From Macrostomum lignano (Eukaryota): a stretch of DNA of 64,000 nt. Both the position numbers and the translations under genes were made by a program. Position 1 is the stretch's first letter. Every line of letters begins with the position of its first letter. Under the pieces are notes generated by a model. The model did no database searches and was not told the origin of the DNA. It saw nothing but the letters and a program-made list of their open reading frames with translations. This document shows positions 1 to 64,000 of this stretch, piece by piece. The stretch is from assembly GCA_002269645.1 (NCBI GenBank), contig NIVC01001064.1:1-64000 (forward strand), read 5' to 3'.

Positions 1-116
1 TCAGTGACACACTTTCTCAATCAGTGTTTTCTCTCAAGTGACACACTTTCTCTCAATCAGTGACACACTTTCTCAATCAGTGACACACTTTCTCAATGAC
101 AGTGCTCAGTGACACA
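1..116. repeat. Intronic minisatellite, ~20-22 bp unit (TCAGTGACACACTTTCTCAA)
   Basis: About 5 imperfect copies seen, downstream of the donor of the BNC-like exon. Confidence 0.85.
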
Positions 117-138
117 CTAGCAGGCCGCGGTGCCTCAC

Positions 139-241
139 CGTGGTAGATCCAGCCGTGCTGGCAGGTGTCGCACTGTCTCGGGTGCCGGCCGTCCGGGCTG
201 AAGCGGTCGCAGCCGCAGCCGGCGCTCTGGCATCGCAGGCC
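139..241 (-). CDS. Internal exon of a basonuclin/disconnected (BNC/disco)-like gene, N-terminal Cys/His domain; the gene continues left of the window
   Basis: Minus strand ...atccgcag|GGCCTG...TACCACG|gtgag (acceptor at 242-244, donor at 134-138). Translation GLRCQSAGCGCDRFSPDGRHPRQCDTCQHGWIYH matches, with identical spacing, the C-x4-C-x-C-x2-F-x-P-x7-CDxCxHGWxxH motif recalled for the BNC1/BNC2 N-terminus. Upstream exon not identified. Confidence 0.72.
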
Positions 242-3175
242 CTGCGGATTTTCGGATAGAGAGAAAAAACTAACAGATTCTGACAATCTGGCCCTTAATC
301 CCTGGCACCCCCGCTGTTTGCCAGCGTCAGTTGCTCAACCCGAAAGTATGCAAGCAATTGAGTGGCGGCAGAGGGCTGAGCAGGCGCAGTGTTTGCCCGG
401 ATAATTGAACTGAGCAAACACCGCCTTCGCTCTCCAGATCGGAGTTCGGGGCGGGCAGGATTAAGCCAAGAGATTTGTGATGAAGCCACTTGCAGCATCT
501 TCTGGCGGCTTCTCTGCTTTTTTCTCTCTACTTTCCCGCCGCTGTATCAATGTTTGACTCCGGCGGTGTCGCAAGGTCAGCCGCGGCATCAGTCAGGAGA
601 TCTTCTCCCCGCCGCACAGATTGTTGTCGGGCGGGGCATTGCGGGCTGCTGCAGGATGAGGCAGCCGGACCCCGCGCGGATGACTGATGAGGCTTGGTGG
701 CTGGGCGATGTGGAGAGGGTGCCGGCCGGGATTAATTCCCGTCTCAGCCGGCACCAGCCTCTTGGGAATAATTTTGCCTGACTGAGGGTGGCGGGGGCTC
801 CGGAGCCCGAAGGGGATCTGGGAGCAGCTCGGTGGCCCGGCTATGACACGGCCATGTCGAACCCAGAGTGGGAGAAATATCCCTGGGATCAGCCTCCGAT
901 ACTCCCATAGACGGGAGCAGATTTAGGACCCGCCTTTCACGCTAATTGTTTTAGCGGGAGGGGGCGCGGGGAGACCCTCCTGTGCGGCTAAGTGGCCACC
1001 TTGAGATGGAGCTCAGCCTCCACTTGATGCCGCCTCACGTCTTTCGCCACCCGGAGCTGAAAAAATCGCGGCTTTTCATCCAACTGGCCGGCAGGCCGCT
1101 GCATGTCATGCCAGTGCTCCAGCCATCTGCGGCTGAGAGACCGAAAGTGTTCGATTTTCCTCCGGCCCAGCCTCCTCCCCCCAGTTCTGGGAATCCCTCA
1201 TCTTAATTCTGGCGTCTTCCTACCCTCCTCCCAATCCCTGGCGCTGGCTCTGGGAATCGGGTGCCGTTTTTTACGACTGAGCCGGCGCCCGACTCAGAGA
1301 GACACGGGCCGGGTGTCCCGCAGGCCTGTCCCGCATAACAATCAGGGGATATTATGATAAATGCTTCCGCATTCGACTTTTTATGCCCCCCGCCACCCCT
1401 CGTCTGTGGGACGGCAAGGAGGAGCAGCAGATGAGGCGGAGGGCAAACCCTCGCAATCAGGAGCAGAAGTCGGGAGTTCATCCTTAGGCCAGGGGCGGTT
1501 CAGCCAAATTGCGAAATCTTTAATTTGAAGTAGCGGCAGGCGGGAGGCGGGGGGACACCGGCCGGATTATTCAGCAACAGGTTGCGCTCCGCGGAGTCGC
1601 GCTCGGATATTAAAAACCGCGGCCTCCGTGCCAGTCTTATTTAGTAGGTGGGGGGGGGGCGCTTATGAAAAACTGCACATTTATGACTGCGCGGCTCGAA
1701 AGCTTTTCCCTAAAGAAAATATCCCCAAGTTTCCCGCCTTATCCCCTCTCTCTCTCTTCTAGTGGCTGCCTCAGAATGAAAAATAGAAGGGGAGCCGACA
1801 AGTTTTTCCACCGCTCGGGCAGGCGGGATCTGGGAATGCGTAGGGGGTAGGGGGGTGCGAACTCGTGGCCAAGGTGCTGTAGTGGCCGCGAGGAGACCTC
1901 ATTAAGACCTGGGAACCTGGCAGCGAAAACAAGACGACCGGCGCGGAACCGAGAGGCCCCCAGTGACCGGTGATGGCCGGGCCCGCGGATTAGAGAAGAA
2001 ATCAAGGAAACAGCAAAAGAGATTGAAGGCCGGCTTCGGAATTTCTGGGGCCAACACCGGCCTCCGAATTGATTGCGTCTCTAACAGTCTACAACTGGAC
2101 CCCCCCCGCACCGCGGCTGGGCTCTTTTTATATTGCCAATCAAGCTGGCGGGATCTTGATGCCATCTAGCGATGGCTGCGGCACCTGACGGGAGCCCCGG
2201 CGCGTCTTGCCGCGCGAGCTGACCAAGACGTGGGGGGGGGGTTGGAGAGGATTGGGAGAGAAATCCCGCCTTCTCGCTGGATAAGCATCATCATCATCAG
2301 CATCTTCGTGGTTCCAATTTTTGTTCCGCAGATTTCTTTCGCTTCCAGCAGCAGCAGCAGCAGCCCTCCTCCTGGCACGGAAGGCGCCTTTGCCGGGCCG
2401 GTGGCCTCCGCTGGCGAGCGGGATAAATCATGATTAAAGGCTGAGAGAATCCCGCAACCCGAACCCCAAGTGATGCCGGCCGCGCGTGTCCCTGCGCCTG
2501 CCCGGTTCACCGTAAAAATCTCCCCTCAATCCAAATCCCAGCCACTTCTTCCCCTGAAAGAGTTTCCGCTGAAGACCGCCTACTTGTCGGCATCATGGCT
2601 GTCATCTGCTGTTATGACTGCACACAAGCCGCCCGTTCCACCTTGTTATTCCTCATGCCCGGTTCCCAACATCCTATTATTTTCTAGAAATCTGCAGCAG
2701 CTCTGCTTCCAATCACTGCGGGCCGATCTTGAACTGCTTTCGGCTCCACTTATTCCGCCTTAAGCTAATGACACCTTTACAATCCCCGCCTGCCCCCCTC
2801 CCCTCGGTCACAGAAAGTCGAGTGGGTGTGGCGGAGAAGGTTACAGCAGGCTGGGAAGGAGGGCGGTGGCAGTCCCGGCCTGCCCTGAAATCCCCCGATT
2901 TGGATAATGAGAAAAAAGCGATTAATGAGCCCCGGAAGCTGCGATAGTGACATTGAAGAACTGCTGCTGCGCCCCCCCCCCGGCTGCCTGCCACTGACAC
3001 ATGTGATGTGCGAGCCCAGGCTGCTCTGCCTGACGAATTTCGCAGTTTGGCAATTAGGCTTGTATCGAAGCTGCCCGCCTCTGTCATGCAGATTTTGCTG
3101 GCTTTTTTCTAAACTATTTCCCACTGAAGCTCGTGATCTGATGAGAATACTGATCGCTCTGTGGTGCTGTTGTGT

Positions 3176-3792
<617 letters not shown>

Positions 3793-6700
3793 CCAGAGGA
3801 GGCGGAGGTGCTGGTCGGGTTCCCATGGCAAAGGTTAGGTAAACAAGATAAATCACAGGCGCTGGTCAAGGCAGAAATGTCCCTACATTACTCCCCAAGG
3901 ATATTTTGATTCCGGTGGGTGGCGGTGCAGGTGCAGTTCCACGCTCTCTCGCTGAGTTGGATGCAGTTCAATGATTCCATACAGCAGTGGGCATTTCGGA
4001 GGGCCTGCAGTGCCGAGGCGAGAGCGGAAACCCAGAGGTAACCCAATGCTTTTAAAGGTAGAAATGGAAAACAATGAACTTCTGGAACACACGGAGCAAT
4101 ATTGATGTCAATGAAAATCCATGCGGCTTGGACCTCTTCAGACTCTCGTGTTCCGCCTTGTTTCGGGGGAATGCCCTGCCAGCCCCTTAAATCTGCACAG
4201 TCCCCAACTTAGCAACGAGTAAGCGGGGCTTTATCAGCCATCTATCAGGCCGGGATGGGATCTGTTCTGTCAACTTGTCTTGTACCGCCCCGGGGTGCTG
4301 GGCGTGGGAAGGTGATCGGTTGCAGCCTTGGCATGGCATAATTGCTTCCGGGAGCCGCCAGAGCCTGCAACCTGGCAACCACGGGCAACTGGGATGGCAA
4401 CGGATAGGCGCTTATCGGCGCTGGACCCGCGGCCGGTCTCTTTATCCCTGCGCCGTTCTCTCGCCCCGAGTTTTAGCATTTTTTCTGGCACCGCGTGCAG
4501 ACTGCGGGAGAGGAAATTCCTGCCACAACTGCTTTGGGAGAGGCATGCTGCAGTTTTCTCACCTGCCGAGTGGCAGCGGGGAGTTGTGAAATTGTCGGCA
4601 AGACGGGAGGGTTTTAAATCTAAGGAGACTGGGGAGTAGGATATCTCGCGGCCAAGTACTGCTTGAGCATGGCAACTGCTGGATGGCACAGCAACCGTCT
4701 GCTTGCCGCAGTCACGCGATCAAATGCGGCCAAAGTCGAGGGAGAAGGGCAGCTTCCGTCACCACGACAACGAACTCCGGTGCGGACGACGCAGCTTCAG
4801 CTGAAGACTTGAAATGATGAAGACTTGCCCGAATAAGCATAAATAAATATCAAATTGATTTCGGCTGGAATTGGGACATCCGATTTCGTTCGCACGCGTG
4901 GCTGATAATTCTGTTTTTTTACCTGCGTTCCAACAGGTGCCTACAAGGTCTGAAGGGGTTCGATACAGCCCCTCACGCCGGGATAAACACGGCGGTGCAT
5001 GCAGCGGTCCTGCCGGCATCCCAACTCCAACTCCCCATGCATGTAACGAAATGTTTGTTTAATCTATCGATATTTAGTCTTATATTTGGCCTGCTGTGCG
5101 GCCTGTTGCCTACTGACTTTGTTGTTTTCGCTTGTGTCCCTCCTGACACCTCTGCACGTGTCTCAGGCAAAACGAAATTCTTTTTAAGGTCGACATTTTC
5201 TGCTTTTCGATTCGCCCCGGGTTGCAGCAGTCGCTCCCCTAAGGACTGAAGCGAACTTCAGTTCAAGAATTTACAGCTTTGTTGATGAGGACTCGCTTCC
5301 GGACACATCTTTAGCCAGTGTTGTTATCGCCTGTGGAACCAATTCAAAAGTTGAACACGTCGGCGCAGGCCGGGTTTTGCTACACAACACCTGCTGGATT
5401 CTGCTAACTAGACGCCCCACTTCCTATAAGCTCTTTGATAAAATTTGATTGTACAAATTCTAAGCTTTTGATGACGCCTTGGAACTGCAGGAGAATTAAT
5501 TTATAAAGACTTCCAGAAATTGTCTTCGATGAATCTTGAACTGGAGGTCCGGCTGTCTGCAGCACTGTCGGTCTGTTTTCTTTGCCCCGCGCTGTCCCAT
5601 CGCTCCGATGTTGCTGCAAAATCCCCAGAGTTCCGTCCGGTCCAGTGACTCCGCGCCAGCTTCAGTGGACGTCTGCAGAACCGGCGGCCCATCGGCCTGT
5701 CTCCCGAATCTGTTCGGATTGCAAGGCCCTCCCCAGTCCGTCTGTTCCGTAAACACCCGGGTTTCCTAGAAACTACAAATTAACGTCGCGCCCTTTCCCC
5801 TATACTGAAAGCGAAGACAAGGTCTTGAATGTCACTTAATTCTCCGATCGGAGGGGCTGCAGGGAGCGTCCGTCGGTTCTCTCTCGTCCCCTGCAGTTGC
5901 AGCGCGCGTGTCTCCGCGGCCCTCGGCCCATCATCAAACTTTGTCCAGGCTCCTTGTTAAGCCCCTGGGTCCGAATGCAGTTAGTTGCCATGGGCCTGGC
6001 CGCGAGGGAGGGGCCAAGGACCCACAATATAGTGAAGAAACAGGGAAAGCAAGACAATACGAATGTCTTGATGTAGAGGAGAAGAGTGATGATGAAGAGA
6101 GAGGCTGGAGACAGGGCCGGCTGCAGATTCATTATTTTTATTGACTCCGCCATCGCATGGCTGTCTTTCTTTCCTAGAAGACCAATTCTTTGTGCTGGTT
6201 CCCCCTGTCCCGCGCGAAACCACCTGCAGAGAGACGCAGGTCGTAAAAAGCTCCACTGATTGGGGGATCGGGTATTCAGAAGCCTGGGATGGCCGCGCAT
6301 TACCATGGTTGCTCGGTGCGGCGGCAGAACTGCTGCGCGATTGCGCAACATCTGGGAGAATCGAAGTGACTTATTGGGGCTCGGGTTGGCGCAACAAAGC
6401 CGGCGTGGCGCCGGGAAGTCAAGAAAGCCTCCCACAGGGGTGGCACTGATTAATTTATATGGCCCCCGCACTATCAGCCGCGCCTCTAGGATTAAAATCA
6501 ATAGCATCAAATTTGCCGCGTTCCAACACAAATATGAAGCTCCCCCACTTTCGACGGGGAAGTACGAGTATTAACTTATAAGATTGTTTTCGGGATGTTT
6601 TTCATCAAAACACATTTGATCCATGCGGCGCGTTGTTTAATGTGACTCTAAGACCTCAATGTTCGGGCCAAAGAGCGCATATAGTTCTACATAGATTTAC

Positions 6701-6829
6701 CTGAAATGTGTTTCAAATAAACTGACATAATTGGAACAGTTCTAATGCAAGATTTGTTCCATCTCAAAGCGAGTATAAGTTCTGAGAGCTTGTCCGTGAC
6801 TAAGAATATTTCAATTCTAAGATTCTGTG

Positions 6830-7862
6830 ACAGAATACAGTTTCTGTTTCTAGGAATCGGTGACTGGATCGATTTCTGTTTCTAAGAATCGGTGACTGGA
6901 TCCCAGTTCTGTTTCTAAGAATCGGTGACTGGATCCCAGTTCTGTTTCTAAGAATCGGTGACATATTCTATTTCTGTTTCTAAGAATCGGTGATTGGATC
7001 CATTTCTGTTTCTAAGAATTGGTGACTGGATCCATTTCTGTTTCTGAGAATCAGTGACATATTCCATTTCTGTTTCTAAGAATTGGTGACTGGATCTGTT
7101 TCTAAGAATCGATGACTGGATCCATTTCTGTTTCTAAGAATCGGTGACTGGATCCATTTCTGTTTCTAAGAATTGGTGACTGGATCCATTTCTGTTTCTG
7201 AGAATCAGTGACATATTCCATTTCTGTTTCTAAGAATTGGTGACTGGATCTGTTTCTAAGAATCGATGACTGGATCCATTTCTGTTTCTAAGAATCGGTG
7301 ACTGGATCCATTTCTGTTTCTAAGAATCGGTGACTGGATCCCATTTCTGTTTCTAAGAATTGGTGACTGGATCCCATTTCTGTTTCTAAGAATTGGTGAC
7401 TGGATCCCAGTTCTGTTTCTAAGAATCGGTGACTGGATCCCAGTTCTGTTTTTAAGAATTTGTGACTGGATCCATTTCTGTTTCTAAAAATCAGGTACAG
7501 GATTCAGTTCTGTTTCTAAGAATTGGTGACAGAGTCCAGTTGTGTTTCTAAGAATCAGCGATAGGAGCCAGTTCTGTTTCTAAGAATCAGCGATAGGAGC
7601 CAGTTCTGTTTCTAAGAATCAGCGATAGGAGCCAGTTCTGTTTCTAAGAATCAGCGATAGGAGCCAGTTCTGTTTCTAAGAATCAGCGATAGGAGCCAGT
7701 TCTGTTTCTAAGAATCAGCGATAGGAGCCAGTTCTGTTTCTAAGAATCAGCGATAGGAGCCAGTTCTGTTTCTAAGAATCAGCGATAGGAGCCAGTTCTG
7801 TTTCTAAGAATCAGCGATGGGAGCCAGTTCTGTTTCTAAGAATCAGCGATAGGTGCCAGTTC
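6830..7862. repeat. 32 bp minisatellite (TTCTGTTTCTAAGAATCGGTGACTGGATCCAT and variant ...TCAGCGATAGGAGCCAG)
   Basis: Period 32 measured (GGTGAC at 7143/7175; ATAGGAG at 7561/7593); about 30 copies. Confidence 0.95.
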
Positions 7863-8977
7863 TGCTTGTAGTATGGAGGATTGATATAGCAATTCAGCTC
7901 ACTCGCCGCATTGGAGCAGTTAACAAACAGTATACAATACGAATTAGAAGAGAGCCATTGTGCATAAATTTTAGAAAAAGAAACTTAGTGAGTTTTCCAT
8001 CGCAACTCACCTGCAAAGAGAAGGCCTCCATAGCGGGCGGTCTCAAGGTCATTCCGAGCCGGTGCAACTCAAGAATTTCTGCTGCTTTCAGAGAATCGAG
8101 TCGACAATCTTGGCGAAAGCAAAATTCCTTCTGTGGCAGCAGAAATTTCACTTGTCTCCCAGCTTTGACGGAGTTGGGAGCGCGGGATTGGGGAGGCTGC
8201 GCGGTCGCTGGGTCTTCTTCATCGCAGTTTCAGGCGGCAATTTCCCATTGGCTGCTGCAGAATTCTCCCATCCAATGGAGTGGCCAGCTGCCATTCTGCC
8301 CCCCCCCCCTACTGGCCCCGCACGATTCCTCTCCCGACTCTTCTCAAGCTTTAATACAGGCTCCTTTTATGCTTGGCATCGCGGGATCGCTTTAAACATA
8401 TGGGAATTTCTTTGAAAGTTGATATGAAAGTCCCAGTTAGTTTGTTCCACGAGTCCCGACTCATGAGAAAGTAGAGGCTAGAGGAGATAAAGATAAAGAT
8501 AAAGGAGAAAAGAGGACTGACGAAATAGGAGTGGAAATAGGAGAGAGGATAGAGGAGCAAAGAGAGAGGAGAGGAGAGGAGAGGGGAAAAGAGAAAAGAG
8601 AAGAAATTGAACAGAGAAGAGAGGTGAAAAGAGGACAAGGACAAGCCTTTAGCGGGCCGGATTGCTATTGAAGTTCCAAAGGACCCGAGGCCCGGATACG
8701 AGAGGCCGGAGTTTGCAGATCCCTGGCCTATTGGTGTTTGGCTCGGTTTTGTGCTGGCAAGAGATTTATTCATAAGTTGGAGAAATTTGATTTAGGCCAA
8801 TATCAGATATACACACAGCAACATGTTAAAGTTTCCACCCCAAAACCAGTGGTCAACTTTCCTCAGATCTCAGCCCCAAGTGACGCACGCAATTCACATC
8901 CACAGGGCTCGTATGGACTGATTTCGCAATCAAGCTGATATGAGGAAAAATAAACTGACATTAGTGCATTTTCAATG

Positions 8978-10726
8978 GGGATAGCGACGTTTGCCTGCGG
9001 GACGTTTGCCAGCCGACATTTGCCAGCCGACGTTTGCCAGCCGACGTTTGCCAGTGGGACGTTTGCCAGCCGAAGTTTGCCTGCCGGACGTTTGCCAGCC
9101 GACGTTTGCCTGCGGGACGTTTGCCAGCCGACATTTGCCAGCCGACGTTTGCCAGCCGACGTTTGCCAGCGGGATGTTTGCCAGCCGAAGTTTGCCTGCC
9201 GGACGTTTGCCTGCCGGACGTTTGCCAGCCGACGTTTGCCAGCCGACGTTTGCCTGCCGGAAGTTTGCCAGCCAAAATTTGCTAGCCAATATAAAGCCAG
9301 TCAGTGAAAAATTTGATACTGAAACATTCGCAGTTTAGCGGTTTGACAAAAACCATTTTTACTCCAACTTTTTGACGGTTATTCGCATGTATACAAGTTT
9401 GAAAGCAAATCTATAAATTATGCAGTTCATCAGTCTAACGTCTAATATCTATTTTATCAACGATTTTGGCACAACATATCAAAAGATGAACATTGGGTTT
9501 GCCTCGTATGAAAGCAATAACAATTGTTGTGCTGAAAAGATGAAAACTTCCTATCTCCCTATGGCCTTCAAAACATTTTTCATAGATTTCGAGTGCTGCG
9601 TACTTCTACTTTAGTAGTCCTTGGCGTGACTAAGCTTTGCATACGTAGTGTCTAGCGCTTGCTATTCTACTAGCTTGCTACTGGCGGCTTGTCTGGCTAT
9701 TCAGCTATATAGCTTACTATAAAAACGTACCGCATTCGACTCGTCTACACATGTACGTTGAGATCGCGGTTTCCTGGCTTACTTGAGTAGTAATACAACA
9801 GACTTGGAATCAATTTGCTTACTTTTGGATCTCCCCATGAACTGAGAAATATATGAGCCAGAATTACCGCTCAGCAGCTCTTTTTGTTTGCCTCATAACT
9901 TAATCGCTGGAGATTCCCGTTGTAATCTGCGCGTCTTCTTTCGCACATCAAAAATCAAACATCTCAAACTGGGAAAAACGATACACAATTGTCAAAAGTA
10001 AACAATATTTTCACATTCAAAGAAAATCGTTGTTAAACTGGATATTAGATGTAAATCTATATAAATTGCATAATATATAAATTGCATAATGCATAATTGC
10101 ATAATTTATAGATTTGCTTTCAAACTTGTATACATGCGAATAACCGTCAAAAAGTTGGAGTAAAAATGGTTTTTGTCAAACCGCTAAACTGCGAATGTTT
10201 CAGTATCAAATTTTTCACTGACTGGCTTTATATTGGCTAGCAAATTTTGGCTGGCAAACTTCCGGCAGGCAAACGTCGGCTGGCAAACGTCGGCTGGCAA
10301 ACGTCCGGCAGGCAAACGTCGGCTGGCAAACGTAGGCTGGCAAATGTCGGCTGGCAAATGTCGGCTGGCAAATGTCGGCTGGCAAACGTCGGCTGGCAAA
10401 CGTCGGCTGGCAAATGTCGGCTGGCAAATGTCGGCTGGCAAATGTCGGCTGGCAAATGTCGGCTGGCAAACGTCGGCTGGCAAACGTCGGCTGGCAAACG
10501 TCGGCTGGCAAACGTCCCGCAGGCAAACGTCCGGCAGGCAAACTTCGGCTGGCAAACGTCCCGCTGGCAAACGTCGGCTGGCAAACGTCGGCTGGCAAAT
10601 GTCGGCTGGCAAACGTCCCGCAGGCAAACGTCGGCTGGCAAACGTCGGCTGGCAAATGTCGGCTGGCAAACGTCCCGCAGGCAAACGTCGGCTGGCAAAC
10701 GTCCCGCAGGCAAACGTCGTAGACCC
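8978..10726. mobile_element. Non-autonomous foldback/Mutator-like DNA transposon with long modular TIRs
   Basis: 9 bp TSD TTTTCAATG at 8969-8977 and 10727-10735; ends GGGATAGCGACGTTT... / ...AAACGTCGTAGACCC. Each arm is a 14 bp tandem array (GACGTTTGCCAGCC) plus ~150 bp near-identical unique inverted sequence (~9276-9424 vs ~10100-10254). No transposase ORF in the spacer. Confidence 0.9.
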
Positions 10727-11384
10727 TTTTCAATGATAATATTAAGATTTCATTAATTAATTAATCCCACCAAGGCACAGTGAAGTGTACTCGTATACGT
10801 GCCTAACGATAAGTTAATAGGGCCGCTGAACACTCCTGTGTTGTGAGTGTGTGCCTGTGCGTATGGGCAGTAATGCCTCCTGCCGGTTGGCAGTGGCAAT
10901 ATGTCGCTTAAAGTAAAGTGCACCAAGGTGCACACAGCCCCTGACTCTTATCTAATTAAATTTGAAATGCTGGTTGAGATCATTGAAACAAGCGACAGGC
11001 ATAACCGCGTGCTTTCAACAACAATTTTTGATGAATAATAATCTTTGAAGAAAGAATTTTGCTGCAGGCAATCTCCAGTCGAGAACAGTTCATGAAATGT
11101 TTATTTCCTTTTCCTGTGTTGTAAAAAATCCTGGACAAATCCATGCACAGAGTTCGGAGATTTCTGTCATAATCCAGAGTTCAAGGGGGTCAGTTGCCCT
11201 CACGTTGAAATGCGGGATCACATGTTCCCTAAAAAAATTTTTTTGCCGCGCTAACTTTGACTTTAAAGCAGAACTAAAAATATCTTTGAAAAGTTCCACG
11301 GCCTCTGAAAACCTCCTGTCTTACTACTGAGGGCATGTTGAAGCAAATTCGAGCCTTTTCACATCAATTTTACTCATTTGAGGA

Positions 11385-11490
11385 GTGCCTCAACTACAGG
11401 ACTGATAGTGCCTCAACTACATGTACCAGGACTGGAAGTGCCTCAACTACAGGACAGGGAGTGCCTCAACTACAGAATTGAAATGCCTTA
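11385..11490. repeat. Short tandem repeat with GTGCCTCAACTAC core, ~4 copies
   Basis: Direct reading. Confidence 0.7.
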
Positions 11491-13499
11491 ACTGCCCAAC
11501 CCACTGGATTTCTGCACTTTGGCCCTCGTCGGTTACTGCAGCCCAGTAGTAACTTCTGTATTCAAAATGTTTTTTCTGCCACAGTGCGGAATAAAATAAA
11601 AATCAGAGATAACGACAGATATTCTTTATGTATCAAATGTAGACAACTGCATAAGATTGGATTTGGAGAAAAATCCAAAATTTGGAAATTCAAAATGCAA
11701 ATTCTAAGAAAATACAAAATCTAAATTTTGAATTAGATATGATTAGATTCGTCCTGAGTTCGGTTTTTTATGCTGCAGCAAACCTCGTGGCCCCTCCGCC
11801 TCCTTCTGGGGTCTTACCTCCTGGGCTTCTCTCACTTACTGCACTGACCACTCACGCGCAAGATTGTGCATGCATTAAATTTTCGTGTCATCACTGTGAC
11901 ACGGACTACTTAATTGTCGTTTATATCTACTTAAGTAGTCCGTGCACTGTGACGTGATAGAATTTCATCAGCTAAAAAATGTTAGCATATCAATTTATCA
12001 GGCGTCTTGTCATAAGCCAACGCCTTGAAGTATACAGCGGTCCATATTTAACTGCGCAAAAAATTTTTAAGGTTAATTTTTCTGCTTTTTATTTTGAACT
12101 ATAGGCTTTCATATAGGATTTTAATTCATTGGCCCTTTTGTTAACTTTGCGTAATTTTTAAAATATCACTTTCTTGGAATCATCGGTCAAATCCGCCAGT
12201 AGTCGACTCAACACTGAACCAACCCGTCAGGCCGTCAATACAATATCATATGCCAATACAATAAGTCCTCGGCCTTGTTTACTAATAGATATACGTTTTT
12301 ATACAAATTGAAATCCGCGAAGGTAAATTTACCTTCATTAAATGTCATTATCAATCTAATTCAATCTTGTTATCGTGTGTTGTAGTGTTGGCCTAGGCCC
12401 TATTCTTGGCTTATTATGCCTATGCGGCTATGCCTATGGTACCAGTACCAGGCGCCAAACGGCCCAGGCCTAAATAGACCAAGTTTTATTTACTATTAGG
12501 CCTATAAATATACTGCCTCATACTCAGTACTTCATTCATTAATGCTAAATCTAAAAAATTCCTATAATAATTTTAATAAACAATGCTTTGTAGAATAGAA
12601 AAACAGTATAGCTGGTACAGATACTGTCAAAAAATTGCATATTTATGGGCATGGCATAACCTGCAGCCCTTGTGCTTTGGCCCCTGGACAAAATTTTAAT
12701 TTTATTTTGTTTTGAATACTTGGCCTACTTTTGAATTTTATAGAGATTCATATACCTTACTTAACTTAGTAGTTGCATTGTTTTATCATTTCAGGGTTAT
12801 ATTGCCAAACTCCCAACTATATTATATTCTTTATATAACTTTATTTTTAACAATTTTAAACCATCATTATTAAAATATATATAGTAGGAATAGGGTGGCT
12901 ATACACTGGACAACAAGTAGAATAAAATAACTAACCAAGGGATGAAAAGTAAGTAGGTCATCGTCATCAATGGAATCATGCCATTTGCTTAGTTCGTGAT
13001 ATGCATTGGCTAGGCCTATATTTAGGTATAGGTCATTTTTTCTGCTATTGGTTTGTTTGCTGGAGGTCTATGCAAATTAGCTAAGGTAGATAGTTTGTTT
13101 GCTATTATGTCCAATGAAAACAATATTTAGCAATGGCACATGACCAAGATGGCCACAGCTCTGAATGGCTACTTGGATAGGAATAGGTACCTATATATTT
13201 CCTCATTTCCTATTGGCTGTGATTGGGGTGGGGTATGACGTAGCTTCAAGTCTCGGAGAAAACAGATTTCGTTGGTGAAATTAGACTAAGTAAAACAAAA
13301 AACACTTCCCTTTACAGCAGGTATTACTACCTACTAAAGCTATAGTAGCACTACTAGCACAAGACATTTAATTTTTGTATCATGGATAATAGTTTCAAAC
13401 CTATCTCAATATACTAAAACTGACGTGTTGTTTGTATATGTTAAAAGTTAAAGGCAGAGGGTAAAGTTATTAGTTATGATAGAAGTAAGCAAAAATTGG

Positions 13500-14120
13500 A
13501 GTGCCCTCTTGTCTCTCATCTTTTCTCTCATCTCTGCACTCTCGTCTCTTATCTTTTCTCTGTCATCTCAGCCCTCTCGTCTCTAATCTTTTCTCTCTCT
13601 CATCTCTGCCCACTCCTCTCTCATCTCTTGCCCTCTCCTCTCTCTCATCTATTCTCTCTCATGTCTGCCCTCTTCTCTCTTTTCTCTCTCATCTCTGCCC
13701 TCTCCTGTATCATCTTTCTCTCTCTTATCTCTGCCCTCTCCTCTCATCTCTTGCCCTCTCTCTCTCTCATCTATTCTCTCTCTCATGTCTGCCCTCTTGT
13801 CTCATCTTTTCTCTCTCATGTCTGCCCTCTCCTCTCATCTTTTCTCTCTCTCATCTCTGCCCTCTCCTCTCTCCTCTCCCCACCTCTCTCCTCTCCTCTC
13901 TTCTCTCCTCTCTCCTCACCTCTGCTCTCATCTTCCTTTTCCTCTTCATTCTCTTCTCCCTTTCCTCCTTTCTCCTCTCCATTAATCTCCCTTCTCCTCT
14001 CTCTCCGCTCGTATTTAATCTCTTCTCTCATCAACTCTCTTCTCCTTTATTCCTTCGCCTCTCCTTTATCCTATGCTTGTATTTCTCTTCTCTATTCCTT
14101 ACCCTCTCTCCTCACCTCTG
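13500..14120. repeat. CT-rich low-complexity tract
   Basis: Direct reading; produces Ser/Leu-rich spurious ORFs. Confidence 0.9.
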
Positions 14121-14309
14121 GCCCGCTCTGTCATCAGGACTCCTCGCTTCGCTTTGGGGGCCAACGAAGCGGACTAGAAGGGCAGTCATGAGCTGGGTTC
14201 TCAATCGAGGTAAAAAGTTTGCCAACCCCTGCACTAAAAGCACCTGGCTTAGTCACATTAGATAAAAACTACATGTATAGTGGAATGGGATTGAGAACAA
14301 CGTGAACTA

Positions 14310-14545
14310 GCCTCTCTACTCTCAATCTCTCTACTCTCAGCCTCTATCTACTCTCAAACTCTCTATTCTCAGCCTCTCCACTCTCAGCCTCTCTCTACTC
14401 TCAGCCTCTATCCACTCTCAACCTCTATCCCCAGCCCCTCTCTACTCTCAGCCCCTCTCTGTTCTCAGCCCCTCTCTGCTCTCAGCCTCTCTCTACTCTC
14501 AGCCTCTACTTTCATCTTCTCTCTCAGCTCAGCTTATATCTAGTT
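14310..14545. repeat. Degenerate CTCTCTACTCTCAGC tandem repeat
   Basis: Direct reading. Confidence 0.75.
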
Positions 14546-15479
14546 CTAAAATCTGAAGTCATACTCAAACAAAAACTTGTCTTTCGAAAACATGTATCGT
14601 CAAAATCTCTGGCCTGCTGTCTCTCTATGTCCCTCATATCCTTTGAAACTTCTATCTTCTCTTTTGTTTCCTCTCTCTCTCTTCTCTCTCTCTCTCTCTC
14701 TTCTCTTCTTTCCTATCTCCTCTCTCCCATCTCTCTCGTCGATCTTCCCTCACCTCTCTTCTCTTTCATCTTTGCTCTCTCTTCTCATTTATCTCTGGTC
14801 TCCACTCTCTCCCCTTAGGAAAGAAGGAAAGATAGGAAAGATAGATAGCAAACATAGGAAAGAAGCCTATGTTTGAAAAAGTGCCCGACTTGTACCAGCT
14901 GAGGCCAGCTAGAAGGCAACGCGGGAGAGATATTGTTGTAGAATATCCAATCGAGAATATGCCCACCCACCTTCTGGTGGATAGGGGCAGTGCGCTGTCT
15001 TTGCTAAGAGCCAAAAACTATTCTAAAAAAATCACTGGAAGGAGCGTGGAGGAGTTAGTCTCCCGTTCGACCCCCGCTGAGTGGCAGAATGGTAGTCAGC
15101 CGTGATTGCTTAATCCCCTCCCAATTAGCGTATTGAAAGTTTGCTCGTGTTGCCCCGTTGGATACCGCTTTTCGCTTATTTACGTGCGCTTTCCATTATA
15201 TTCAAACTATGTTGTGACTCCGTGCTCATGTGGCGATGTTTAAATATTTAGGATTTGAGCTCGAACTTTGAGCTCAAATTTAAGCTCGTACGGTATGTGT
15301 TTATTCCCTATAAGTCAATAATATCTTGGAAACCGGAAAAATTTCTATGGGTCTGCCCCGCAGGAGGTCCTGCCCCGCTGTTTAAAATTTTGTAGGAACA
15401 ATGGAAGTCTGGGACTGTTGAAATTAGCACATTTCAGTTTGATTTCTCGTGTTTGTTCGCACCTCGTAGGTCAGTGCGA

Positions 15480-16025
15480 AATTCTCAATTCTCTCTCCTC
15501 TATCATCTCGACCCTCTCTCCTATTATTTATTTCCTGTCTTATCTCCTCTCTCTCATCTCTCATCTGTACTCTCCTTTAACATCTCTCCTCTTTTTTTCC
15601 CAACTCTCCCAACTCTTCTCTCAACTTTCTCCCCTTTACTCTTTCACCTCCCCTCTCTACTCTCTCCTCCCTCTCATCTCTCCTGCTCTCCCATATCTCT
15701 TCTCCTTTCTACTTTCTCCCTTCTCCATTCTTCTATTTCCTCTCATCTCTTCATCTCTCCTCTTCATCCCTTCCCCTCTCTTCCTGTCCTCTCGATTCTC
15801 CCCCTTTATTCTCCTTTCTCCTTCACTCCACTTCTCTTCCATTGTCTCTCATGTCTGCTCTCACATATTTCTCTTCTCTCTCCACTCGTCTCTATAATCT
15901 CTTCCCTCTCCTCTCTCCTCTGTTCTAGCTCTACTGTCGCATTTCTCGTCTCTGCTTTCTCATCTCTCCTTTCTCCTCTTTCATCTCTCCTATGAGAGAT
16001 AGAGATATCCTCTTCTCTCTTCTGT
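15480..16025. repeat. CT-rich low-complexity tract
   Basis: Direct reading. Confidence 0.9.
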
Positions 16026-17137
16026 TTGTATCAGACTTGTATCTGTACATGTATTTAGAGGTTCGGCTTATTTTGACGAGATTTCAGAATTGTCAGACTT
16101 TGATTGAAGCCTTGCGTTTCTTGGGTATCAGTACTTGCTGAAAAATACATGCATCTCATATCTGTGCAAATTTGCCGCAGTGCATAAAGAGTACAAATGA
16201 TATTTACATAAATAAATCTGAGGCTTCATGCTAAGTGCTGCATGCAAAGTCACTATATTGAGTTATTTATTTACGAGCCAAATTGTTATCATGGTTACCA
16301 ACCATAGCAGTTGGCTAAAAATGTTAAAACTGAAAAAAGATTGCAACGAAAAATAACGATATGGCTGATTTTGAGGTGAGCTGTTTTATATAGATAGATT
16401 TTTATCTCCACGCAAGCCAGTCATTTATTTAGACTGTATTTATGACTTCCAATCGTATCGTATCAGTATAGGCCAAGATTGAAAAAAAAGTTGCTCTAGG
16501 GTTGGCTTGAGTGTAACGATCCGTGAGGCATCACCACCACTAGGGGAGCAGTGTGAGGACTGTTTGACCATAAATATTAACTCTTTGCTCATTCAAGCTT
16601 GAATTGACAGCAACCCCGCCTACCTTTTGTATTCAACTTAAACAACAGAATACGGCTCGTATGTAAACTCAATACAAGTGGAAATAAAAAAAACTGCATC
16701 AGTTGCCACCCATTCACGATATTTCATATTATTTCTAGATACCAACGGATTGACAGCAGTTTGTAGCAATGAATAAATTGTTTTTCTATGAAATCTTTCA
16801 TCAGGCCTGTTCTCCGAACGTGGGTGCAAAAGGTATCTCATATCTGCATTTTAATAGCTCGTATACGTAGCTCATATAATATCATGCATAATGATGGGGA
16901 TGATGGGGATGATGATGAATTACGGAGGCAGAAGTGCACTGAGTCACACATACATGCAGTGACTAGCCCAAGTAAAGGCTGCTTGCTCTGTAAGTGCGAC
17001 GCAATGAACCCCCCATCCCAAATTTGAGCGTAAAACAAAGTGTAATATCTGGCAAGAAATGTGCACGGTGATTCTTAAATATGCTCCAGGGCTATATTGG
17101 GTGCAGCAACTAGGTAAGTGCGGATTTTTTGGCTTTT

Positions 17138-17891
17138 TTAACTCGTTATGATCTGAAATGGCAATAAGGTACGTGTGGCATGGATAGATGACAACATGCC
17201 CTTTGCTCCCTCCTTTACGTCCTTTGCTGCCTTTCTCTTCTGAGCTGGCCGATCAACTGGATCGCACGTGTGCGGAGCAAGGGCTTCTATGGTTCCATCA
17301 GCACGGCGGACTGCGGAGCCATGACAGTGCAGTGATAAACGCTTAGTGCAGCGATAGTACGTGTTGCCATTTCGCCGCGTTTTTTCATCCATCAGATGGC
17401 CAAGGTCTCGTTGGTCTTTTCCGTGACTGCATCCTGCACCTGTAAGAATCTCAAAGGGCTGGGGAGGTGGGCTGCGGGGCGGTGCAAGCTCTGCTGGAGG
17501 AATTTGAATGGATTCTTCCAGAGCTGGATCAGGGTCATTGAAATCTGGATACTGGTAAAGAAAATTTTCTGCTTGTGCCAGAATCAGATGCACTGGTTCT
17601 GGATTTTCAGCAGGCAGAGGAACAGCCGCTGGTCCAGAATTCGGGGCTTGTACATGTACCACTGCAGCATCTGCAGCTTGAGACACTGCTAAGTTACCTG
17701 TAGGAGCCTGTCTATTGCATTGATTGCAAAGCCAGAAAAACTCACCGACATTTCTCATTGCAGAATACTGATCGATTGTGACGCGACTATCACATGCGGT
17801 GCTGCCAATTCAAGCATTGAGAACACTCAATTGCTTCTTGTCCATCGCAAACTGGCTGCAGACAGACCACACATGGATATACGCCTGCCAT
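17138..17891 (-). pseudogene. PHD finger + FLYWCH-type zinc finger gene with a frameshift; probably a Mutator-like transposon remnant
   Basis: ATG at 17891 gives MAGVYPCVVCLQPVCDGQEAIECSQCLNWQHRM then TGA TAG. Restoring 2 nt (ATG[TG]TGAT) joins it to CDSRVTIDQYSAMRNVGEFFWLCNQC, completing a C4HC3 PHD finger, and to ORF 17138-17758 with KTRRNGNTYYRCTKRLSLHCHGSA...HTC (FLYWCH/MULE N-terminal-like). No catalytic DDE domain visible. Confidence 0.7.
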
Positions 17892-20370
17892 TTTGTATCT
17901 AAGTGCTTAGACTGCTGTCAGTGAATGAGACAGATGAATTTTGAACAGGGCATGAAATTTACCCAGTTTTTATCCCTTTAAACAAGTAAATTAGTCTCGA
18001 CCAATAAGAGAAATGGAAAAAAGCTACACCAGATTTTATATGAAGAAGAGATTTGTTTAATGCGAAATACGTTTAAACCTCTTAGGGCCCTACTATAAGT
18101 AGGAAATTAAGACTCGTAACCATTTTTGTCTTTAGCCCTGCAATATGTTAATAAAATCTTGACTGCCTGTCTAAACCCCCCCCCCATTGCAACCCCACAT
18201 CTCCCCACCCGAAGCTATCCAATAGTAAACCAGCTGTCATTTTTCGTGACCCCCACCTCAGCTGTGGCCATCTTGGTGTGTGGCCATCTTGGTCTTACAC
18301 CTTAGCAATAAAGCTATGAAGTATATATTAGTGCAAAGAGTAGTATTTGTGGCAAAAAAGCATTTTTACCATTTAGTACTACTTTTTTTAATGAATATAG
18401 ATTTATCTCAAGTTTTGAATGAATATTTTGGTAGAAATTTTGTACAAAGTACAAAGTTCATATAGTTTCTCTGTATATTTCTTGTAGTGCTGTGCAGTGC
18501 AATGAATTAAAATTCATCATATTTTCAAAGGTTATGCTACAAAATGTTGTAAAGCTTAAATTTAAAGTTTAAAATCACAGTTCAAATAAAAGCTAAATTA
18601 TGCAAGATCAATTATGTCTTTAAAGTTTGTAAACAAACTATAATAATTTTTAACAATTGATGTAAAAACCAATCAGACAAAGTTATATCCATCCTTTCAG
18701 TCATGAATCTGACATTCTAACTACTGCACTAGGCAGATAGAGGCATTTAATAACAAATTGTAATTTTCTATTCTATAAGTTTGCTTGTAAAGATAGGCCT
18801 ATTTATATTTAAATGACATACTGTATATTGTATAATCATTTTTAGTATTGCAATATTGCATTTGGCAATTTTGTTATGCACCCTTGGCCTTTGATCAATC
18901 TGTAGCAAATATATATTTATCAATATATTTTTTGTTTTATTAGATCCCTACAGTTTAGATAGATACACAACTTAGTTTTAGTATAGTAGATTGTAATATC
19001 TTCTCACTTGCTTATAGTTTTTGTCAGTTTATCAAAAATAGAAAAATATTTATAGAAAAGATATTCATTTGATTAATGGCTATTAGAGTAATAAATTGAG
19101 CATATTTTAGATTCAAGTATATATACTTTATTCAATTTTTTTATTACATTCTTTCTTGGCTTGCCACAAGGGGGGGCACTGATAGAAGAAGAGTCATGTA
19201 AAAAAGAAAAGAAGCACTATGTATACATAAAAGTCATGTCAAAGTTAAAATATTCATTTGGGAATTGCAACGATGTCAAGGCTTGGAGGGAATTGTTATA
19301 AGTACTGTGATTATTAAAGAAGAAATCACTAAAATGTCAAGGCTTAGGAAAAAAGAATTGCTGAGATTTCAAGGCTTTTATAGGTTGGGTTAAAGTTAGG
19401 TTTAGGTCAGGTTTGGGTTGAGGATTAGATTTTAGCGGGTTTCAAGGTCATACATGCGCAACCTCCAAAATTCGGTCGGCCGTGCGACTTAGTTTTAACA
19501 AAAATGCGAAAAAACCCTAAAGCAAAATTAACGCAACTTTGGGTAAACGGCAGGAGTAACTTATTAAGCCAAAATGCCTCGTCAGCTACTTAGTACTACT
19601 ACTTGGGTGTTATTTTGGGTGGGCATTTTTGCGACTTCCTTGGTTGGCCGCCAAATCGGTTGGCCAGATTGGCCGACTTGGCCGACTGTTGCGCATGTAT
19701 GTTCAAGGTTAACAGGGGATTTTTTATATTTCAAAGGTTTATGGGAGGCATTGCTGACATGTCAAGGCTCACGGGGGTATAAATGAGATATCAAGGCTAA
19801 AGTCAGAAGCACATGTAGTTTATTGAAAACTTTTTATTACATTATTTGTTGGCTCTTCACGGGAGGGATCGCTGATAGAAAAAGTGTAATGTAAAAAAAT
19901 AAAAGAAGCTTCATGTCAAAGTTAAGAGATTCATTTGGGAATCCATACGATGTCAAGGCTTGCAGGGAATTGCTATAATGCTGTAGTGCTATAATTACTC
20001 TCGGAGAGTATTACTGAAATGTCAATGGTTTAGGGTTAGGATTAGGGTTAGGCTAGGGTTAGAAAGTAGACAGATTTTTTAAGATTTCAAGGCTTATGGG
20101 GGCATCGCTGAGATGTCAAGGGGGGAGTTGATATGTTAAGGCTTGTGGGGGGAATTGCTGACATGTCAAGGCTTACAAGGGACTGCTGGGGTAAAATGCA
20201 AAGAGACACTACATGTAGTTTATTAAAACAACTTGTACTGCATTTTTTTGGCTTCCCAATGGGGGGCGCTGATTGCTAGTTGGTATCTATCTACTTCCTT
20301 GCATCATATGATTCATAGTCATTTAAAAAAGATACATAATCTCAATTTCAGTGAAAAGTAATTAAATACT

Positions 20371-23300
20371 ATGGCTGCTTATCCTCCACAACATCCTGCT
20401 GGGGCTCCATTGTAAGTTGTTTGTCACCCCTTGACTATGAATCAATACCAAGTAGATGACTGAATTTAAATCGAATTATTGCTGGTTTCTAATCAATATA
20501 TTTTCTGCCTCCTAGGCCTCAAAGTGGCGGGCACCCTAATGAAGCCTCAAGCTCAGGTTATCAGCCCAACAGGCAGCTGCAGCAAACGCGGGCCCAGGTA
20601 GATGAGGTAAAGCTTCGATTCAAAATTTTTTAAACCATTTGTAGAAAATATCGTATTTGAAAAAGATTTCTTATTTATTGCTGATTTCTTATATTCTGGG
20701 GTCATGATTTCTCATGTCCTCAATTCATGATCTTTGATTCCTAAAGTCATGATTTCTCATATCCTGAAGTCATGATTTCTCATATCCTGAAGTCATGATT
20801 TCTCATGTCCTGAAGTCATGATTTCTCATATCCTGAAGTCATGATTTCTCATATCCTGAAGTCATGATTTCTCATATCCTGAAGTCATGATTTCTCATGT
20901 CCTGAAGTCATGATTTCTCATATCCTGAAGTCATGATTTCTCATGTCCTGAACCCATGATTTCTCATATCCTGAAGTCATGATTTCTCATGTCCTGAAGT
21001 CATGATTTCTCATATCCTGAAGTCATGATTTCTCATATCCTGAACCCATGATTTCTCATATCCTGAAGTCATGATTTCTCATATCCTGAAGTCATGATTT
21101 CTCATATCCTGAAATCATGATTTCTCATGTCCTGGGGTCATGATTTGTTATTTCCTGGGGTCATAAGCTCTCATGTCCTGAATTCATGATTTTCGTGTCT
21201 TTAATTCATGATTTATTATGTCCTTGGGTCATAGCTCTCGTGTCCTGAATTCAGGATTTATCATGTCCTTGGGTCATGATTTCTTATGCCCGCGATTTTG
21301 ATTTCTCATATCCTGGGATCATGATTTCTGATATCCTAGTGTTATTAGTTCTCATGCCCTAGTGTAATTTGTTTATTAGTGACACTCGAGCACCTTCACC
21401 CCAACACCTGGGCCGCAGGTTGTGGACATTATGCGACTCAATGTGGAGAAAGTGCTCGATCGAGACGCCAAAATTTCGAGCTTGGACGATCGGGCCGGTG
21501 AGTGGGCGAGTTTTTTTTATCTATTCGTAGCATTCACGTGTGTGCCAAATTAACATAGTTAGTATATGGGTATTGCGAAAATTACTGTAGGATATTTAGA
21601 TCTGTAATTGACCACTGCGTTTTGTAAAGCATTTATGTTGTGGATGTTTGTTTAGATTCTTATATCTGGAAAAATTGATGTTGTTTGACCCAACTTTATA
21701 ACTTGTGCCTTATCGATCCTATTAAAGCCTGACCCTAATTGACCCCTTCACCTGACCCTAATTGACCCCTTTGCCTGACCCTAATTGACCCCTTTACCTG
21801 GCCCTAATTGGTCCCTTTACCTGACCCTAATTGACCCCTTTACCTGACCCTAATTGACCCCTTTACCTGACCCTAATTGACCCCTTCACCTGACCCTAAT
21901 TGACCCCTTCACCTGACCCTAATTGACCCCTTTACCTGACCCTAATTGACCCCTTTACCTGGCCCTAATTGGTCCCTTTACCTGACCCTAATTGACCCCT
22001 TTACCTGGCCCTAATTGACCCCTTTACCTGACCCTAATTGACCCCTTTACCTGGCCCTAATTGGTCCCTTTACCTGACCCTAATTGACCCCTTTACCTGG
22101 CCCTAATTGGTCCCTTTACCTGACCCTAATTGGTCCCTTTACCTGACCCTAATTGGTCCCTTTACCTAACCCTAGTTGACCCCTTTACCTGACCCTAATT
22201 GACCCCTTTACCCAACCCTAATTGACCCCTTTACCTGCCCTTAATTAATCTCAATTCATACTGGCTTCCGAAGTTCCGAATTCGAACCCCCAACCTCGCC
22301 TCCCTGCTGCCCATCTCGCAGCCGAGCTGTCCATTGGCTCTCAGCAGTTCGTGGCCACAACAACGCGAATTCAGCGGAAATACTTTTGGCAGAATGTCAA
22401 GGTAAAACAGCTGCGCTCTTAGTCTTTACCCAATAATCCAATTACCTGTTTACTTGCGTTCCTCAGTTTAGTCTGTCAATTGGTTATTAGATACTGTATT
22501 AGCACATAGACTGGTTACCCTTGCTTAATCAGATTAATCCCAATCCTGGCATAAAGGATTCCTCAATTTTTGTTTTTTTGTTGTTTTTTCCGTTCCGTAC
22601 TCTGTCTGTTGAGCCATAGTCAGGCTTTAATCTTCTTGTTGCTTTCATTTGAGCTCACATTGGCATCTGACTCATTTCAGATGATGATCATCATTGGAGT
22701 GATTGTGGCCATTCTCATCATAATTATTATTGGTGAGGTTTTGCAAATGAATTGTTGGCTGTGGGAGAGGCCCAATCAGAAGGTGGGGCAGGTGATAACC
22801 AATCAGAAGACAGGGGCAGGTAATGGCCAATCAGAAGGTGGGAGCAGGTGACGGCCAATTAGGAGACGGGGTGATGGCCAATCAGGAGAGGGGAGTGATG
22901 GCCAATCAGGAGACGGGGGTGATGGCCAATTAAAAGACAGGGACAGGTGATAGCCAATCAAGACACAGGGGGCAGGTGACGGCCAATCAATACACAGGGG
23001 GCAGGTGACGGCCAATTAGGAGACGGGGGGCAGGTGATGGCCAATCAGGAGACGGGGGGCAGGTGATGGCCAATCAGGAGACGGGGTGCAGGTAATGGCC
23101 AATCAGGAGATGGGGGGCAGGTGACGGCCAATCAAGACACAGGGGGCAGGTGACGGCCAATCAGGAGATGGGGGGCAGGTGACGGCCAATCAAGACACAG
23201 GGGGCAGGTGACGGCCAATCAGGAGATGGGGGGCAGGTGACGGCCAATCAAGACACAGGGGGCAGGTGACGGCCAATCAGGAGACGGGGGGCAGGTGATG

Positions 23301-23787
23301 GCCAATCAAGACACAGGGGGCAGGTGACGGCCAATCAGGAGATGGGGGGCAGGTGACGGCCAATCAAGACACAGGGGGCAGGTGACGGCCAATCAGGAGA
23401 CGGGGGGCAGGTGATGGCCAATCAGGAGATGGGGGCAGGTGATGGCCAATCAGGACACAGGGGGCAGGTGATGGCCAATTAGGACACAAGGGGCAGGTGA
23501 TGGCCAATCAGCAGACGGGGGGCAGGTGATGGCCAATCAGCAGACGGGGGGCAGGTGATGGCCAATCAGGACACAGGGAGCAGGTGATGGCCAATCAGCA
23601 GACGGGGGGCAGGTGATGGCCAATCAGGAGACGTGGGGTGATGGCTAATCACCTCAGTCAATCATGAGAATGGCCAATCAGGTGAAAAATATTTTGTACC
23701 ATTTACAAGTTAAGGTATCGATTAATTTTTTAAATGTAACGGTTTACATTTCAAACCAAATTTTCAGTTGCCATTGCAAATAAATGA
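20371..23787 (+). CDS. VAMP: Synaptobrevin/VAMP family R-SNARE (~120 aa)
   Basis: Exons 20371-20411, 20516-20606, 21419-21497, 22322-22401, 22681-22732, 23768-23787, all GT-AG and in phase. Product [120 protein letters not shown]; SNARE motif with zero-layer Arg and C-terminal TM helix. Last exon is the least certain. Confidence 0.9.
20700..21360. repeat. 23 bp minisatellite (CATGATTTCTCATATCCTGAAGT) in VAMP intron 2
   Basis: Period 23 measured (20821/20844); decays toward the 3' end. Confidence 0.95.
21726..22240. repeat. 23 bp minisatellite (CCTGACCCTAATTGACCCCTTTA) in VAMP intron 3
   Basis: Period 23 measured (21841/21864). Confidence 0.95.
22770..23680. repeat. 28-29 bp minisatellite (GGCCAATCAGGAGACGGGGGGCAGGTGAT) in VAMP intron 5
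   Basis: About 30 copies, each with GGCCAATCA. Confidence 0.95.
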
Positions 23788-24099
23788 CAGCCGAATGAAT
23801 GAGTGCTAGGATTTGGTCAACGAATGCGCTGGAGATCTGTTTAGTTCGATCTTATGCAAACTTGCTGGCGACCAGTTCAAATTTTATAAACATATTTTTT
23901 GTGTACATAGCATAGTGCTTCCGCCGAAACTAAATATTGTCTTCCGGAACCCGGATTTAAAAAATTCCTACTTAGCGGCCAAATATTTTCTTATAGATAT
24001 TTTTGTTAGTTTGAGTGTTTTGTTTAATTCAGTTGTTTCACTGATTTTTATTTCATTCTGCTGACCGCTTTTCCTGCGCTATTGCTGTCGCTGCTGAGG

Positions 24100-24335
24100 G
24101 ATGAGAGCGGGGAGACGAGAGAGAGGAGATGAGAGAGAGGAGATGAGAGTAAGAAGATGAGAGAGATGTGATAGGAGATAAGAGAGGGGAGATGAGAGAG
24201 AGGAGATGAGTGTAAGAAGATGAGAGAGAAGATGTGATAGGAGATAAGAGAGGGGAGATGAGAGAGAGGAGATGAAAGTAAGAAGATGAGAGAGAAGATG
24301 TGATAGGAGATAAGAGAGGGGAGATGAGAGAGAAA
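24100..24335. repeat. GA-rich low-complexity tract with ~60 bp internal duplications
   Basis: Direct reading. Confidence 0.8.
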
Positions 24336-25304
24336 GAGGCACCAACACTGAAAACCATTTTTGCTGTGTCCGTTTATTCTAGCCTAAATTTTCGGTCTAG
24401 CCTACTGATAATAACGCGCAGCGGAACTGCTTGGAAAATTTTCAGATTCTTTACAAGAATACTATTACAGAATGATATCCAGTCCCTCGTGTCAGCATTG
24501 TCTCAGTGGCAATCAGTGTTGGCACTGGAATATGAAAATTTATATTTTTATTTCTGCATCGGCCAAGTCTCGAAAATAGTTTTTATATCTGGATTTATTT
24601 ATAAATTATTTCAATGAATCGCAGTTGCTTCTGGCAGAAATTACAGCTGAACTTCGTGTTTTATTCGTATTGTTTTACTGCAAAGTCTCATCAGTTAAGC
24701 CTTTTACTATACATATCGGCACTTGCCAGTAATAAGCTGGTGCAGTGGTACCTCTTCCTCCCTCTGACCCTGTCCTGCATATCTAAGTATGCTTTTATGT
24801 CTGTCTTCCAATAATTTTATCGCCCAAATAATAGTTTTAAATTGCGCTTGACAAAGTTGTTTACGCAACATATCGGCTCTAGTGTCCCATAGGCAGAGTG
24901 CCATCAAACATTGACAGGCAATTTATCTATTTCTGTCTGCACGTTGAGTCTCACCTACATGCCAGTTGCTTAAATGTACTTTTCGTTAGTCAGTGCAGAT
25001 GATACGTATTTATGGAAATATGTTTATAAATAAAAAGTGCCTAAAAATTAATTTATTAGCTTTTGTTAAAGCCTTTAAATAATTTTTTTGCTTTAAACCA
25101 TTCATTGTCCTGTATTAATCAGTCCGTTATTAAGTCTTTATTTAAAAATTGAGTCGTTCAGACTTTCTACCTCAATTTTTCACCAGTAAAGTCTGTCAAA
25201 ATCTCACCATTATAGGCTCAAAATCTCACTATTTGAGTCTCTATCAAAATCTCACCATTATAGGCTCAAAATCTCACTATTTGAGTCTCTATCAAAATCT
25301 CAAC

Positions 25305-25617
25305 CACACCTGAAGGTCACACCTGAAGGTCACACTTGAAGGTCACACCTGAAGGTCACACCTGAAGGTCACACCTGAAGGTCACACCTGAAGGTCACAC
25401 CTGAAGGTCACACCTGAAGGTCACACCTGAAGGTCACACCTGAAGATCACACTTGAAGATCACACCTGAAGGTCACACCTGAAGGTCACACCTGAAGGTC
25501 ACACCTGAAGGTCACACCTGAAGGTCACACCTGAAGATCACACTTGAAGATCACACCTGAAGGTCACACCTGAAGGTCACACCTGAAGATCACACCTTAA
25601 GGTCACACCTGAAGGTC
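25305..25617. repeat. 13 bp minisatellite (CACACCTGAAGGT) immediately upstream of TP53RK
   Basis: About 24 near-identical copies. Confidence 0.95.
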
Positions 25618-25705
25618 AAGGCCACACCTTAATCTGTCATTGCTGCTCTATCAGCAATAAAAAAGCAAATCTACTAAATTAAAGAAGTTTCTTGCCGACC
25701 CAGCC

Positions 25706-26085
25706 ATGGCCTCCGGGGACCTCGCTGGCCCAGCCGGCCTCTCCGGTCTCCGCCTGCTGCAGCAGGGCGCCGAGGCGCGCCTGTACGCCGCCGAGTTCTA
25801 CGGCCGCCCTGCCATCGTCAAGGAGCGGTTCGCCAAGCGGTACCGCCACCCGCAGCTGGACGACCACCTGGCCAAGGAGCGGACCAAGAGCGAGGCCAAG
25901 AGCCTCCTGCGCTGCCGCCGGGCCGGCATCCGCGTGCCAGCCGTGTTCCACCTGGACCTCGGCAGCCGGCGCCTCTGCCTGGAGCTGATCGAAGGCGGCC
26001 TCACCGTGCGCGACTTCGTCAACAGGACGATCGGCTGCCCGTCTGTCAGCGCCAGGGATGCCGCGCTGGCTCGGGTGAGACCGGC

Positions 26086-26162
<77 letters not shown>

Positions 26163-26574
26163 GACCATGCAGGAGAGCCCCATCCAAAAGCCATCCCTCC
26201 AACCCGCACCGCAGCTGAGCCTCCAGCTCGGCCAGACCCTGGCCAGCATGCACGCGGCGAATATCGTCCACGGCGACCTGACCACCTCCAACATGCTGCT
26301 TACCCCGGCGCCCGATAGCGGTGCTGAGCTTCCCGACTGGAACAGCCTGGCGATGATCGACTTCGGCCTGTCCTTCGTGTCCGCCGATGTCGAGGACAAG
26401 GCCGTGGACCTGTACGTGCTGGAGCGCGCCTTCATCAGCTCGCATCCCAACACAGAGGCGCAGTTTGCCGCGGTGCTGGACACCTACAGGCGGCTGAGCA
26501 AGCAGGGCAAGATTGTGCTCAGGAAGCTGGATGAGGTGCGAGCCAGGGGCCGGAAGCGGCTCATGATTGGCTGA
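25706..26574 (+). CDS. TP53RK: TP53-regulating kinase / Bud32 (KEOPS complex atypical kinase), 242 aa
   Basis: Exons 25706-26074 and 26215-26574 (intron gtgaga...ccgcag). Motifs QGAEA, IVKERF.KRYRHP, HGDLTTSNM, IDFGL, EDKAVDLYVLERAF and C-terminal RARGRKRLMIG, all typical of Bud32/PRPK. Confidence 0.95.
26086..26164. repeat. (GTCT)n microsatellite in the TP53RK intron
   Basis: Direct reading. Confidence 0.97.
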
Positions 26575-27800
26575 TGATGCAGTCTTATGCTTTCTTAGAA
26601 TATTTATAGTTGTCAATGTGCCATAAATCATAAGTTTTGCTTGTTGCCAGTGCCGGCCAATCAGACCAATCGTATGCTGAATAAATGCAGCCAGCTGTTT
26701 CATCAGGCAGCTGTGACGGGGCTGTAAAGTTCCAAGTTAATAAATACAATTATAGACCAACTGTGTGCAATTTCTGGTCCAGTTCATTTGAATTGCAAGT
26801 GCAATAAGTTTCAATAAGCGCAATAAGCTGTATAGCATTTGCGGCTTTTCTAAATCATGTACACGTGCCATTTGGCCATAGACTATAGCTGCATGTGCAT
26901 GCATACAGATCACTAAGCCAGCCAGAGGCACTCAGTTTTGTCTATGGTCTAATCCCCACGGTCAGACCTGTACCATATCAAAGGATCGAAAGCATGATGG
27001 CTTGCGTTTACTTATTTGTTATTTAGTAAGTAGCATATAGCGCATTTACGTGTAGAAGGCATTAAATGGTTAATTAAAGTGCAATTATTGCTTTTGTCAT
27101 GCTATGTTGAATAGGGGACATTCGAAACGGATCGGCCCATAGAGTTCTATGGCCCAGCGTTTGAATCAACTCGAGACAGCAAGCATAGACAGCTAAATTT
27201 GTCATGCAATATGTAACGATGAGAAAAAATAGAAGGAACGATTTGAGCTTTTCAAAGAGGTTTGCTCTTTACGGTCAAACTTGCTACCAAGGGGGACGGA
27301 TGTGCGCCAAATGCAGCAACTGAGTCGAAAGAAGCTAATACGCTAACTTCATGTTCCACTTAGCTCCAGAAGTTCACACCGTCTACTTAGACGAGACCGG
27401 TTTCAACTTGAGGACCTGGAGGTCCCATTAAAGCGCAGAGGGGTCCTAACGTTATGGTTTGCATGGTTTAACAATGGTACATACTGCTTCCTATTGGCGG
27501 ACACTGAGGTCGTAATATCCTCAGCTTTGCTTGATTTTCATTGGTTGATAATTCACTCAAACCTGAATGGAAACTTTAGGGCCGAAAATAGATCACTTCA
27601 GTTGTTTATAATCGAATTTAATAGAATTTACACAGGCCTGATTTGGCTGACATCCGCAAGAGTATCACGCATTCCCGCTTTCACCATAGATAATTCTTGC
27701 AGTTGCTGTCTCTCAGCCTTTCTAATTACAAATACACGCAGGAGTAAAATTGAATTAAAAACATCAGTTGTAAAATTGAACGCGCTCTCAGCAAGGCGCC

Positions 27801-28175
27801 ATGCCCAAAAGAAAACCAGCACTGAAGGCTGCTTCTGCCAGCGGGAGCCAACAACCAACTGCGGCTGCTGCCTGCCAGCCGCTGAGTATTCGCTGCACCT
27901 GCAAGTCCTGCTCCTACTATGCCAATGTAACCTCGCGCATTGACAGGCGCCTGGTAACCAGAAGCGCACGGCCTGCAGCTGGAAGCGGCAGGTGCGCAGT
28001 CTGCTGCCCCAGGCTGCTGGCAGCCAGCATTCAGGAGGCCGAGGCCGAGTGGCAACGCGCTCGGCGATGCGCTGAGCTGCGAAAACTCCGGCGGCTGGTC
28101 TGGACTATGCGGGTGAGGGAAGCTGGTCGAACTGGTTGTACTTTCTGCGAGCAATGTACTTTTAAAACATCGTGA
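27801..28175 (+). CDS. Hypothetical Cys-rich basic protein (possibly the first exon of a spliced gene)
   Basis: GC-rich island in AT-rich DNA, ATG in GCGCCATGC context, several CxxC pairs, candidate donor CGG|gtgagg at 28112/28113; no family recognised. Confidence 0.35.
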   Translation: MPKRKPALKAASASGSQQPTAAAACQPLSIRCTCKSCSYYANVTSRIDRRLVTRSARPAAGSGRCAVCCPRLLAASIQEAEAEWQRARRCAELRKLRRLVWTMRVREAGRTGCTFCEQCTFKTS

Positions 28176-29787
28176 AAACCAATTGGGCCACGCCAATTTG
28201 CTCAAATCAATGTATACAGTTAACAGTAGGAATACCAAGTCATTTTTCCGCCCGTCGAACTATAGCAACAGGGGGGGGGGGGAATTCCCCCCGGAAGATT
28301 TTTTGCTGCGCCAAAACGAGCAACGCAGGCACACGAAATTCAATAAAACGTCCTAATTTTTTGTTGCGCACCTTCTCAAACAAGAATCAAGTCGCCAACC
28401 CTCCGGACCGTCGAGATATTCGACGATTCTGCCAGAAGGTCGGATTTTTCCAATAAGCGCCAGTGTATTCAGTACACCCCTGTGCGCCTATGCAGCCTTG
28501 CCAAGCCTCCAAATTTCATCAGCACGTAGACCACATTTATCTGCATCAGCTCTGACTTCGTTGGTCACTGGCCTTCACCCAGGCGGAGCTTCTGGACCTT
28601 CCACAGGTGGCACCATGTGACCAGGAACACCTTGATGCGAATTTCTCGAGCTTCGCTGATCAAGCCTCGACTGCTGGACATCCTCAGCGAGTCTCCCAAG
28701 CATTTAGTTATCACCCGGACGCCGTCGACAACTTCAAGAAGACAAAACCAGCCCGTGTTCCGTTCCAGAGCAGCAAGAATCGTCACGGGGGGGGGAATTC
28801 CCCCTCTTGGTGGTTCTACTGTTAATTCAGAGCCTTAATTTTAAAATTGGTTTGAATAATATGTGACCTCGCGAAGCTACTGACGACAGTGTGAACCGGT
28901 GAGACGAATTGTACAAGAGTAGATAAGGTAAACATGAGATAAGAATTGAGGTGGGTGAATGGGGACGGCATAAAAATCAATATTGATGTAATAAACTTTA
29001 TGCAGCCATCGAAAGGGTATCAGTTATCACTGCACAATTTGCACAGCCTCTCAGGTTTAACATTTTAACATCCTGTTGACTTCTGGTTTCGGGGTGGAAA
29101 CTTGAGCATGTTGCGCTGGCTTCTGGCAGTGGCAGCCTTCTCACATTTCTGAATCACCGACGGAATGAAAAACTTCTGGGAGCTCGGGCCGGTGCTGTTG
29201 CTGAGTATGTGGGAAATTGAAAGGCCCTATTGAAGTCATAGCTTCACTTCATATCGTAGTTGTCTGTAGGGGAATTTTACGGTATCAGTTTTCCTGAACC
29301 CACCGCCTGCAGGCCATCAACACCAGGCTGGACAGGGTGACCATCTCCGCGAGCCCAGCGGCCGAGCAGAGGCCAGCAAACAAGAGACCGAGAGCCTGAT
29401 CAACTTTTGTCAACTACTACTATATAAATTTTTCATCAAAAAATTACACGGATAAGTATTAGCAGAAAGTCAGATGAGAACTCTGAATTTTTTGAATTTC
29501 TAATTTGAATACTAAACAGTGACTCCACTATCAATTTTCATTAGCTAACATTTGTTTAATTTATTTAATTACAAAAAAAGGCAAAGCTGAAGCAGTCATT
29601 AGAAATCAAGGACAGGAAAAATCAAAATGTGTGGACAAAGACACAAATTCATTCAAGACTAAACTGTCAATAGCGGGAATTCGTTAGAGAAGCACCGGCC
29701 TTGAAATTAATAATAGACTAACAAATCTGCAGTGCTTTGGGAAATTGCAAATTAAAAATCTAATAGCAGATGGAAACCAAAACCAAT

Positions 29788-30627
29788 AACTCGGACACGC
29801 CTGTCTCTGCACTCGGACACGCACCTGTCTCTGCACTCGGACACACACCTGTCTCTGCACTCGGACACACACCTGTCTCTGCACTCGGACACGCCTGTCT
29901 CTGCACTCGGACACACACCTGTCTACGCACTCGGACACGCACCTGTCTCTGTACTCGGACACGCCTGTCTCTGCACTCGGACACGCCTGTCTCTGCACTC
30001 GGACACGCACCTGTCTCTGCACTCGGACACACACCTGTCTCTGCACTCGGACACACATCTGTCTACGCACTCGGACACACACCTGTCTCTGCACTCGGAC
30101 ACACACCTGTCTCTGCACTCGGACACACACCTGTCTACGCACTCGGACACACACCTGTCTCTGTACTCGGACACACACCTGTCTCTGTACTCGGACACAC
30201 ACCTGTCTCTGTACTCGGACACACACCTGTCTCTGCACTCGGACACACATGTCTACGCACTCGGACACACGCCTGTCTCTGTACTCGGACACACCTGTCT
30301 CTGCACTCGGACACACACCTGTCTCTGCACTCGGACACACACCTGTCTCTGCACTCGGACACACACCTGTCTCTGTACTCGGACACACACCTGTCTCTGC
30401 ACTCGGACACACATCTGTCTACGCACTCGGACACACACCTGTCTCTGCACTCGGACACACACCTGTCTCTGCACTCGGACACACATGTCTACGCACTCGG
30501 ACACACGCCTGTCTCTGTACTCGGACACACACCTGTCTCTGCACTCGGACACACACCTGTCTCTGCACTCGGACACACACCTGTCTCTGTACTCGGACAC
30601 ACATCTGTTTACGCACTCGGACACGCC
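29788..30627. repeat. 20-24 bp minisatellite (ACTCGGACACACACCTGTCTCTGC) 3' of XPNPEP1
   Basis: About 35 copies; length variants arise from the number of CA units. Confidence 0.95.
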
Positions 30628-30727
30628 TGTCCCGGACAAATCAAAACTAGCTTGCATAAACTACTTTAAACCGATGACCAACTCCACAGTCCCATCAAAG
30701 TCGCAGTTTACGGCGCCGACGGCCCCA

Positions 30728-33700
30728 TCAGATGGGCTCAGTCTCCCGCACCAGCCATTCGTAGGTCTCGGCAAAGCCTCGCTTTTTCAGCTCGTCGCCA
30801 ACAACCTGCCGGACCTCGGCGTGGTAATTGTTGAGCCAGGCCACGTCCTCGTCAGCGAGCTGACTGCGGTCCACCAGCTTGGTGCTGATGGGCACCAGCG
30901 TCAGCGGCTTGAAGGTGAGGAACTGCAACCCGTCGAATCCTTCGGCTATGCCTGCAAATTTGATGTCAAATGTCGGTCTGTCATGCAGCTTATCCATGAG
31001 GCGAACCACGCCGAGACACCAGCAACTCTACTAAGATACTAATGATCCTACTCAGTCACATCTGATCCTACTCAGTCACATCTGATCCTACTCAGTCACA
31101 TCTGATCCTACTCAGTCACATCTGATCCTGCTCAGTCACATCTGATCCTACTCAGTCACATCTGATCCTACTCAGTCACATCTGATCCTACTCAGTCACA
31201 CTACTCAGGCGCAATGCTAAGCAACTCAGACGCAATGCTAAGCAACTCAGGCGCAATGCTAAGCTACTCAGGCGCAATGATAAGCTACTCAGACGCATTA
31301 TAAGCTACTCAGGCGCAATGATAAGCTACTCAGACGCAATGCTAAGCAACTCAGACGCAATGCTAAGCAACTCAGGCGCAATGCTAAGCTACTCAGGCGC
31401 ATTATAAGCTACTCAGGCGCAATGATAAGCTACTCAGACGCAATGCTAAGCAACTCAGGCGCAATGCTAAGCAACTCAGGCGCAATGCTAAGCTACTCAG
31501 GCGCAATGATAAGCTACTCAGACGCATTATAAGCTACTCAGACGCAATGGTAAGCTACTCAGACGCAATGGTAAGCAACTCAGGCGCAATGCTAAGCTAC
31601 TCAGACGCAATGGTAAGCTACTCAGACGCAATGGTAAGCAACTCAGGCGCAATGCTAAGCAACTCAGACGCAATGCTAAGCAACTCAGGCGCAATGCTAA
31701 GCTACTCAGGCGCAATGATAAGCTACTCAGACGCATTATAAGCTACTCAGACGCAACGATAAGCTACTCAGACGCAATGGTAAGCTACTCAGACGCAATG
31801 GTAAGCTACTCAGACATGCAGTGAGAAGTCCAGCAGCAAACCCTACCCGGCTGGGGCACAACCTCCACGACATTCTCCACCCGGATGCCGTACTGCCCGG
31901 CCAGGTAGAAGCCGGGCTCGATGGTGACAATCATGCCCCGCTTCAGCCCGATCTCGTGCGGATTGGCCCGCGACCCGCTGATAGCGCAGGGCCCCTCGTG
32001 CACGTTGAGGAACACGCCGACCCCGTGCCCGGTGCCGTGCTGGAACTCCAGGCCCGCGGTCCACAGCGCGGCTCTGGCGTGGGTGTCCAGCCGGGAGCCC
32101 AGCACGTTCTCGGGGAAGGTGAGGCGGGAGAGGGCGATGTGGCCCCGCAGCACCAGGGTGTAGTGCCGCTTCAGCTGGGCGCCCGGCGCCGCGCCGTAGA
32201 ACACCGTGCGGGTGACGTCGGTTGTGCCGCACCTGCGGGGATGGGCGATTTATAGAAAACTATAAATTAAAAAAAATAAAAATAGTCAATCTAAATCTCC
32301 ATACTCAATATCATTTTTATGCGGAAATCCCATTCCCACTCACCAGGGAAGTCTCATTTTTCTGATGAAATCTTCTTAATTGAATTCCCGGAATCTCACC
32401 ACAACCCAATATCCCCCTCACGTCGGAAATCTCATCCTGATACCCCAGATTGCATCCTAAAACCGGATCTCAGTCAGATACCCGACATCTCACCTTAAAA
32501 CTGGGAATCTCACCTTAAAACCGGAAATCTCACCCCAAAACCTCAAAATCTCAACTTAAAACCAAAAATATTACCCTAAAACCGGAAATCTCACCCTAAA
32601 ACCTCAAAACTCGCATTAAAACTACAAATTTCACCCTAAAATCGAATATCTCACCCTTATAAAAACAAGCATCTCACCCTTGAACTGAAATCTCACCCTA
32701 AAACCAGAGATCTCACCCAAATACCAGAGATCTCACCCAAATACCAGAGATCTGACCCAAATACCAGAGATCTGACTCAAATACTAGAGACCTCACCAAA
32801 ATACCAGAGATCTCACCCAAATACCAGAGATCTGACCCAAATACTAGAGACCTCACCAAAATACCAGAGATCTCACCCAAATACCAGAGATCTCACCCAA
32901 ATACCAGAGATCTCATCCAAATACCAAAAATCTCACTCTAAAACTGGAAATCTCACCTGTAGTGCCCACCGCTGTCCACCAAGTAGGCTTCGTCGGGGAC
33001 GATCGGCCTGTCGGTCTCCGGCGTGACCCGGTAGTGAATGATAGCCCCATTGGAGCCGGACCCACTGATGGTCTCAAAGCTGATCTCAACGAAGCCCTCC
33101 ATCTCGGAGCGCAGCTGGTCCAGCTGGTTGCTGCCCGACAGCTCGGTGACCGGGGAGCCGGCGGCCAGCTGCAGCTCCAGCCAGTGCAGGTAGCGGCACA
33201 GCGCCACCGCGTCCAGCACGTGAGCCCGGGCCATGCCGGCTCGCTCCGGGGCGTATTTTACCTGGGTGAGGGGTAATTTGGGATTTCATTGATCCACCTG
33301 TCTTCTCATTAATCTACTTGTCCTCTCATTGATCCACCTGTCTTCTCATTGACCCACCTGTCTTCTCATTTATCTACTTGTCTTCTCATTATTCTACTTG
33401 TCTTCTCATTAATCCACCTGTTTTCTCATTGACCCACCTGTCTTCTCATTGATCCCCTTATCCTCTCATTGATCCACTTGTCCTCTCATTGATCCACTTG
33501 TCCTCTCATTGATCCACCTGTCTTCTCATTGATCCACTTGTCCACTCATTGATCCACCTGTCCTCTCATTGATCCACTTGTCCACTCATTGATCCACCTG
33601 TCGTCTGATAGATTTATCTGTCCTCTCATTGATCCACCTGTCCTCTGATTGATCTATCTGTCCTCTCATTGATCCACTTGTCCTCTCATTGATCCACTTG

Positions 33701-36696
33701 TCCTCTCATTGATCCACCTGTCCTCTCATTGATCTATCTGTCCTCTCATTGATCCACCTGTCCTCTGATTAATCTATCTGTCCTCTCATCGATCCACCTG
33801 TCCTCTCATTGATCGACCTGTCCTCTCATTGATATATCTGTCCTCTGATTGATCCACCTGTCCTCTGATTGATCCACCTGTCCTCTGATTGATCTATCTG
33901 TCCTCTGATTGATCTATCTGTCCTCTGATTGATCTATCTGTCCTCTGATTGATCCACCTGTCCTCTCATTGATCCACCTGTCCTCTGATTGATCCACCTG
34001 TCCTCTCATTGATCCACCTGTCCTCTCATTGATCTATCTGTCCTCTCAAGAATTCACCTGTCTTTTCACAGCCCAATCTGCCTTCACTTTGACTCACTTG
34101 TCCTCTCGACCCTTCCCCAACTGAGCTCCCCTAGAAGAGCTAATCAAGACCCATCAATGACGTACCGCTTTCAGCACAGACGCAGGCGAGTCGGCCGTGT
34201 ACACTCGCGCCTTCGGCACCGGCAGTCCCACGGCAGCGCTGGCCCGATGGTCCAGCCAGACCCTGCCGCTGCTGCCGGCAACGAGCTTCTCCAACTCGGA
34301 CTGGAACTTGGCGTAGGCGTGCAGCTGGACGCCGGTCTCGGCCACGTGCTGCTTGAATTCGGCCAGGGCCGACTCGTGCAAGTCGGCGAACAGGTGCGCC
34401 GAGTCGGGCGTGACCGCGGCGTAGGCAAACAGCACGGGTGACATCGGGATGACGCCGACTGCGCGGTAGTTGAACAGCCAGGCTACGTCGTCTAGGGCGG
34501 ACAGGATCAGCAGGCCGGCCTTACACTTCTGCATCTCCTGGCGGAGCTGCAGATGGGGAGGTGGGAGTGCAGGAGAGGAGATGGGAGTGCAGGAGAGGAG
34601 ATGGGAGTGCAGGAGAGGAGGTGGGAGTGCAGGAGAGGAGGCGGGAGTGCAGGAGAGGAGGTGGGAGTGCAGGAGAGGAGGTGGGAGTGCAGGAGAGGAG
34701 GTGGGAGTGCAGGAGAGGAGGTGGGAGTGCAGGAGAGGAAGTGAGAGTGAAGGAGAGGAAGTGAGAGTGAAGGAGAGGAGGTGAGAGTGAAGAAGAGGAA
34801 GTGAGAGTGAAGGAGAGGAGGTGAGAGTGAAAGAGAGGAAGTGAGAGTGCAGAAGAATAGGTGGGAGCGCAGAAGGTGGGAGAGGTGGGGGAGATAAAGG
34901 CAAAGGAGCCGAGAGGAGAAAAGAAGAGAAAGCAAAAGCCAAGAGACAGCAGAACACAGTAAGAAATCGCTTCCAGCAGACGGACTCAGCCGAACTCACC
35001 AGCGCGAGCTTCTCAGCCGGTCCGGCCCCGGCCTCCTCGGCAGTGAGCAGGAACAGCCGCCTGCCCAGCGGCCTCTCAGGTCGGCCGGTCCACACGGCGT
35101 CTACCAGATTGTCCGGCAGGCCGACCAGCTCGGTGCCGCCCGCGGCCAGGCTGTCCCGCATCTCAATGAACCGGCCGAAAGGCAGCGTTGTCGGGTCGAA
35201 GCCAACCCGGGCGAACCCCCGGTTGGCCAGGTACTCCGTGAGGGTCGGCACGTCCTTGGCGAGGGCGCGCATCAGCGTCCAGTTGGAGTCCATCTGCTGC
35301 TCGGCTTGAAGGAAATAGCGCCCGTCTGTCCACATCAGCGCCTCGGACTGCGGGGTGGGTGACAGAGTTCCGGCTTCCGCCCCTTCACTCTCTTCAGCTT
35401 CCGCCCCTTCATTCTCCTCGGCAAATCCGCCCCTTAATTCTCCTCTGCTTCCACCCCTTCATTCTCCTCGGTAAATCCGCCCCTTAATTCTCCTCTGCTT
35501 CCGCCCCTTTCACTCTCTTCGGCTTCCGCCCCTTCACTCTCTTCGGCTTCCGCCCCTTCACTCTCTTCTGCTTCCGCCCCTTCACTCTCTTCGGCTTCCG
35601 CCCCTTCGATCTCTTCGGCTTCCGCCCCCTCACTCTCTTCGGCTTCCGCCCCTTCACTCTCTTCGGCTTCCGCCCCTTCACTCTCTTCGGCTTCCGCCCC
35701 TTCACTCTCTTCTGCTTCCGCCCCTTCACTCTCTTCGGCTTCCGCCCCTTCACTCTCTTCGGCTTCCGCCCCTTCACTCTCCTCGGTTTCCGCCCCTTCA
35801 TTCTCCTCGGTTTCCGCCCCTTCATTCTCCTCGGTTTCCGCCCATTCACTCTCCTCGGTTTCCGCCCCTTCATTCTCCTCGGTTTTCGCCCCTTCACTCT
35901 CCTCGGTATCCGCCCCTTCATTCTCCTCGGTTTCCGCCCATTCACTCTCCTCGGTTTCCGCCCCTTCATTCTCCTCGGTTTTCGCCCCTTCACTCTCCTC
36001 GGCTTCCGCCCCTTCACTCTCCTCGGTTTCCGCCCCTTCATTCTCCTCGGTTTCCGCCCCTTCATTCTCCTCGGTTTTCGCCCCTTCACTCTCCTCGGTA
36101 TCCGCCCCTTCATTCTCCTCGGTTTCCGCCCATTCACTCTCCTCGGTTTCCGCCCCTTCATTCTCCTCGGTTTTCGCCCCTTCACTCTCCTCTGTATCCG
36201 CCCCTTCATTCTCCTCGGTTTCCGCCCCTTCATTCTCCTCGGTTTTCGCCCCTTTACTCTCCTCGGTTTCCGCCCATTCACTCTCCTCGGTTTCCGCCCC
36301 TTCACTCTCCTCGGTTTCCGCCCCTTCACTCTCCTCGGTTTCCGCCCCTTCATTCTCCTCTGCTTCCGAACCTTCATTCTTCCTGATTTCTGCCCTTCAT
36401 CCTCCTGGCCAGAAATTTACTTTTAATTCTCAAGTATCTGGACTCTCACGAGACAATATGTATCGAAAAAAACATCAGCAGCAGACCATTGCCAAAACTG
36501 ATGGATATCTCACCTCGGTGACAAGGGCGGTGCCGGCACTGCCAGTGAAGCCGGTCAGCTGAGCCCGCCTCTTGTCGCAGTCGGCCACGTACTCGGACAT
36601 GTGCGCGTCCTCAGAGGGCACCAGATAGGCGTTGAGCTGGTGCCGGGACATGAGCTGGCGCAGGGCCTTCAGTATGTCTGCTGTGCAGCGCTTCAT
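30728..36696 (-). CDS. XPNPEP1: Xaa-Pro aminopeptidase 1 (aminopeptidase P, M24B), 608 aa
   Basis: Exons 36514-36696, 35000-35347, 34166-34546, 32957-33261, 31847-32232, 30728-30951 (1827 nt, phases consistent, all GT-AG). Motifs DAHMSEYV, GFTGSAGT, WTDGRYFLQA, LVDSGGHY, GTTDVTRT, HGTGHGVG, TIEPGFY, GIRVEN (metal ligands D,D,H,E,E present). No signal peptide, consistent with the cytosolic form. Confidence 0.95.
31045..31815. repeat. Two abutting minisatellites in XPNPEP1 intron 5: 20 bp (GATCCTACTCAGTCACATCT) then 21 bp (ACTCAGGCGCAATGCTAAGCT)
   Basis: Periods 20 and 21 measured; switch near 31200; both share CTACTCAG. Confidence 0.93.
32480..32950. repeat. 20 bp minisatellite (ATACCAGAGATCTCACCCAA) in XPNPEP1 intron 4
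   Basis: Degenerate at 32480-32700, homogeneous at 32700-32930. Confidence 0.9.
33290..34100. repeat. 20 bp minisatellite (GATCCACCTGTCCTCTCATT) in XPNPEP1 intron 3
   Basis: About 38 copies. Confidence 0.95.
34555..34870. repeat. 20 bp minisatellite (GGGAGTGCAGGAGAGGAGGT) in XPNPEP1 intron 2
   Basis: Period 20 measured. Confidence 0.93.
35370..36380. repeat. 24 bp minisatellite (TTCCGCCCCTTCACTCTCCTCGGT) in XPNPEP1 intron 1
   Basis: Period 24 measured (35641/35665); about 40 copies; source of the spurious 297 aa KGRKPRR ORF. Confidence 0.96.
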
Positions 36697-37799
36697 TTCA
36701 GATTGGCAACAATTCTTTTTGGCTGCAAGATAATATAAAGAAAAAAACTAGACTTCGCGAAGTACATATATTGTACTTTATTGCGCGTGCTTAGCACTCA
36801 GGTCTGGAATAACTGAATGCTACTAGCAAAAATGCGCTTCATCTACTGTTTTTAGTAGAAAATCTAGCGTTTTCTGCTTTTCTAATGGTAAATTTTAAGA
36901 AATTTAATTTCACAAATTTTTAAACTTTTTGCAGCTGCAATAATCGCTTCTGGCTTTCTAAAAGCAGACTCATTAAATTAGCAGTGCCGGAAAATTTTAA
37001 AACAAATCCAAGTGCGTTGTTCACAGCAAGCAAGAGAGAAAAGGGGTGCCCCAGCCCCCAACCAGGCCGATAAAAAGTTTGGTTTTCCTCTTGCTTGCTT
37101 GTGTCTGACTTTGATCTCTTTCCTTACTGCTCGGCTGAGCTAGATTGGGCCCGACCTCTAGGGTGAGTTTCGTCCGACTGACTTCGGCCTCTCTCCTTAC
37201 TGCTCTCTCATTGGCTGAGCCAGGTTAGGCCTGCCCCTTCCCTAGGCTGAGCTTCGTACATCTGACTTAGGCCTCTCTTCTTACTGCTCTCTTATTGGCT
37301 GAGCCAGATCGGGCCTGTCCCCTAGACTGAGCTTTGTACGTGACTTTGGTCTTACTCCTAACTGCTCTCTCATTGGCTGAGATAGATTGGGTCCAATTGG
37401 TGACATCTAGAAAAATTAGGGTATTTATCCGACCCCTGACACACTTGTTGAAAATGATTTTTACAATATAAACGATCGTTAATAAACCAGTTTTCTGGGA
37501 ATTACTATTTATTCCAATCATATAATCCTTACAAAACTACTTGCACTAGCTTACAAGCATCCATTGAAAAAATAGCTAACTATTAAACTTGGCAAATCGT
37601 AAATCAATATGACTGCTGGCTAGATTTAAAGCTAATAAAGCACAAAATTGAAGGCAAATCAAAGCGCTTGGAAACAAGAATATCTGGACAGGTTAAAATA
37701 AGCAGGAAATCAAAAATATAGCAAACGTTCAGGCACACTCAGACGGAACAAACTACAACATTGTATAATAAAAATGGAAGAGTTAAGATAGTGGCTTCG

Positions 37800-38210
37800 G
37801 GGGCAATTGAGATAGGGTCTAGGGGAGAACTAGGACAGGGGAGCTGTAGGGTATTAACACAATGGATATGGAGAGGATTTATGCAGGAGATCTAGGGGAA
37901 TCAATATACAGGCGATCTAGAAGGAAATTAAGACAGTGGATCCAAGGGGAATTAAGAAACAGAGGATCTGGGGGAATTAAGACGCAGGGGATCTGTGGGA
38001 ATTAAGACAATGGATCTGAAATGAATTAAGACACAGAAGGTCTGGGGGGATTATGACAAAGATGATCTGAAGGGGGGAATTAAGACAGTGGGTCTGGGGA
38101 GAATTAATACAGTGGATCGAGAGGCAATTAAGATATAGAGGATCTGGGATGGGGGAATTTAAGACAGGGGATCTGGAGAGGAATAAGTCGGGACTGGACG
38201 GGATTAAGAC
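37800..38210. repeat. Degenerate ~20-25 bp repeat (GGATCTGGGGGAATTAAGAC) 3' of HSD17B7
   Basis: Direct reading. Confidence 0.7.
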
Positions 38211-38417
38211 AAGACAGCTAGGGGGGGGGGGTTAATACTGGGTAGGGTATTTAGCGGGATTGAGAAAGGGGACGTAAGACAGAATTAAGAAAAGCAAACT
38301 AATTAACAAATATAGATGTTCAGCAAGAAATTGTCTGGGACAAACATAGAAGGGCAATCTGATAATACTACAAGCCCAATAGCGTCACTCTCTAGAGTTA
38401 AGAACAGGGTTAGATCT

Positions 38418-40913
38418 CTAAGACACCCGGTCCCGCAGCTCTGCATAATCCAGCAAGCTCTGGTAGAGCATCTCGGACTCATCCTGGCTGCCAGATATCG
38501 GCTCGACGCCCATGTAGGGCCGTCCCAGCAGACCGGTCCGGCTGAAGTACTTGCAGTCTGGCCGCAGGCGCTCGCCAGGATGTGCCACCTGCGCCAGCGC
38601 GTGCACCCCGTTCTCCGCGGTCAGGTTGTAGCTGGTCACCAGCAAGCGAAGCAGGCACAGCAGCGGCCAGGCCAGGTACCAGAACCACAGCGACACGATG
38701 CCTTCAGCCAGGTTGGTGACCACCAGGCCCGGGTCCACCGGGCAGAACTGCACACCGGCAGGCTGGTAGCGCCGGTTGAGGTGCAGGCACAGCAGGTCGA
38801 TGGCGTGCTTGCCAGCGGCGTAGGGCGCCATGGAGTGGCGGCACTCGGGGTCGGACAGCTTGAAGTGACGGCGCGACGCGTTGCAGGATGAAGTCCACAC
38901 AACTCGACTGGCCTGTTGCGGGTTGTCAGGGCGATTCTTGGAGATTTAGGGCGATCTAAATGGGCGATTCTTGGGGAGATTCATGGCGATCTAAATGGGC
39001 GATTCTTGGAGAGATTCATGGCGATCTAAATGGGCGATTCTTGGGGAGATTCAGGGGCGATCTTGATGGGCGATTCTTTGGAAGATTCAGGGGCGATGGT
39101 AAAGGGCGATTCTTGGGGAAATTTAGGGGCGATTCTTGGGGAGATTCAGGGCGATTCTTGGGGAAATTTAGAGGCGATTCTTGGGGAGATTTAAGGCGAG
39201 CTTAATTGGCGATTCTGTGGAGATTCAAGGCCTATTTAATTTTGATTCAGATGGTTCAAACGGGATTCTCAAACACAGGTACAGAGACAATTCCCAGGAA
39301 GTTCTCAGGCTCCGGCCCCTGTTCTCACCTGACCCGTTGCGGAATGCCGACCAAGAGGCGATGGCGCGCCATCAGGCGGATGCAGCAGCCCCATGGTGAG
39401 CAGGAAGTGGCCGCCAACGTTAGTCTTAAAGACGCCCCGCCTGCCGTCCTGGCAGTCAAAGTCGGCCTGCACGAGAACGCCCAGGCCTGTGGTGAGCATG
39501 GACCAGGCCTCCCGGCTGATGAAATTACGGATCAGATAAAACCAATCGACTCGGCTGACCAGCAGAATGCCGGCATTCAGGTAGAGCATATCTATTCGCT
39601 TGTACCTGCGGGTTAGGAAGACTCTTGCGGCCTGGGTTTACTGGAATTTGAGTACTTGGACCCTACCTAGTACCTCCGATTATAACACTTATGGCAGTAG
39701 AATTACTGAGTAGCTAAATACCTGTACTCTTGATAATACAGACAGTACAAAAAAGCCATATATAAAGTGCACTCAAAACAGAAAGTACAAACAAGGTCCT
39801 GCTCAAGTACACTCAAAACACAGAAAATACAGTCATACTTGAAGTGCACTCAAAACACAGAAAAAGTGCAAACAAAGCCATATTTAAAGTACACTAAAAC
39901 ACAGAAAGTACAAAGGAATACTTAAAGTACAATCAAAACACACAGAACGTACAAACAAAGGGGTACTTAAAGTGCACTCAAAACACAGAAAGTGCAACAA
40001 AGCCATAAAGTGCAATCAAAACACAGAAATTACAGTTATGCTTTAAGTACACTACAAACACAGATAGTCATACCTAAAGTACACTCAAAACACAGAGAAA
40101 GTACATACAGTCATACTTGAAGTGCACTTAAAACACAGAGAAAGTACAAAGTCATACCTAAAGTACACTCAAAACACAGAGAAAGTACATGCAGTCATAC
40201 TTGAAGTGCACTCAAAACACAGAGAAAGTACATACAGTCATACTTGAAGTGCACTCAAAACACAGAGAAAGTACAAAGTCATACCTAAAGTACACTCAAA
40301 ACACAGAGAAAGTACATGCAGTCATACTTGAAGTGCACTCAAAACACAGAGAAAGTACATACAGTCATACTTGAAGTGCACTCAAAACACAGAGAAAGTA
40401 CAAAGTCATACCTAAAGTACACTCAAAACTCAGAAAGTGCAACAAAGCTACACTAGAACTGCAGAGCACAAACGCAGCACACTAACTAAAAACACAGATA
40501 GGGAAAACCGAAGTACAGCACAATCTACAATTCATAACTTAAGCACCAAAAGTACAAAGTGCAAAAATAGCCAACCGATTAAGTAGCCACTGCGTGCAAT
40601 CGCGAACAGAATCGAAATCGCTGGTGTCCAGTTTGCACAGGTCAATGCGACACCAAGAAGAATCTGATGTTAAATTTCTACCACTAGAAGCAGAATTAAA
40701 AGCAGCCGCAGCCAAACTGCGCAGCGACTCCGCGGCAGCTCGAGCTGCTTGCAAATTTCTGCAGCACAGACACAGAGTCAGCTGTGGCGGCTTCTCCAGG
40801 GCTGAGGAGGCAGATTCGCTGGCTGCATCAGCGATCAGCTTGCGGGCAAGGCAGAACCCGATGCCCCTATTGGCACCAGTGATGACAATCACCCGCCCGT
40901 CTGAGCTGCCCAT
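38418..40913 (-). CDS. HSD17B7: 3-keto-steroid reductase / 17-beta-HSD7-like short-chain dehydrogenase, 369 aa
   Basis: Exons 40576-40913, 39329-39605, 38418-38912 (1110 nt, phases consistent). Motifs VITGANRGIG (Rossmann), LCCRN, IDMLYLNAG, VFKTNVGGH, VVWTSS, catalytic PYAAGK, PGLVVTNL and a C-terminal hydrophobic segment, as in HSD17B7/ERG27-type SDRs. Confidence 0.8.
38930..39215. repeat. ~21-22 bp minisatellite (GGGCGATTCTTGGGGAGATTCA) in HSD17B7 intron 2
   Basis: Direct reading. Confidence 0.9.
39745..40500. repeat. ~41-44 bp minisatellite (GTCATACTTGAAGTGCACTCAAAACACAGAGAAAGTACA...) in HSD17B7 intron 1
   Basis: GTCATAC recurs at 41-44 nt spacing. Confidence 0.9.
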
Positions 40914-43900
40914 TGCTTCAAGCGATTCAATCCGATTGCTAAAATCTAATTAGCAAAGGATCTGTAAAAGAGTTGCCAGTTGAAGTAAATAAACCAATTT
41001 ACTACTGAATCTCCGTCTGAGCAAATGTGTGTTAAAAGGCGTAAATACTATTTTAACCTTTTGCTATCTAGTTTGCCAAAACTGCGACCTCTGCCACTAG
41101 CTGCCGCTATATTCACCCTTCCTCATCAATCCAGCTGAGTGCGCAGCATCAGCACTAAAGTTGGCAGTAAACCAGAAAATTCAGGTCACTGCCATCCAAT
41201 GTGAAGTGAATGACAAAAACTTGTCTTAAGCAGCGAATGCTATGATGGAACAGCATCACATGTTAGTGCATTCAAAAGAAGAAAGAAATGCATTCAGTGG
41301 GTGAACCATATTCAAGTGTACTTTCAGAGGTGTCTAAAGCTGGTAAGCATCTTTATCTGCACGATAACTAATTGACATCTCTTTCATTTCAGTGTCTATT
41401 GTGAATCTGTATAACAAATACTATGCTTATTGCTTACTGTTTCTTTTTAGTTCATCCACTATTAAATGAATTCTAAATAAACATTCTTCTTGGGCAAACT
41501 GGGTCATAGTTTTGGCAAAATACAGTGCAGTTTAGCTCTATTGTTGCTATCAAAGACCACATGATCTTTTATAACAATGTTTTTAGTCTAAATTTTTCTA
41601 AGCAAAAAAATCATACTAGTAAAAAAGATAGGCCAAATCAAGTTGAAATATACCTAGCAACATATTAAGAACTCACTGCAAAAATAGTGCTATGGTCAAA
41701 AAGTGGCAGTTTAAATCTAACTTTATGCAATAAATTTTGACTATCTTCACTAGCCAAAAATCATTGCTCATAATTAAGCTAGGAATTATAGACATGGTGG
41801 GACTTGTATCATTTTGGGACTAAGATTTAAAAAAAATTAAGTTTTATTTTTTAGGGTGAAAGCTTAAATATGTTGCCTAGTATATTTTATATGAAGCAGT
41901 AAAGCAATGAATGAAAAAGACAAATAATGAGAAATAATAAAAATATAGAGTTAATAGATCTATGGGACTCTAGGAGCATTGTCTATTCAATATTTAAATC
42001 AATTTGAGTTTGACTAGTAATGCCCATATAGTGGCTATAATCTTATAACTCAGGATAGTTCATGACTAGAGCATTTATTAAATCATATACAAAGCTAACT
42101 AGCCTATTGGCTACCTTTTCTATGAGTAGCTATGACCTACTTATGACATTATAAAAACTAATAATAAACAGTAAGAGATTTAACCAAAACCATAGCAAGA
42201 TGAAACACAAACCAGAGCAGAGTAGCTCAGGGCCCAAACATATATATTCAAGTTAATAAACTAAAGATAAGATAGGGGTGGGGTGGAATGCGGGACTAAG
42301 GAAAGAGGCAAGAATGGAAAGCCAATCAGAAGGTGGCAAGGGAGAAAGAAAGATAAGAAATAACTAAATTATCATACTAGGTATTATTAAGCCATTCTAT
42401 ATAATTATGGTCGTAACATGACAGACTATTTTTACTTATAAAATCAAATCTAATAATAGAATATACTAAACCAATATTTTGAATGAAAGATTATTTTGTC
42501 AAGAATATGTTTATAAAGTTTCATATAGATATCATCATTAGTATAGATGCTATTAAACCTTGAATGGCACTTATGGTTGTAACAACAAGATTTTTGACAT
42601 ATAGAAACTAAAAGGTAAAAGTCTTATAACATTTTTCATTTTTGATATTTTGCAATAATTTTTTTTTAATTTGACTAAGAACATCTTTAGAAGTCATACT
42701 TTTTTATTAGAATATATAAACTCAAAAAGGCAACAAAGATACAAAAGAAAAGGCAGCCTTATGGTTGTAATATATTTTTTTCTGTCAATTCAGTAACTTT
42801 GAAGTACTAATATATTAAAACTATAATAGATTATATGGTTGCTAATGTTTTTATCTGATGATGTAAGTACTATAATTTTATATATAGTTTGTTTTAACCT
42901 TCTAAAGCTTTCTATTTGTTTTTAAAAGGTACATAAACTTAATGATGTCTTTTGCTTAGAAAATGTCCAATTTTTTACAAAAATAACTTTTTGCCAATTG
43001 ATAACATACTAATCCAACATTTTATCATTTATTTATTCTTAGATTGTATATATTACATACAAAAAATATTTGGTAAAAAAATTGGCTGATAAGGCAATGA
43101 CAAGCAAAAATATTAACTTTTTTCTATTTTCCAAATATGTCCATCTTATATGGAACAAGCTGTTGAAACCCGCGGAATTTGAACCCGGGGAATTCCAATC
43201 CCCAGAACTACTTTTGCGTGTATTCAGAAAACTGAGCCCATACTCAAAACAAATACTTGTTAATAGTTAATGGGTTAGAGGTAAACAAAATGGAGCACAT
43301 TTGCATAAAATTAGGATTTGAGGTAAACATTGATATTGTTGGCTGGGGTGCCTTTAACTTTAAATAGGCAATTAATGTCTGTCTGACTCTAAAACATGTA
43401 TCGGCAAACTCTGGCCTCTGCCTCTGACTCTCCCTACGTCCCTTGGATCCTTTGAAACTTCTATCTACTCTTCTGTTTCCTCTCTTCTCTCTTGTCCCTC
43501 GTCTCTCCTCTCTCCCCTCTTATATTCCCTCATTTCTCTTCTTTTTCATCTCTCTTATCTCATCTCTTTTCTCTTCTTTTCCCTTTCCTCTCCTCCCACT
43601 CTTCTCTTGTCTTTTCCTTCACCTCTCTTCTCTCTCGTTTTTATTTGCTCTCTGATCTCTCCTTTCTCTTCTTTCTCTTCTCTTTTATCTCTTTTCATTT
43701 CTCTCTGCTTCCTCCCTCTCTCTCTGCCTCCCCTCTCTCTCTTTGCTTCCCCCTTCTCTCTCTGCTTCCCCCTTCTCTCTCTGCTTCACCCCTTCTCTCT
43801 CTGCTTCACCCCTCTCTCTCTGCTTCCCCTCTCTCTCTTATCTCTCCTCTACCATCTTTCTTCTCCTCTCTACTCTCTCCCCTCCATTCTCCTCTTTTCT

Positions 43901-44118
43901 CTCCTCTCGCCTCACTCACTTCTCTCTCCTTTTGTCTCTCCTCTCGTCACTGTAATCTCGTCTCTCTTATCTCTCCTCTGTTCTCTCTACTCTCCCATCT
44001 CTCGGCTGTTCATTTTCGTCTCTGCTCTCAGCTTATCCCCCCTCTTTCATTTGTCATCTTTACTGTCTTATATGATCTCTCATTCTGTCCTCTGTACTCT
44101 TTTATTTCACCTCTTTTG

Positions 44119-47100
44119 CAGTGGCGTATCCAAGGGGGGGGGATGGGGGGGATACATCCCCCCCGAAGGGCTGAAGAAAAAAAATTTAGGTAATGAATTT
44201 TTTACACTTTTGCTTATTTTATCAGTGACTGGAGTGACGGGAGCCTGCCTGCCAAGTGCCACTGCCAGTAAATGTACGAGCAGATTACAGAATAGTGAGA
44301 ATACAGATGGCATAATGAGATTTGAAAAGACCCTTGCCCTTCATTTAGAGTTAAGTTCCTCAACTCTAAGTTCCTTGCCGGGGGGAGGGGCAAGGGGACG
44401 GGCGGGGGAGGGTTGAAGGAAGGAAGCTAGCTATTTTTCAATTCCTGCCCTGTCTTATAGATTATATGTACTATCATACTATGTATGTACATTAACATTT
44501 CCTTCCAATCTGTGGGCTAGCTTAGCTGTGGTTAACATGTTTTAAAGGCCCTGCCCCAGCCCAGGCCTAGCACAAACCACGAATTAAAAAGCTAACCAAT
44601 ATGGCTTCACCTCCAAGCAAACAACTGAAGCTTGATCAGTTCTTTAGAGCTTGTACTCCTCCGGCTCCTATGCAGCAACAACAATTACAAAACGAGGACC
44701 AACATCAATCAGCTCCTGTTCCTGAAGAGATTATTCTCAATGACGACAATGACAGTGACTGCCATCCTAATAGTGACACTGACAGTACTAATAGAAGTTC
44801 TACTTCTGCGACTGCAACTGCAGAACCTCAATGCCAAGACCTACCAGCACAACCACCAGCAGCAGCAGCTATAGAGCCTACAGCTACAGGATTAGCTGGA
44901 ATTGCCTCTCGTGATATTGATGATGCTGTACAACTGCGCATCCAAGGCAAGCTGACTGCCGAAATTCGACGGCTCTTCATGAAAGAAACATTAAAGGTTT
45001 CTGTGGAATACGAGCTACCTTTCACAGAGGGAGCAAAGCAGAAATTTAGACTGAATCACCATCACCTTAATGGGGCAAACAGCTGCTTCTACTTTTCGCC
45101 AAGGAAACAAGGTGTTTACTGCCTGCCGTGTGTTCTTTTTGCACCATCGACTGGCGCAGGCCAGAAGAACAATCAAGAGTTAGGCAGACTGGTCACTATT
45201 CCAGTTACTAACTTTAAGAAGATCACTGACTTCTACTCTAAGCATCGAGACTGCCAGTACCATGCGCAAGCATGTGACGCATTCCAAAAAGTTCTGCAGC
45301 AAGAAGAATCTGGTGATATATCGGCGCAGCTAAAGACAACTGCCCATGCAGCTCTTCAGGACAACAGGTACATCTTCAAGGCTGTTCTACATGCTATTGA
45401 GTACCTTGGTCGCACAAACCAGGGTCTTCGTAGCCATCGAGAAGATGTTGGGTGGCTTAGGCTTCCAGATGCACCCGAACTTGTTGATTACACACAAGGT
45501 AATCTACGTGCCCTTTTGCAGAGAGATGCTCTAAAGGATAGCAAGCTGGCTACACTGCTCCAAAATAGGCCTTTAAACTCTACTGGTCTGTCACCTGTTG
45601 TACAGAACAGGATGATTGAGTGTATTGAAGCTGTAGTTATTCATGACGTAGTTAAGCCAATCAAGTCATTCTACGCCATAATTGCTGATGGAACTAGCGA
45701 TATATCCCATAAGGAGCAGCTGTCGATTAACATACGCTATGTTGACGAAAGTGGAAATGTCCAAGAACGCTTTATTGGTTTCGTTGAACTCAAGAAGCAA
45801 GATTCAGTGGCAATTGTCGATGCCATTAACCAGAAGCTCGATATTCTTCAGCTTGACAAAGATCGGCTTGTTGCCCAAGGCTATGATGGTGCCTCTGTCA
45901 TGAGTGCTGAAGGAGGAGTTCAGGGCCGGATACGAAGAACTTGTCCAAATGCAGTCTATGTACATTGCTTCAGTCACTGCCTGAACCTGTGCATTAAGGC
46001 TGCAGTGGATGGCCGGCACGGCATTCGAGAACTCAAGGCTGCATTTGCAACAATTGATGCTGCATCAAATCACTTCTCACATTCTTCCGTAAGAACGCAG
46101 CAATTTTCTGAAGTTGTGGCAAGAAGTCAGAATAACTCAACAAACAAAACACGACTAAAGCGGTTCTGTCCCACGCACTTCATTGATGGCCTGGATAGTG
46201 TGTTTAACTTTCTCGAACTCTTTGATGCAGCAGTAGAGTACTTCAATGATGCTGACCAGTCAGTGTACAATAACATTGTCAATCCGGTGACAATTGTGGC
46301 ACTGCACGTTCTTCAGGCCTTGCTTGGTGCAATACGCGGTCTTGCAGTTGTGCTTCAGGTAAGAGGCACCTACAACAAATGCAATAAAAATATAATTTTA
46401 CAGATAAAATACATGTATGTGCTATGTGTATCAATAACAATATCAAATATAAAGTACTGGTTTCCTCACCTATCAATATCTAGCTTATATAATACCAGTA
46501 TGTATGGTGTATATTTTACATGAGAGTGTTGATTACGTAGTAGCAGTACATAACATGTACATATTTGAGGTACTTACAATGGTATATTCAAGGTACAGCA
46601 AACAAGCAAATACTAAATTATATATGCTTTGTCTATGCATCTTTATTTCAGGGAAAGGCAATGGATCTTATTGCTGCCAGTGAGGAGGCCGATCGCATTC
46701 TCCATCTCTTGAAGGCTTGGCGTAGTGACTGTGAAGATGCCAAATTCAAGGAAGTCTTTGCCGCAGCTGAGGAACTTCACAAGAAGCACCACGGAGATCA
46801 GCCAATTCCAGATAAGTATCGGGCATCAGCATCCCATCGCAGCCAACATCGTAGCAATGCCCAAGGCGCTAGTGTTTCTGATACATTCAAGCTGAACATC
46901 TGGTATCCAGCCCTTGATCTAATAATTATTGAACTCAGCGAGTGCTTTTCTAAGTCGGCCAAGGTTGCCATGCAAATGGCAAAGCTGCTACTGGCTTTTT
47001 GTGCAGGCCCTGACTCAGCTGAGTCTACTCTAGCAGCAGCCAAAGCATTCGAGGAGTATGCGGCATTTTTAGATATGCCTGCAGTTTGCCTGGCAGAATT

Positions 47101-47968
47101 CGAATGCTGGCAAGCATTCTGCTGCGATTTGCCAGAAACTGAGCGAAATGATATGACCATCTCACAAGCAATCAAGCGGTGCAATCCTAGCTTGTGGCCA
47201 AATGTCTGCAAACTGCTGACAATCTTCCTTACGACTCCAGTCACAACATGCACTGCTGAAAGGTCATTCAGCACCTTGCGCCTTCTGAAGACGTATACCC
47301 GATCAACCATGGGCGAACGCCGGCTTAATGGACTTGCCCTACTGGCTGTTCACAAAGATATCCTGCTTGACTACAATCGAGTAGTCGAGGAGTACTCACG
47401 GAGGTTTGACCCGCGGCTCCGTCTACTTTAAGCCATGGACTCAATGACTCATAATCATGCAAAAGTAATGTAATATTGTAATTTAAATTTAAATTTTACT
47501 AAAAATTTTCTAACTTGCCATCTTGTATCAATCATATTTCTATTTTTTAATTTCTATGGCCTATTGTACTACTTGTTATTTCTGATTTACATGTACATGT
47601 AAACGTAAAATTGTAGTGGTGAATGTCTGGTGAATTATTCATACTCATAGTTTAATACTTAATAGTTTATCCAAATTATTATCCTACTTATCCAAGTTTG
47701 AATTTGCTTATCTGATTAGCTAATTAACTGGAATAGAATGCATAGCTGGTCGACTTTTTACACGCTCAATAAAATAAACAATGATTGATGTTGATGTCTC
47801 ATCCTTAGTAGCAACATTTAATTGAGTTAAACTTGGAGAGGTCCGGTCCTCATCAATTTTGTTTTATACGAGTACAATAAGGATAAAAGAAAAACGAAAA
47901 TAGAGTGCAATCGTTTTCAAAAGTACTTTTGCATCCCCCCCCGAAACAAAATCCTGGTTACGCGCCTG
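44119..47968 (+). mobile_element. Full-length hAT superfamily DNA transposon, 3850 bp
   Basis: Perfect 8 bp TSD CTCTTTTG at 44111-44118 and 47969-47976; imperfect TIRs CAGTGGCGTATCCAAG / (rc) CAGGCGCGTAACCAGG, both followed by subterminal G-run-GAT motifs; encloses a spliced transposase. Confidence 0.93.
44601..47431 (+). CDS. hAT transposase (ZMYM1/PRKRIR-like; TTF zinc finger, DDE core, hATC dimerisation domain), 845 aa
   Basis: Exons 44601-46358 and 46652-47431 (cag|gtaaga ... tttcag|G, phase 0), no stops. Motifs YCLPCVLF, IIADGTSDIS, GYDGASVM, VHCFSHCLNL, TTPVTTCTAERSFSTLRLLKTYTRSTMGERRLNGLALLAVH. Confidence 0.9.
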
Positions 47969-49099
47969 CTCTTTTGTCTCCTCACCTTCCTTTCTCCTTT
48001 CTTCTCTTTTCTTCTCTTCCCTCTTCTATATACTCTCTCCCTCTCTTGTCTCGTCTCTTTTCTCTCCACTCTCCTCCTTTATCTCTCATCTCTCCTTTCT
48101 CCTCTTTATTAACTCCTCTCTGCTCTTCTCTTTGCTCTCTTCTCATCTGCAGCTCTCTACTCTCTCCTCTCTACTTGCTCCTCTACTCACTCCTCTACTC
48201 TCTCTTCTCTACTTGCTCCTCTACTCTTTCCTCTCTACTCACTCCTCTACTCTCTCCTCTCATCGTCCTCACTCCCTCATCCCTCCTATTATCTTTTATC
48301 TTATTCTCTCTCACACCTCTCCTCTCTTTTCGAATAGTCTATTCCTTCTTCTCTCCACTCTCAACTGCCCCTCAGCCATAAGCAGGATTCTTTTCTGGCC
48401 TTTGAGGTAAAAGTATGCCCATTCCTGCTTGGAAAGCCAGTTTGTGGGACGTAGTACTCTCATGGCTGTTCTCATGCTTTGATCATGTTATCTTTCTTGC
48501 CAATTTGCAAGCCCTGAAAAGAATTTGTATATCTTCAGCTCCACTGCAGTCTGCATCAGTCTAACAACCAAGGAAATATGCATTTCTTAGGAGGCCATTT
48601 AAATTTTAAAGTACCTTTAAGAGAAACCTTAAATTTCCATGATGTGACTAATTTAGTAGGATTATATTGCATTGCATCGCCTTTTCATAAATCTTTCGCT
48701 TTTACAAACCATGCTGGATTACCTTGATTTGCCATCCACTGTTAAACTGCTGCAGAGTTTGCCAATACAGAAGGGAGGGCAATGGTTAGAATTTCTCACT
48801 AAACTGTTATGGCCAAACGTAGCCTCTCCACTCTCGGGGTGCAGAGAAGGCTATAAATAAAGTTATTCCAAAACACTGTACATTTGCTATGTACATTCAG
48901 TCCTATTGCCTGACCTTTCGTCTGGCTCTGGGGGAATGAGTGAGTGGGTGGCACAAACAACAGAAAAAGCAGACAAACTTCACATGTTTACAGTTTCTTT
49001 TTCGGTTGAGTTGCAGAGTTGAAACTTTACATTTAGATAGAGAATGAGTCAATGAAGAATTGTGTCAAGTTTAAAGTCAATCGCTTCATGTGGAGCAAA

Positions 49100-49575
49100 C
49101 TTATGGCAGCCGAAAGTTAGTCAATTTTGAAACCCCTTTTACACATCTGGGCCCAGATCGGTATTTGGAAAGAGAAGCAGGCGGGCGGAGGTTGAGGTGG
49201 TTGCTACGCTGAAAAAAACTGCCTAACTTTAAAAGTGCATAGCACCGCTCAGGATTAACTTTAAGACTTGAAATTTTACACGATTGTGCCAAAATAGTTT
49301 AAGATTATCTGTGTCAAATTTGAAGAGGATCGGTAGAAGTGGAATGGCGCTATGGAGGATTTAGTGAAAAAATCGCGCATTTTGAGCAGTTTTTTGCACT
49401 TTTAGGTAGGAAGGCTCAAATTTAGGAAATTTTAAGGTAGCCTAAGACATTCTCCGTAGTGAGGTTTAGGGCGGGTGCAAAATTTGGTGGCATTTGGTTG
49501 GGCGGTTTGGGAGTCTATAGCGAACAAAATTGTCCACAAACACACACACAGAGTTTTGATTTTTATATGTAGAGA
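49100..49575 (-). mobile_element. Probable 5' end of a non-autonomous Helitron-like element
   Basis: Minus strand reads A|TCTCTACATATAAAAATCAAAACTCTGTGTGTGTGTTTGT...CTCCCAAACC...CCAAATTTTGCAC, the TC start and style typical of invertebrate Helitron 5' ends. The 3' CTRR/hairpin was not located, so the left coordinate is arbitrary. Confidence 0.35.
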
Positions 49576-51379
49576 TGGGCCTATTAAGATTTAAAATTAT
49601 CGTAATGATAATTTAATCAAGCTATATATAGTCTATATATTCAGCTGGCAACTCTCTTATAGATCCTTTGCTTATTAGATTTTAGCAATGTCTATATTAT
49701 AGACATTATAGTTGGCTTATTTTTTGCTAAAATTTAATGGCAAATAAGATTTATCAATGAAAAAAGGAAGAAACTATAATCAGCAAAATAGATACATTAT
49801 ACAATATTACAAATATAAATAAAAAATTAACTGAGTCTCTAATCATATTCACTAGAGATTACAGACAGTTATTGATTGATACAAATTTATTTGACTAAAT
49901 AAAATTTAATTCTATAGATTTAGAATTCTAGGAATCCAGAATTCTATATTAATTCTATGCCTCATGCCCTACAAAAAGTGACAACAGTATTAAAATTATA
50001 ATATTTAGTATAGTTATAGTTATACTAATAAAGTTATGCTTATCTTTTTCTTCTATTTACAGTATAAGAAACAACTACATTGTCATTAGGCCCTACTACA
50101 ATATAATAAAAATGCAAAATGGTGAGTAATAATATTTAGGCTGTTAAATTTGACCAAACAACTCCTCATATAATTGTGACGACACATGTTGCAAGGGCAT
50201 AATTTATTTTATCCCAAAAATAACTTATACAAAAACTGTGATAGGGGTGACTTAACTTCAATTTGAATCTTACTATTCGAAATTCGAATTCGAATCAAGG
50301 AAAAATAGGCTTTTCACAAAGATTAGTTCTAAAACCAAAATAATTCCAATTTAAGAACCAGAATTGGTAGGAAAATGAAAAGCTTTGAACCCATTATATG
50401 TTTGCCAGTCTTTATAATTTAGGCCTAATTTTGTCTTTTGTTGACTTTGTTTCTTCTTGAATAATGGATATGACAAAAAATGGAATATTTATATATCAAT
50501 AATAAAAAAATTGACAATTTCAAATCTATTTTACTATTAAAGTGTAAACATGAAAATTGATCAAGAAATTTTCTCAATCCAAATTCTAGAACCAGAACAT
50601 GGTTTGGGAACTGATTTTGAAAATGGAATAGACAATATGAAAAGCTTCAATTGAATGTGCAGGAGTCTTTTTTGACTTAGAGTTGAGCAGGAAGTATACA
50701 ATCATGCATTAAACGAAAAAAGCTGCTTAGAGGAAGCACAATATAGTATCTGTGACACATATCCTTGTTGCTGAGATGGGCATAAAGGTGTAGAAATTAA
50801 TTTCTGTTCAAAAGGATCATTATAAAATTTGTAAAAATCCCTTTAAACTTAAAGCAGAGTTGAAACAATGCAAAATTTTTTGTTGCTAAACTGTAGTTTT
50901 TTTTACAGTTTTTCTTTAATTTGTAGTAGGGCATTATTTTAGGGATGGAAATAGACGCGGGACAAATAACAAACTACAGAGCAGTTGGGCTCTTGGGAAA
51001 GCATCCTGCGGAGATTCCATTTGTGATCTTGCATATGCGAAATTTCTAAAAACTCAAGGAATTGGTAAGAAAACTAAAGAGCGAAGAAAAGGGGAAATAT
51101 AATTTAGGAAACGCACAGAGGAGTCTTGCCTCTAAAACTAATTGGGAGTCTTGCCCAGAGCACATAGGGAGAATAAGGGATTAATGTACCAAACCAACTT
51201 TTGTACAAGTAACATATTCTTTTCTTTATTAAACTTGTGTTAACTAAACTTATTGGTATCCTGACTTGATTCTTTAATATCTAACACTAGAATTAGGGAA
51301 CTCACGGACCTGGTGGCAGCGAATCTACCAATCTCATTTTATCTCAACCAGTATAACCAGGAATTCCACCAGAAAATCC

Positions 51380-51758
51380 GGGTCTCCCTAAAACACGCCC
51401 CGCACCGCCCTGCAGCGCTACACATTAAAACAAATTGGACTATAACTGAAGACACTTCAAAATGCGTTTTCTGTTAAGCTTCAAAGTTTTTATTAAATTA
51501 AGTTTTTTTACTATGAAATATAAAATTCGGTGAATAATAAGTGATATTAATAATAGTATTAATAAAAAATTAATAACATAATTTAATAATGAAACGAGAA
51601 TATAAAAAATAATAATAATATTTATAATAATAATTAAAGATATTTAATCAATTACTCGTACAACAAATAGTTTTCTTTGCAATCAGATACTGCATTGACA
51701 AAAAATGTTATAATGTGTAGCGGTTCGGGGCGGTGCGGTGCGTGTTTTAGGGAGACCC
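51380..51758. mobile_element. MITE (Mutator-like), 379 bp
   Basis: 9 bp TSD AGAAAATCC at 51371-51379 and 51759-51767; ~45 bp TIRs GGGTCTCCCTAAAACACGC...GCTACACATT / AATGTGTAGC...GCGTGTTTTAGGGAGACCC; AT-rich interior. Confidence 0.92.
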
Positions 51759-52309
51759 AGAAAATCCTCAGCACAGAAACCAGTAGCTTAGCCGCGAGGT
51801 TACACGCCCATTCCAAATTCGACCATAAAAATTAAAAACTTTTACATATAAAGAAAGCTCACAAATGCGTAAAAAGATGGTTAAAGTACAGTCTGCATTG
51901 AGCATCTTTGTTAGACAGAACACCCGTTTATTTGAATTGTCTGTCCCTGAATATCTGTCGGGAAATCACTACATAAGCAGCTGCGTATCTAGTCTTTCGC
52001 GAAATTTCTTTTCGTTTCTGATTGGCTGTAAACGCGTGAATAACGAACCCTAACGAATGGAGTGCTTAGTGCCTACCCTGTCGGAGAAATCCACGATTGG
52101 TTAGGATTTTCTAAGCTGCGTCTTTCACCCTGCCTCCCCCCGCGCGGTCAAGTCTATAAATTCAAGCAAGCTGGCAAGCAAATATATCAAGTTTCTTTGA
52201 CTAACGAAGTCTTCTATAGTTGGCGGGAATTCAAACTCCGGAATACGCGGCTACAAAAAGCCTACTTGAATAATCCCACCACTGCTACCAAGCTGTTACT
52301 ATAGGAGTA

Positions 52310-53450
52310 CACAAGCTGTTGAAACCCGCGGATTTTGAACCCGGGGAATTCCAATCCCCGGAATTATTTTTGCATGTATTCTAAAATCTGAGGTCAAACT
52401 CAAATAAAAACTTGTTAATAGTTAGGAAAGAGTTAAACATAAAAAAGTGTACATTCATGTAAAATTAGGATTTGAGGCAAACATTGATATTGTTGGCTGG
52501 GGTGCTGCGCAGAATGTTAGGTAAACTCAGGCCTCTACCTCTGCCTCTCCCTATGTCCTTTGCATCCTTTGAAACCTCCATCTTCTTTTCTGTTTCCTAT
52601 CTTCTGTCTCGTCTCTTCTCTCTCTGTCTCCTGTTATCTTTTCTTTCTTCTCTCCTCTGTCCTCTCTCCTCTCTCGTCTCTTCTCTCATCTCTTCCCTCT
52701 CCCCTCTATTCTTTTCTCTCTCCTCTCCTCTCTTCTCTCTGGTCTCTGGTCTCTCATATCTCCTTTTTCCTCTTTTATCTCTTCTCATTTCTCTCTGCTC
52801 TCTACTCTCTCTTCCCTCTACTCTCTACTCTCTCTTCCCTCACCTCTCTTCTCACTCCTTACTCTACCCTCTCTCAACACTTTCCTTATCTCTACTCTCT
52901 CCTTTTTCCTCTCTTCTCTCAACTCTCTCCTCTCATGTCTTCTATCGTCTCTTCCCTCACCTCCTCTCTCGTCTTTGCTCTCTTATCTCTCATTTCTCTT
53001 CTTTTATCTTCTCTCTCTTATCTTTTCTCATTTCTCTGCTCTCTCTCCTCTCCCCCCTCTCTCTCTCATCTCTCATCTCTCTGCTCTCTCCTGTCCTATC
53101 TCTCTTCTCTCTAATCTCTTCCCTCTTTCCTCTCCTCTCTCGTCCTTTTCACCAATTTCCCCTGTCCTCTCGATTCTCTCCCTTCCCCTCCTCTCTCCTC
53201 ACTCACTTCTTATCTCTCCCTTGTCTCCACCTCTCATCTTTTATTTCTTATAGTTCTCCTTTTTTCTCTCTACTCTCCCATCTCTCGTCTGTTCACTCTC
53301 GTTTCTGATCTCTCATCTCCCCTCTCTCATCTTTCATCTTTACTCTCAAATGTTCTCTCACCTCTCTCCCCTTTTACTCCTCTCTTTCCCCTTTTTTGAC
53401 TCAGGAGGACTCGATCCTCGATCCAGGAACCCCTTTTCCACCTGGTGGCT
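52310..53450 (+). mobile_element. Second copy of the dispersed head + CT-core repeat family
   Basis: Head similar to 43155-43470, followed by a CT-rich tract at 52560-53390. Confidence 0.6.
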
Positions 53451-53774
53451 CGTCCAGTCTTTAAAAGATTCTGTGCTCGCCCCGCCTTGGCCAGACGATC
53501 GTCACGTAGAATCCCCATCCCGCCTTATTGTGTGGATCGAACAATTGCATGAACCTGCACTTGTCTTAATTTCCAATACCCGAGGTCCCGTACCTGTAAG
53601 CCCAATTTACCAAAATCCCGACCAGAATTCTTTCCCTGACCAATAGCCAGTTGCGTTTAATTATTTGGTTCTGCATTGATATTTTAACACTTCTAATAAG
53701 TTTATCCGTAACAGCCAACATCTTTCCTGGCCGCAGCAATTTTCGACGTCGGCGACGTTGGCCTACCTTCCTGA

Positions 53775-54320
53775 CGTCTATCTCAACCTCTATGCTTGCA
53801 CCGTTCCTGTTCGTCCTGGCGCTTGACTGGGTGCTGTGGACTGCTCTCCCTTCTAACGACGACCGCGTCGAGGGCGCCCAGCGCCATGCAGCTGGACCGG
53901 CTGGTGAGCGTTGCGGCGAGCGTCGACCTGGTGGTCAACACGCAGAAGACCGTCGTGCTCTGCGTGTCAGACGACATCGAGGCTGCTATTTTCTGCCGAG
54001 GCGTCAGCATGCAGTTCGTCTACCTTGGCGATCTGGTGCCTGACGTTCGCTAGGACCTGCGATGTTGCTGTGGACTTGGCTGAGCTGCTTTCTGCTCTAT
54101 GAGAGCTGTCCTGCAGTCCGAGGCCCTGCTTGACCGCCAGAGGGCGGCGTTGTTCCAGGCAGTGGTCGAGACCGTCCTGTTGGTTCAACACCGACGAGAC
54201 CTGGACGCTGACGGATTCGTTCGAACAGCAGGTCGATGCGACGCACGCTGGCCTGCTGTGCGCTGCCTTCAAGATTGGCTACAAGCGAGTCACCAACGCG
54301 GCAGTTTATCGCCGCACCGG
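53775..54320 (+). pseudogene. Decayed internal fragment of the same RTE-like LINE family (RT C-terminal half)
   Basis: Aligns by eye to 56995-57630 (GCACCGTTCCTGTTCGTCCTGGCGCTTGACTGGGTGCTG... ; GTCAACACGCAGAAGACCGTCGTGCT ; CTGCAGTCCGAGGCCCT ; CGAGTCACCAAC) with deletions, including loss of the YADD segment. Confidence 0.85.
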
Positions 54321-55176
54321 GCCTTTTAAATTTTCCCTAGTTAAATAATTTTGAGCGAGGTGTCGAACGGCTACACTGCAGAACTGCAGAATTTTAGTAT
54401 AGTGGATGTGATGTGCCTATCCATATATACGAAAAATGGTCTGTCGGTAAGTATGTGGGTATGTGATCGATTTTAGTGCCTATCCGAGCTATAGCAATTG
54501 CATATGAATAGACCAAATATGCGTACTTTCACTACAACAGCAACAGTTCATTTATCTGTTAAGTACGCCCTACTGTTTACACTGAGCAGATAATGCAAAA
54601 TCTTTAAATATCTTCAAACTTAGTAGTCTAGTGCACTAAAAGTAGTAAGATAGAAATACGCAAAATAAAAAGTAGAATTATTCATCAAGTAAACAGTATG
54701 AAACAAATCTAATTTCGGTTATGCATGCAACATCTAATCAGTGAATGCTAGAATGCCTGCTGGTTCTCAACATCTATTTTAGAATTATATAAAGGTAAAC
54801 ATTAAACTGACATTGACTCTAAATTTCCAGAAGTTTTCCTAATTTCCTTTTACAAAACCCCACCGGTCAAGTGTTAAGGTTAAAACCATGATCAAAAGAA
54901 ACCAGTAGGACCTAAGGTCAAGCCTAAATTTTTTATAAATACAATATAATCCGAGCTAACATATCAGACTGTGATCAGTCCCTTAAAGAAGACATTACAA
55001 TACATCGCTGAATAACGATATCATATGTTGCCTAAAAGTTGGTGTAATGTAAAAGTACATATTTGTCAACTACTGTTATCTATATATATGCGGGTGCACG
55101 TCAAAACGGCCACACGTAAAACGGCCTCACGACGTCTAATACGTCTAATATGCGTCTAATACGAGCGTACGTCTGT

Positions 55177-56523
55177 TTCGTTTGGCGCCACCTCACCGAA
55201 AAGCACGCGGTTCATCACTCTGGCGACCTCAGTGGCCACGCAGTGGATCCGCAGCGCCTCGGTGGGCACCTCGTCCGGACCAAGCGCTTTGCCGCCCGGC
55301 GTCTGCCGAGCGAACTTCACAACGTCGGCTGTGCTGACTGGGGCAACATTGAAGCTCTCCTCCGCCGGCAACGGCGTCTCCGGCGGCAGCCTCAGATTTT
55401 CTGGAAGCGGAGGGGGCGGCGCGTTGACAATGGCGGCGAAGAACTCGCGCAGCTCGTTCCTGCGCTCATCCGGAGTGTCGCCTGCCAGGTTGAGCGCAAT
55501 GCGCCGCTTTCGCCCCGTCAGAGTGTTGATGGCGGACCAGGCCACGCGCCCTCTGGCATCGGGCCCTGCGGCAGAGACGGCTTGGATGGCGTCATCGACA
55601 GCGGACTGCTGCCGCTGCAGGTAGACAGCCGCCAGAGCCTCCTCCGCCTCGCGAGTTGGCCGCCCACTCAGACGAAGCCTCTCCAGATCTTCCCTCGCTT
55701 CGTCGATCGCGGGGTCGTCCTGCCAGACCGGCTGCCCGCGCTGGGCCGGTCGCATCAGCGGGACTGCTTGCTCCGCAGCGGCTCGAACTGCAGCGCTCAC
55801 CTCCGCGTACTCGGCTCCTCCACGCTTGTCGCCCAGCGCAGTGACAAAGGCACCGGCAAAGCGACGTCGCGTCTCGGCGTCTCTGAGCGCGCGGTAGTAG
55901 CGCCGCGGTGGCCGCTTTGGCGGACGGTAGAGCGGGTCCCGAAGCCGAAGGTCGCAGATGAGCAGCCGATGGTCGGACCGCAGAGCCAGCGGCGTAATGG
56001 TGTGGCAGTTGGTGGCGCGGCGGCGCTCACGAAAGCGCACAAGCACGTGGTCGAGCTGTGCCAGCCTCCGCGTAGCGTTCCGGCCACGCGCGTTCCGCCG
56101 CCTCCGCTTGCAGCCCACGAAGGTCGCGAGCCTGCCCGGCGACTTGCGGAATCTGGTGTTGGCCGACACCATGTCCTGTCTCTCCAGGAAGTCCTCTAGC
56201 GCTCCGGTGTTGCCGTTCTCGCGCGCTGTCACAAACAGCGATCGCTCGGACCTACGCAGAACTGCGTTCAGGTCTCCGAGAATGACCACTGTGTCACGTT
56301 GCGCCATCTCCTCCACCCGCACCGAGAGTTGCTCGAAGAAGGCCTGAGCCTCATCGGAGCGGGTAGCAGGCGGCGCATACGCGCAGAACAGGCGGGTGTT
56401 CCGGCCGCGAAGCCGGACGTCGACCCGAAGCAGCCGAGAAGACAGGGAGATGCAGCGACAGCTCTGCTGCAGCCTCGGTCCGATCAGCGCTCCAACTCCT
56501 CCACGGCCTCGCTCATCCGCTGA
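55177..56523 (-). CDS. LINE ORF, inverted part: apurinic endonuclease domain + linker (N-terminus missing)
   Basis: Open frame from SADERGRGGVG through VILGDLNA, QLDHVLV, RSDHRLL and GKALGPDEVP to LFGEVAPNE. Confidence 0.9.
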
Positions 56524-57877
56524 GGCGCCAAACGAATGGACCACGGCGCACATCGTCGCCATTCCAAAGAAGCCGGGCACCACCAAGCTCGAGGAGCATC
56601 GAGGCATCTGCCTACAGTCCTGCGCCGCGAAGCTGTTCAACCGCATGCTGCTATCGCGGTTACAGCCTGTGCTGGACCCGTACCTGCGTCCTGAGCAGAA
56701 CGGATTCCGGCCCCATCGCGGCACAGTGACGCAGATCCTGGCTCTTCGACGAGTCATCGAGGAGGCGCGCATCCGCCAGTTGACCCTGATCCTGATCTTC
56801 GTCGATTTCAGGAAGGCTTTCGACTCGGTCGTGAGGGACGCGCTCCCAGAGGTGCTCCGTGCGTACAACGTGCCAGAGCTGCTGATTTCTGCTGTCATGG
56901 CGCTGTACCACGGCACGACGGCTGCTGTCTCAACACCGGACGGCCTATCGGATTTCTTCGAGACATCCTCCGGGGTGCTCCAGGGAGATACGCTAGCGCC
57001 GTTCCTATTTATTCTGGTGCTTGACTGGGTGCTACGGACTGCTCTGCCTTCCAACGACGACGGCTTCCTGCTGCGGCGACGCGTGGGTCGACGCCAACCG
57101 GAGAGACGGCTCAGCGTGCTTGGCTACGCCGATGACCTCGCCCTGCTGTCCTCGACCGTCGAGGGCGCCCAACGACAGCTGGATAGGCTGGTTGCCGTTG
57201 CGGCGAGCGTCGGCCTGGTGGTCAACACGCAGAAGACCGTCGTGCTATGCGTGCCGGACGACACCGAGGCTGCAATCTTCTGCCGAGGCGCTGACGGACA
57301 GGCGAGTGAGCTTCCAAGATGTCAGCAGTTCGTCTACCTCGGCGGTCTGGTTCCCGACGTCCGCGAGGATCTGCGGCGTCGCCGAGGACTTGCTTGGGCT
57401 GCCTTTCGTTCTATAAGGTCAGTCCTGCAGTCCGAGGCCCTACCGGACCGCCAGAGGGCGGCGCTGTTCCAGGCGGTGATCGAGACCGTCCTGTTATACA
57501 ACGCCGAGACCTGGACGCTGACAGACTCGCTCGAGGCTCAAGTCGACGCGGCGCACGCTGGCCTGCTGCGCGCCGCCTTCAAGATCGGCAACGAGCGAGT
57601 CACCAACACGGCGCTCTATCATCGCGCCGGCCTGGCCCGTCCTAGCGATCTGCTGCGCCGTCGGCGACTCCAGCTGGCAGGCCACGTCATCCGCGCCGAG
57701 GCCTACTGTCCGGAGCCGGTGCAGGAGGTGCTGCTACTTACGTTGCAGGCACCCTACCGGCGGGGACAGGCGAGGACTCGGCGCTACGTCGACTGTCTGC
57801 TGGCTGACGCCGGCGCCCCGGACTCTGCCGGCGGTGCGGCTTTTGTTCGCGCCCAAGCTTTGAAGCGCGCCATCTGA
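56524..57877 (+). CDS. LINE ORF, non-inverted part: reverse transcriptase and C-terminus
   Basis: Open frame APNEWTTAHIVAIPKK, HRGICLQS, QNGFRPHRG, FVDFRKAFDSV, GVLQGDTLAPFLF, LGYADDL, FVYLG, LLYNAETWTL, to stop at 57875-57877. Confidence 0.93.
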
Positions 57878-58392
57878 CGCTGCTTTTGTGAACTGGCAGC
57901 GTACTCTGTTGTTGTTGTTGTACGTCTGTTTGATCGGCGAGAGCAGATGCAGATTTGAGAGACCGATTTCCGTTGATATTTTAATCCCATTTTTTAATGA
58001 AAATATTTGAATCGGTTCTAACTCTCTTCGATTTTCATTGATTTTTTATAACAATTTCCTAGAATAATATAGACAGCACAGATTCTTCGCTTTAGCTGGT
58101 GTCAGAAATCTGCACGCACTGTTCTGTGAGCATGTTCTGTGTTTGAGTTCAGGGCTCGAGAAATAAATTAGACTTCGACTATAAAATTGCCTTGCTCTGT
58201 AAACTGAACTACTCTCGTATCCGACCACCATCAGAGAGAGAGAACTAATCGAGACTCCTGACGCCAAGAAAGTGAACTCCTGCTAGTGAAACTTTGAGAC
58301 TGTTCTCCGACCCATCGGTTTGAAACTGGGATTTCTGTGCGCTCAGACACTGTCGTTATATTGAACTCCCCAGTGTTATTCACTTATAGCGT

Positions 58393-59434
<1,042 letters not shown>

Positions 59435-60404
59435 GTTTCGATAGCGAATTTTTCAGCTGCTAGCACTTTCTGCACTGGAAATCGAGTCCCAAAATCCTCA
59501 GGTAACGATAGCAATTAGAGTGTTTAATATTCGAGTGAATTAGAGTTGAATAGCGGAGGTCGGAGGACAGTCTCAGCATTCTCATCGCAGATGACTGGAA
59601 CAGAAACCATTTTAAACTATGTAATTATATAATTATGTTATACTCTTGACTACCGTTTCGGACTTTAATTTTTTTAAATGCGTAATTAACAAACAGACTT
59701 TAATTGAAATTGATTAGAATAACCATGACATCTTTGAAAATAAAAGCGAGAAGGTTGTATAGCAGCCGTATAGAATTGAGTGCGCTTGATAGGGAAGAAA
59801 ACCCACGTATCATCTGCCACGTATCGATCGAAATAGGGTGGGTGAAGGTAGGATCACTTTTACGATGCTTTTTTGTGCAAAATCTTGCCTGGACTGGACC
59901 TGAGATTTGCAGCCTCATTTCTGTATGGTCTGCGTGTGCACTAGCGGCCTTGCCGAGTTAAGGCTGAGGTACGCAAGGTGAGGGTTGACTCGAGAGAAAA
60001 TTTTCCTGAGCACTCTGTCCCCACGACTCTCTTCCGCGTACACCGGCCGAGTCGTGCCAAGACGTGCTCAAAAGCCTTACTCTCACTCCTACTCCAATGT
60101 ACACCTATCTGCAAGTGAAGGACTCCGACTTTAGGCCTTGAGTTCTGATATTTCGCACATCCCGTTTCCTCTCTAAGTACATCTAGTCGAGCCTATAGTA
60201 ATCGGTCAGTATATAGTAGTTTCGCTCTGTTTTCCTGATGCACTCTTGCACCACCAGTGCTTGAAGTGATTATTTCGTTAACTTTGGTTTCAAGTCTACA
60301 GATTCGGGTCCTGGTTCTGGTTCTAGTCCTAATCCGAGTGAATCTTGAGAAAAGCGTATGGGGCAGTTTAATAATTCAATTGTAGGTCTCAAAAGCACAT
60401 CACA

Positions 60405-61589
60405 TCAGCCCACGTTAGCAGCCCTGACTCGCAGCCGCATCTGCGGGTCGATGTACACCTCGTCCAGCTGCCTGGATAGCGTGTTGTGCTCGCACATCCA
60501 CTCGCCCTGACTCCTCTCGTAGCGCAGCCTGCGGGCCGCCAGAGCCGACATCCGGTAGAACGACACGCCCTGGAAGCAGCTCTCCACCTTCACCGGCGGC
60601 AGGCTGCGCGGCGCGTCCCGAAGCGACTTCTCGTAGCTGACCACAGGGTACTTGGTGTCCTCGCCGAAGCGCTTGTTCAGGTGGAAGCTCAGCGTGCACG
60701 CGTCGTAGAGGTGGCTGTCCTGAGTAGTGTGGGCGCACAGCTGCTGCAGCTTGGGCTTGGCCGCAAAGTAGTAGAGTCCCTGGGCGATTCTGTCTAGATC
60801 CCAGTCCTGCCAGGTGATGTCCGGGTCGATGATCAGCAGGAGCGATACCCGGTCGGCCAGGTGCTCGTAGATGTAGTCCAGGTACAGGTTGCGGAGGGCG
60901 GACATGGCCAGGCCGCGCTCGACCTCCTCGGTAAAGTTCCGCTTTATGTAGGAGCCGGGCACGTGCCGTCGCCCGCTGCTGTAGCGGATGTCGATGCGGC
61001 ACGGCAGCGGGGAGTTGACCCGGCCGCAGCCCAGCAGCCGCACATTCGGGTCGGTCAGCGTCGTGTTGTACAGAAAGCTTCGAGTCGAGTCCGTCGAGTC
61101 GTTCTCAACCAACACCAGCCAGGACTCGTTGAACAGAGCTCTGAGGCGCTGGACATTGTGCATGGAGCTCGGCAGGCCGGCCATGCCGTTGCGCACGGTG
61201 GCTGCCACCATCACCGACTGGCTGCGGAGCCACGCCCTGCCGGCCACCACCCGGTGCGAGCGGCTCCTCTCGGCTTCGGAGAGCCGCATGAGCGGCAGCA
61301 GCCGGCCCGGTCGGTCGAAGCGGTACAGCGACTCACGCATGCGGCGGACGAGACGCCCGTATTGCTCTTGAAAGGCCCTATCGCTCTGGTTTATGCCAAA
61401 GTCAGTGCCGGCAGAGAGTGGCGCGTGAGGCGCTTTGAAACCTTTAAAACTGAAGGCTGCTGACTGAACACAGATTAGCAGTAAGACGAATGCGACACCA
61501 GCTGCCGCACTAACTGTTAGGAACAGGTAGAAGATTTTCGATCGAGGACCAACGCTCCTGCAGTTTTTCAATGAAAATCCGCAGTTCAT
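60405..61589 (-). CDS. Intronless type II membrane GT-A glycosyltransferase-like protein (CAP59/GT69- or microbial GT2-like), 394 aa
   Basis: Likely ATG at 61589 (ATAAAAATG). N-terminal TM segment IFYLFLTVSAAAGVAFVLLLICV, then motifs VAATVRN, LVENDSTDST, SALRNLYLDYI, LIIDPDI (DxD), HLYD, VESCFQG, CEH, YIDPQM; several N-glycosylation sequons. Family assignment is from recalled motifs. Confidence 0.75.
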   Translation of the reverse strand: MNCGFSLKNCRSVGPRSKIFYLFLTVSAAAGVAFVLLLICVQSAAFSFKGFKAPHAPLSAGTDFGINQSDRAFQEQYGRLVRRMRESLYRFDRPGRLLPLMRLSEAERSRSHRVVAGRAWLRSQSVMVAATVRNGMAGLPSSMHNVQRLRALFNESWLVLVENDSTDSTRSFLYNTTLTDPNVRLLGCGRVNSPLPCRIDIRYSSGRRHVPGSYIKRNFTEEVERGLAMSALRNLYLDYIYEHLADRVSLLLIIDPDITWQDWDLDRIAQGLYYFAAKPKLQQLCAHTTQDSHLYDACTLSFHLNKRFGEDTKYPVVSYEKSLRDAPRSLPPVKVESCFQGVSFYRMSALAARRLRYERSQGEWMCEHNTLSRQLDEVYIDPQMRLRVRAANVG

Positions 61590-61904
61590 TTTTATGGCCG
61601 AACGGCTTTTTGCTGAAAACTTTCGATATTGTCTTTCTCTGGATAGAAATTTCAATAAAGTTGATAGTGAAGCGAGCACATCACACTGTCGGACTCCAGT
61701 GTCTTTCAACACTCGTTTTTTCTCTCAACAGATGGAATGATTCCAAATTTAGAAACAAATTTTCTTGCCCCTCCGCCAATGGGATTTCGTGCAGCCAGTT
61801 CAAAGTGCAGCGGGGAGGGGTTGCTGCTGTGCGAGCATGAGCACCTGCATCCTCCTCGAAAAAGCGGAGGACAGTATAAGCAGGACAGTTTGCTGTCCTC
61901 AGAC

Positions 61905-62190
61905 CACTGTCTTTGAGTTGCAGTCCTCGAGTCGCAGTCCTCGAGTCGCTGTCTTTGAGTTGCAGTCCTCGAGTCGCAGACCTCGAGTCGCAGTCCTCGA
62001 GTCGCTGTCTTTGAGTTGCAGTCCTTGAGTCGCAGTCCTCGAGTCGCTGTCTTCGAGTCGCTGTGCTCGAGTCACCGTGCTCGAGTCGCTGTCCTCAAGT
62101 CGCTGTGTTTGAGTTGCTGTCCTTGAGTCGCTGTGCTGGAGTCGCTGTGCTTGAGTCGTTGTCCTCAGGTCGCTGTATTCGAATCACTGA
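61905..62190. repeat. 14 bp minisatellite (GTCGCTGTCCTCGA) upstream of the glycosyltransferase
   Basis: About 20 degenerate copies. Confidence 0.88.
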
Positions 62191-62716
62191 CTTTATGTCG
62201 CCGTCGTCATGCCGCTGTCGCTGTGCAAAAAACAGATAAAAAAGCCACTTTGAACAATTAGCCTAAAGTGTCATAAAGGACAAAGGAAAATTACAGACAG
62301 CAAAGCCCCTGAGCTCGCCAAAAGAAACCAAAATCAAAATAATACGAAACCTTTTTATTTAGTGAAGCATAAATCTCTGTCTTTGCTTTTCTGTCCGTCA
62401 GTACGCATGCTCAAATATACAAACATATACGCATGCTCAGTACGCATGCTCAGATGCATCCTTGAACTCTGCTGAAATTACTCTAGGTAGGGCTTCCACA
62501 GGCAGGCTGCTTGTAGAACACTGCTTGTAATAAGTACTCAAAATAATTTAAAGGGTTGTAGAGACATATGCGTGAAGGTATTAGCTTTCCCAAAAAATTA
62601 AACCGAAGTAACGACCTAATAGAGTAATATAGAAGGACTGTCCTACGTGTTTTGCTTGGCACACATGGCGAAGTTGTTCGAATATCCTGTGTCTGTCTGG
62701 CCTCACAAGAAAGCCT

Positions 62717-63898
62717 CCTTATATATGTTCAAATTATCACCGCGTATCGGAACCTGCTTGAGTGATGCTCATTATTGTAATAAATTGTATTTGCAGTGCA
62801 AAAACGCTTGGCCCTCCACGTAGGGCGAGAGCGCCTATATATATTTGGGCCTTCATTCCTCAGCCATTCATGTGCGGCCACGTGGGCATAACAGGAATAA
62901 AAGGGGGAGGTAAGCCGGGGGTAGAGAGTACAATAAGGAGCACAGTGCGCGAGCACCCGGCACTGCTAGGCACCCCGTTTAACAACAGCAAGTGAGTGCA
63001 GGGCTGCGGCATGACAAATATATTAAACTGCAGAGATACATTAAAAATGCTACTGTAAGTAGAGCAGCGCAAAAAGTTGCAGCAGAAGTTAAACTTGAAT
63101 CATGTTAATATGTATAAAGATGAAGATAAAGATGAACCTGTAGAGATCTCCAGACATAGTAGCCTACTAAAAGTAATAAGATAAAACTATGAATACAAAT
63201 TAAAAAATAACTATGCGTCATACTCTATTTTTTGTAATATCACGTAAACAGCGAGTGACTATGCTATTGTGATGTAACCGCCCTTGTCGCCTGTCCTCTC
63301 GCCTGTCGCTTGAACATTCCTTATATATGTTCAAATTATCACCGCGTATCGGAACCTGCTTGAGTGATGCTCATTATTGTAATAAATTGTATTTGCAGTG
63401 CAAAAACGCTTGGCCCTCCACGTAGGGCGAGAGCGCCTATATATATTTGGGCCTTCATTCCTCAGCCATTCATGTGCGGCCACGTGGGCATAACAGGAAT
63501 AAAAGGGGGAGGTAAGCCGGGGGTAGAGAGTACAATAAGGAGCACAGTGCGCGAGCACCCGGCACTGCTAGGCACCCCGTTTAACAACAGCAAGTGAGTG
63601 CAGGGCTGCGGCATGACAAATATATTAAACTGCAGAGATACATTAAAAATGCTACTGTAAGTAGAGCAGCGCAAAAAGTTGCAGCAGAAGTTAAACTTGA
63701 ATCATGTTAATATGTATAAAGATGAAGATAAAGATGAACCTGTAGAGATCTCCAGACATAGTAGCCTACTAAAAGTAATAAGATAAAACTATGAATACAA
63801 ATTAAAAAATAACTATGCGTCATACTCTATTTTTTGTAATATCACGTAAACAGCGAGTGACTATGCTATTGTGATGTAACCGCCCTTGTCGCCTGTCC
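62717..63898. repeat. Identical ~580 bp direct repeat (62717-63296 = 63319-63898), LTR-like
   Basis: Offset 602 nt; no differences noticed by eye, and the ORF-track translations are identical. First copy bounded by TGTTCAA (62726) ... TTGAACA (63316). Confidence 0.85.
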
Positions 63899-64000
63899 GC
63901 TCCGTAGAGAGACGAACGCATGACTAGAGGGGGCAATGACCGTAGGCTGCCTATGACCGGGCAATGACCTGACGGACCTCCAGCACCAGACTGTCCCGCC

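Follow-up and report, generated by a model that had tools for sequence, protein, structure and literature searches.

A PF11735-like GT-A glycosyltransferase family with giant-virus relatives, expanded in the flatworm Macrostomum lignano

The 64-kb stretch of Macrostomum lignano DNA analysed here (the window) carries a glycosyltransferase gene on its minus strand. Its ORF runs from an ATG at 61589-61587 to a TGA at 60407-60405, spans 1185 nt and encodes 394 amino acids plus the stop. No internal stop interrupts the 394 codons, in agreement with an earlier note on this DNA, which had described an uninterrupted coding sequence of that length. Upstream of 61589 the frame stays open as far as a GTG at 61712; the ATG at 61589 is the first one, and its choice is supported by the M. 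lignano paralogues, which use an equivalent start position. The ORF matches the M. lignano protein P0001. Because matches to M. lignano proteins reach an E value of 1.6e-188, the ORF is real, well beyond chance. The gene and its flanking signals are as follows:

60405..61589, minus strand: complete, single-exon coding sequence of the glycosyltransferase, 394 codons plus TGA
61639..61645, minus strand: TATCCAG, an acceptor-like site exactly 49 nt 5' of the ATG
61613..61619, minus strand: TTTTCAG, a second acceptor-like site, richer in pyrimidines, 23 nt 5' of the ATG
60367..60372, minus strand: ATTAAA, a hexamer resembling a polyadenylation signal, 33-38 nt past the stop; putative role

The TATCCAG sits precisely where it had been placed before (61645-61639) and, judged by its sequence, may be a trans-splice acceptor or the acceptor of an intron in the 5' UTR. 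The codons of the ORF are GC-rich in the manner of the host, with a GC content at third positions (GC3) of 0.82 compared with 0.86-0.94 in host exon pieces of the same window, as had been proposed; the immediate flanks of the ORF have a GC content of 0.43-0.46. The statement that other host genes here are spliced is true of those that were checked, an M24 aminopeptidase and a Bud32-like kinase, each of which is divided over separate ORF pieces. Transposon ORFs in the window are likewise unspliced. Repeats flank the glycosyltransferase gene, with a (GTTA)n array at 58393-59434 and an array of 14-bp units at 61907-62176. The possibility of a further copy of the gene within the window was rejected.

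The encoded protein consists of a short tail, a membrane anchor, a stem and a catalytic domain:

61536..61589, minus strand: N-terminal tail, residues 1-18, with basic residues K8, R11, R16 and K18, as read from the sequence
61467..61535, minus strand: single transmembrane segment of the type II signal-anchor kind, about residues 19-41, by Kyte-Doolittle hydropathy and AlphaFold2
61218..61466, minus strand: stem, about residues 42-124, of low model confidence
60426..61217, minus strand: PF11735-like GT-A catalytic domain, about residues 125-388, with the Pfam match to residues 127-367
61083..61106, minus strand: ENDSTDST, residues 162-169, past strand beta-2, with E162 and S165 invariant
60819..60827, minus strand: DxD motif D255-P-D257, with D257 invariant and D255 conserved at 90% or more in 150 sequences
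60486..60494, minus strand: C366-E367-H368, invariant family-wide

The protein has a sole hydrophobic segment, in which Kyte-Doolittle windows above 1.6 begin at residues 17-33, and a helix spanning residues 15-47 in the AlphaFold model matches it. With the basic tail in front, this bears out the order of tail, transmembrane helix and stem that had been read from the DNA. Residues 1-18 are predicted to be cytosolic by the positive-inside rule. The opposite, presumably lumenal side carries six cysteines and five sequons (N67, N154, N163, N175 and N218), in line with the sequons reported earlier. The second half of the stem is conserved between flatworm paralogues. Taken from sequence and model, these features predict that the protein is held in a membrane of the secretory pathway and that its catalytic domain faces the lumen.

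The AlphaFold2 model has an overall pLDDT of 78, with values mostly above 90 in the catalytic core. A Foldseek search of the PDB returned 198 matches at E<=0.001; the best 50 are all GT-A transferases with a probability of 1.0, and the matches include PcManGT (6yv7), RmlT (8bz6) and COLGALT1 (9evj) at E values around 1e-7. The modelled fold is thus that of a GT-A glycosyltransferase, the enzyme class to which the gene had been assigned. By contrast, sequence identity to the GT2-type and GT25 structures is only 8-17%, with TM-scores of 0.25-0.45. A sequence search of the PDB gave nothing relevant; its only hits, to phage Gam with E values around 0.8, are attributed to chance. A search of NCBIfam with the window protein gave no match.

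The sole Pfam match is to CAP59_mtransfer (PF11735), at an E value of 4.9e-6 and covering profile positions 3-232 of 242. Since its score of 26.8 bits lies below the Pfam gathering cut-off of 28.8 bits, we call the protein PF11735-like, or GT69-related, and not a member of GT69. The likeness to fungal CAP59/CMT1 enzymes seen in the earlier note therefore stands as far as the only recognizable domain is concerned, and falls short of formal membership. PF11735 is also matched by 15 of 19 relatives (E<=0.01, best 8.9e-9), while PF00535 is weakly matched by 5 of the 19; among the closer relatives from metagenomes, nearly every one has a PF11735 match in its precomputed annotation. No standard animal glycosyltransferase family was matched. 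The gene had been set apart from standard vertebrate families in particular, a comparison that is beside the point because the host is a flatworm.

In a 150-sequence family alignment, eight residues are invariant (E162, S165, R233, D257, D296, C366, E367 and H368), and N163, D167 and T169 of the ENDSTDST motif are present in 90% or more of the sequences. The window protein keeps all eight, and the nearly invariant residues as well. Further motifs are VRN (132-134), LRNLYL (232-237), YD (295-296), SCFQG (337-341) and IDPQM (380-384). Every motif of the string listed earlier is present, and because these positions coincide with invariant or nearly invariant columns of the alignment, the string is not a product of chance. 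ENDSTDST corresponds to the acidic-Ser-Thr-Asp loop of GT2-type enzymes and, going by the GT-A fold, is likely a nucleotide-binding loop. D255-P-D257 directly follows a strand (residues 250-254) in the model and, by analogy with GT-A enzymes, is predicted to provide ligands for the metal and the diphosphate. His368 is a candidate for the third metal ligand; a DXD motif complemented by a histidine has an example among GT-A enzymes (PMC12493134).

The gene is no singleton, an idea that was rejected once the paralogues in Macrostomum had been counted. They form at least seven clusters, with identities of 44-87% in the catalytic part, and all family proteins of M. lignano are annotated as 'hypothetical protein'. 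An exact look-up of the window protein in the assembly index gave no record, so the window does not stem from the annotated M. lignano gene set; the closest gene in that set has 92% DNA identity, over the catalytic part only. Introns are absent from some copies, and one paralogue has a GT-AG intron; the notion of an always intronless family was accordingly dropped. Values of dN/dS between paralogues are 0.19-0.52 for the catalytic domain. In an independent assembly of the species, the scaffolds that carry paralogues are 439-533 kb long, and the neighbours there include tubulin and cyclophilin genes; the window itself likewise contains animal transposons as well as animal genes that are spliced. 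The gene is physically integrated among host genes, and contamination is very improbable.

A profile built from flatworm sequences and two distant members retrieved 3328 representatives, of which the best 150 were inspected without taxon labels; at E<=1e-30 this profile recovers 218. A separate protein search with the 150-sequence alignment, narrowed by a word pre-filter, gave 17 hits. Identity to any non-flatworm protein found is at most about 31%, and metagenome and second viral scans with an alignment of the flatworm proteins plus their sister yielded nothing above 31%. Two long scan matches that had been thought to bear introns are actually tandem gene pairs. As had been suggested, relatives occur in giant viruses and in bacteria, and they came from IMG/VR, BFVD, metagenome contigs and Bacteroidota. 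The best structural match in BFVD is a glycosyltransferase of Marseillevirus LCMAC102 (A0A481YUL9, E 2e-22, 25% identity), followed by proteins of Sylvanvirus and ChoanoV1. Homologues are encoded at 23 giant-virus loci in IMG/VR and are also present in isolate genomes of 346-380 kb, a size that fits Marseilleviridae. The nearest relatives from metagenomes are encoded on compact contigs with viral hallmark genes, where the neighbours include a ribonucleotide reductase with an intein, Rpb10, kinases and other glycosyltransferases.

A flatworm-only profile ranks these groups: viral and viral-like proteins score 123-148 bits, the copy from another animal 91-96 bits and Bacteroidota proteins 52-61 bits. 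Many of the top-scoring relatives are unlabelled metagenome proteins; among those whose context is known, giant-virus genes score best outside the flatworms. The other animal copy is a more distant family member on a contig (L002) that is identified as animal by its neighbouring genes only, among them USP9X, PARN and liprin. Among hits with readable source names, no named animal other than M. lignano was found, and no broad clade of metazoan orthologues was seen. Neither such a clade nor a protein that fails to score as GT-A, the two findings named in the earlier note as refuting its proposal, was thus encountered.

Phylogenetic trees were computed from Kimura distances by neighbour-joining, with 100 bootstrap replicates, on a set without fungal GT69 proteins or the more distant animal and other eukaryotic members. 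In these trees the flatworm clade is monophyletic in 100 of 100 bootstraps. Its sister is a single 312-amino-acid protein (P0059), at 48-59 of 100, which has part of the flatworm insert, and deeper nodes are without support. The flatworm and other animal copies group together in 0 of 100 bootstraps. Long-branch effects on the placement of the flatworm proteins are likely. Because identity to non-flatworm proteins does not exceed about 31%, an acquisition event, if there was any, would be very old.

The architecture of the relatives bears on where the membrane anchor came from. A short tail followed by a transmembrane segment is found at the N terminus of all 19 viral homologues inspected and of the other animal's copies. 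The earlier note had pictured a microbial or viral enzyme that was fitted with a Golgi-style anchor; since such an anchor is already present at the N terminus of the viral relatives, it was not added after a transfer. Specific to the flatworm proteins are an insert of about 12-14 residues and a longer stem, which exceeds that of most viral relatives by 30-55 residues.

We lean towards the view that this is a functional host gene whose family goes back to one old horizontal acquisition, by an ancestor of the macrostomids, from the gene pool of giant viruses and protists, and was then expanded. The sideways step is probable because the closest relatives outside flatworms are giant-virus genes. 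The flatworm proteins would form a specific, expanded clade within a large PF11735-like family, the known-context members of which are mostly giant-virus genes, and codon amelioration, duplication, stem extension and the gain of an intron in at least one copy would have followed the acquisition. The proposal of horizontal transfer is weakened by a sister position recovered in only 48-59 of 100 bootstraps, by the unsupported deeper nodes, by the low identity to non-flatworm proteins, by the sub-threshold Pfam score and by the existence of another animal copy. In a more specific version, which we offer as a tentative possibility, an ancestor of Macrostomum took up a glycosyltransferase gene of the giant-virus pool and domesticated it, and the at least seven paralogues derived from this gene build a flatworm-specific glycan of the secretory pathway. 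Marks of domestication in that version would be the host codon usage, the extended stem and the intron gained by one copy.

Alternatively, the gene may descend vertically from an ancient eukaryotic or animal PF11735-like gene that was lost in most animals and was kept and expanded in macrostomids and a few others, the giant viruses having taken their copies from protist hosts. We consider this unlikely, while noting that several observations speak for it. The signal-anchor common to flatworm, viral and other animal copies is a feature of the eukaryotic secretory pathway; like the lumenal cysteines conserved across the whole family, it fits a eukaryotic origin with viruses as recipients and weighs against acquisition, as does the family copy in a second animal genome. 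Fungal GT69 enzymes provide a bona fide eukaryotic branch (PMC8092235), and the flatworm branch is long, with unsupported nodes beneath it. However, the two animal groups never cluster in the bootstraps, and the flatworm profile favours viral proteins over the other animal copy. Moreover, the coding sequence is intronless in both animal lineages, whose neighbouring genes are split, the readable hits name no further animal, and many independent losses would be required.

Direct transfer from bacteria, in which a Bacteroidota-type enzyme was acquired and gained its N-terminal anchor later, is very improbable: the subfamily is well populated in Bacteroidota (Daejeonella, Pedobacter, Sphingobacterium and Flavobacterium, in a bacterial genome scan that used an alignment of the Bacteroidota subgroup only as its query), but these proteins are the most distant from the flatworm profile, have a hydrophobic C terminus instead of an N-terminal anchor and lack the conserved cysteine pair that follows the ENDS motif. 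That the gene is foreign DNA brought in by contamination or mis-assembly, or a functionless pseudogene in decay, is scarcely credible: its coding sequence is intronless, repeat-flanked and without an exact match in the protein collection, but its genomic surroundings, the large scaffolds of its paralogues and its host-like GC3 argue against foreign DNA, and the intact frame, the full set of catalytic-type residues and dN/dS values below 1 against decay.

The product is predicted to be a type II membrane protein whose short tail lies in the cytosol; a single signal-anchor helix and a stem of about 80 residues would connect this tail to a GT-A domain in the lumen. In the lumen of the ER or Golgi, a nucleotide-sugar would be bound by the beta-1 and ENDSxDxT loops and by D255-x-D257 with a divalent cation, probably assisted by His368, and the sugar would then be passed to a glycoprotein or glycolipid acceptor. 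The chemistry is expected to be that of an ordinary GT-A enzyme. By analogy with fungal Cmt1, Cap59 and ClpA, the only relatives that have been characterized, GDP-mannose is a possible donor and alpha a possible linkage, although the analogy is weak at such a distance. A retaining alpha-mannosyltransferase activity that depends on GDP-mannose, with alpha-1,3 linkage, is known from the fungal enzymes alone, Cmt1 and its relatives (PMC8092235, PMC12493134). As to the unusual surface, mucus or adhesive glycan proposed in the earlier note, the observations made here weigh neither for nor against such a role.

The protein resembles the fungal GT69 enzymes (Cryptococcus Cmt1, Cap59 and Cap6, Aspergillus ClpA and Neurospora GT69-2) in its collinear PF11735 match, in being a predicted secretory-pathway membrane protein, in its lumenal GT-A-type domain and in its DxD-type motif; Neurospora GT69-2 localizes to the Golgi (PMC8092235). 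It differs from them in its sub-threshold Pfam score and in the stem and insert peculiar to the flatworm clade. With the PF11735-like glycosyltransferases of giant viruses, none of which is characterized, it has in common the short tail, the N-terminal transmembrane segment, the catalytic domain and all invariant residues, whereas sequence identity is only 22-31%. The viral proteins are shorter (about 300-340 amino acids) with a shorter stem, most are without the flatworm insert, and their genes are AT-rich or of moderate GC, unlike the flatworm gene. GT2-type GT-A enzymes (PcManGT, Listeria RmlT, ArnC and TarS) and the GT25 enzyme COLGALT1 are matched in fold by Foldseek at a probability of 1.0, and further common features are a DxD motif and an acidic-Ser-x-Asp loop past beta-2. 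In contrast, the C-terminal half, where the SCF-G and CEH motifs lie, is peculiar to the PF11735-like family.

Carbohydrate-active genes of foreign origin occur in other animals, for example in bdelloid rotifers. The flatworm gene resembles such cases as an intronless enzyme gene of patchy distribution among ordinary animal genes, a pattern also seen for the copy on L002. It differs from them in that the candidate source is giant viruses or protists, not bacteria or fungi, and in its sizeable paralogue family. Given such precedents, the case is not categorically new. In the collection of papers searched, there was nothing on the M. lignano family, on horizontal gene transfer or giant viruses in Macrostomum, or on GT69 in animals that concerned these proteins.

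Animals are thought to make their glycans with fairly fixed, vertically inherited families of glycosyltransferases. To our knowledge, the PF11735/GT69-like family has so far been studied only in fungi, in the context of capsule, GPI-anchor and cell-wall biology. An intact, expanded and apparently selected family in a regenerative model flatworm would represent an unrecognized enzyme class for animal glycobiology. If the affinity to giant viruses is true, it would document gene flow between the giant-virus and protist pool and a bilaterian, and if the gene was indeed captured from giant viruses, few other documented cases would show a gene family of giant-virus type that has come to work in bilaterian glycosylation.

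The minus-strand reading frame, which an earlier note had read as an intronless glycosyltransferase gene, is uninterrupted (394 residues, 0 internal stops), and every motif listed in that note is found in the encoded protein. The distance given there for TATCCAG, 49 nt ahead of the ATG, is exact.

Features of the window glycosyltransferase gene and protein
Coding sequence, minus strand: ATG 61589-61587 to TGA 60407-60405; 1185 nt, 394 residues
Motifs (first-residue positions): VRN 132, ENDSTDST 162, LRNLYL 232, DPD 255
Motifs (first-residue positions): YD 295, SCFQG 337, CEH 366, IDPQM 380
Sequons: N67, N154, N163, N175, N218
TATCCAG, minus strand: end exactly 49 nt 5' of the ATG
TTTTCAG, minus strand: second acceptor-like site, 23 nt 5' of the ATG
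ATTAAA, minus strand: 33-38 nt past the stop

Upstream of the ATG, the frame stays open as far as a GTG at 61712; the first in-frame ATG is that at 61589, and the Macrostomum lignano paralogues have an equivalent start. The protein contains one hydrophobic segment (residues ~19-41), preceded by a basic tail. The gene is present once within the 64-kb window. A near-perfect (GTTA)x260 microsatellite (58393-59434) lies ~1 kb downstream of it, and a 14-bp tandem array (61907-62176; 19 copies, 80% matches) lies ~320 nt upstream of the ATG.

The resemblance to fungal CAP59/CMT1 enzymes that the note had pointed out was a correct lead: the sole Pfam match is PF11735 (CAP59_mtransfer; E 4.9e-6, positions 3-232 of 242), at 26.8 bits just under the curated cut-off of 28.8 bits. 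The window protein gave no match in an NCBIfam search and matched no chain in a sequence search of the PDB. An AlphaFold2 model from 19 sequences has a mean pLDDT of 78, and most of the catalytic core exceeds 90. Against the PDB, Foldseek returned GT-A glycosyltransferases only, at probability 1.0; among them are the archaeal mannosyltransferase PcManGT, Listeria RmlT, human COLGALT1, ArnC, TarS and hyaluronan synthases. Because the protein scores as GT-A, the proviso that it might not do so falls away.

E162, S165, R233, D257, D296, C366, E367 and H368 are invariant in a 150-sequence alignment, in which another 21 columns (including R133, N163, D167, T169, R170, D255 and C197) are conserved at ≥90%; none of these residues is altered in the window protein. 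In the model, the ENDSxDxT loop after beta-2 would be the counterpart of the nucleotide-binding acidic loop in GT2-type enzymes, and D255-x-D257, after the central strand 250-254, appears to be placed like the DxD of GT-A enzymes. A third metal ligand may be supplied by H368; DXD combined with His has been reported in another fungal mannosyltransferase (PMC12493134). We think it most likely that the window protein is anchored as a type II enzyme in ER/Golgi membranes and that its lumenal GT-A domain, using a nucleotide-sugar and a divalent cation, glycosylates an acceptor of the secretory pathway. Characterised PF11735 enzymes are Golgi-localised GDP-mannose alpha-1,3-mannosyltransferases acting on capsule precursors or GPI anchors (PMC8092235, PMC12493134). 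At 26.8 bits, their donor and linkage would not be transferable with confidence to the window protein.

The best protein matches are M. lignano 'hypothetical proteins', headed by P0001 (E 1.6e-188; identical at 75% of positions end to end and at 87% within the catalytic part) and followed in order by P0002, P0003, P0004, P0006, P0007 and P0011. There are at least seven paralogue clusters in the species, with catalytic-part identities of 44-87%; the window gene is thus one member of an expanded family rather than a lone acquisition. An exact look-up found no record of the window protein itself. The window DNA is 92% identical to the P0001 gene, a match confined to the catalytic part, and the flanks are unlike; the window gene is therefore a further paralogue, from the flatworm M. 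lignano or a close relative. In the M. lignano assembly, paralogues lie on 439-533 kb scaffolds, adjoining tubulin and cyclophilin genes. The P0001 and P0002 genes each consist of a single exon. The P0004 gene contains one 674-nt GT-AG intron (L054 10682-11355), almost wholly a 22-bp minisatellite; no other intron was seen in the family, which is therefore not uniformly intronless. The C-terminal end of P0003 diverges from the family and lacks the CEH motif, which suggests either an error in the annotation or a frameshift in this copy. In P0008, a model of 646 aa named 'RING-type E3', the family's glycosyltransferase domain makes up the last ~190 residues; the gene model is probably a fusion. 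A literature search found no paper mentioning the Macrostomum genes of this family; we describe the window protein as a PF11735-like glycosyltransferase of the GT-A type and its gene as a candidate for foreign origin in an animal genome.

Of 1.84 billion representatives searched exhaustively with a profile, 3328 reached E≤1e-3, and 218 reached E≤1e-30. Among the matches listed, there is a gap below the flatworm sequences, the next-best proteins being only ~30% identical, and nothing closer was found in JGI metagenomes or IMG/VR. Where the context is readable, the closest relatives among these matches are giant-virus genes.

Relatives outside flatworms, with genomic context
P0029 and P0187: tandem pair neighbouring an intein-bearing ribonucleotide reductase and a SWIB protein
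P0199: on a 481-kb contig with Rpb10, patatin, kinases and LicD
P0015 cluster: on a compact 52-kb contig with FtsJ, AAA, RING, GT32 and GT25 genes and a Fapy glycosylase
P0059: L057 210-1148, 312-aa protein on a 1342-nt metagenome scaffold, GC 0.37

IMG/VR holds 23 loci with homologues, including giant-virus MAGs and isolate genomes whose sizes, 346-380 kb, would fit Marseilleviridae. In BFVD, a glycosyltransferase of Marseillevirus LCMAC102 ranks first by structure (E 2e-22), ahead of Sylvanvirus and choanoflagellate-virus proteins. Adjacent tandem gene pairs are frequent in AT-rich (24-28% GC) virus-like metagenome contigs (L049 7376-9474, L058, L070). On L057 another gene lies 56 nt from the P0059 gene, on the opposite strand. 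DUF4214-like repeat arrays replace the N-terminal anchor in the metagenome relatives P0016, P0035, P0060 and P0126; Pfam finds DUF4214 in one member of the set of relatives A3, and the BFVD structural matches include a ChoanoV1 DUF4214 protein.

An N-terminal hydrophobic segment is common to 19 of the 19 viral ORFs inspected and to the copies in a second animal, so the anchor was not fitted after transfer, as had been proposed. Two features set the flatworm proteins apart: their stem is 30-55 residues longer, and an insert widens the spacing from the ENDS motif to LRN to 68-70 residues, versus a median of 56 in 206 others. P0059, with an intermediate spacing of 66, has part of this insert. Neighbour-joining trees (251-255 catalytic-domain columns, 204 and 241 sequences, 100 bootstraps) recovered a monophyletic flatworm clade in 100/100 replicates, with P0059 as its sister in 48-59/100 and no support for deeper nodes; they are weak evidence because they are not maximum-likelihood trees and contain no fungal GT69 sequences. 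A flatworm-only profile scored viral or viral-like proteins at 123-148 bits. We consider it fairly probable that the gene was acquired once, long ago, from the giant-virus/protist gene pool and was then domesticated and multiplied.

The main rival is an ancient eukaryotic family, inherited vertically with many losses, which we judge unlikely. The second animal carries P0009, P0013 and others on AT-rich (33% GC) contigs common in metagenomes; its intronless gene (L002 10001-11047) is flanked by a PARN-like gene and by a clear orthologue of USP9X, which scores 1246 bits against the human protein; a gene resembling liprin-alpha is close by. Flatworm and second-animal copies grouped in 0/100 replicates, and the latter score 74-96 bits with the flatworm-only profile. 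A direct bacterial origin is poorly supported and very improbable: bacterial relatives exist, as the note had stated along with the viral ones, and those of Bacteroidota (Daejeonella, Pedobacter, Sphingobacterium, Flavobacterium) form a separate, more distant chromosomal subfamily without N-terminal anchor, scoring 52-61 bits with the flatworm-only profile.

Contamination or a pseudogene is likewise poorly supported and hardly credible: the window, with its split M24 aminopeptidase gene, split Bud32-like kinase gene, SDR fragment, hAT transposase and LINE-type reverse transcriptase, is clearly animal DNA, and contamination is excluded for practical purposes. The host genes are in pieces (25706-26574, 31806-35335, 38418-38900, 17138-17758): besides the kinase and aminopeptidase genes, these are the SDR fragment and an ORF with a weak resemblance to FLYWCH zinc fingers. 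The Bud32/TP53RK-like kinase has a tetranucleotide repeat inside an intron, and the M24 aminopeptidase-P-like gene has a low-complexity Ser/Pro/Leu insert within one ORF piece. The hAT-superfamily transposase (44601-47431) forms two consecutive plus-strand ORFs (640 aa with DUF4371; 288 aa with a hAT dimerisation domain), with GC3 of 0.38-0.46, unlike host exons. A LINE-type retroelement remnant (55156-57877) carries an RVT_1 reverse-transcriptase ORF on the plus strand (56396-57877); a 632-aa minus-strand ORF antisense to it (55156-57054) has no Pfam match.

The window gene is fully ameliorated to host codon style: its GC3 is 0.82, versus 0.86-0.94 in host exon pieces and 0.15-0.68 in viral relatives, and its immediate flanks have 0.43-0.46 GC. 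For the catalytic domain, paralogue pairs give dN/dS values of 0.19-0.52, a sign of purifying selection that is somewhat relaxed between the two closest copies. Between the window gene (60405-61589) and the P0001 gene (L001 10001-11191), dS is 0.15 in the catalytic part and ~1.0 in the first 100 codons (dN ~0.49), the DNA similarity stopping where the catalytic part begins. This mosaic divergence suggests gene conversion, or exchange of the 5' part, between paralogues. The divergent tails and stems among paralogues, combined with a constrained catalytic core, suggest that family members have diversified in localisation or partners.
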